This document shows, in pieces, positions 1 to 38,044 of a stretch of DNA of 38,044 nt (position 1 is its first letter; every line of letters starts with the position of its first letter). The DNA lies in IMG/VR virus record IMGVR_UViG_3300020045_002920, positions 1 through 38,044 of that record. The stretch is one strand, 5' to 3'. The translations under genes and the position numbers were made by a program. The notes under the pieces are model-generated. The model saw only the letters and a program-made list of their open reading frames with translations. It was not told the origin of the DNA and made no database searches. This DNA comes from a virus (Duplodnaviria > Caudoviricetes).

Positions 1-117
1 TTTACACAGCCACCAAGTACGGTTTTGTCCACCTTCAGAGTACGGCCTTCGGCCATCATATTGTGTAACCAACAAACGGCCATACCTGTTTCCGGTAATA
101 TCTGTGAATTTGCCCAT
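1..117 (-). CDS. Partial (runs off window) HNH/AP2-type homing endonuclease-like protein
   Basis: ATG at 117 with AGGAGG RBS. Translates MGKFTDITGNRYGRLLVTQYDGRRPYSEGGQNRTWWLCK, which resembles the N-terminus of 27221..27934 (MGKFKDLAGIRFGRLLV...WKCLCDCG). Confidence 0.75.
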   Translation of the reverse strand, partial: MGKFTDITGNRYGRLLVTQYDGRRPYSEGGQNRTWWLCK

Positions 118-141
118 AAATCCCTCCTTCTCAAATGTAAT

Positions 142-170
142 ATTTTACACTAAGAAAAGGAGGAAGTCAA
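142..170 (-). promoter_or_regulatory. Sigma70-like promoter
   Basis: Minus strand TTGACT-17 nt-TAAAAT upstream of the ATG at 117. Confidence 0.65.
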
Positions 171-177
171 GTGCTAA

Positions 178-1392
178 TTAGACAATAACCTCTTGTAGGA
201 CTACGGTGCTCTGAGTAATAGAGGTGTCTGACCCGTCGGGCAACAGGGCAATAAAGCTTACCGATTGCACAAGAGCGCCGGTTTCCTTGTCGTCTGGGGT
301 AGCACTGCCTAGTTTGATCTTCGGCAGAGTGATTGCAAATACTTGGTTACCTTCACCATTGAAACGGAATGTAAGGGAAACAGGAGTTTCGTCGCGGAAC
401 TTAGCAAACAAACTGTCGTCCAGAAAAAATGCCGAAAATTCCCCGGAGGCAGTAATACGGCCAAGGGAGATTCCCGCAGCAGGCCTAGTCCCATCCGGCA
501 TGAGGTTGCCGATTGTCTTCTCCGTTTGTTGATTTCCTGTGATTTCTACCGAGAAGGCAGTAACAACCGCAAGTTGCTGACCACCAGAATATAGGGCACC
601 CGAATTCCCGGTAAGCACGTCTGTCGTGGAAGCTGCCGCAGGAGTGACAAAATAAGGAACTGCTGAACTTAAAATATCCTTTCCGAGCATTCCAAATTCT
701 ATAGTTGCAATACTGTCTGGCTCTACACTGATACTAGCAGAGCCAATCTTCACGCCAGTAGCACGGCGGCTAACTCCAATATCAGAGAAGTATTGCTCAA
801 CAGTGAAGCTGTCATCAGTACGATTAGCTGGCAGCAAAGGGATGCTAAGCTTATTACCAGAGACAACCAGAGTAACGCTGTCGCCAGAAGCTTTAGAGGT
901 AACAGCTTCACCAACGGTAAGAACAGTGGCAGTCAGAGCAACAACAGTGAAGCTAACGTTATTAGCAGTAGCAGGGGCTGTCCAGCCAGAGAACTTCACA
1001 ACGTCACCAACACGGAAGCCGTCAGTAATCCAGCTACCAGCAGCACGAGTATAGGTTTTGCCAGCAGATGCAGCAGTTACGTTAGTCAGAGCGCCAGAAG
1101 TAGAGCCAGCAACCCAAGGGCCACGAAGCAAACCTGCCCACAAATCCGTGTGGCTGCCGGGAGACAGCTCGTCAGAGAGCGTGCCTTCAACACTGTCGGT
1201 ACCGCTTCGACTCGACACCGTTTGCGCTGTAGAAACGATTTGAGCAGATTGAAACTGTTCGCGTGTGAGATTCAAGTCACACGTAACGCGACGATAATAT
1301 TTTCCTGTATTACTTGCCGCAGGAACACCCCACTGACCCGCAATTTCCTTGCCAATAATTAGGAGCTTACCTACTCCAGATGCAATAGCCAT
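178..1392 (-). CDS. Major tail tube protein
   Basis: 404 aa, beta-rich, with siphovirus tail-tube-like features (GKE..WG near the N-terminus, SFTVEQYFSD, FLDDSLFAKF, ITLPKIKL). Lies downstream of the tail terminator gene. Confidence 0.85.
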   Translation of the reverse strand: MAIASGVGKLLIIGKEIAGQWGVPAASNTGKYYRRVTCDLNLTREQFQSAQIVSTAQTVSSRSGTDSVEGTLSDELSPGSHTDLWAGLLRGPWVAGSTSGALTNVTAASAGKTYTRAAGSWITDGFRVGDVVKFSGWTAPATANNVSFTVVALTATVLTVGEAVTSKASGDSVTLVVSGNKLSIPLLPANRTDDSFTVEQYFSDIGVSRRATGVKIGSASISVEPDSIATIEFGMLGKDILSSAVPYFVTPAAASTTDVLTGNSGALYSGGQQLAVVTAFSVEITGNQQTEKTIGNLMPDGTRPAAGISLGRITASGEFSAFFLDDSLFAKFRDETPVSLTFRFNGEGNQVFAITLPKIKLGSATPDDKETGALVQSVSFIALLPDGSDTSITQSTVVLQEVIV

Positions 1393-1431
1393 TTTAATTC
1401 CTTTATTTATATGTGTTGATAATCAATGTAC

Positions 1432-2193
1432 TCATAATCCATGCGCGAGGGAATACCCTGCCCCTAGTTTATTAAGTTGCTCCAGCATTGCTTTCCTGCA
1501 TTCGCAGGCCAGTTCGAATGCAACGTCGTTCCCGTATTTGATAATGGGGAATCCTTTCGTAATCTTCTTACCGTCTATGCCTACGCAGAACGCCACCCAT
1601 CTGTAGGGCTTTCCGTCACGCCCAAGGGATAGACTGACTCCCGTAACGCCGGATGTGTTGTTGGCGAATTTGCCCCTGTTCCGAGCCTGTGTGAAGTATG
1701 TTGCCCATATACAATTCTCAGGTGAATACCCTATATTCCTGTCTACTCTCTCAAGTGTTAGCCCACTCTCGTACCCTTCGGCCATATCGCCCCAGAAGCT
1801 GGCAAAAGACTCTTTCCACCTATCGCAGACTGTTACCCCCACTGCCCCGTACCGGGCGTATGTTGGATTTGATTTATCATAACACCTGCTCATCATTGCC
1901 ATGTAAGTGTTATAAGCAGGCTTTCTCGACATTCCGTGAACTTGCTTGCCCTCGGAGACATACTGCGCGTGCCTGCACCCACAAGACCTGATATATCCCA
2001 TTTTAACAGGGTACGCTTCCTTCACACACTCGTTCCCGCAATCGCAAAGAAACTTCCAGAAAGTTCTTTTGTTCCCTTCTACCTTGACTCTACAAATAGC
2101 GGTTAAAGAGAAAAACTTACTTCCCGTGTAATCAATTTTTGCTGGCAATGTGCTCTCCTTTAAATAAGCCATTTTACCACAACAACAACTCAT
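1432..2193 (-). CDS. HNH/AP2-type homing endonuclease-like protein (start possibly 2172)
   Basis: CDCG and SCGC Zn motifs, YGAVGVTVCDRW, LERVDRNIGYSPENCIWA (HNH-like) and NNTSGVTGV AP2-like C-terminus. Paralogue of 27221..27934. Confidence 0.8.
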   Translation of the reverse strand: MSCCCGKMAYLKESTLPAKIDYTGSKFFSLTAICRVKVEGNKRTFWKFLCDCGNECVKEAYPVKMGYIRSCGCRHAQYVSEGKQVHGMSRKPAYNTYMAMMSRCYDKSNPTYARYGAVGVTVCDRWKESFASFWGDMAEGYESGLTLERVDRNIGYSPENCIWATYFTQARNRGKFANNTSGVTGVSLSLGRDGKPYRWVAFCVGIDGKKITKGFPIIKYGNDVAFELACECRKAMLEQLNKLGAGYSLAHGL

Positions 2194-2202
2194 TGTAAAG
2201 GG

Positions 2203-2616
2203 TTAAACAGAGAAAGTGTCCGTCCTGTAGGTCATTTCTACAGACACACACACCCAACTAGTTTCTATCGAAATAGAGCCTTGAGATGGAGTATTTTCAA
2301 TATGGACAACAATACTGTCCTTCGTGATTTGTAATGCTCTTGGGAAATATGCTACAAGTTCTTCTGCAAGAGTTTCTGCAAGCAGTGGGCCTTGTGTGAG
2401 CGTGTCACTCCATACTTGCACCCTGAACAGTCCTTTATATCTCTTATGATTAGCACCTATAGAAGGGTCTGCTGTGGGGGATCTGAAGATGAAAGCTCGT
2501 AGGTGAGTACCTGTTGGAACAGCTCCGACGTTCTCCCAGAGCACTTTCAGGGACTTACTGTCGGCGAATGCTTTAAGGCGAGATTCCAATGCCTGTCTAA
2601 TTTTAACTTGGGACAT
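2203..2616 (-). CDS. Tail terminator protein
   Basis: 137 aa (IRQALESRL...WENV...GLFRVQV...AEELVAYFP) positioned between neck and tail tube genes. Confidence 0.75.
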   Translation of the reverse strand: MSQVKIRQALESRLKAFADSKSLKVLWENVGAVPTGTHLRAFIFRSPTADPSIGANHKRYKGLFRVQVWSDTLTQGPLLAETLAEELVAYFPRALQITKDSIVVHIENTPSQGSISIETSWVCVSVEMTYRTDTFSV

Positions 2617-2625
2617 CGTTTCTCC

Positions 2626-3048
2626 TTATTCCATTGAGGCTGCTACGGCGTTTGCTACAGGAGCGGAAGCTGCTACGCCTTTTTCCATTGGGGCGTATGC
2701 AGGAGTGGCAGGCCAGCCTAGATATTCTACTTTGTCGGCGTAGTGGGTATTGTTAGTGAAATACGCAGCCTCGTTCGCAAGGAAGAAGTCCTCAGTGATT
2801 ACAGCGTTTATCTCAGTGACCTTCTGGGACAGGGTTGCTTCTCCAGCAAGCTCCCCTGATACGGGGACTCCTGTGGGACGCCAATTCTTCATGAAATGTC
2901 CGGTCGAAAATCTGGAGTAGCCTTGCCTTGGCGAGAACTCACAGACGCGTATGAATATCTGCCGAGTTTTCGCTGCAGCCTGTTCAGCAGCCCATATAGG
3001 CGCTTGCTGCGCCCATGCTGCTATGTCAGCTCCGAAGTCTTCTGGCAT
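2626..3048 (-). CDS. Neck/tail-completion protein (HK97 gp10-like)
   Basis: SP...TGHFMKNW and FTNNTHYADKVEY motifs typical of the gp10-like family; consistent synteny. Confidence 0.7.
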   Translation of the reverse strand: MPEDFGADIAAWAQQAPIWAAEQAAAKTRQIFIRVCEFSPRQGYSRFSTGHFMKNWRPTGVPVSGELAGEATLSQKVTEINAVITEDFFLANEAAYFTNNTHYADKVEYLGWPATPAYAPMEKGVAASAPVANAVAASME

Positions 3049-3049
3049 G

Positions 3050-3445
3050 TTAGCGCCTCAGTTGACAGTTGTACACAATATCGGTAACACCAGACGGCGC
3101 ATTTCTCTTTACAGTGATAATCCGCCATTTAGTCCCGTCCATGTCGATTACATAGTCCCCGGTCGATGATGGGTGTCTTGGGAAGGAAGCAGACGGGAGG
3201 ATATATCCCTCCTTGTCATCGCGCTCAATAAGTGTGTCTCGATAAACTGAGCGGCCCAAATTCTCAAGGGCATAGTCTAGAAGAGATGCTTTAGTAGTAA
3301 CCACAATAGGAGCACTACTAGGATTTGTGCTAGAATCTGGATCGTAAGCATCTACCCCTTGTTGGACAAAAAATATTTGTACGGTTTGTCCCTCAGAAAT
3401 CAACATGTTTTTTGCCATATTGGCAAGCTGATCAAGGATTGCCAT
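3050..3445 (-). CDS. Head-closure/head-tail joining protein
   Basis: 131 aa with YDP near the N-terminus and W.I...K..AP.G...Y..QLRR at the C-terminus; consistent synteny. Confidence 0.7.
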   Translation of the reverse strand: MAILDQLANMAKNMLISEGQTVQIFFVQQGVDAYDPDSSTNPSSAPIVVTTKASLLDYALENLGRSVYRDTLIERDDKEGYILPSASFPRHPSSTGDYVIDMDGTKWRIITVKRNAPSGVTDIVYNCQLRR

Positions 3446-4391
3446 ATTGTTCTCCTGCCAGTTTTAATATCTCGTCTTCTATAAATGCGACCACAGAGGT
3501 AAAGCGAGAAGTGGTATGCTCTTTAAAGAAGCCCTCAACAGGAAAGCCATTGTGGTGCCTACAAAACTCTCTGATTAGTTTTTGCTCTATATTTGCAGCA
3601 TCAGTGCCCATTATCACTGGGCTGATGTATCTTTCCACAATTTCCATGTCATTCTTTGAGAGTGCCTTTCTGTGCCTTCGCTCTCGGTTTGAGAGCATAC
3701 CTGTTATGCCGTACCCAGTGATAGGCACTTCATGTCCTAGGATAGAATAAACATATATAACAGCAGATTTTGTAGGAGTAAATCCTCCAGTGGAACAGCA
3801 AGGACACCCCTGCCCGTTAAGGTGTGCGTTAGGCGTTTGTGAAAACACTCCGTGAGTAGTACAAAGTATCTTAACCTTCTCGATTGCTGTTTTATACAGA
3901 ACCAAAGAATAGTCATATCTACTACCCTGTACGTTTATGGCCTTGGCTATAAAGTCTTCTGTGTCAGATCGCATCCTCAGGGCAGAGGCAGCAAGAGCAC
4001 AATCAGGGCAGCCTTGCCCTGCTAAATGCTTTACCGGGGACTGCTGGAAGTGTCGTTGGTGCGCTTTACAGAAAATACTGACCTTGTGCCTGCAGCCTAG
4101 ATACTCTGTGTCTGTGTAGTCGTACTTATCGGCGTGCACAGCAATTGCTTTTGAAACAAACACCTCTTGTGGGTACTTTCTGAGGAGCGCTGCCTTACTA
4201 GCAGAACATTTTTTACAGGCTATCCCGTAATGCAGGGAGTCTGGGGTAGTCCAAAACACGCCGTGTTCTGGGCACACAACTTCGACTTTAACTTTCGCAC
4301 TTACATACTTTGCTTTTGTAAAGTCATACCTGTTTCCAAATATATCTTCCATTTCCTTTAGAAATAACTCTTGTGTTTTTCTTTTAGTCAT
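3432..4391 (-). CDS. Homing endonuclease-like protein with DUF723-type Zn-finger repeats and a GIY-YIG-like C-terminus
   Basis: Three YDY...KV.I.C..HG.F.Q.P..HL.G.GCP.C repeats, followed by IYVY...GYGIT...E motif. Confidence 0.75.
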   Translation of the reverse strand: MTKRKTQELFLKEMEDIFGNRYDFTKAKYVSAKVKVEVVCPEHGVFWTTPDSLHYGIACKKCSASKAALLRKYPQEVFVSKAIAVHADKYDYTDTEYLGCRHKVSIFCKAHQRHFQQSPVKHLAGQGCPDCALAASALRMRSDTEDFIAKAINVQGSRYDYSLVLYKTAIEKVKILCTTHGVFSQTPNAHLNGQGCPCCSTGGFTPTKSAVIYVYSILGHEVPITGYGITGMLSNRERRHRKALSKNDMEIVERYISPVIMGTDAANIEQKLIREFCRHHNGFPVEGFFKEHTTSRFTSVVAFIEDEILKLAGEQYGNP

Positions 4392-4402
4392 ATAAGAGTA
4401 TA

Positions 4403-4834
4403 CTAAAATGTGTGGGAAGGTTGAATTACAGCGTACTCCCCGTTTACAGGATCTTCCCCTATAGGTAGCCTACGTTGGACAATTGAGGAATCTGCCTGAT
4501 TCGCCAAAATATCAACTTTCGATACCCCGGCACAATAGATACCCGCAAGAGTAGTCCCATAAGCAGGATTTCTAATCGTCTCTTTAAGCGCCTTGAGGTA
4601 ATTTTCAAACGCTTGGTTGCCGTAAGTTTCCAATCTGTCAAGACGTGCTCTAGTGTTATGAGCCATCATCATCAGGATATAACTAGCAGCAATCTGGATT
4701 ACAGCATTCTCATTCTGTGCATTGGCGTCAAGCAAGTCCTGATACTGCTGATCTGCCATAATAGGGATATCAAGGGAGTCACCTACAGACATTCGGATGC
4801 GGCCAATAGCCGAGGTCAGATCAATAATAGCCAT
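4403..4834 (-). CDS. Head-tail adaptor protein
   Basis: 143 aa helical protein immediately after the capsid gene; RIRMSVGD...MADQQY motif is typical of adaptors. Confidence 0.7.
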   Translation of the reverse strand: MAIIDLTSAIGRIRMSVGDSLDIPIMADQQYQDLLDANAQNENAVIQIAASYILMMMAHNTRARLDRLETYGNQAFENYLKALKETIRNPAYGTTLAGIYCAGVSKVDILANQADSSIVQRRLPIGEDPVNGEYAVIQPSHTF

Positions 4835-4896
4835 TCTCGCTCCTTAGTGTTTTGTTATGTTTCTTGTTATATAAACCCTCGCAAGAAGATTCATAT

Positions 4897-4920
4897 AACA
4901 AGAGGGGCTTGCGCCCCTCT
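4897..4920 (-). terminator. Intrinsic terminator after major capsid gene
   Basis: Minus strand AGAGGGGC-GCAA-GCCCCTCT followed by TGTTAT. Confidence 0.7.
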
Positions 4921-4932
4921 CATATTTACAAC

Positions 4933-5973
4933 TTACGATGCAGCAGACTTAGCCTGAACGATCAGGGCGGGCTTCGAGACTGCATTGAGGAAGTTTGATT
5001 CCGTCTCAATTTCAATCTTGTCGCCACGTTGGCCCGGATACTCAAACGCGTACATACGCTCACCCATCGTGCCCAACAGGTCAAACTTATTGGCAGCGCC
5101 AAAGTAAGTCGTGAAGATGTCAGTGCCCGTAGGAATGAAGTACGCCTCATCAGCCGGGATCAGACGGCTGCCCGTGCCAGCACCAATCGTGCCGCCGAGT
5201 GAGTCACGCAGTTCAATATAACGAACGTTGCCATGCACAAACTCGCGGTGCATTGCAGTAGCGCCGCCAGCACGATTGCGCAGCGGCTCTTGCGAAGACG
5301 TGTAATACTGATAAGCAGCCTTGATAGAAGCGTGGGAGATCAGCTTACCAAAGAACTCTGGCGAACACAGAGCGATAATACCAGTAACCATACTGCCGTT
5401 GGCGTTATCTAGAATGTGAGCAACAGCCTCTTCGCTCTTGCCGAGTACATCAGTAGTCCCAGTGCCCAGATCAAAGAAAACGGTCTTCTTTGTGATACCG
5501 AATTCTGTATAATAATTCATGGCAACAGTGCCATTCGGAGCATACACGTCGCCAGTGGTGATAACCTTAGAACGGGCATACTCCAGCGTCCAAGCGTGGT
5601 TCTGAGCAATACGCTCCAGCTTGCGCGAACGGACGGCGGCAAGAGTTTCTTCTTGGCTCAGGTCAGCATATGCGCTCTTACCTTTGACGTCATTCGGACT
5701 AATGTAGTCGTCATAGGGGAAGTGGGGAATGGCCCAGCTACGCAGCTTACGGCCATAGTCCTTGCCAACACTGGCGCGCTCACCGCGCACCTTGTCAACA
5801 ATCAGGGCACCGTCCTTGGTGATTTCTTGGAATTGAACCACGTTGGCTTCAACACCTTCTTCAGCGAACAGGCCCAACTGACCGATAGTGCCCCACTGAT
5901 TGGGAACCACCAGCAGTTCTGGTGTCCAGTCGGCTACAGCAAACGAGTCTTGAAAATTACGGATGATAGGCAT
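4933..5973 (-). CDS. Major capsid protein (lambda gpE-like)
   Basis: 346 aa with PHFPYDD, TLEYAR...TGDV and ETESNFL motifs. Follows the decoration gene and is followed by a terminator. Confidence 0.92.
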   Translation of the reverse strand: MPIIRNFQDSFAVADWTPELLVVPNQWGTIGQLGLFAEEGVEANVVQFQEITKDGALIVDKVRGERASVGKDYGRKLRSWAIPHFPYDDYISPNDVKGKSAYADLSQEETLAAVRSRKLERIAQNHAWTLEYARSKVITTGDVYAPNGTVAMNYYTEFGITKKTVFFDLGTGTTDVLGKSEEAVAHILDNANGSMVTGIIALCSPEFFGKLISHASIKAAYQYYTSSQEPLRNRAGGATAMHREFVHGNVRYIELRDSLGGTIGAGTGSRLIPADEAYFIPTGTDIFTTYFGAANKFDLLGTMGERMYAFEYPGQRGDKIEIETESNFLNAVSKPALIVQAKSAAS

Positions 5974-5990
5974 TTACTTTTCCTTTATTA

Positions 5991-6410
5991 TTAGATGGCG
6001 GTATCAGCAACGATGCCGAGCAGAGCGAGAGCGTTATAGACAGCCAGCTTCTCAGCAGCAGTGTCAGTACCAGCACCCATAACCAACAGTTCCTTGGCAA
6101 CGCGCATAGGGCCGCGAGCGAACATCAGAACTTTCTTATCCGTGGTGGTAGCGAACGTAGCGCCAAGGGTGTTCTCGTCAGTGCCAATCAGGATGCCAGC
6201 AGCTTCCAGACCAGCACCAGAGGCCAAGGAGGCGTCTTGAACCAAATACTTGCCAGTAGCAGTAACTTTAGCAAGCACAGTACCGAAAGCGAGCGTAGCG
6301 CCTGCAGCCAGATTCACAGTAACAACTTCGCGGCAATAGCCTGTCGAAGGCTCAAATTCATTCTTAACAAGGGCACCGAAGCGCACGCTGTCTGAGGCAA
6401 TAATAGCCAT
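5991..6410 (-). CDS. Head decoration protein (lambda gpD-like)
   Basis: 139 aa, GTVLAKVTATGKY and AAGIL...ARGP motifs; directly upstream of capsid. Confidence 0.85.
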   Translation of the reverse strand: MAIIASDSVRFGALVKNEFEPSTGYCREVVTVNLAAGATLAFGTVLAKVTATGKYLVQDASLASGAGLEAAGILIGTDENTLGATFATTTDKKVLMFARGPMRVAKELLVMGAGTDTAAEKLAVYNALALLGIVADTAI

Positions 6411-6420
6411 TATATTTCCT

Positions 6421-7140
6421 TTATTTAAATGTAGCCAACCACAGAGGGTCAGACGAAGGGTTCCACCCAGAACGGATGTTTCTTAAGATAACTTGAAACT
6501 TGGAGTAATCGATGCCAAACAACCTGCCCAGAGTACGAATACCGTACGCAGGATTCTCTAGCACTGTGCCATAAACCAGATCTGCGATCTTCCACACCTC
6601 GACACTTGCATTTGGTTTCTGCCAAGGGTGGAGCGAAGCATTTTTGATTCGGGCTGCTTCAATTGCAACGGTAGGAATCCCTCTAGCGATTGCCAGCAAT
6701 GAGAGAAGCTCTTTTGTCTCCTCTTTGTGCTTTCTTCCACTGGAACTTTTCGACATCTTCTTTAGAGTTTCGTCAGATGCTTTTCTTCCAGTGCCCGCCA
6801 AAGATATTTTCCTCTTAGTTTCTTCAGAGTGCTCTCTTCCCTGCATTGGAGGCTTATCTCCACCAACTGCTAGATTCCAACCAGTATTTGGAGAGACCCT
6901 TAAAGCATTCTCTACAAATAGGCAGTAATCGAGCGAAGCCACTAGGACACAAGAATATAGCAACGATTCTCCGTGCTTTCTTATTGCATTTCCAATGGGT
7001 CGATTACTGCCTGAGGCAGCACTTTGTTTGTGCTGCTCCCACCTTCGTTCTAGGCGAGTAGAAGTAATTCCTATGTAGCCTTGGGAAGTCATATCTGTGT
7101 GTTCTGGAAGATGTATCCAATACACAAAGCACTTCTTCAT
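6421..7140 (-). CDS. GIY-YIG homing endonuclease with NUMOD3 repeats
   Basis: VYWI...GYIGIT...R..H nuclease motif, GWN, and HSEETKRKIS repeats. Confidence 0.85.
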   Translation of the reverse strand: MKKCFVYWIHLPEHTDMTSQGYIGITSTRLERRWEQHKQSAASGSNRPIGNAIRKHGESLLYSCVLVASLDYCLFVENALRVSPNTGWNLAVGGDKPPMQGREHSEETKRKISLAGTGRKASDETLKKMSKSSSGRKHKEETKELLSLLAIARGIPTVAIEAARIKNASLHPWQKPNASVEVWKIADLVYGTVLENPAYGIRTLGRLFGIDYSKFQVILRNIRSGWNPSSDPLWLATFK

Positions 7141-7652
7141 TTATTGTATTTCTGTTTCAGAATCGCCATCTCACGGGACTCGCTAGCATCTGTAGATGCT
7201 TCTGCTTCACCGGGGACACCAATTTCGGTAAACATTTCAGATTCGGCTTCTTTGGCAAAGGATGCCGCGAACCCAGAAACTACGGTACTAAAGGCACTCA
7301 TCTCCAAGCCGCTAATAGCAGCAAACGTAGCATCAAGGCCAGCATTGTCAGCCCCAATCACGTCTGCAAGCATCGTGCGCTTGTCAACAAGTTCTTTCGC
7401 TTTCGCTTGGGCTACAACCTCTGCGGCCTTAGCTTCTGCTTCTGCGGCATAACTGGACAGTTGTTCCAGCTTGCCATTCATCTCTGCCAGAAGAGCATCC
7501 TTCTGAGCAATGACGGAATTCAGTTGTTCCAGTTGGCTCACGGCCTCTTGGAGTTGGACGGACATTTCAGTGGCTGCTGTAAAACCATCTACAGCTTCCA
7601 GTGCTTCGTCGGGTTTATCACCCATCAATTTCTTCTTGAGCTGATTAAGCAT
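7137..7652 (-). CDS. Capsid scaffolding protein
   Basis: Acidic, Ala/Glu-rich coiled coil between protease and decoration genes. RBS AGGAG supports a start at 7652. Confidence 0.65.
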   Translation of the reverse strand: MLNQLKKKLMGDKPDEALEAVDGFTAATEMSVQLQEAVSQLEQLNSVIAQKDALLAEMNGKLEQLSSYAAEAEAKAAEVVAQAKAKELVDKRTMLADVIGADNAGLDATFAAISGLEMSAFSTVVSGFAASFAKEAESEMFTEIGVPGEAEASTDASESREMAILKQKYNK

Positions 7653-7663
7653 TCTTTCTCCTA

Positions 7664-8506
7664 TCATGCAAACTTAGTAGAGACGTAGTCTGAAAAGACT
7701 TCGTGATCCATTACGGATGTTACAAGGCCAAGTTGAAGACACGTATCAGCATCGAACACTTGCGCATCCATTGCCTTAATCTCTTCGTAGCTTAATCCTG
7801 TATACTTATTAACGTGGTTGATAAACTTATCGCCCAGCTTATTAACATCTTGTTGAAGCTTCTCCAAGAAGCTATCCTTGAATGAGCCGTCTTTAGCAAA
7901 AGGAACTTTGCCGGGAGTGTTGGTAATATAAATCTCTTTGTAGCCTGCTTCGTCCATCGCCTTGCTATCATCGAATAGCGCAATCATCGCTCCGATAGAG
8001 CCTGCTTGAGCCTCTGGATGGATAATGATTTCATCGCACACGCATGCAAGACCGTAGCAGGCACTGGCAGAAAACTCGTCTACGTAGGCCAGCGAATAAA
8101 CACCGGCTTCGTCCATCATCTTGCGAATAGCATCAGCAGTGCTGAACATGTGGGATGCTTGACCCCCACCAGAAGCACATTCAAAGATGATGGCCTTTAC
8201 GCCAGCTTCAACCATGTCTTCTACATCATCCATTAGGCCAAGGTAGGAAGTGCCCTCTGGAGCACACATCATCTCAACAGGCTTGTAGGTCAGTGGGCCA
8301 TTGATCTGGACAACACCAACGCCGTTGAAGATGTCAAGTTCTTCTGCTGGAAGACCAGCTCCGGGAGTACCTTGATAAATCGGATCACCAAGGACTCCAG
8401 AGTTTCTGCTCAGAAGATAGTCTGCGATGGGCTTGAAGTGGGATGGAGCAATAAGCTGCGGAGTATTAAAAACTTGCCCAGCAAGTCGTAATAGTTTATG
8501 TGGCAT
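7664..8506 (-). CDS. Head maturation protease, peptidase S49 family
   Basis: SGGG, SASACYGLA and AGSIG motifs of the S49 family; located between portal and capsid. Confidence 0.88.
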   Translation of the reverse strand: MPHKLLRLAGQVFNTPQLIAPSHFKPIADYLLSRNSGVLGDPIYQGTPGAGLPAEELDIFNGVGVVQINGPLTYKPVEMMCAPEGTSYLGLMDDVEDMVEAGVKAIIFECASGGGQASHMFSTADAIRKMMDEAGVYSLAYVDEFSASACYGLACVCDEIIIHPEAQAGSIGAMIALFDDSKAMDEAGYKEIYITNTPGKVPFAKDGSFKDSFLEKLQQDVNKLGDKFINHVNKYTGLSYEEIKAMDAQVFDADTCLQLGLVTSVMDHEVFSDYVSTKFA

Positions 8507-9251
8507 GGTTTTCCTTTTCTTTTAGGTAGGCTTCTCGCCACGTCCAGTAGTCTGCATCTGTGTAAGGATTCCAACCGGCCTTAAATGACTTAATCATGTG
8601 GAGCATATTGCTTGCAGTTGAACCAAACAAGTTTGCCAGATTACCACAGCCCAAGCCTACAATGGTGTGCACATCGTAAATCTGATGGGCTATCACCCAA
8701 GCGTCTTTAACGCACTGAGGGTGGTTATAAAGCCTTTTTGATTTAGAGAGCCTCGCCTTACATTCATCAGTATGTTTGTGGCCGGGAAGTCCTGTTTTTG
8801 CCTTGCTTATGTTTCTGCAGGTCTCTTCGGAAACAACTTTACCCTTGGCGGCCTTAGACATATTACTTCTGTGCTCATCAGAGAATTTTCTTCCTGACAT
8901 GGTTGCAGAGATTTTGCTCTTAGCTTCGGGAGATAGCTTCTTCCCCAAAGTAGGGGCCGAGCCACCCAAGGCTATATTCCACCCTACTTGTGGTAAAGGC
9001 CGCAGTTTATGTTCCAGCGCAAGCCCGTATTCTTTATCACAAAGACAAAGTGTATCTACAACGAGATTCTCCGCTCCATATTTGTTTATCGCCCGGTACA
9101 GCTTTACACAGGAGGTTGCTCGATAACTCCCCTTTGCACTGGTAACGTGCTCCTTGTATCGCTCTGCCACTCCTCTGCTAGTAAATCCAATATACCCTTC
9201 ACTAAACATATCCGTGTGTTCAGGAAGGTGAATCCAATAAACTTCCGCCAT
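8496..9251 (-). CDS. GIY-YIG homing endonuclease with NUMOD3 repeats
   Basis: VYWIHLPEHTDMFSEGYIGFT; close paralogue of 6421..7140. Confidence 0.85.
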   Translation of the reverse strand: MAEVYWIHLPEHTDMFSEGYIGFTSRGVAERYKEHVTSAKGSYRATSCVKLYRAINKYGAENLVVDTLCLCDKEYGLALEHKLRPLPQVGWNIALGGSAPTLGKKLSPEAKSKISATMSGRKFSDEHRSNMSKAAKGKVVSEETCRNISKAKTGLPGHKHTDECKARLSKSKRLYNHPQCVKDAWVIAHQIYDVHTIVGLGCGNLANLFGSTASNMLHMIKSFKAGWNPYTDADYWTWREAYLKEKENHAT

Positions 9252-9264
9252 TCACCCTCCTGTG

Positions 9265-10752
9265 TTATTCTGCGTTTTCTGTATTTGCAGAGGATTTATC
9301 TCCACCGCCCGGCTTCTTCGCCGTGCCCTCACCTGTAACTCCAACCTCCATCCCGTCGCCGGATCTGGAAGAAGACTCGCCAAGCAGTTCCTCATGCACA
9401 GGTTCATCCTCTGGATAGCCTTGCAAGCCAAAACCAGCTTCACGAACATAGTTCATAAATGCACGATCTTTTTCGATTGCTGAAACGCTAACAACACGCT
9501 GTACCAGCTTACCGATACTGTCTTGAGAAGGCTTACTAATCTTGTCAAACTTCAACTGAACGCATTCTGAGGCGTCCCACTGATTCTGTGCGTAAATCCA
9601 AGGGATGATTGTCTTGTTAAATACAGACTCGATTTCTTTCAATCGGTATTGGAGACCAATCTCAACCAGCTCTGTTTTTCCCTCAATCATTGACTGAGAG
9701 CCAGTGCCATTGCTTCCGACTTGGAGAATGTCTGCAAACAAGCTCAGAAGAATCCGGCTGTCCCAACGAGAGATAATCTCACTAGTATCAAAAGCCTTTG
9801 CGCCACTTGAGCTGAGAAGCTCCGCAGTGAACATGTCTTCTTTGCTTTCAGCATTACGATCAGATGGGATAATTAGTGCAGCTTGTTCTCCAAGAGAGAC
9901 GTTCCGTGCAACCTTTTTAAAGTCCTCGGCAGCAGCCTTCTTACCTGCGTCTGCATTTGGATCAAGGTAGCCTGCGGGCATCTTCATCAGGAACAAACCT
10001 GACAAATCTCGTGCTGCGCCAGTAATCTCTGCATCTTCGATTGAACGCTTATAGCGCCAAGCATTATATGCTCCACGGAGGATGCTCACACCTTCCGGGT
10101 TATTGTTGATTGGCATACTCGTGAAGATTGCCAGCTTCTCGACTGGAAGAACAATCTCAGCGCCATTTTTAGCCAGTGAAGAGTAGCGGGAGCCATACTG
10201 CATATTAGCGGTAGATTGCTCAACAGCCAACAGCTCGCGGCCATCTTCGCTAAACACCCAACCAGAGATGGTTGATTGTGAGCGTGGCTTCAGTCCTTTA
10301 AGACCAATTAAGCCGTCCTTGTGAGCACTCTTCCCCGGAAGCCTGCGCTTGGCTTGCAGCTCAAACACTGAGAAGCCATAACGGAGGTAGGAGAGAATAG
10401 CTACAAAGGTGGAAAAGAAACTTTCGTCCATGTCGTTAAACACGGTTTCGATAAACTTCTTTTCTTCTTTTTGTTTCGGAGTGGCTCCAGCAGGCGGGAC
10501 AATTTTGTAACTCGCTTCTGCCAGATATACCGTGTAGAACTGGAGGGCTGCAGAGACTGTAGCATCCTTAGACATTTCATCCACGGTTTTGATTCTCTGG
10601 GGCATGCGCCAAACTTTGTCCGACTCTTCAAGAATCTGTTTAGAGACGTTCTTGAGGCCGGGATAACCCGTTTCAGAAAATGCAGCAATACGGGGAGCAC
10701 CTGCAACGTCTGGATTTTTCTCCAAGAGGCCAGTGTTCAACTCTTCAGCCAA
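9265..10752 (-). CDS. Portal protein (DUF935-like)
   Basis: 495 aa after terminase, with YGFSVFE and NPEGVSILR..Y..W..K motifs. TTG start with GGAGG RBS. Confidence 0.88.
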   Translation of the reverse strand: MAEELNTGLLEKNPDVAGAPRIAAFSETGYPGLKNVSKQILEESDKVWRMPQRIKTVDEMSKDATVSAALQFYTVYLAEASYKIVPPAGATPKQKEEKKFIETVFNDMDESFFSTFVAILSYLRYGFSVFELQAKRRLPGKSAHKDGLIGLKGLKPRSQSTISGWVFSEDGRELLAVEQSTANMQYGSRYSSLAKNGAEIVLPVEKLAIFTSMPINNNPEGVSILRGAYNAWRYKRSIEDAEITGAARDLSGLFLMKMPAGYLDPNADAGKKAAAEDFKKVARNVSLGEQAALIIPSDRNAESKEDMFTAELLSSSGAKAFDTSEIISRWDSRILLSLFADILQVGSNGTGSQSMIEGKTELVEIGLQYRLKEIESVFNKTIIPWIYAQNQWDASECVQLKFDKISKPSQDSIGKLVQRVVSVSAIEKDRAFMNYVREAGFGLQGYPEDEPVHEELLGESSSRSGDGMEVGVTGEGTAKKPGGGDKSSANTENAE

Positions 10753-10800
10753 TGTAAGCCTCCTTTAGTGTTATTGTTCATGTGAATTCTTATACCATGT

Positions 10801-10829
10801 ATTATAGCACAGTAATTTTAGCAATGCAA
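10801..10829 (-). promoter_or_regulatory. Sigma70-like promoter for portal/head operon
   Basis: Minus strand TTGCAT-17 nt-TATAAT with extended TG. Confidence 0.7.
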
Positions 10830-10900
10830 GTGTTTTACTAAATATATTTTAAATATCTAATAGAACACTTGCATATCTAAGGGGAAATGGTTAGATTTGG

Positions 10901-12262
10901 TTAGGCTAGTGGGGAGGGGCGGGTGTAGGAGTCGTTCCCGAGACTGAAGGTTGGGAGGGTGTGCGCCCTTGCAAGTGCCTTAAATCCACTAGAAATTGAG
11001 TCACAAATATCGTCCTTCGTACCGCGTTCGCCGCCACTGAAGACGCTTAATTCCTTAAACATGTCATCATTCCAGTGACCCCTTACATAGAATACTGCCT
11101 TGGCTTCGCACATGCTGCAGAAAGGAAGGAACTTGGAAAGTTTCGATGAGTGGCCGGAGACAACCTCTGTCTTCGTAGGAATCCCCCTTTCAGCTAATTC
11201 TTTTACCATAAACGCATTAGCAAACTTCCCACCAGCACCCGGATCTCTCGGAATACCGATGGTGCATTCTTCAGTTCCATCAATAAATGCCTGCCTCTCA
11301 ATTTCATCTAGGATGCCTTGGAGGCTTTTCCTAAACCGAAGCATATCCGCAATGTAATAGTTTCCTGTGCTTTTGCAACGGCCTATTTTTACCCCCACCG
11401 ACCAGTCTGGATTAGGGAGTGCGGATGTAGGCTCAGAACTGCCGAAGTCATAATATCTAACCCAAGTAATGTCTTGGGGCAAGTCTTGAACATCAATCAT
11501 CTGCCCTTCTGTAAAACTCTTGTTCCAATAGACGCCACCGTTAGCTACCGCCGTCCAACTTCCCTTTAAAAAACGTAGTTGGTTAATCTTAGACTGCGAC
11601 AAGAGATTTGCCAAATACTCTGGATTATTCTTCAGTAGGATAGTATTGTCATACACGGACAGTGGAATCATCCTGACACTCTTAGGGATAAAATCCACCC
11701 CCAGTGTTTTACCTGTTCCAAATTCTTCATACAAGGCTTCTGGTGACGGGCCAAATCTAACCTTGTCGTCAATAACCACAAACCATCGGATGATATTCTC
11801 TGTACCTTCTCGCGGAACACCCGTATCTTCATCTAGTAAAGGGAGCAACCAATCAAACAGATAAGAGGTGTTTGAAGGATTGGTGGACAGAATCATCTGC
11901 AACTTACCCTTAAAGTTTGCAGATCGCATACGAGTGAGGAGGAATAGAATTTGTTTCTCAGTCCATTCAGCCGCTTCGTCAACGAGGACATTTGTAAGCT
12001 GGCTACCTTGCCATCCCGGCAAGTCCCTGTCATCACCAATTGCAGCAAACTGCAGGGTAGCTCCGCTGGGAAATACCCACTTCTTGGCCTGAGCCTTATA
12101 GATGCCCCCGAAATACGGATAAATCTGGTGTGACTCATCAATGATACCACCGGGGGCAGAAAGTTGTGGAAAACTTTGCCTGAATACTACGCCACGGAAG
12201 TTTTTATCGGAAAGATATGCCAGATATTTAGTCAAGCACATTCTCGTTTTTCCTCCACCTGC
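10901..12262 (-). CDS. terL: Terminase large subunit, exon 2
   Basis: Begins AGGGKTRMCL (second half of Walker A). Contains Walker B VLVDEA, STNP, nuclease RYYDFG and KDDICDS. Confidence 0.92.
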   Translation of the reverse strand, partial: AGGGKTRMCLTKYLAYLSDKNFRGVVFRQSFPQLSAPGGIIDESHQIYPYFGGIYKAQAKKWVFPSGATLQFAAIGDDRDLPGWQGSQLTNVLVDEAAEWTEKQILFLLTRMRSANFKGKLQMILSTNPSNTSYLFDWLLPLLDEDTGVPREGTENIIRWFVVIDDKVRFGPSPEALYEEFGTGKTLGVDFIPKSVRMIPLSVYDNTILLKNNPEYLANLLSQSKINQLRFLKGSWTAVANGGVYWNKSFTEGQMIDVQDLPQDITWVRYYDFGSSEPTSALPNPDWSVGVKIGRCKSTGNYYIADMLRFRKSLQGILDEIERQAFIDGTEECTIGIPRDPGAGGKFANAFMVKELAERGIPTKTEVVSGHSSKLSKFLPFCSMCEAKAVFYVRGHWNDDMFKELSVFSGGERGTKDDICDSISSGFKALARAHTLPTFSLGNDSYTRPSPLA

Positions 12263-12507
12263 CTAGAGGAATGTTCACAATAATGCGTTAATCTTATTGC
12301 CGCAATTAAGCTGCTGCATGTTGCCATGCAGAACAGGTCATGTCTTATGACTTTCGTCATCTCTCTGTTTCGAGCCACTTGGCCCTACGTCTTTCGACTG
12401 ATCGTTACACACTTTCCACAAATTGCTGTGGAGTTGGCTCGGCATTTTCCCATAAGGACGTTCGCCGAATTAAGAGAGTTTGTTTAAAGTGGAGGCACAG
12501 GATTTTC
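12263..12507 (-). ncRNA. Group I self-splicing intron (IA2-like, 245 nt, no ORF) in terL
   Basis: Exon 1 ends in U and the intron ends in G. IGS GCCUCCAC, P (AAUUCGGCGAA), Q (AAUGCCGAGCC), R (GUAACGAUCA), P7.1/P7.2 hairpins, P3 CUCUCU/AGAGAG, P8 AUGAC-GAAA-GUCAU, S (AAGACAUGACC) and P9 UGCAUG-GCAA-CAUGCA are present. Removal restores GGGAGGGKT in frame. Confidence 0.92.
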
Positions 12508-12600
12508 ACCACCACCAGTAATAATTACATCCGTAGTTTCATCCATCAACAGAATACGTTGGTTGATGCTACAGGGAGCAAAGAGCATCTGTTCAGCCAT
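12508..12600 (-). CDS. terL: Terminase large subunit, exon 1 (31 codons)
   Basis: MAEQMLFAPCSINQRILLMDETTDVIITGGG joins exon 2 in frame to give a 484-aa protein. Confidence 0.88.
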
Positions 12601-13723
12601 TGATTAGTTCCTCTACTTTGTTGAGGACATCCGTCACATTGACGCAAAAAGCCTCTGTACTTCCTTCAAACTTGTAAGTAGGACTTTTAGCAAAACCTCT
12701 CAACCACCTCAGAAGGGTGTTTTCAAGATTATTACAGGAAACTCCGTCCATTTCATACGTTTTAATTACGTCAAATTTCTGCATAGCACTCTTACTTACA
12801 CTTCGTGCTCGTTCTTCTGCGGAGATGTTTGTAATTCCAACTTTTACAAAATCAGGTGATTGCAGAATATATAGTGTTCCGGGGAGGACTTGACTAAATC
12901 CACCCTGAGCGCAGGATGGGCATCCCATCCTGCGTGTGTGGTTATCAGGGGTCTGCCAAAAGACTTTCTGGTGTGTGTTACAGAAAAGTTCTACGCGCGT
13001 CCTTGCAGTGATATAGACTACCCTTGAATAGTCATACTTATCTCCATGAACTTCTCGTGCGGAGAGAATAAACTTCTCAACTGAGCCTCGTTTCATGTCC
13101 CCGTTTGCCTTTGACGCGCAGATTGGACAGCCAACCCCAACTAAATGTTGGTGCGGATACTGGTGGAAAACACCATGTAGCTTACAAGTTATTCCCACCT
13201 TTATTCTTGCTGTTTTATAATCAACATTCTCGTAGGAATACTTGCCACCATGAATTACCAAAGACCTCTCTACAAATTCTTCGGTTGAAGATGTCTGTTT
13301 TTCTGTGCGAGAGAGGGCCGAGCACTGTGGGCACCCTGAAGGCGACCGAAGATGGTCTTGCGGGGTTTGAGAGAATTGGCCGTGGACGGGGCAAGATATT
13401 ACGACAGGTATTTTTGCTCCAACATACTGTACAAGAGAGTAATCAAGTCGCTCGCCATGTAAGGTCTTAGCTCGTGCAACAAAATCATCTGTTGATATTC
13501 GGCTGACTGCAGGCTTGTGTTTCAGGCAGCCACAAGATTTGGTATTCTTGCTTGATATATTACATCCAGCTAATACTACATTTTCTGTGCCACATTCGCA
13601 AGAGCAACGATACCATGCCATCTTTCCATTCATGCCAACAAACTCTACTACGGTTAGAAGTCCATGTTTTTGGCCGACCTTGTTCTTAACCCTGTCTGGC
13701 CGCAACGGCTGCGTAAACTCCAT
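12593..13723 (-). CDS. Free-standing homing endonuclease-like protein (CxCxCG N-terminus, DUF723-type repeats, GIY-YIG/T5orf172-like C-terminus)
   Basis: Three Zn-finger repeats and C-terminal LYIL...KVGIT...R...E...GSTEAF. Its stop overlaps the terL start. Confidence 0.8.
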   Translation of the reverse strand: MEFTQPLRPDRVKNKVGQKHGLLTVVEFVGMNGKMAWYRCSCECGTENVVLAGCNISSKNTKSCGCLKHKPAVSRISTDDFVARAKTLHGERLDYSLVQYVGAKIPVVISCPVHGQFSQTPQDHLRSPSGCPQCSALSRTEKQTSSTEEFVERSLVIHGGKYSYENVDYKTARIKVGITCKLHGVFHQYPHQHLVGVGCPICASKANGDMKRGSVEKFILSAREVHGDKYDYSRVVYITARTRVELFCNTHQKVFWQTPDNHTRRMGCPSCAQGGFSQVLPGTLYILQSPDFVKVGITNISAEERARSVSKSAMQKFDVIKTYEMDGVSCNNLENTLLRWLRGFAKSPTYKFEGSTEAFCVNVTDVLNKVEELING

Positions 13724-13959
13724 CACCCCTCCCATCGCTCACTACGAATCAGCTCACTACGATTCGAGCTGTTAATCACCGTCACAGCCATTTTCCCGGC
13801 CTTCCCTGCAGACTCCAAGAAAGCCTTCATCTCTGCTAGGGTCTTGTACTTAGTATCTGGAGAATCCAGAACACTTTCCACGTACCCGTCCGCATCTACG
13901 AGGCACTCCCGCAGAGAGAACTTTCCACCGATACTGATAATCCTAATCTCTTTTTCCAC
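13723..13959 (-). CDS. Hypothetical protein (78 aa)
   Basis: GTG start at 13959 with AGGAG RBS; its TGA overlaps the next ATG. Confidence 0.6.
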   Translation of the reverse strand: MEKEIRIISIGGKFSLRECLVDADGYVESVLDSPDTKYKTLAEMKAFLESAGKAGKMAVTVINSSNRSELIRSERWEG

Positions 13960-14085
13960 AATCTTTCTCCTAAATGTAAAATGTAAAAGCCCACAACTGG
14001 GCTGCCTCAAAATGAGACTCCAGAAGTGGGCTGAGTTACACCCTACATTGTGTCCTGTCACGCAGGCTTCTGTTTGTTCTTGCTC

Positions 14086-14160
14086 TGGAGCATCCTGCGA
14101 AGACTGATTTCGCGGTCATCTGCTTGGAAGGCAGATGTTTTACCATTAAACTAAGGATGC
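14086..14160 (-). tRNA. tRNA-Gly(UCC) with non-canonical T-loop
   Basis: Acceptor GCATCCT/AGGATGC, U73, encoded CCA, anticodon arm TCTGC-CTTCCAA-GCAGA. T-arm reads GCGAA-ATCAGTC-TTCGC. Confidence 0.8.
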
Positions 14161-14169
14161 AAAAACCGA

Positions 14170-14236
14170 GGCGGGAAGCTAGAATCGAACTAACACCTCC
14201 TGTTGGTACAGGTATTCGCCATGAACTCTTTCCCGC
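14170..14236 (-). pseudogene. tRNA-like element with shortened anticodon loop
   Basis: Acceptor GCGGGAA/TTCCCGC and T-arm GTTAG-TTCGATT-CTAGC are intact. Anticodon arm is CCTGT-ACCA-ACAGG (4-nt loop); no CCA. Confidence 0.7.
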
Positions 14237-14243
14237 GTAAAAC

Positions 14244-14320
14244 TGGCGAACAGGGTAGGAATCGAACCCACAACCTACGGATTTGGAATCCGTTGCTCTG
14301 CCTGATTGAGCTACCTGAAC
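14244..14320 (-). tRNA. tRNA-Trp(CCA)
   Basis: Anticodon arm ACGGA-TTCCAAA-TCCGT, canonical D and T arms, G73-CCA. Acceptor stem has two U:U mismatches. Confidence 0.85.
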
Positions 14321-14330
14321 GTTAAACCTT

Positions 14331-14403
14331 TGCCGTCTGAGAGGCTCGAACTCCCGACCTCGAAATTACAAATTTCGCGCACTACCTACTGTGCTAAGAC
14401 GGC
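14331..14403 (-). tRNA. tRNA-Thr(UGU)
   Basis: Acceptor GCCGTCT/AGACGGC, A73, anticodon arm CGAAA-TTTGTAA-TTTCG, T-loop TTCGAGC. CCA is not encoded. Confidence 0.9.
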
Positions 14404-14412
14404 GATAAATCT

Positions 14413-14485
14413 TGAAGCAATCCAGCAGGATTCGATACCTGCATCGTTTCCCCTTGGGGTATGCCCTACTTAGACGATGGATTGC
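14413..14485 (-). pseudogene. tRNA-like element with collapsed anticodon arm
   Basis: Acceptor GCAATCCA/TGGATTGC, D-arm-like GTCT..GGGC, T-arm GCAGG-TATCGAAT-CCTGC. The anticodon region is only CCCC-AA-GGGG. Confidence 0.65.
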
Positions 14486-15066
14486 TATGCAACCTCAGGA
14501 GAAGGCTTTTGCATTTGAAGTGGGCGCTGCCTCATCGCTATCGGGACAAATGGTTCTGACACCATAAAGTCCATCTACCAAGCGATCCCGTGTTCAGATC
14601 ACTGACAGTCGGGTTATCGGTCTATTTCTAAACGCCCACACGGCTGGAGACTGCCTAGGTGCCTGCCTTTTCTGTTTGCCTCATCAGCATTTCAAGTGCT
14701 GTGTCGGTTTCCTTTGGGCTTATGACCAACCTCCATGCGTGTAAGCTGTGAGTAGCAGGAATGATCTGCAAAGCCAAGCTACTGTCATTCCTTCTTGAGC
14801 GGATTTTACGCCAAGAAGCAGTTCCTGAGTATTACCCACAAGGAAGAACTCTTTCACCACAACAGCTTTAGTTGTTGGAAGTGTGGGATCAAGCGTAGAG
14901 TTCTTCCTTGTGCCTCCTGATCTTCAAGAGGACAAGCCTGCTTACAAACACAGGATGCTTTTTCGTCGCATTGCTTCAATACTCTTCACGCCTTCATTAG
15001 CAGGAAGGTTACCGCACTTCATCCCCCGAGGCCGAAAGGAGGGGAAACTTCCTCGGGTGATTCCAT
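14486..15066 (-). ncRNA. Candidate large structured non-coding RNA (~580 nt)
   Basis: No credible ORF. Has its own promoter and more than 12 complementary segments, including a perfect 16-bp helix, long-range helices and a pseudoknot (see findings). Confidence 0.7.
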
Positions 15067-15072
15067 AAACGC

Positions 15073-15101
15073 ATTGTAACATGCGAATACTCAGAAGTCA
15101 A
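15073..15101 (-). promoter_or_regulatory. Sigma70-like promoter for ncRNA/tRNA transcript
   Basis: Minus strand TTGACT-17 nt-TACAAT with extended TG. Confidence 0.75.
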
Positions 15102-15114
15102 GTTTTATTTACAT

Positions 15115-15513
15115 CTAGGCACCAACAACCCGTTCCATAGAGAGAATAACCGAGGGTTCGAAGCGAATTATAGGCTTGTCATCTTCCTCTTCAACATCCC
15201 TTGGCCCTATCTTCGGGGCTGCTGCCATTACAAGTCTAGCTTGTGCTATGGAACGCCCAAGTTGATCCTTGCTGATGGATTCTGACACAGCGATGCGTGT
15301 TGCAAGCAATGTCTTAGCCACATCTACGCGGAGTTTCGGATCAGCCTCTTTATCCTGAAGCACTTCTACAAGTGTTGCAATGCTATCAGGAGTTAGTTTG
15401 TCCAGTTGCTTCAGAAGTTTCTGAAGATCATTCCTCCGTTCAAAGCTAATCTGTGTTACAGGTTCCATCTTTTGTTTAGGCTTCTTCACTGAAAGCTGTT
15501 CTTCGTTGCTCAT
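15115..15513 (-). CDS. Putative terminase small subunit
   Basis: 132-aa helical protein upstream of terL with an acidic/beta C-terminal tail. Assignment rests on position and size only. Confidence 0.45.
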   Translation of the reverse strand: MSNEEQLSVKKPKQKMEPVTQISFERRNDLQKLLKQLDKLTPDSIATLVEVLQDKEADPKLRVDVAKTLLATRIAVSESISKDQLGRSIAQARLVMAAAPKIGPRDVEEEDDKPIIRFEPSVILSMERVVGA

Positions 15514-16025
15514 TTATTTTCCTTACTAAGTCTTTGGCGTTGCTGCTCAATCTTCAAAGCATACTCATGTGCTACTTCTGCGTAGGCTGCTGCTTCGTCG
15601 GCTCTGGCGAGGATTGAAGCCAGCTCTCTGCGAAACTCTTCTGAAAGGTAGCCTTCGGTGGCTGTATCAGCAGAAGAGCCGGAGGCTGCAGGGGAAGCTC
15701 CTGTGGTGGCTTCACAGACGACGGGGGAACGCAACCAACGATTAGTACGCAACAGACCAGAAATAGTGGCAGCATCTGCATCGCGCTTGGCTGTGAAATC
15801 CAAAGCGAGCTTGTTAAGTTTTCCAGTTGTTTCATCATTCTTCCTCTCAGTCTGTAATACTTTTTCCGTCAGCTTCAGCACTTCTTTGCTTTGGACGGAA
15901 ACACGTTTAGCCTCAACGGCCTGATAATAATCTGCTGTAAGGCTCCATGCCATCCAAGAGCCGCCGCCAAGTCCTATAACGAAGGCTGCTGCTACAGCTA
16001 TAGCAATGCTTTGTAGGCTAATCAT
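15510..16025 (-). CDS. Inner-membrane spanin (Rz-like)
   Basis: N-terminal TM helix, coiled coil, LRSPVVC and RADE motifs; downstream of endolysin. Confidence 0.8.
   Translation of the reverse strand: MISLQSIAIAVAAAFVIGLGGGSWMAWSLTADYYQAVEAKRVSVQSKEVLKLTEKVLQTERKNDETTGKLNKLALDFTAKRDADAATISGLLRTNRWLRSPVVCEATTGASPAASGSSADTATEGYLSEEFRRELASILARADEAAAYAEVAHEYALKIEQQRQRLSKENK
15572..15781 (-). CDS. Outer-membrane spanin lipoprotein (Rz1-like), embedded in Rz
   Basis: Alternate frame MQMLPLFLVCCVLIVGC (lipobox IVGC) followed by Pro-rich PPSSVKPPQELPLQPPALLL. Confidence 0.75.
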   Translation of the reverse strand: MQMLPLFLVCCVLIVGCVPPSSVKPPQELPLQPPALLLIQPPKATFQKSFAESWLQSSPEPTKQQPTQK

Positions 16026-16026
16026 A

Positions 16027-16515
16027 TCAATCCTTTGTCTTGATACGGACTGTGCATACGTATTTCACACGTCCATGCTGTGGTCCAAACAATGCCCACC
16101 CGAAGATACATTGTACGAAATATTTGCCCGCAACAGGGAGCTTTTTATACAGCAACCAATGTCCATCGTAGTAGAGATGATAGCCGTAAGTGTGTTCGTG
16201 GCATTCTCTCCACATCGTATTGTTCTCAATACCAATGGTGATGTAATTGAAATAATTGCCCCCATTACGCCAGAGCCACCTTACCCTGTTGAGGGCGCTT
16301 AAAGAGTTTTCTCCAATGATGTGCTCTTCCTTCCAACCACTGTCTCCTGAGAGGTCTTGGTCGATTGTTCCCAACCATTGCATTGCTGTAAGTGCCTTCT
16401 TATCTTCACTGCTGAAGAACAATACAGCGATAATAGCGAGAGGGTATCGTGCTACCATTAGTACAAAATAGGGAACGAGGAGTAGTGCCCATTTCAATTT
16501 CTTATTCATTCGCAA
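16027..16515 (-). CDS. Membrane-anchored hypothetical protein in lysis region
   Basis: Hydrophobic N-terminus, Trp-rich (LSGDSGW, RWLWRN). Overlaps the endolysin stop. Confidence 0.65.
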   Translation of the reverse strand: MRMNKKLKWALLLVPYFVLMVARYPLAIIAVLFFSSEDKKALTAMQWLGTIDQDLSGDSGWKEEHIIGENSLSALNRVRWLWRNGGNYFNYITIGIENNTMWRECHEHTYGYHLYYDGHWLLYKKLPVAGKYFVQCIFGWALFGPQHGRVKYVCTVRIKTKD

Positions 16516-17075
16516 TCCTTTTCAAACACTACTCGCTCTTTAGCTCTGCGTGTGATAAGCCCTTTTAGGACTACCCCGCCTCCCGTTGTATATCGCATCA
16601 CAGGCTTTCCATTCTGCATCCTGATAGTGCCGTCCTTATTCTTCTGAGGAATCTCATTGAACGCCTTAGCAGCTTCTTTGCAAGATCTTGTATTTACCCA
16701 AGTAGCCATGTCACCACAGACAGCCCCAGTATTAAAATTGTACGAGACAAGCGCATCATAAGAGTTCTTCCCTAGTGCCACTTTAACACACCGTACAACG
16801 TCCTTGGCTGCGATGGCAAGATCTTCCTTTAGCCAAGCCCTACATTGCTCCTTCGTAGCCGTCATGCCTTTGTAAACACCTCTGGTGTGCCCATTACAGA
16901 TGGTTGGCAATTTCCATCCAGTGTTTGGTGAAGGATCAGGATAGGCTATATAAAGCCCTTGAGCATTCTTAGGTCCGAACCCCTCTTCAGTTTCAACAAA
17001 GGAGAGAAGCCCTGCTGAAATACCTAGCGCAGCTAGAACACCCGCTAAGAACTTCTTTACATTATTTGGTTCCAT
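16506..17075 (-). CDS. SAR endolysin (GH24 lysozyme)
   Basis: Gly/Ala-rich N-terminal signal-anchor, then EEG...YPD...TICNGHT, ALVSYNFNTG and GLITRRAKE. Confidence 0.9.
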   Translation of the reverse strand: MEPNNVKKFLAGVLAALGISAGLLSFVETEEGFGPKNAQGLYIAYPDPSPNTGWKLPTICNGHTRGVYKGMTATKEQCRAWLKEDLAIAAKDVVRCVKVALGKNSYDALVSYNFNTGAVCGDMATWVNTRSCKEAAKAFNEIPQKNKDGTIRMQNGKPVMRYTTGGGVVLKGLITRRAKERVVFEKDCE

Positions 17076-17096
17076 ATTCTCTCCTTAATTTACCCC

Positions 17097-17125
17097 ATTA
17101 TAACATAATAAGTTTAGCAAGTCAA
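17097..17125 (-). promoter_or_regulatory. Sigma70-like promoter for endolysin operon
   Basis: Minus strand TTGACT-17 nt-TATAAT with extended TG. Confidence 0.75.
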
Positions 17126-17135
17126 TCCTGTAGAC

Positions 17136-17162
17136 AAAATAAAAGGAGGGCCGAAGCCCTCC
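17136..17162 (-). terminator. Intrinsic terminator
   Basis: Minus strand GGAGGGC-TTCG-GCCCTCC followed by TTTTATTTT. Confidence 0.85.
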
Positions 17163-17197
17163 AGATATTCTAATGATTGTGAAGAGGGGGGTTATAT

Positions 17198-19174
17198 TTA
17201 CGCTGACAATTTGCAGAGCCGCTGCGCAACTTCCTTGTGCGTACCAACAAACAGCAGGCCCGCGTCACTCCAATATTTAAGCTCATCGAGATACCAGCAG
17301 AACATTGCCGGGTTCTGGTCGTGACCTATGTTCTGGATAACCGCACCCTCTTGCACACCTGCACGGACAAACGCGCGAACAGCGGCCTCTGTCGTTAAAT
17401 CATCTGTGGTTATGTTGGCCTCTGCCATCATCTGATGAGGTGGGATGCGAGCGTCCAGCGTGTATTGTGAGTTGCAATATTCCGCATTCGTAAGCCCGAA
17501 AACATCGTTTGAAGTATTACCCCCGAGTGCGGGAACAAACTCGCCGAACGCATCAAATGCAGCGACAAAATACCGATCATGCGCACTTTGATTCAGTGCG
17601 TAGTAGCGGTAACCATCACCGAAATTATTGTCAATAAACCACTGCTTACCTTGCTGATAGTCGGAGAGAATGCCTGTGTGGTCTGATGTTGATCCTGCAT
17701 AGGTGTAATTCAAACTTGCTGCTGTTGCGCCAGTGAAGTCAATAGCCCCAACATTATTGCGGGCGTCGAACTCTGTGAGGTGTGCGCTGATCGTTGTGTC
17801 ACTCAAGTACCGCAGCCAATACGTCTTTGATAGATCGAATCCGCTCGGAAGTCCTCCTGCGCCAAACACGACCGGAAACCCTTGTGCTCCTGTCGCATCG
17901 TTTCGGGTTGTCCCTACTCCTGCCCGGTGGCCAGATTGAGTCAGCACCGCTCCGGTCACTCCTGTGATGCTCCCGGCAAGCCCGATAGCCTTGCCGTAGG
18001 GGTCAAGCAGACGAACACCATCCACCCCCTTGCCTACCGGATTCAGGTACGATTGGAATGCAACAAGGTGCCCTCTGGAAACGAGCGACCTGAGCTGCTC
18101 AACTGTCGCAAACCCGGCCTGCTGTCCAACATGGCGGCACAAAATATAGTGCGTCGATTTGAACCCAAACGCCTCGACCATATCTATTTTCGACATGGCA
18201 TCCCCGGCAGCAGCCGAAATTGAAACGCCGCTAATTCCCGTAAATCCAGACGGGAATGATGTGCTGAATGCGCCTGTGCCTGCAACTGAGTTTGGCAAAT
18301 ACACGCTGCTTTTGCAGTCATCGAATCGCACAACCGCTGCGGCTTTCCCGCCTCTCGGGTTAAGGTAAATCCCCCCAAAGTCGATGAAGCAGCCTGCGGG
18401 AAGTGGGGATAGTTCGTAGCATTCTGCTGCTGTCGGGGCCTGCACCCGTGCATGGGCGTAAGTAGCTCCTGTTCCGGGGATAAATACTGCCGTGGAGCTG
18501 CTCGACTTGTAGTAACCGTTCGCAGCAGTGCATGTCAGGGCGTAAAAGCGCCATTTCCCGTCAGCCTTGCACCTGAAAATCCAGTCTCCGAATGGGGACG
18601 TAAAATCTGGAGCCCCCGCAGAGTCACGCAACAGCAATACCCTCGCCATTGAGTAGGCTTGCCCGTCTGTACGCTTAGAGCATCGAAGATAAACCCCGAC
18701 GTTTCTTGCCGATGTATCAAGGAAACTTGTGCTTAGAGCAGACTGCCAATGCACAGCGGTAGCTCCTGCACCTTCAAGTCTTATGATGTTTTGTACAGAT
18801 TTATCAGGGGATGATGAGCCAACCAAGGTTGCGTCAGTGCGGTTGTACGAAATCTTTTTCGCAAGGGACGCGTTACTGGCAGTCCCGGCGGCGCTCCAAT
18901 TTTGAATGAGCGCACCGATGCTGCCCCTGTCGCCTTGCGGGGAATACAGCGTAGGGGCACTAGCCCCAAAACCAACAGATGCTGCTGCCGAAACCTCATC
19001 TGGGCTCATTAGGGAATATTCAATCCCCTCGGCCGCGCCTACAAGCCTCCCGGAGACCGAATCAACTTTCGCCGTAACAATAGCCCCTGCAGGAATATCA
19101 TCATTATCAGCAATGAAAAACCTATCCTTGCCTGTATCATATTTTACATCTAGAATTTGTGCACCCTGCGACAT
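17198..19174 (-). CDS. Putative virion spike/fibre with polysaccharide deacetylase (CE4/NodB-like) domain
   Basis: VVRFDD, GFKSTHYI, EQLRSLVSRGHLVA and VIQNIGH resemble CE4 motifs. N-terminus is shared with 19494..20609. Confidence 0.6.
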   Translation of the reverse strand: MSQGAQILDVKYDTGKDRFFIADNDDIPAGAIVTAKVDSVSGRLVGAAEGIEYSLMSPDEVSAAASVGFGASAPTLYSPQGDRGSIGALIQNWSAAGTASNASLAKKISYNRTDATLVGSSSPDKSVQNIIRLEGAGATAVHWQSALSTSFLDTSARNVGVYLRCSKRTDGQAYSMARVLLLRDSAGAPDFTSPFGDWIFRCKADGKWRFYALTCTAANGYYKSSSSTAVFIPGTGATYAHARVQAPTAAECYELSPLPAGCFIDFGGIYLNPRGGKAAAVVRFDDCKSSVYLPNSVAGTGAFSTSFPSGFTGISGVSISAAAGDAMSKIDMVEAFGFKSTHYILCRHVGQQAGFATVEQLRSLVSRGHLVAFQSYLNPVGKGVDGVRLLDPYGKAIGLAGSITGVTGAVLTQSGHRAGVGTTRNDATGAQGFPVVFGAGGLPSGFDLSKTYWLRYLSDTTISAHLTEFDARNNVGAIDFTGATAASLNYTYAGSTSDHTGILSDYQQGKQWFIDNNFGDGYRYYALNQSAHDRYFVAAFDAFGEFVPALGGNTSNDVFGLTNAEYCNSQYTLDARIPPHQMMAEANITTDDLTTEAAVRAFVRAGVQEGAVIQNIGHDQNPAMFCWYLDELKYWSDAGLLFVGTHKEVAQRLCKLSA

Positions 19175-19482
19175 TAGTTCTCTCCTTCTGTGAATTCTTT
19201 AGGTTTCTTACTAGCTTTGTGCATATAATAGATATTTGCAATAAGCCCCAAAATGGTGCATAGGGCACCAATGCCCATACTATTATTTGAGAGGTAGGCC
19301 ATCCCAGCGTGTGCACCATCCCCCACCCAGCTCGCAAACAAAGTGAAGATGGCAGACATCTTCCATAAAAGCTCTGATGTTACAGCCTTCACAGAAGATG
19401 ATTTCCAATCAATCATAATTGCTGCTATGACGAGGGAAACAAATACAGCTATCCCCGATTTAATTTTAGTTGGTTTATCCAT
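19174..19482 (-). CDS. Holin (pinholin-like)
   Basis: 102 aa with 2-3 TM segments, C-terminal GALCTILGLIANIYY followed by a charged tail. Confidence 0.65.
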   Translation of the reverse strand: MDKPTKIKSGIAVFVSLVIAAIMIDWKSSSVKAVTSELLWKMSAIFTLFASWVGDGAHAGMAYLSNNSMGIGALCTILGLIANIYYMHKASKKPKEFTEGEN

Positions 19483-19493
19483 AACTTTTCCAA

Positions 19494-20609
19494 TTAGATT
19501 GTTTTGACTCCGGTTACCATCAGCCGTGCTGCGGGGATTGTGTATCCAGCAGAAGGACTTTCTGTAACAAGATTTAGCCCTGCTGCAGATGCCCATGTGA
19601 CAAACCTCAGTTGTGTTCCGGCTGCGAATGGGTTTGTGCTGACAAAAGTTGCAAGTGTCTTAATGTTCTGTGCAACAGATATTTGTCTTGTGCTAAACTC
19701 AGCAGCAACCCATGTACTTCCATTCCATATTTGAGCTGCTGAATACAACTGTTTTGCACTTCCAGATGTCTGGGAATTATATAAAAAGTTGAAGGAAAAG
19801 TCTCCACTGAACTGAAGTGTGATAACACCTGTAGTGTTATTATAGGAGCCAATAGTGTCCACTATCTCTGTAGGCCAGACAAACACTGTAGGTGTTGTTG
19901 GAAGCTCTGTGCTCGCCGTGCGAAGCTGGGCGTCAATAGCCATTCCGGCACTATTCATCTCAATCTGCTTATCGACAAATACTTCACCATCTGTTGCATT
20001 TTGCTTAACAACATATCCAATGCGTGCAGAGGTCTTGTCTGTCGTGGGCTTCGTGGCTGTCCACACTCCCGCTGTATCGCTAACATATACCATTGTTCCG
20101 GGAGCATACGCAGCAGTATTTATCTCGTGGACAATACCATGAACAGTCACCATGCAATGCTCTCCCTGCAATGGACTGCTCGTCAGAATACCCATGACAC
20201 TGTTCGATTGTGCATAGTTGGTATTCACTGCTTTAGCAATTGTGGGGTGTTCCCCATTACTGCCGTCAATGAATACCACTGTCCCTGCAAGCAGTTGTGC
20301 TCCAGTGTTGTTGATGCAAAGGAGGTGTGTTTCTTGGCCTAGTTGGAGGGTGACGCCCGGAACGCCTACATTCAAAGCTAGTGTCTTGTATTCAGCATCC
20401 CAATATAGAGCCCCAATGTCGGCTTGTGGGCCGGGGTTAGTTATGAAAGTAATCTCTTCAACTGGCCCTGCAACACCTTGGAGGTAGTCACGAACATCTT
20501 GACATTCCTCTGGATTAAGCAAATCGTGGAAGTCGTTTCCGTCGCCAATAAAGAGTTTTCCTGTTCCTGTATCAAACACAGGCGTTAATAGCTGTGCTCC
20601 TTGAGTCAT
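19494..20609 (-). CDS. Virion fibre/structural protein
   Basis: DTGTGKLFIGDG N-terminal motif (Mtd/hyaluronidase N-like), central G..VYVSDTAG..TAT.P domain, C1q-like beta C-terminus. Confidence 0.6.
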   Translation of the reverse strand: MTQGAQLLTPVFDTGTGKLFIGDGNDFHDLLNPEECQDVRDYLQGVAGPVEEITFITNPGPQADIGALYWDAEYKTLALNVGVPGVTLQLGQETHLLCINNTGAQLLAGTVVFIDGSNGEHPTIAKAVNTNYAQSNSVMGILTSSPLQGEHCMVTVHGIVHEINTAAYAPGTMVYVSDTAGVWTATKPTTDKTSARIGYVVKQNATDGEVFVDKQIEMNSAGMAIDAQLRTASTELPTTPTVFVWPTEIVDTIGSYNNTTGVITLQFSGDFSFNFLYNSQTSGSAKQLYSAAQIWNGSTWVAAEFSTRQISVAQNIKTLATFVSTNPFAAGTQLRFVTWASAAGLNLVTESPSAGYTIPAARLMVTGVKTI

Positions 20610-20626
20610 TTGATTTCCTTTGGGAA

Positions 20627-21853
20627 TTAGGTTCTAACTGCCATCCACTGAAAAACAGTTTGGGTGGTGTTTGTACGGGTTACTACGGCACTAAAGCCAG
20701 TAGTCGTAGGGGCAGCAGAGATTGCATATCCGGTAACAGTGCCCCCCGGAACAGCACTCAACAACGTCAGGGAAACGAAAGGAGGGGTGGCATAGGTCTT
20801 GGTAAAAGTCACAGCTTGCGCTGTAGGGGTATTTGCACTTGAGGGGGTAATAGAAACTGTACCAAACTCGAACCTGTCATCCAATTGTTCCTTGGTGACA
20901 ATAGCTTTAGCGCCTCTGGAGTAGTTTAATGTAGGAGTGCTTGTGGGAAGCGTTACTGTGCCGTCTGTGTAGACGATAACAGCATCCGCCTTTGCAGCAG
21001 CACTCACACCAATACCAATCTTACCTTGCTCCCCTGTCACCAAGGGTGTGGAGTATTTACCCATGGCAAAAAATCCAAACCCGCCTAGAGAGATGTTATG
21101 CCCGATTCCTGTAACAAAACTATATGTGGGGCCGGTTATGGTATGAGATGCCCCTGTTACTAGGGCATTATTGGCTGACGAAATTGTGAGAGAATTCCCG
21201 CCGATTAAAGACGCCGAAGAACCAGCCACTGTGTTGCTCCATCCGCCAATCAGGGAGGTATGCGCCGAAGACACTGTATTTACGTTGCCAACGTAAAGTC
21301 CGTCATAAGAGTTGGAAGTAATGTGAACATTACCTCCTGAAACCAACGAATGGAGGCTGGTGGAATCAGAGCTGCAGTAGTGACCAAGAACTGTGCTGCC
21401 AGCGCCTGCGGCGACACAATTATATCCTGAAGCAAATGAAGCTTCCCCTGATGCGGTACATCCCGTTCCACCAGCGTGAGAGAAGTCCCCGGATGCTGTG
21501 CTGCTGTAACCCTCTACGTGAGAGGCCACACCGGAAGCAACACTGGCGCTGCCCTCTGCGTGGGAAGACATCCCAGTGGCCTTGCAGCCCGTTCCCTCTG
21601 CGTTAGCAGCGTAAGCCGAAGCAAGTGTATTAATACCCACAGCTACTGAATATGTTCCCGAAGCGCCTTTCTGTGTTGCGTTGTCTTCGGAATAGCTCAG
21701 ATCAATTGCTAGAACACCAATATCATTCTTTGTGCCACGGTTATCCCCGTGACGCCACATGCCGGTAGAAGTACCCTCGGTTCCTTCCACTGTTGCTGGA
21801 ATATACCCAAGAGAAGCTCCGCCTCCGCCATTACCTTTAGGAGAGATGGGCAC
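20627..21853 (-). CDS. Fibre protein with YadA-head-like (SHAEG) repeats and C-terminal H-type-lectin-like domain
   Basis: Repeats A.G..SHAEG with ~14-aa period; C-terminal GTV...VTFTKTYATPPFV...FQWMAV. Confidence 0.65.
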   Translation of the reverse strand: MPISPKGNGGGGASLGYIPATVEGTEGTSTGMWRHGDNRGTKNDIGVLAIDLSYSEDNATQKGASGTYSVAVGINTLASAYAANAEGTGCKATGMSSHAEGSASVASGVASHVEGYSSTASGDFSHAGGTGCTASGEASFASGYNCVAAGAGSTVLGHYCSSDSTSLHSLVSGGNVHITSNSYDGLYVGNVNTVSSAHTSLIGGWSNTVAGSSASLIGGNSLTISSANNALVTGASHTITGPTYSFVTGIGHNISLGGFGFFAMGKYSTPLVTGEQGKIGIGVSAAAKADAVIVYTDGTVTLPTSTPTLNYSRGAKAIVTKEQLDDRFEFGTVSITPSSANTPTAQAVTFTKTYATPPFVSLTLLSAVPGGTVTGYAISAAPTTTGFSAVVTRTNTTQTVFQWMAVRT

Positions 21854-21854
21854 G

Positions 21855-22127
21855 TTATACTCCTTGCTGTACGCTGACAGACGAGGAGTAGTTGAGAGAC
21901 TTGAGCCACACTTGTTGCTCTCCGCTACTCACTGCGTACATAACCAAGGGCACTAGCACAATACCGTTCATGTCTGAAGCGGCAGGCTGGAGAGCAATTG
22001 TTTTAATCAGGATGTTACCCCCTTTCGGCTGGATCGTCATCGCCGTGCCAAGAGCCATCCCTGTAAGTGTGTTAGCTGACACCCAGGTCGTGCTGGGCAC
22101 AGTAATATCGTTCATGGTGTCCGACAT
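21855..22127 (-). CDS. Small putative virion protein (90 aa)
   Basis: Beta-rich, with AAGGA RBS; first gene of the leftward operon. Confidence 0.6.
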   Translation of the reverse strand: MSDTMNDITVPSTTWVSANTLTGMALGTAMTIQPKGGNILIKTIALQPAASDMNGIVLVPLVMYAVSSGEQQVWLKSLNYSSSVSVQQGV

Positions 22128-22234
22128 ACTTCATTCCTTTGCAAAGGGTCCCTGTTTATGAGACATGTTTGAGAATTCATAATGCAAAAGCCCTCAAGGA
22201 GCGACCAAGAGGGCTATAATTTTTGCATAGTACT

Positions 22235-22263
22235 ATTCTATCACGGAAAGTATGCAAAGTCAA
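22235..22263 (-). promoter_or_regulatory. Leftward sigma70-like promoter
   Basis: Minus strand TTGACT-17 nt-TAGAAT with extended TG. Confidence 0.75.
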
Positions 22264-22315
22264 TGAAGTGCTAATGTTTATTTTCTATACAGCCTATAGC
22301 ACACAAATGTAAATA

Positions 22316-22607
22316 TACCCCGCAGGTACTAACCGAGTTATATCGTTGTCCTTCGGAGTCTCCCAACAAATTACTACGCGCTTCGCTTGTCTTTGCACCA
22401 ATACATTCCTGTACCTACAAGGTATATTTACAAGGTGTAGATAAGAAAGAAAGGGGAGAGCCGAAGAGGCGACTTGGTTTTCTTCTTTTATTTCTTTATT
22501 ACTTATCTCCTACCTTCTCTATTACAGTACCTTTCAGGTACAAACGTAAGTACCCCGCAGGTACTTTACTCTGGACTCTGAGGTACAAATAAAAGGACTT
22601 GGAGGTA
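22316..22607. repeat. Iteron/operator-like repeats (TACC/GGAC-N4-AGGTA), putative replication origin
   Basis: Copies at 22316, 22412, 22528, 22551, 22573 and 22595. The last four are spaced 22-23 bp and flank an AT-rich tract at ~22478-22506. Confidence 0.65.
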
Positions 22608-22626
22608 TATTTATATCTCGTACCTA

Positions 22627-22654
22627 TTGACATTCTGTATATATGTGCTATAAT
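22627..22654 (+). promoter_or_regulatory. Rightward sigma70 consensus promoter
   Basis: TTGACA-16 nt-TATAAT with extended TG; AGGAG RBS follows. Confidence 0.8.
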
Positions 22655-22683
22655 GTATATACGAGTAACCATAGGAGTTAAAT

Positions 22684-22926
22684 ATGTTTGATTGGAAGAT
22701 TGCAACCATTGAAGAGTTGGCTAGGTACATCTTAACAAAGTCCAGAGGGAATATCAACACACAGATTGCTTACTATAAGCTAAAAGGTAACAAAGAGATG
22801 TTGACTAAGATTGAGAAAGCACGTAAGCTTGCAAAGCACTATAAGGCCTCTGCCGTCGCAGAGCAAACCTTACGTGACTACAATGGAGCTACAAATGACG
22901 CTGATACTACCCAAACGCATGATTGA
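22684..22926 (+). CDS. Hypothetical protein (80 aa)
   Basis: First ORF after the promoter, with good RBS. Confidence 0.7.
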   Translation: MFDWKIATIEELARYILTKSRGNINTQIAYYKLKGNKEMLTKIEKARKLAKHYKASAVAEQTLRDYNGATNDADTTQTHD

Positions 22927-23062
22927 TTGGCTAGACACCAATCGTGGCGCAAAGAGCAGGCAAGCATACACACTATCGCTGATTCAGTCTGCGATGGACA
23001 CTGATTCCCACTGTGAGGAAAAGACTAATGGTTCAATCAACAATAACGACGAAGCAAGCTAA
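22883..23062 (+). CDS. Ribbon-helix-helix (CopG/Arc-like) DNA-binding protein
   Basis: QMTLILPKRMIDWLD...SRQAYTLSLIQSAM matches the RHH beta-alpha-alpha pattern. Confidence 0.55.
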   Translation: MELQMTLILPKRMIDWLDTNRGAKSRQAYTLSLIQSAMDTDSHCEEKTNGSINNNDEAS

Positions 23063-23576
23063 TTACTATCAGGCCATTACGGCTATTACTTGTGCTGCAT
23101 CTGTAACCAATACTTCCACAGGAGAGGTGCTACGGCTATCGCTGTTTGATAAGCATGTGCTGTGTTACATCAAACACTTCTGTGCAGTGTATGAACAGAC
23201 TGGTGGCGCTATGTTTGAGGCGCAGGAGTCCATTGCCGAGAGCACAGGTATGGACAGGAAGACAGCGCACAGAAGTATCAAACGCTTGTGCGATCTAGGT
23301 GTTCTTGTGAAGACAGTGTTCTTTGATACAAAAGGCGTATCTAAGAAGAAGCATGCTTCATATGTTTGTGCTAACCTGTCGGATGGCCTGTTCATCTTCA
23401 CGCGTGAGTGGAAGTCTGTGGACAGCAAAGGCAAGGAAATGTTGTGCAAGGAGTACTATGTGATTGTGGATATTGTGAAGAAGGTTGTGGACAAGCCTCT
23501 ACAGAAAGCACCTGCCCCGCCTAAGAAGGTTATCGTACCAACAGTTGGAGAGGATTTCGATGAGTGCCCATTTTAG
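23028..23576 (+). CDS. Winged-HTH protein, putative replication initiator
   Basis: QESIAESTGMDRKTAHRSIKRLCDLGVL is an HTH typical of phage initiators; acidic C-terminus DFDECPF. Confidence 0.6.
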   Translation: MVQSTITTKQANYYQAITAITCAASVTNTSTGEVLRLSLFDKHVLCYIKHFCAVYEQTGGAMFEAQESIAESTGMDRKTAHRSIKRLCDLGVLVKTVFFDTKGVSKKKHASYVCANLSDGLFIFTREWKSVDSKGKEMLCKEYYVIVDIVKKVVDKPLQKAPAPPKKVIVPTVGEDFDECPF

Positions 23577-23636
23577 CCTTGACTTCCCCAACTCCCTGTG
23601 CAACAATGGCTACATTGACTAACGAAGGAGGAACAC

Positions 23637-23969
23637 ATGAAAGACAGCAACATTGTAGTAGCCCTTAACCGGGTACTCACAGAGTATTTTGGTACTCCCT
23701 GTCTGTTCCACAGCTTTACCGCCGAGGTTGCCACAGAGATTAGTTACTATGCAGGGGCACTGCAGGGTCAGTATGGGGCTACCCTAGAGTTTTACGCAAA
23801 TAAGCCTCTACCTACTAAAATGTCTGATTCTGACAGCACTTATGTGGCTACTTCAGAATGTGTGGCTACAGAAACTTGTGATTTTTACAAGCACCATTGT
23901 TTCCTGCTTCTTGGTAGCCGCCTCCGCAAGAAACTGTTGAAAGTAATGTTGAAGCATAACGCAGGCTAA
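23637..23969 (+). CDS. Hypothetical protein (110 aa)
   Basis: GGAGG RBS; promoter-like TTGACT at 23579. Confidence 0.7.
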   Translation: MKDSNIVVALNRVLTEYFGTPCLFHSFTAEVATEISYYAGALQGQYGATLEFYANKPLPTKMSDSDSTYVATSECVATETCDFYKHHCFLLLGSRLRKKLLKVMLKHNAG

Positions 23970-23980
23970 GGAGAATTATC

Positions 23981-24412
23981 ATTACTCGCGTAAACATCGT
24001 CCCTGTTACAGAATTAGCCGATCAGCATTTGTACGCTAAGTACCGCGAAATCCGCCACGTCCCGGCTTCCCTTAAGCGCAGCTTGAAAGCTCGTGGCCTG
24101 CAAGGCGTGCTCAAGGCTATCCCCAAACAATTCACCCTTAACACAGGTCACGTCCTGTTTTTCATGGACAAAGGGGCATACCTAAGCAAACGCTTCGATG
24201 AACTCCGTTCAGAACTTATCAAGCGTGGCTATAACATCCCTGACGATGTTGTGTTCGATAGTGAAGGTATCTTTGAGCAGCATAAATGTCTTCAGCAGGA
24301 TTACTTGCCAGATGACAAAGCTTATGCTATCATTCGGCAACGAATTGCAGAGAAACTGGCTATGAAGCCTAGTTGGTATAAATATTTTGGTAAGCCTTTG
24401 AAGGGGGAGTGA
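23981..24412 (+). CDS. denV: Pyrimidine-dimer DNA glycosylase / endonuclease V (ATT start)
   Basis: (M)[23 protein letters not shown] aligns with T4 DenV [38 protein letters not shown] and KPSWYKY are also conserved. Confidence 0.9.
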   Translation: [143 protein letters not shown]

Positions 24413-24413
24413 A

Positions 24414-24650
24414 ATGCAGGATATTCCGCAAATAGTCTTCCAAGTAGAGGGCGTCAGAGACCCCGTAGCTGTCCTGAGAGAGCTTGTTATAAAAGCTGGT
24501 CACACTCCAGACGAAGATAGCTTCAGTCAGTGGAGTGAATATGTAAACGGGCCTTTTGTACTGAAGTCCTTCGATGATCTGTACAGAGTATTGTCTGAAA
24601 ATGGCTGTGAAATTGACTGGGAAAATAAAGTGTGCTATGCACCAAAATAA
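24414..24650 (+). CDS. Hypothetical protein (78 aa)
   Basis: GGGGAG RBS; tightly coupled to denV. Confidence 0.65.
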   Translation: MQDIPQIVFQVEGVRDPVAVLRELVIKAGHTPDEDSFSQWSEYVNGPFVLKSFDDLYRVLSENGCEIDWENKVCYAPK

Positions 24651-24653
24651 CCC

Positions 24654-24683
24654 TTGACTTACACCCATAAACCATGATATAAT
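24654..24683 (+). promoter_or_regulatory. Sigma70-like promoter
   Basis: TTGACT-18 nt-TATAAT with extended TG. Confidence 0.65.
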
Positions 24684-24718
24684 GCCGTTAATGCCTCTCC
24701 AACCAAAGGAGTAATCCA

Positions 24719-25033
24719 ATGTACAAACTTATCGCAATCCTTTTACTGGCCTTGTTCTCGCAAGCTGTGTTTGCACAAGCGGATGAAGGCCGTCCTGTTG
24801 CAATGTATCAGGATAAAGAGGGCAATGTACTGGTAGTAACTGACAGAGCCTGTATTATTAAAGGTGTTGCAGATACCTCAGCAAATACTCTCATCTTACA
24901 CACGCCTAAAGGTAAGAGGGTTGGGTGCATTGGCAAGGTGAAGGATAAAGTGATAGCTGCTTTTGAAGAGGGCGATTCGATTAAGGTGTTTGATATTACA
25001 AGCTTACGATTTAGTAAGCTTGAGGAAGTTTAA
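24719..25033 (+). CDS. Secreted/periplasmic hypothetical protein
   Basis: Sec signal peptide MYKLIAILLLALFSQAVFA; one Cys pair. Confidence 0.75.
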   Translation: MYKLIAILLLALFSQAVFAQADEGRPVAMYQDKEGNVLVVTDRACIIKGVADTSANTLILHTPKGKRVGCIGKVKDKVIAAFEEGDSIKVFDITSLRFSKLEEV

Positions 25034-25041
25034 TTCACAAT

Positions 25042-25116
25042 AGGTGCATAGTTAAGTGGAGATAGCAGGAGTCCTCTAAACTCTAGTCCCTAGTTCGATT
25101 CTAGGTGTGCCTACCA
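25042..25116 (+). tRNA. tRNA-Arg(UCU) with C at position 33
   Basis: Acceptor AGGTGCA/TGTGCCT, A73-CCA, A20 in D-loop, anticodon arm GGAGT-CCTCTAA-ACTCT, T-arm CCTAG-TTCGATT-CTAGG. Confidence 0.85.
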
Positions 25117-25140
25117 AACAATTAACCAAAGGAGAAATAA

Positions 25141-25416
25141 ATGAAAGTATTAGGTATTCTCACAGCAGCAATTATCAGCATCTTCCTGAAAGCTTTTGTG
25201 ACAGCAAAACTATGGGCATGGTTTATTGTGCCTACGTTTGCAGCTCCGCAGATTTCGCTTCCTGTGGCTTATGGTATCTCTATTATCTCTGTGCTGCTTA
25301 CTTATCAACGTGGTGTGAAGAGTGATGAACGCACAGTAGGGGAATCACTTAGTACTGCGGTTGGAATGTCTCTTGCAGCACTTCTCTTTGGCTATCTCGC
25401 AACTCTATTCATGTAA
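25141..25416 (+). CDS. Membrane protein (about 3 TM)
   Basis: Hydrophobic, with LWAWFIVPTF motif and AGGAG RBS. Confidence 0.75.
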   Translation: MKVLGILTAAIISIFLKAFVTAKLWAWFIVPTFAAPQISLPVAYGISIISVLLTYQRGVKSDERTVGESLSTAVGMSLAALLFGYLATLFM

Positions 25417-25425
25417 AGGAACAAA

Positions 25426-25848
25426 ATGACAGAAGAAATTAACACATCTCCCGAAGCTGAAACCTCAGAAGAGCTTTCCCCTGCAGCAGCTAAGAAGAAG
25501 GCTATGCTCCAAGCACGTATGGCTCGTGGGCGTCGTCAGATTGAGCTTAACAAGCGCCCTCTGCTGGAAACTAAGCAGATTGTAGCAGCTTCCCTCTGGG
25601 ACTACACAAATGATCTTATGGATGCCTTTGAAGAGGGCTATGAGATTTCCTCTAAGAATGAGTACTTCCCCACTACTGTAGGCCATTTGTTTATGTGTAC
25701 AGTGCTACTGTTTGGGGATGTTCCTGAGAAGAAGGTTTCTGAGGAAACTAGGGTGCTGATGGAGGAGTTTCCGGGTATGGCCGGTGCCGCTGTAGCAGAG
25801 CTTCCACAGGAGCCTAAGAAGCGTGGGCCGAAGGCCAAGGCCACTTAA
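25426..25848 (+). CDS. Hypothetical protein (140 aa)
   Basis: AAGGA RBS; basic C-terminus KKRGPK. Confidence 0.75.
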   Translation: MTEEINTSPEAETSEELSPAAAKKKAMLQARMARGRRQIELNKRPLLETKQIVAASLWDYTNDLMDAFEEGYEISSKNEYFPTTVGHLFMCTVLLFGDVPEKKVSEETRVLMEEFPGMAGAAVAELPQEPKKRGPKAKAT

Positions 25849-26043
25849 ATGGAAGACACAGGAGCCACTTATGAGGTTCGTCTCTTCGATAGCCAATGGG
25901 TGAATGTAGTTAATCACGCAAGGTGCTACGAAGGATACTCTGTTGAAGATGCTGTAGCTAAAGCTGTTAAGCTAACTGAGCAATATATGGCGATGAACTT
26001 TAAAGAGGATAATTGGCCGAAGTGTAGGTACAGCAATACGTAG
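25849..26043 (+). CDS. Hypothetical protein (64 aa)
   Basis: Abuts the upstream stop and is followed by a hairpin. Confidence 0.55.
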   Translation: MEDTGATYEVRLFDSQWVNVVNHARCYEGYSVEDAVAKAVKLTEQYMAMNFKEDNWPKCRYSNT

Positions 26044-26052
26044 ATGTATCCA

Positions 26053-26069
26053 AGCCCTTCGGGGCTTTC
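26053..26069 (+). terminator. Short hairpin/terminator
   Basis: AAGCCC-TTCG-GGGCTT followed by TC. Confidence 0.55.
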
Positions 26070-26089
26070 CTAATTATGGAGGAACGTGC

Positions 26090-26929
26090 ATGTCAAATAA
26101 GCCTCGTGGTAGGGCTGCTGTGGAAGATGAGTTGGCAGAGCTGGGAGTTCCTGTGCGTAAGCGGACAAGGGCTAGTAAGGCTGCTAGTGGTGCTCCACAC
26201 GTACCAAAAGAGAAGTTTATCTCGGCAGATGGTGTGCCAGCAATGGCCGTAAAGACTACACTCACTCCTCGTGGAGATAATCAGAAGAAGTTGCTTGCAT
26301 TCCTTCGCGATGGTCGCAAGATTGTTTGGGCGTGTGGCACAGCAGGTACTGGGAAATCTATGATTGCTGCATATCACGCAGCAGAACTTCTTCGTACAAA
26401 GAAGATTGAGAAGGTATTTCTTGTACGTCCAAATATCCATTGTGGGAAGTCTGTAGGAATGCTAAAAGGTGGACTCGTAGATAAGCTTGCTCCGCTTCTG
26501 GCACAGACGGTCACTCACCTTGAGAAATTCCTTGGTAAAACATTCACAACGTATTGCCTCGAAAAAGGTATCATTGAAATGTGCGCTGTGGAATATCTTC
26601 GTGGCACATCGTTTGAAAATTGCCTAGTCATCTGTGAAGAATCGCAAGGCCTAACAGAAGACGAGTTTGAAATGATGATGACTCGTGTTGGGGAGAATGC
26701 TCAATTGTGCTTCACAGGGGATCAGCGCCAAGTGGATCTTAAAGAGACAACGGGCCTTGCTAAAACTCTTGCACACATTGAAAAAGTTAAGAAGGAACGG
26801 CCTGATTATCTTGATACAGAAGATATGAATGAGTTCCTAACAAACATGGGTGTGGTTACTTTCACATTTGAAGATGTGCAGCGTAGTAAGATGGTGAAGG
26901 CGCTGACGAAGATGTATTTTCATAAGTAA
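26090..26929 (+). CDS. phoH: PhoH-family ATPase
   Basis: GTAGTGKS Walker A, LVRP, YLRGTSF, EESQ, MTRVG, GDQRQVD and DVQRS motifs. Confidence 0.92.
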   Translation: MSNKPRGRAAVEDELAELGVPVRKRTRASKAASGAPHVPKEKFISADGVPAMAVKTTLTPRGDNQKKLLAFLRDGRKIVWACGTAGTGKSMIAAYHAAELLRTKKIEKVFLVRPNIHCGKSVGMLKGGLVDKLAPLLAQTVTHLEKFLGKTFTTYCLEKGIIEMCAVEYLRGTSFENCLVICEESQGLTEDEFEMMMTRVGENAQLCFTGDQRQVDLKETTGLAKTLAHIEKVKKERPDYLDTEDMNEFLTNMGVVTFTFEDVQRSKMVKALTKMYFHK

Positions 26930-26939
26930 AGGAGCCCTA

Positions 26940-27221
26940 ATGAAAGTAACAATCACAAAACTAGTAAACAACATTGCCATTGAGCACTCCGTAGAAGGTA
27001 CGCACGAAGAGATCGCTAAGATGCTTGTGTTTCTGAAGCTCGCGGAGTATTCGAATGGCGGTGTTGTTAAGACTTCAGCCGCTACTCCCGGTGACTCTAG
27101 TGAGCGTATTTATCCACTGGAGCGAAATAAAGAGGGTTTTCTTTCTACTAAGATCAGCATTGAGAATGCAAATGACAAGATTACAGCAGAAGATATTCGT
27201 AAAGTGTTTAGGGGGATCTGA
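26940..27221 (+). CDS. Hypothetical protein (93 aa)
   Basis: AGGAG RBS; fits the operon. Confidence 0.65.
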   Translation: MKVTITKLVNNIAIEHSVEGTHEEIAKMLVFLKLAEYSNGGVVKTSAATPGDSSERIYPLERNKEGFLSTKISIENANDKITAEDIRKVFRGI

Positions 27222-27934
27222 TGGGGAAATTCAAAGACCTTGCAGGTATCAGGTTTGGGAGGTTGTTAGTCCAATCGCGGGCGGAGGGAGAGTACGGAAA
27301 AACCTTGTGGAAATGTTTGTGCGACTGCGGGAGTACGAAAAATATTCTAGGGGCTAGTCTTACAAGTGGGAAAACACAATCGTGTGGATGTCTAAGGAAG
27401 GAAGTGCTGTCAGAACTAAAGACAAAGCACGGACTAGCTGGATCGAAAGAATACGTATCTTGGACAGGAATTTTGAGAAGGTGTTTAGTTCCAAAATGTA
27501 AAGGCTATGAAAACTACGGAGCGAAAGGGATTACTGTAGCGCCAGAGTGGATAGCAAGTTTTGAGGAGTTCTACAACCACATTGGGCCAATTCCAAAAGA
27601 CGGTAAAAGATACTCCTGTGATCGCATTGACAACAACGGTGGGTATACGCCCGGGAACGTCAGGTGGGCCACATACCCAGAGCAGGCTAAAAATAGGGCT
27701 AAAAGTCCAAATAATACTTCTGGTGTAACGGGCGTTACTTTTCTTACGGTATCGGGAATAGACTACATAATGGCTCGCTGGACTGACTTAAACGGGAGAG
27801 AGGTAGGAAAAGCCTTCAACATAAGTAAACTAGGGAAAGAGCAGGCATTCTTAAAAGCTTGTGAAACCCGCGAGGAGGCCATTCGACTATTGAATGAACA
27901 AGGTGCAGGATATACAGCAAACCACGGTAAATAA
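27221..27934 (+). CDS. HNH/AP2-type homing endonuclease-like protein
   Basis: CLCDCG, SCGC, YGAKGITV, DRIDNNGGYTPGNVRWAT and NNTSGVTGV. Confidence 0.82.
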   Translation: MGKFKDLAGIRFGRLLVQSRAEGEYGKTLWKCLCDCGSTKNILGASLTSGKTQSCGCLRKEVLSELKTKHGLAGSKEYVSWTGILRRCLVPKCKGYENYGAKGITVAPEWIASFEEFYNHIGPIPKDGKRYSCDRIDNNGGYTPGNVRWATYPEQAKNRAKSPNNTSGVTGVTFLTVSGIDYIMARWTDLNGREVGKAFNISKLGKEQAFLKACETREEAIRLLNEQGAGYTANHGK

Positions 27935-27943
27935 GGAGACTAC

Positions 27944-28780
27944 ATGAAGAATTTTAGGCACGGCAGTTCAAAAGAGACCCCTTCCAAGAAGTTTTTTCGT
28001 TCCTTCGGAGATAGCACGGGATTCGACCAAGAGGATTCTTTTTTGGTAGGGGTGGCCCAGAAGACTAGCAACGTTTTCACCATTTTTATCGACAACCAAA
28101 TCTCTAGTGCTCAGGATTTTCGGAATGCGACTCAGGTGTTCCACTTGGCTACGCCAGATGACGAAGTGAATGTGATACTTGCATCTCCGGGAGGCAGCAT
28201 TGACGGAGGGATGGCATTTCTACAAGCAGAGCAGGAGTGCCGGGGACGTATCACTTACTTCGGCAGCGGGGTAGTGGCAAGCATGGCTGCAATCATCTTG
28301 TGCAATGCAGAGGAATTTACGCTGCACCCACATTCTTCTGTCATGCTGCACTCGGCATCCTTTGGGGCCGGTGGCCCAGCAATCGATACAGAGCGTTACA
28401 GTACATTCATGCGATCTCAGTGCGAGAATTTCATGAATTTTTATTGCAGCGGAGTCCTATCTCGGGACGAGTTGAAGAATATTTACAATAACAAGTTCGA
28501 GATGTGGCTAACAAGCAGTGAGTTCGTAGATCGGTGGAAACGCAAAAAGGCCTGCCAAGAAACAATGGCAAATATGTTCAAACTGGGGGATGTTGATCCA
28601 GAGCAACTTTCTCCAGAAGACTACGTGGAGTTGATGTTGGATCTAGTAGATGACTACGAACTGCAAAAGATAGAAGAGGCCGAAGCGGCAGAACGTGCAA
28701 AGCGCAAGCCCGCCAAGCGTAAGCAGAAGCCCGTAGCTCTCCCAGATCAAGGCTGTTCAGGCTCTTGCGATTGTAAATAA
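27944..28780 (+). CDS. ClpP-like protease
   Basis: ASPGGS, VASMAAII (catalytic Ser) and VMLHS (catalytic His). Confidence 0.85.
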   Translation: MKNFRHGSSKETPSKKFFRSFGDSTGFDQEDSFLVGVAQKTSNVFTIFIDNQISSAQDFRNATQVFHLATPDDEVNVILASPGGSIDGGMAFLQAEQECRGRITYFGSGVVASMAAIILCNAEEFTLHPHSSVMLHSASFGAGGPAIDTERYSTFMRSQCENFMNFYCSGVLSRDELKNIYNNKFEMWLTSSEFVDRWKRKKACQETMANMFKLGDVDPEQLSPEDYVELMLDLVDDYELQKIEEAEAAERAKRKPAKRKQKPVALPDQGCSGSCDCK

Positions 28781-28789
28781 TGTGAGACT

Positions 28790-28819
28790 AGCCCCGCCAA
28801 CGGCGGGGCTCTTTCTTTA
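28790..28819 (+). terminator. Intrinsic terminator
   Basis: AGCCCCGCC-AAC-GGCGGGGCT followed by CTTTCTTT. Confidence 0.85.
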
Positions 28820-28884
28820 TCTGCAGATAACGCTTGACAAGGCAATCAGAATACTGCATAATGTGTGCTTTAAGGGGGATACTA

Positions 28885-29250
28885 ATGACTGACATCAAAT
28901 ACAAGGTGATTACCCCTGACGGGGTTCATTTCACCACTATCAATCCTCGCCTTGTCGCAAGACAAGGTATCTCTGACGAGCAGCTTGAGGTAATCAAGAC
29001 CTTGCACGTTGAACGATACGAGACAGAACGTGTTATGGAAACTGCTGCTGTCGAAGATTTGAAGGAATTGGCTTCATACCTTGTAGGCATTGACCAGAGG
29101 CTTCAGCACGCGTGGAAATTTGAGTATAACCCTAACATGTATCGCTTCTGGGATGTTCCTCGTTGTTTGTGCCCTAGTGTTGACAACTCAGATCGTTATC
29201 CCATAGGCTTCTACATCATCAACAAGAGGTGCCCACTGCATGGAGGCTAA
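28885..29250 (+). CDS. Hypothetical Cys/His-rich protein
   Basis: CLCP..DN...CPLHG motif. Promoter TTGACA-17-CATAAT at 28834; AGGGGG RBS supports a start at 28885. Confidence 0.7.
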   Translation: MTDIKYKVITPDGVHFTTINPRLVARQGISDEQLEVIKTLHVERYETERVMETAAVEDLKELASYLVGIDQRLQHAWKFEYNPNMYRFWDVPRCLCPSVDNSDRYPIGFYIINKRCPLHGG

Positions 29251-29338
29251 ACATACATCTTCGTATGTAAATAATCCTTGACAAGCACTTTACAATGGGC
29301 TAATCTTCACACATACCAACAGCACACAGGAGAACATC

Positions 29339-29518
29339 ATGCTTAAAATTGGGAAGTTGAAGATTGATTATTTTTACATTGCAGCCTTGACAGCTTGCGC
29401 TGTGTTGTATATTGTGCTTCCAGACAAGGCGTATGATCTTGTAGCTTGCACTATAATTGTTCTTGGGCTCGGGATTGCTGACACTATTTTGAATATGAAA
29501 GAGGGAGAAGAGAAATGA
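29339..29518 (+). CDS. Small membrane protein (59 aa)
   Basis: MLKIGKLKIDYFYIAALTACAVLYIVL... with AGGAG RBS and upstream TTGACA promoter. Confidence 0.65.
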   Translation: MLKIGKLKIDYFYIAALTACAVLYIVLPDKAYDLVACTIIVLGLGIADTILNMKEGEEK

Positions 29519-30522
29519 AGGCTACAAATCCAACCACAAAGCTTGGAATGGCCGCAGGGCAACTGTACTGCGCAGAAACTGCCGGAACAATGAGCGCCGT
29601 AGATTTCTGGTGCGATCTGAATAAGGACTTTCAAGAGCGATTCATGCAAAAGGCTGCGGATGCTGATCTCGAAGCTGTCCGGCAGGAAGAGCGGGACGTC
29701 ATTGAGACGGTGAGCGTGGAACCTGTTAGATTTGTTCCGGGATCGTGGCTTGAGGTGAAAAACGTCGATGAGATGCAGGCTTTCTACCTATCCAGACTTC
29801 CAGCTATGCGGGAAGCCGCGAGGATTCACGGGTATGCGCTTGGGCTTCATGGTTCTACGCGCCGCGATCTTGACCTAATTGCTATGCCGTGGGGAGATGA
29901 ATCATCTTCAGCGGATGAACTTGCGCAGGCGATTCAACATGCCGCATGCGGGATTTCACGCAACGGTCTGTATATCTGGGAAGAAAAGCCACAAGGGCGA
30001 ATCGCTACTTCATTCCCGATCTGCGTTACTGCGTGGCATGACATGGTTTCTGCCGGTCATGTTGATTTGTCAATACTCGTCCCCGTCACCCAACTACAGG
30101 CTTCGCTGGCACGGGTGGCTGAGTTGGAAGCTGAACTCGGATCGGTAGAAAATGGAAAGTGTGCCGTGTTTGCTGTAGATATTCTCGGCAATCCAATGCG
30201 CGAAACCTCGCCCGGCAAATGGGAAGGCTGCACATGGGGAACAGAAGAGTGCAACCAACTCCGCGCCAAGCTCAAGCTGGCGACGGATGCGCTGGAATAT
30301 CACCAAGCACAGACGCGCCCGATTCAGCAAACGATTGAAGTACTGTCAAAAATCAAAGGGGACACGGGAATGATACATACATCAGCTTGCGAGAAATGCG
30401 GACAGGTAGACGCGGGACAAACAGGTGAATATCCTTGTAAAGGGTGTGGATTGCCTATGGTGCATGACGACAATGTTTCAAGCGAAACAGAAGCCCTCGC
30501 AGCAATCAAGGAGGAAGTGTGA
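29515..30522 (+). CDS. Mosaic hypothetical protein with nucleotidyltransferase-like GS..DxD motif
   Basis: GYALGLHGSTRRDLDLIA, coiled coils and a C-terminal CxxC...CxxC. Confidence 0.65.
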   Translation: MKATNPTTKLGMAAGQLYCAETAGTMSAVDFWCDLNKDFQERFMQKAADADLEAVRQEERDVIETVSVEPVRFVPGSWLEVKNVDEMQAFYLSRLPAMREAARIHGYALGLHGSTRRDLDLIAMPWGDESSSADELAQAIQHAACGISRNGLYIWEEKPQGRIATSFPICVTAWHDMVSAGHVDLSILVPVTQLQASLARVAELEAELGSVENGKCAVFAVDILGNPMRETSPGKWEGCTWGTEECNQLRAKLKLATDALEYHQAQTRPIQQTIEVLSKIKGDTGMIHTSACEKCGQVDAGQTGEYPCKGCGLPMVHDDNVSSETEALAAIKEEV

Positions 30523-30752
30523 TGAAATTATCATGGATTAAGTGCTTAGAGGAACTTCCAGAAATTCAAGACGACAGCGTGTTGGTATTCTTCGCAAATA
30601 CTCGTGCTATTGAAGCTGTCCACATTGAGGACTACTTCGGCAACATAACTGCAGGCTTAGACGAAGACGGAAATCAGATCTATACGAAGTGGTATTTGTG
30701 CCAAGGCGTCACACATTGGATGCCTCTCCCGGCTGATCCGGAGGAAGCATGA
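30519..30752 (+). CDS. DUF551-family protein
   Basis: WIKCLEELP...VTHWMPLP. Confidence 0.85.
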   Translation: MMKLSWIKCLEELPEIQDDSVLVFFANTRAIEAVHIEDYFGNITAGLDEDGNQIYTKWYLCQGVTHWMPLPADPEEA

Positions 30753-30896
30753 ACCACCTACTAGAACTAACCATTCATTTCCTCTCAGGCCAATGGTTAA
30801 CATTGCAAATGCCTTGGAAGGATATTACAATTGTCCCTGTGCCTGAGCAAGCAGAGGCAGAAGTGTTTTACACAACAATCATGAAGGAGAATTGAA

Positions 30897-31106
30897 ATGT
30901 CCCCAGAGAATATTTACCAAGCAGAAACTATCATCTTGGCTTATGTGCAGGCGGAATACGTGAAGTATTCCTCTCTTGTTCAGGCAGAGCGCAATAAGCC
31001 TCGTAAGAGCTTCTCCTACAGTGATAACTTGAAGCGAATGGGGAAGTTGCAAGTGGTGCTGAATGAACTTAATCAAGGATTAGTGCAAAAGAGTTTTGTG
31101 GAATAG
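30897..31106 (+). CDS. Hypothetical protein (69 aa)
   Basis: AGGAG RBS. Confidence 0.6.
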   Translation: MSPENIYQAETIILAYVQAEYVKYSSLVQAERNKPRKSFSYSDNLKRMGKLQVVLNELNQGLVQKSFVE

Positions 31107-31335
31107 CTTGACAATGGGTAGCCTACTCGGCTAAGATAGCTGCACTATCTATTGAAGGAGGTTGCTATGAAAGTATTTGCAGGAGTGTCAGAGACACATG
31201 ATGGAATCCAACAAATAAAGCTGTTTGCATCTAAGTGTGACGCCAAGACGTATATACGGGAACAGAATAGAGAACTCGGATTCGATTACTTTTCCATTCT
31301 TGAATTAGAAGTACACAACACAAAGGAGAAATGAG

Positions 31336-31581
31336 ATGGCTATTAAAGTAATTTCCTCACAGGAGCCCATTGACAAACAAAAAGAGTTGCACTACCCTGT
31401 GTTGATGCAGGATGTGGCAGAGGGCATTCTTGTGGTGCTTTTCACCACCCCACGAGATGGAACTGTTATGATTGGGGACGAAAGCTGGGCTTTTGGAGAA
31501 TCTGGGAGGTCTTGGACGCCTGCCACAGACTCGGCCGAGTGGAAGAAGTTTGAAGGCACTATCTCCCTATCTAATCAATAG
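31336..31581 (+). CDS. Hypothetical protein (81 aa)
   Basis: AGGAG RBS; ends FEGTISLSN. Confidence 0.65.
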   Translation: MAIKVISSQEPIDKQKELHYPVLMQDVAEGILVVLFTTPRDGTVMIGDESWAFGESGRSWTPATDSAEWKKFEGTISLSNQ

Positions 31582-31697
31582 GCTCAGGGAGACCTGTATA
31601 ATAGGGCTAGAAGCTGTTTATTTAGGTAGGCAGCTATACCCCTAGCTTGGATAGCTTAGAAGGGCTTAAATCGCTTATAAATAGTTAGGAGGGATGT

Positions 31698-32144
31698 ATG
31701 AAAAAGTTTTTGAAGAAGTTGTTTAGGTTGGAACCATCTAACGAGGGTCTAAAATACACAAGTGTAGAGGATCTTCTTCCAAAGATGCTTCCTCTCCAAA
31801 AGGAAGACCTTGCCGGGGCGATTTTCTTTGGGAATGAAACTGATGTACCTAAAACTCCTGTTATCGGGGAGCCTGTTGCGTCTATTATCGAGGCTACGAA
31901 GGACTTGGATCGGTGGGTTGTGGTTATTGATGACAATGACTATCTGTTGATGGACACAAAGGTACAGAAAAGTTTTCGTATGTCTTATGGCTGGAACCAT
32001 CTAAATTATCATTGGCTCTCGCGGGACGAGGCTGGTGCCCTGTCTGCAGCCTTTGTTGCGCTAATTCACACAAAAGATCAATTGGTGATTGAAAAAGAAC
32101 GTCAACTGCTGGTGAATATTTATTGCGTACAGGAGAATTGGTGA
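31698..32144 (+). CDS. Hypothetical protein (148 aa)
   Basis: AGGAGG RBS. Confidence 0.7.
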   Translation: MKKFLKKLFRLEPSNEGLKYTSVEDLLPKMLPLQKEDLAGAIFFGNETDVPKTPVIGEPVASIIEATKDLDRWVVVIDDNDYLLMDTKVQKSFRMSYGWNHLNYHWLSRDEAGALSAAFVALIHTKDQLVIEKERQLLVNIYCVQENW

Positions 32145-32329
32145 TGTGTGAAAATAAACCACTAGAAGATTCTGTATTCCAGAATATCTCTGAGCTGGAG
32201 CAGAGGATTGAGGCTTTGCAGAGGCAAAATGAACTGTTGATTAAGTTTGTTGAGGCACTCTTGAGCGAGAAGCCCCGTTACAATACTCTGCCAGAGATGA
32301 AGAAGATTCTTGAGGAACTATGGAAATGA
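32144..32329 (+). CDS. Small coiled-coil protein
   Basis: ISELEQRIEALQRQNELL; TGATG overlap with the upstream gene. Confidence 0.55.
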   Translation: MCENKPLEDSVFQNISELEQRIEALQRQNELLIKFVEALLSEKPRYNTLPEMKKILEELWK

Positions 32330-32513
32330 AAACAAAAGAACATTGGATGTTAAATTACGGGAAGATGCCAGAGTGCCTTTACTCCAAACAAGAGATTAAG
32401 GCATACTTTGCTGATGGAGGCTTTGAGCAAGCACCTGCCTACATATTCGAGGACAACTTCGTTCCAAGAGGTAATCCATTCCTTGATCTTGTTGCTTGGC
32501 GGAGGGGTTAGGA

Positions 32514-32747
32514 ATGAAAATAGTAAGTAATGTGCCTGAGTGGTTCAACCTAGTAGCTAAAGACGGATACCTTTGTGGAAGGGATGTGGCTAACCTGTTT
32601 GGCTTCAAACGGATTGATCAAGCTTCCACAGCAGCCTATCACGGGCAGTTCCCTTCTCCAGACCGTGTTACAGGTACAAAGGTGAAGAAGTTCCTGTGGA
32701 AAAAGAGCACTGTGCTTAAAGAGATGCAACGTAGGAATGCCGCATGA
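32514..32747 (+). CDS. AlpA/excisionase-like HTH protein
   Basis: YLCGRDVANLFG...GQFPSP...WKKSTV pattern of the AlpA/MerR-like family. Confidence 0.65.
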   Translation: MKIVSNVPEWFNLVAKDGYLCGRDVANLFGFKRIDQASTAAYHGQFPSPDRVTGTKVKKFLWKKSTVLKEMQRRNAA

Positions 32748-32912
32748 AATCAGGCATCTTACTAACCGCATTCTCGCTGGTCATGGCTTTTATCCTTCTA
32801 GGTGGTGATTGGGACTGGGATCAAAGTAAACATTGCTTCAAGGGTAGTGGCTTGATGGCGTATAAATGTACTAAAGGTGTTGATGGATGTAAGTGCTAAA
32901 AGGAGAGAACTA

Positions 32913-33080
32913 ATGAAAACAAATATTATTGCTACGATTATTACGGGGTCGGTATTTTTAGTGCCTACTCTTGCCTTTTTGTTTAATGGATGGGGTGGGA
33001 TAGCTATTGTATTCTGTGCATACACTATGCTGTTGCTCATAGGGGCAGTTTGGAGCACTGTGAAATTGTTGCTTTTGTAG
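32913..33080 (+). CDS. Small membrane protein (2 TM)
   Basis: Hydrophobic, with AGGAG RBS. Confidence 0.6.
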   Translation: MKTNIIATIITGSVFLVPTLAFLFNGWGGIAIVFCAYTMLLLIGAVWSTVKLLLL

Positions 33081-33100
33081 TGTAAAGATTTGTAAAGAGC

Positions 33101-33129
33101 TTGACTTTCGGCGATTCTCGTGAGATAAT
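33101..33129 (+). promoter_or_regulatory. Sigma70-like promoter upstream of ORF-less region
   Basis: TTGACT-17 nt-GATAAT with extended TG. Confidence 0.65.
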
Positions 33130-33134
33130 GTCTT

Positions 33135-33525
33135 GGTAAGGAATTCACATTGTTGTTTTCCTTTCCTTCTCTCGTGCATCGGCCCAATGAACACGTCCCG
33201 CAAGAGAAGAAAGCCGCAGGAGTATAGCTGTAGAAAGCGGCAGGTGTGTGAGTTACTTGTGAATGAGTTTTCGGCTGGGAACAGCCTCCGTTGAAACAAA
33301 CGGGATAGCAAGTATGATAGAGCACCCTACAGGTAGTGTTAAGGCTACAACGTCTATCAGCATCGGCCTCTTACACAGGTACAGCAAGTAATCTGGCTCC
33401 GGGGGTGACATTCTAGCGAATGCCTCTGTGTGTTTGTTACTTCTTCTCCTTCTGGCCCCCTTGAGCTTTCACAGTCTCGGAGTGGCTAGGAGGAGTTGTA
33501 AGTATCATTCTCCAAAGGTGATATA
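33135..33525 (+). ncRNA. Candidate structured non-coding RNA (~400 nt)
   Basis: No plus-strand ORF of 60 aa or more. Multiple helices, including GGCTG-GGAA-CAGCC and a 12-bp stem with G-U pairs valid on the plus strand. Confidence 0.55.
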
Positions 33526-33605
33526 TTATACCTTATAGGTGTACACTTTAAGTATACTTGTATATGTAAACAAAGCTTGACAAGAATACAGAACAGTAGT
33601 AACAT

Positions 33606-33643
33606 AGCCCTAGAGGACTCTCACATGAGCCTCTAGGGCTTTA
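33606..33643 (+). terminator. Strong hairpin between promoter (TTGACA at 33577) and helicase gene
   Basis: AGCCCTAGAGG...CCTCTAGGGCT followed by TTAA. Confidence 0.5.
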
Positions 33644-33679
33644 ATACGTTTACATCATTCAACAAGAAAGAGGGAGAAT

Positions 33680-35444
33680 ATGAATCCAACAGAAGAGCAG
33701 CAGAAGATTGTTGAAGCTGTGCAACAAGACAAGGAGATGCTGAAGGTGTGTGCTATTGCTGGCTCAGGTAAGACCACTACACTGAAGCTTGTTGGAGAAG
33801 CACTATCAGACAAGAAGTGCCTCTACATTGCTTATAACAAGAACATGCAACTAGAAGCAGAGGCAAGAATGTCTAGCAACGTAGAATGTCGTACAATGCA
33901 CTCTATTGCCTACGAGGCCATTGGTAACAAGTATCGAGATAAACTCAGCCGTCCAGTTGGGGGGTATAAGAACGTAGGAGGAACAAGTGGTGAGATAGCA
34001 AAGCTGTTGCGCATCTCCCCTGTGTTTAAGAAAGATGTGCTTATCATCTCCAGCATTGCCATTGGTAGTCTTGTAAAGGATTGCTTGGCTAAGTATGAAC
34101 AATCAGCAGACAAGGTAGTTGGTGAGCAGCATGTGTGCAGGGAAGGACTCCGTATTGCCCTGAAGCAGAAGACGCTACGAGAGGGTGTAGGAGCAAAACT
34201 GAAGAAGCAGATTATTCCTGTTGTGCTTCAACATGCGCAGCGTTTGTGGAAGAGTGCGTATAGACCTAAAGAGCACTGTGCTGGCTACCCACGACACCTA
34301 TCTCAAGTTGTATCAACTATCCAAGCCTACACTCAAGTGCGACGTACTCCTACTAGATGAGGCACAAGACTGCAACCATTGCTTCATTGACGTTGTGGAG
34401 AATAACAAGGACGCTTGTAAAGTGATCCTCGTAGGCGATGAATTTCAAGCAATCTACGGGTGGAGAGGGGCTGTGAATGCTATGCAGAAATTCACTTGTA
34501 AGAGCCTAGCACTATCTCAAAGCTTCCGATATGGTAAAGAGATTGCCAAGGTAGCAGAGACAATCCTTGCGAATGGAACGAAGATTGTCCCTAACGGAGA
34601 TGAACAGTCTGTCGTGGGGAAGGTTGATGTAAGCAATCCATACACAGTTTTGTTCCGTACGAACACAGAACTCATTAAGGAGGCTGTGTGGCTTATCTCT
34701 GAAGGAAAGAATGTTAACATCTTTGCGGATGTGCAAGACTTCTGCAAGCTGCTTGTTTCTGCTGTAGCCTTGAGCGAAGGGCGCATGAAGGACGTAAAGC
34801 ACGACAGTCTGATTGCCTTTGATAACTGGAAGGAAGTGAAAGAGGAAGCCAAGTATTCTCAGGGAGGGGAATTAGGTCGTGCTGTCCTGATTGTGGATAA
34901 GGGAGATAGTGGACACATCCTAGATTGTCTTCGTAATCATGTGAATAAAGATGATGCACACATTACGTTGATGACAGCACACAAAAGTAAGGGGCTGGAA
35001 GCAGATCAAGTAGTGCTTGCAGAAGACTTTGTTCCAGCTTTCAAGGATGGAAAGTATGTAGGGCTTGCTGACAGTGAACGTAACCTTCTGTACGTAGCTT
35101 GTACTCGTGCTAAGAAGGTGCTACAGGTAAGCGTTGTTGTACAAGACCTGATGGAGCACAGGGCTAAGGCTGCACTGGCCTTCAGTACGAGAGTGTATGG
35201 TGCTAGAGAGTACCTGTCCAATCCGATGCTACAGCTTCCTCACGGGGAACAGGCCTCTGATGCACTTATGCGCATTATGGATTCCTATGATGATGGGGAG
35301 AATGACGACAACGGAGAGGACAACTACGAGAGTCGTGAGAAGTTCGGAGAATGGATCGGAAGCCTGACAGGAGTGAATCCGAACAGTATGCCTACGGCAG
35401 ACAGTCTTGCAATGGAGTCTGTTGTGCTGGGGAACCTTCTATGA
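33680..35444 (+). CDS. UvrD/Rep-like superfamily 1 helicase, +1 frameshift near 34250
   Basis: The 5' ORF has AIAGSGKTT, AYNK and TMHS. The 3' ORF has LDEAQD, GDEFQAIYGWRGA, SFRY, TAHKSKGLE and YVACTRA. Confidence 0.85.
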
Positions 35445-35452
35445 GAAACAGC

Positions 35453-35481
35453 TTGACAGCCTCCCCACTCTAAGCTATACT
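35453..35481 (+). promoter_or_regulatory. Sigma70-like promoter
   Basis: TTGACA-17 nt-TATACT. Confidence 0.65.
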
Positions 35482-35510
35482 GACGGAATTGAATAATGAA
35501 GGAGAGAAGA

Positions 35511-35762
35511 ATGTTTAATTGGCTATTTGGAAGCAAAGAAGCAGATGTACAAAAGGAAGCGCGTATAACGCTGTTTGTTGGAGATGAGTTCCCTGAAGAT
35601 CACATTCCTGTGCTAGACGGGCCAGCTTGCGTCAAGAAGCTCGCAGAGTATGGTGTAGTTGTAGACGGGAGCCTATATCGTCCTGTTGCTGCACTCAACC
35701 TTGTTGTAGAGGCATTCCGAAGGATTGATGAGCTAGAAAAGATGCTGGGGGAGAAACCATGA
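35511..35762 (+). CDS. Hypothetical protein
   Basis: MFNWLFG... with AGGAG RBS. Confidence 0.6.
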   Translation: MFNWLFGSKEADVQKEARITLFVGDEFPEDHIPVLDGPACVKKLAEYGVVVDGSLYRPVAALNLVVEAFRRIDELEKMLGEKP

Positions 35763-37044
35763 CACAGCAAACATGGACACTAAACATGGGGCAGCTTCCT
35801 ACAACATTGTGTGAGACATCCTTGATTGATGTGCAATACAAGGGTGGACGTACGTTCTATAGCGTTGTAGCAGCTTGCTGGAATAGCCCTGTGTATTGGC
35901 CTCTGACGGGAGAAGGAGACGATATTGTGGCTTGGCGGGGTGTGAAATGAAGAGTGTTTGGATTGTTACCTTTGAGGGTCGTGACTCGAACGGCCATGAA
36001 GATATTGTAGGAGTATGCTCTTCAGAGGTAGGTGCTCTCGTGCTTATTGAGCAGCAACCTTATGGTTCAAAAGGGTTCTACGAGGTAGAGGAGTATGAAG
36101 TACGTGAAGCACATTAAACAGCAGGACGACAAAGAGCCTCTTCCGTTGAAGCCTTCCCGTTCCTTCAGGCACTTGCCTGCAAATAAGCGGGAAGTGGACA
36201 GGAAGAAGCAGAGTCGGCGGGAGCATAAATGGGAAGGAGAGGAAGAATGAACACCAAACAAATTAAGGCTTATGTTCTGAAGAGGCAACAAGCTGCTGCC
36301 AAGGCTTACATGGACATTAAAGCTGTTCAAGACGAGGTATGCCCACACGAGGGCCTTGAAGGAAAGTATGGCGGGAGTAGCGGGAATTATGATCCAAGTT
36401 GTGATAGCTATTGGGTAGATTTTAAGTGTTCAGTGTGTGGTAAGCGTTGGACTGAAGATCAAGATCAACAGAGGTATCTGGGTGGGAAGAACACTTCTAA
36501 GGCTGGATTCCATTGGGCTCAAGTAAAGGATTTCACATGAAATCAGTCAAAGAAGAACGAGAGAGCCTTGAGGCCATGGCTGCTGAAATTGCTAAGAGGC
36601 TGGAAGTTTTGCAGGTGCTGTGTTTGCATACGGAGAAGGGTAAGACAGAGCATGGCAAGTGGTATTGTTTTGAGTGTGGGAAGTATTGGGAGGAGAAGCA
36701 ATGAGTAAGCTTTCAGAGTGGGCGCTAAAAACTACAGACCGGGAACTTGAAGATGCTGACTGGGCTATTATTGCCCACGCGCTAGGGAAGGCTCTCCGTC
36801 ACTTTCAAGCTGAATTAGATAGATGCGTGCCAGAGTGTGCAGGATATAATGCTAAACTGAGTAAGGAGGAAGTATGACTAAACAAAACGAATGTCCTTTC
36901 AGTAAGGAACAAATAGACTGGCTAAAGAGCAATCTTGGTGTGGAGCTATCACGAGCTTCTAGCTACGAAATTAAGGTGACAATCACCCTTGCCGACGAAG
37001 AGGTTAGCTGGGATTGGGTGCCTATTAGTGAACAGCAATACTGA
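35759..37044 (+). other. Run of small translationally coupled hypothetical ORFs (approx. 35759-35950, 35947-36117, 36248-36540, 36537-36704, 36701-36877, 36874-37044)
   Basis: ATGA stop/start overlaps and RBSs; two ORFs carry CxH...CxxC Zn-ribbon motifs. Confidence 0.6.
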
Positions 37045-37064
37045 GTAAGTGTAAGAGCAGCTAT

Positions 37065-37099
37065 GGAGTCTTCTTAACGGGAGGCTCCCTTTTATTTTG
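37065..37099 (+). terminator. Intrinsic terminator
   Basis: GGAGTCTTC...GGAGGCTCC followed by CTTTTATTTT. Confidence 0.75.
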
Positions 37100-37362
37100 T
37101 CCAGAGGTAAATTTTAGAAAAATTACTTTTACCCCTTGCATCTTGACAATTTCTGTGTAGCAAGGGTGGGGGTAATATCATAGGAAGGGATGCTATTTGT
37201 AGCAGGCTAGGGGGGCGTAGGAGAGGAGATCGTAATGGAGGGGCTATGAGGGCAGCTTGGAGAGGGTAAGACTCAGCAGAGAGGCTATAAATGGCTTCAG
37301 CGGACTGTTGCTATTAGCACGGGAATAGTGTATAATGGTTGATTTGAAATGGAGGATTGTAG

Positions 37363-38044
37363 ATGAAGGCAGAAGAGCGGTATCTTGGTAAGGAGTATAT
37401 ATCAAAGAAGGGGAATAAAGCAATAGTAGTTGAGTATAAAAAGAGCAAGGCCGGAGGTAATCCACAAGTTTTAGTAAGATTCGAGGACGGAGTGGAATAC
37501 TGGCTAACTACAGGCTGTTTGAACGCTGTTGGAGTTTGCCACCCAGATGATAACTATTCTAAAGGAGCCAAGCCTTGTAAGGTTGGGGATAGGCTTCTGA
37601 GCAACTCCTTCGGATGGTGTGAAGTAGTAGAATACAAAAACAGAGGGGAGATTACGATTAGATTTGATGACTGTGGCAGAGAGGTTATTGTTCAGGCATA
37701 CGCACTTTTGCTGGGAAGCGTTGCCCCACTAAATGCCTTGAAGATAAATACTCCCGAAGCTTGGCTAGAGAAGGCTAAACTTCTGCACGGAGACAAGTAC
37801 GACTATTCTAGCACAGTATTTATTACCTATGATCAGAAAGTAGAAATCTTTTGTAAAGCATGTGGTAATAACTTCTTCATGAAGGCTACAGACCATATCA
37901 ACAGGTATATGTGTGGCTGCCCTACTTGTGCTAGGAAACAGGCGCAAGAAGCGTCATCGTTGCCTTTCGCTACCTTTGTAGAGCAATCAGGTATTGCACA
38001 CAACCACAAATACACCTATCACAAGGACTCTTATAGGAGTTTAG
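37363..38044 (+). CDS. Partial DUF723-repeat homing endonuclease-like protein (runs off window)
   Basis: ATG at 37363 with GGAGG RBS and upstream TATAAT. Open to the window end: MKAEERYLG...AKLLHGDKYDYS...CKACG...CGCPTC. Confidence 0.75.
   Translation, partial: MKAEERYLGKEYISKKGNKAIVVEYKKSKAGGNPQVLVRFEDGVEYWLTTGCLNAVGVCHPDDNYSKGAKPCKVGDRLLSNSFGWCEVVEYKNRGEITIRFDDCGREVIVQAYALLLGSVAPLNALKINTPEAWLEKAKLLHGDKYDYSSTVFITYDQKVEIFCKACGNNFFMKATDHINRYMCGCPTCARKQAQEASSLPFATFVEQSGIAHNHKYTYHKDSYRSL

What the first reader, a model, noticed from the sequence alone, without database searches (positions are those of the whole stretch)
14486..15066. Promoter-driven ~580-nt ornate non-coding RNA heading the tRNA cluster
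Seen in sequence: a near-consensus promoter (15073-15101, minus) fires into ~580 nt with no credible ORF in an otherwise densely coding genome. The region is rich in complementary segments: perfect 16 bp 14837-14852/14897-14912; 15025-15031/15051-15057; 14827-14833/14978-14984; 14791-14801/14809-14818; a pseudoknot formed by 14751-14756/14778-14783 crossing 14757-14764/14785-14792; long-range 14494-14500/14823-14829 and 14504-14513/14767-14775; 14520-14526/14633-14639; 14638-14649/14731-14742; 14534-14539/14581-14586; 14703-14708/14725-14730. GAUGAGGCA occurs twice. Established: GOLLD and ROOL RNAs are large ornate phage/prophage RNAs found beside tRNA genes, described mostly from Gram-positive lineages and metagenomes. 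Inference: this is a GOLLD/ROOL-like or new large ncRNA in a phage of a Gram-negative host. I cannot assign a family by eye.
Basis: partly seen in the sequence, partly recalled or inferred. Interest (0 to 1): 0.88.

Follow-up and report, generated by a model that had tools for sequence, protein, structure and literature searches.

The report
Swappable phage small-RNA cassette array
This gene-free stretch is a string of small folded RNA modules that close phage relatives swap in and out ahead of their tRNA genes, not one conserved giant RNA; it is likely cut into separate small RNAs, two of which are predicted to block ribosome-binding sites, though none has been tested.

Summary
The promoter, the lack of coding and the listed helices are real, but the ~580-nt 'ornate RNA' is not a conserved unit. 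No Rfam family matches. Five close relatives share the promoter and the 3' block, yet the DNA between them runs 356-969 nt (985 here), and none covers more than 175 of the 581 nt. The region is a chain of 30-125-nt modules joined at recurring overlapping junctions: a hairpin with a conserved anti-Shine-Dalgarno loop, a rod, acceptor-stem-closed tRNA-like modules and a second CU-loop hairpin. Three modules show compensatory changes. Likely mechanism (inferred): one late precursor cut by tRNA-processing nucleases into small RNAs; the CU loops would damp translation at GGAG-type sites, which non-structural genes use more than structural ones (p=0.003). It is not GOLLD/ROOL; it works like phage tRNA-operon small RNAs (PAK_P3 sRNA2) plus cuckoo/'toxic' sRNAs. 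This scan noted similar anti-SD arrays before on other DNA; no look-alike by sequence.

The parts
15115..15513 (-). Upstream 132-aa gene, no family; by position likely a small terminase subunit (inferred); marks the 5' border of the array in relatives
   Evidence: No PHROG or Pfam hit at cut-off; homologues precede the same promoter in L002-L004 and L018, and a distant one in L012
15073..15101 (-). Sigma70-type promoter with extended -10; predicted start near 15066
   Evidence: conserved in 5 of 5 close relatives
15021..15061 (-). Module M1: 10-11-bp stem with a 17-19-nt loop holding CCUCCUUUC (15042-15034), complementary to Shine-Dalgarno sites
   Evidence: 8 sequences: 7 of 10 pairs with a change on both sides, 83.5% of cells paired vs 61.8% shuffled; loop kept on unrelated stems in L018 and L012
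14955..15020 (-). Module M2: variable small hairpins; near-identical in L010, replaced in the others
   Evidence: fold z=-0.41, not independently supported
14937..14954 (-). Module M3: short CCUG..GUAAG-CAGG hairpin, sequence-conserved junction block
   Evidence: present in 5 of 5 close relatives
14907..14936 (-). Module A: CUUG...CAAG hairpin; its CAAG can instead close rod B
   Evidence: z=-2.67; a different, longer A in L010; alternative pairings
14837..14912 (-). Module B: rod closed by a 16-bp helix (CAAG...CUUG) with a variable interior
   Evidence: z=-5.92; 7 sequences: 8 of 16 pairs changed on both sides, 96.2% paired vs 83.0% shuffled; two copies in L004
14748..14839 (-).
   Evidence: same closing stem and T-arm-like end in L018 3101-3225; z=-1.64
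14638..14742 (-). Module D: closed by ACACG..UGGAG / CUCCA..CGUGU; no homologue found
   Evidence: z=+0.13; weakest module
14520..14639 (-). Module E: 7-bp acceptor-like stem GUGGGCG/CGCCCAC followed by UUCA, with a conserved GGUAGAUG/CCGAU internal loop
   Evidence: z=-2.89; vs L002, 7 of 16 pairs changed on both sides and 31 of 32 cells paired; same N-UCA trailer as the next tRNA-like gene
14487..14514 (-). Module F: hairpin with a CCUUCUCC loop (second anti-SD-like display)
   Evidence: present in window, L002, L004, L006, L010, L018, L012 on varying stems, absent in L003
14416..14485 (-). Conserved tRNA mimic: 8-bp acceptor, 5-bp T stem, stunted anticodon arm; missed by Rfam and by ARAGORN at default settings
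   Evidence: 7 of 21 pairs compensatory over window, L002, L006
14331..14403 (-). tRNA-Thr(UGU)
14244..14320 (-). tRNA-Trp(CCA)
14170..14236 (-). Degenerate tRNA-like gene
   Evidence: relaxed ARAGORN, no anticodon assigned
14089..14160 (-). tRNA-Gly(UCC)
   Evidence: Rfam alignment
14048..14081 (-). Conserved 3' block closing the array in all close relatives
13988..14003 (-). Terminator-like hairpin plus U run

Best explanation
The stretch is a chain of small structured RNA modules that differ between close phage relatives at the head of the tRNA operon; it is likely transcribed late as one precursor and likely cut by host tRNA-processing nucleases into separate small RNAs, of which the two CU-loop hairpins are predicted to damp translation by covering Shine-Dalgarno sites. 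Shown: the promoter and 3' block are conserved while the modules between them are gained, lost, duplicated or replaced; M1, B and E keep their pairs through compensatory change; modules meet at recurring overlapping junctions (CUUG-CAAG-CUUG|GUG...CAC|UUCAA); the M1 and F loops are conserved on changing stems and complement SD sites. Inferred: a single precursor; RNase P cutting 5' of the GUG-opened acceptor-like stems, with 3' trimming at the UCA trailers; exchange of modules by recombination between co-infecting relatives at the shared blocks; anti-SD loops acting in trans on host and early-phage mRNAs while AAGGAA-type structural genes are relatively spared; tRNA-shaped modules serving as processing signals or as decoys for tRNA-targeting defences.
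For: Promoter-to-3'-block lengths 985 (window), 960, 356, 969, 876, 547 nt. Five relatives together cover 298 of 581 nt by BLAST, singly at most 175; 14813-14531 has no BLAST-level match. L010 keeps the 5' arm of helix 14978-14984/14827-14833 exactly but not its partner; L002 keeps the 3' arms of 14494-14500/14823-14829 and 14504-14513/14767-14775 (0 and 2 mismatches) but not their partners. Covariation within modules. In L003 a tRNA-Gly-like gene sits where modules C/E sit; module E ends in the same N-UCA trailer as the tRNA-like gene after it. G-U outnumber A-C 15 to 2 in curated helices on the transcribed strand (10 to 2 in M1 and B, whose registers were chosen on Watson-Crick pairs alone). 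L004 holds a type I hammerhead in an E-type slot (0 of 1000 shuffled sets). The M1 loop pairs better with leaders of 31 plus-strand non-structural genes (mean -10.4 kcal/mol) than with those of 21 minus-strand structural/lysis genes (-7.7; Mann-Whitney p=0.003); F loop -9.7 vs -8.0, p=0.02. Precedents: PAK_P3 sRNA2 is an abundant late RNA between tRNAs with a T-loop sequence (PMC4933390, passages). CU-rich anti-RBS sRNAs attenuate growth in Burkholderia (PMC5688073, passages). The best capsid matches include Limnohabitans (54%) and Curvibacter (47%) phages.
Against: No RNA data at all: processing, ends, timing and targets are untested. Only 7 related loci; four share one dataset prefix in their contig names, so covariation counts are few events, and module order could partly come from chimeric assembly of co-occurring strains. 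The structures counted were drawn from the same sequences, which favours them. The M1-M3-A-B block keeps its order in all 7 loci that have it, so it may be one ~180-290-nt RNA rather than four. The global fold pairs M1's 3' arm with the E/F junction (13 expected pairs), and about 46 of 178 expected pairs run between my modules. Folding z does not tell RNA from DNA or strand from strand (RNA minus -2.7, RNA plus -2.4, DNA minus -4.0), and an unselected G-U vs A-C scan gave 41 vs 34. Modules M2, C and D are not significantly stable alone. 12 of 21 structural/lysis genes still carry GGAG-type sites; strand is only a proxy for timing, starts were chosen mechanically, and 6 HNH genes plus 6 ORFs without SD were left out. 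Modules C and E lack an encoded CCA.
Confidence: 0.55

Rival explanations
1. One large multi-domain RNA with a fixed frame (M1 at the 5' end, F at the 3' end, conserved junctions) and freely exchanged inner domains, working as a single scaffold or cage as GOLLD does with its variable 5' part.
For: [quoted passage not shown]
Against: L003 lacks everything after B, including F; L002 puts a mini-ORF before M1 and a tRNA-like gene before F; L004 duplicates A-B-E; the three cross-module helices that could be tested are not kept; whole-region z falls to -1.09 without B; no GOLLD/ROOL model match at E<=10.
Confidence: 0.15
2. The modules act mainly as RNA decoys against host anti-phage systems: tRNA-shaped pieces would soak up anticodon or tRNA nucleases, and the CCUCCUUUC loop would mimic the 16S rRNA tail rather than bind mRNAs; diversity would reflect an arms race.
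For: The modules turn over far faster than the flanking protein (86-94% identity in three relatives); a conserved tRNA mimic with a stunted anticodon arm follows the array; several degenerate tRNAs are swapped among relatives. That many 16S tails end in a CCUCCUUUC-like sequence is recalled, not checked here.
Against: No host or defence system is known for this phage; the SD asymmetry between gene classes is expected from mRNA binding but not from decoy action; no direct evidence.
Confidence: 0.15
3. The modules are cis-acting processing and stability elements for the tRNA operon: an A/B strand switch would control exposure of the next acceptor stem, and the released pieces would have no function of their own.
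For: The CAAG shared by hairpin A and rod B is kept in all 7 loci; predicted partner flips between relatives (downstream 0.81-1.0 in six, upstream 0.87 in L006); B's terminal GUG overlaps the next stem; L004's hammerhead could serve processing.
Against: Does not explain single-stranded loops conserved on changing stems (M1, F), nor the conserved internal loop of E; L012 expresses its tRNA with only two CU-loop hairpins and no A/B.
Confidence: 0.1
4. The inverted repeats act in DNA (packaging or recombination signals beside the terminase genes), or are decaying tRNA-gene debris without function.
For: DNA-parameter folding gives the stronger z (-4.0); the array lies between a likely small terminase gene and the large terminase; modules M2 and D show no stability or covariation.
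Against: G-U over A-C bias on the transcribed strand; compensatory changes; T-arms, a hammerhead and tRNAs in the same slots; L003 and L012 lack most of the array.
Confidence: 0.05

Closest known systems
[quoted passage not shown]
   Same: Non-tRNA RNA inside a lytic phage's tRNA cluster just upstream of the terminase; T-loop-like sequence. My reading finds an acceptor-like stem, T arm and CCA at L021 4308-4429, partly overlapping the annotated sRNA2 (4345-4478). Function unknown.
   Different: No sequence match in the phage collection; here there are many modules, swapped among relatives at shared junctions; expression shown for PAK_P3, not here.
ROOL and GOLLD RNAs (PMC5737381 and 10.1101/2024.12.08.627333, passages read)
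   Different: No covariance-model match; no conserved whole; no conserved multistem/pseudoknot architecture; multimers untested.
Cuckoo sRNAs (PMC4615179, passages read)
   Same: Conserved anti-SD loop on highly variable, compensating stems; modular build.
   Different: Loop motif here is CCUCCUUUC or CCUUCUCC, not CCUCCUCCC; the two hairpins lie ~500 nt apart (adjacent only in L012); phage-encoded.
Betaproteobacterial 'toxic'/double-hairpin sRNAs, RF02278 (PMC5688073 and PMC4603805, passages read)
   Same: CU-rich unpaired stretches complementary to ribosome-binding sites; the nearest cultured capsid relatives include phages of freshwater Betaproteobacteria.
   Different: No RF02278 match; not a free-standing 57-92-nt transcript; embedded in a phage tRNA precursor.
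ICP1 ~800-nt non-coding RNA (PMC7567579, passages read)
   Same: Long ORF-free transcribed gap near lysis genes in a lytic phage of a Gram-negative host.
   Different: No BLAST similarity and no CU motifs; ICP1 has no tRNAs.

Membership tests
ROOL | Match to the Rfam covariance model | tested here: not met
   (none at E<=10)
ROOL | [quoted passage not shown] | tested here: not met
   Length varies 356-985 nt between fixed ends; cross-module helices not kept; definition from PMC5737381
ROOL | In phages, near tRNAs | tested here: met
GOLLD | Match to the Rfam covariance model | tested here: not met
GOLLD | Universally conserved 3' domain | tested here: not met
   the 3' half is the most variable part and is absent in L003
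GOLLD/ROOL | RNA-only multimeric nanocage | not testable with these tools
   needs SEC-MALS or cryo-EM
Cuckoo sRNAs | Loop motif CCUCCUCCC | tested here: not met
   loops listed
Cuckoo sRNAs | 2-4 adjacent motif-bearing hairpins | tested here: not met
   M1 and F are ~500 nt apart in the window; adjacent only in L012
Cuckoo sRNAs | Conserved anti-SD loop on compensating variable stems | tested here: met
RF02278 toxic/double-hairpin sRNA | Match to the Rfam model | tested here: not met
RF02278 toxic/double-hairpin sRNA | Unpaired CU-rich stretch complementary to RBS | tested here: met
   predicted unpaired probability 0.71-0.89 in 6 of 7 loci, 0.32 in L002; duplexes
Phage tRNA-operon small RNAs (PAK_P3 sRNA2, T4 band C/D type) | Non-tRNA structured element co-located with the tRNA genes | tested here: met
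Phage tRNA-operon small RNAs (PAK_P3 sRNA2, T4 band C/D type) | Discrete abundant RNA late in infection | not testable with these tools
   needs infection RNA
Type I hammerhead (window GAUGAGGCA motifs) | Core CUGAnGA, GAAA, UH with three stems | tested here: not met
   descriptor finds none in the window array, one in L004; core motif recalled
tmRNA, RNase P RNA, 6S, group I/II intron | Rfam or ARAGORN match within 14486-15066 | tested here: not met

The most novel reading that the evidence does not exclude
The head of this phage tRNA operon is a combinatorial RNA-cassette platform: uncatalogued RNA effectors (anti-SD hairpins, rods, tRNA mimics, a ribozyme, a mini-ORF) are plugged in and out at standard overlapping helix junctions, released by the host's tRNA-processing machinery, and diversify like a counter-defence arsenal, with an anti-SD RNA that shifts ribosomes from host and early mRNAs to AAGGAA-led structural genes.
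Probability: 0.2. Interest if true: 0.82.

Novelty: new variant of a known kind. Interest (0 to 1): 0.55.

Why it matters
Small RNAs in lytic-phage tRNA clusters have been seen since T4 bands C and D and still have no function (PMC4933390). Here natural swaps among close relatives mark module boundaries and give ready-made variants, so that question becomes testable module by module. The anti-SD loops with a matching difference in SD use between gene classes point to an RNA-only route to translational takeover. It also warns that ORF-free, helix-rich gaps of ROOL size next to phage tRNAs need not be single ornate RNAs.

Tried and rejected
Rfam at gathering and E<=10: only tRNAs and chance hits. 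blastn of the region against 50,697 phage records: no match. Motif scans: 0 in metagenome contigs and 0 in genome contigs; the protein-profile scan of metagenomes found no relative. The module E motif found only L002's contig. The module C motif found L018's contig and one hit inside coding DNA of an unrelated phage (L043), dropped as chance. L020 was dropped as unrelated. Covariance models of M1 and B recovered only training loci plus L006's B: M1 8 of 25 sources, three further hits at E>=1; B one further hit at E=0.048 in L028, not followed. Sequencing runs: no RNA holder listed; the one DNA run gave short contig pieces only; neither bears on expression. Hammerhead reading of the window's GAUGAGGCA: rejected. 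RNase P, group II intron, HDV-like, twister and pistol likenesses were considered by eye from recalled motifs and dropped for lack of any Rfam match. The unselected G-U/A-C scan was uninformative. The RNAalifold consensus suffered from misregistered alignments, so I used anchored helices and named structures. The fetched ends of DC31 did not hold the array position; P26059A has short non-coding gaps near the same genes, not analysed. Literature: searches showed no paper on these modules. The 10,006-candidate viral RNA catalogue (PMC10690425) could hold them: five motifs were absent from the 3 supplement files searched, but files 1, 2 and 4 and three oversized files could not be searched.

Full report
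Context. The window is a 38-kb fragment of a virus record, 44% complete. Minus-strand genes run endolysin, spanin, a 132-aa unknown, the non-coding gap, tRNAs, terminase, portal, protease, capsid and tail. The terminase is about 34% identical to PAK_P3/KPP10-type phages. The best capsid match is Limnohabitans phage DC31 (54%), followed by two Pseudomonas phages (49%, 47%) and Curvibacter phage P26059A (47%). A Gram-negative host is likely; a betaproteobacterial one is only a guess.

Observation. The promoter, the absence of a credible ORF and all 12 listed helices are in the sequence. Only the 16-bp helix is beyond chance alone. Shorter helices are modestly enriched (>=7 bp: 14 vs 8.8+-2.7), and a repeated 9-mer occurs in 46 of 100 shuffles. 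The region folds at z=-2.54, but at -1.09 without that rod. Rfam gives nothing but tRNAs, even at E<=10.

Relatives. Protein and motif scans gave five close loci with the same promoter (L002, L003, L004, L006, L010) and two more distant ones (L018, L012). Four of the five share a dataset prefix in their names, so they are not independent samples. Between the promoter and an invariant 3' block the length is 985 nt here and 960, 356, 969, 876 and 547 nt in the five. They cover 298 of the 581 nt together and at most 175 singly. L010 matches the first 135 nt at 97% and then diverges. L002 matches 14515-14320 at 98% but little upstream. L003 stops after rod B and runs into a tRNA-Gly-like gene. L004 repeats the A-B-E unit. 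L002 adds a 28-aa mini-ORF. L012 has only two CU-loop hairpins, one more hairpin and tRNA-Thr.

Modules. M1 (15061-15021) keeps a CCUCCUUUC loop while its stem changes: 7 of 10 pairs change on both sides in 8 sequences, two of which align in a shifted register. Rod B (14912-14837) keeps 96% of its cells paired with 8 of 16 pairs changed on both sides in 7 sequences; L006's copy was left out as nearly the same as L002's. E (14639-14520) has one homologue, with 7 of 16 pairs changed on both sides around an invariant GGUAGAUG/CCGAU internal loop. C (14839-14748) shares a 7-bp closing stem and T-arm-like end with L018. F (14514-14487) shows a CCUUC(U/C)CC loop in 7 of 8 loci. M2 and D have no support beyond their position. 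These structures were drawn from the same sequences, so the counts lean in their favour, and they count sequences, not events. Modules meet at overlapping junctions: CUUG opens A, CAAG closes A or opens B, CUUG closes B, its GUG opens an acceptor-like stem, and CAC-UUCAA ends it. Just downstream lies a conserved tRNA mimic with an 8-bp acceptor and a stunted anticodon arm.

The single-RNA reading. If this were one ornate RNA, helices between distant parts should be kept. Three could be tested: L010 keeps one arm of 14978-14984/14827-14833, and L002 keeps one arm each of 14494-14500/14823-14829 and 14504-14513/14767-14775; the partners are missing. The proposed pseudoknot has no linker between its two 3' strands, and only one of its helices is readable in L018. 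In favour of a larger unit: the M1-M3-A-B order is fixed in 7 loci, M1 and F frame the array in 7 of 8, and the global fold pairs them. I give a framed single RNA 0.15.

RNA or DNA. Folding z does not decide. Curated helices carry 15 G-U and 2 A-C pairs on the transcribed strand, whereas an unselected scan gave 41 and 34. The slots also hold tRNAs, T-arms and, in L004, a type I hammerhead found in 0 of 1000 shuffled sets and missed by Rfam. RNA is the more likely level of action.

Mechanism. Inferred from established tRNA-operon biology: one precursor is cut by RNase P at the 5' side of acceptor-like stems and trimmed at the 3' side. Module E ends in the same N-UCA trailer as the tRNA mimic after it, and in L003 a tRNA gene occupies that slot. 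A single-stranded loop conserved on a changing stem implies recognition by sequence. The M1 loop is predicted mostly unpaired in 6 of 7 loci and complements SD sites. It pairs better with leaders of the 31 plus-strand non-structural genes than with those of the 21 structural/lysis genes (-10.4 vs -7.7 kcal/mol, p=0.003); capsid, decoration and protease genes use AAGGAA. Six HNH genes and six ORFs without SD were left out, strand stands in for timing, and other causes of this SD difference are possible. I put the modular architecture at about 0.75, the anti-SD action at about 0.45, and the whole account at 0.55. Decoy and cis-processing roles are the main rivals and could hold for different modules at once.

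Known systems. Not GOLLD or ROOL: model match and conserved architecture were tested and not met (definitions from PMC5737381 and 10.1101/2024.12.08.627333, passages read). It works like the small RNAs of phage tRNA operons: PAK_P3 sRNA2 is late, abundant, lies between tRNAs and carries a T-loop sequence, and T4 bands C and D remain without function (PMC4933390, passages). The CU loops work like cuckoo RNAs (PMC4615179, passages) and Burkholderia double-hairpin sRNAs (PMC5688073 and PMC4603805, passages), but fail their motif and model tests. ICP1 already offers a long ncRNA in a lytic phage of a Gram-negative host (PMC7567579, passages), unrelated in sequence. For PMC10690425 I read passages and searched 3 of its supplement files; its models could not be searched, so prior listing of these modules there is not excluded. 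More distant phages (L028, L039, L040) carry other UCUCCU-loop hairpins near the same genes. Earlier notes of this scan describe such arrays on other DNA. They are unchecked leads: my modular, anti-SD reading was on record before, while the SD-class test was run after reading one of them.

Verdict. A real, uncatalogued array of small structured RNAs with mosaic exchange; a new variant of a known kind; interest 0.55.

Noticed in passing
L004 about 2121-2172 (+): Type I hammerhead ribozyme with a G-U first pair in stem II, inside an E-type module of the same array; 0 of 1000 shuffled sets; Rfam missed it.
   Followed up: partly
window 14485-14416 (-): Conserved tRNA mimic, 8-bp acceptor plus 5-bp T stem and stunted CCCC-AA-GGGG arm; 7 of 21 pairs compensatory.
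   Followed up: partly
window 14236-14170 (-): Degenerate tRNA-like gene; similar in its 5' part to L006's tRNA-Gly-like gene.
   Followed up: no
window 12557-12314 (-): Group I intron match below gathering score (33 bits, E 1e-5) before the main terminase ORF; relatives carry group I introns there too.
   Followed up: no
L002 4469-4555 (+): 28-aa mini-ORF with a strong SD inserted between the start site and M1.
   Followed up: no
L002 about 4942-5040 (+): tRNA-like gene with a greatly extended anticodon arm between modules E and F (read).
   Followed up: no
L004, L006, L010, just after module F: A further shared ~110-nt module absent from the window (79-84% identity), no Rfam match.
   Followed up: no
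L039 3333-3403, L040 3322-3398, L028 3475-3520: Rods with several UCUCCU loops near the tRNA/terminase genes of more distant phages.
   Followed up: partly
L026, L030, L035 tRNA regions: Other short non-tRNA elements shared between these distant phages, read by eye.
   Followed up: no
window, genes 178-22127 (-) vs 23013-37044 (+): Many structural genes use AAGGAA-type SD sites; plus-strand genes mostly GGAG-type (12 of 21 vs 27 of 31).
   Followed up: yes
window 1432-13735 and 27221-27934: Six HNH/homing endonuclease genes interspersed in the head, tail and PhoH regions.
   Followed up: no
window 33680-35444 (+): A helicase (phrog_1967) matched by two overlapping ORFs in different frames.
   Followed up: no
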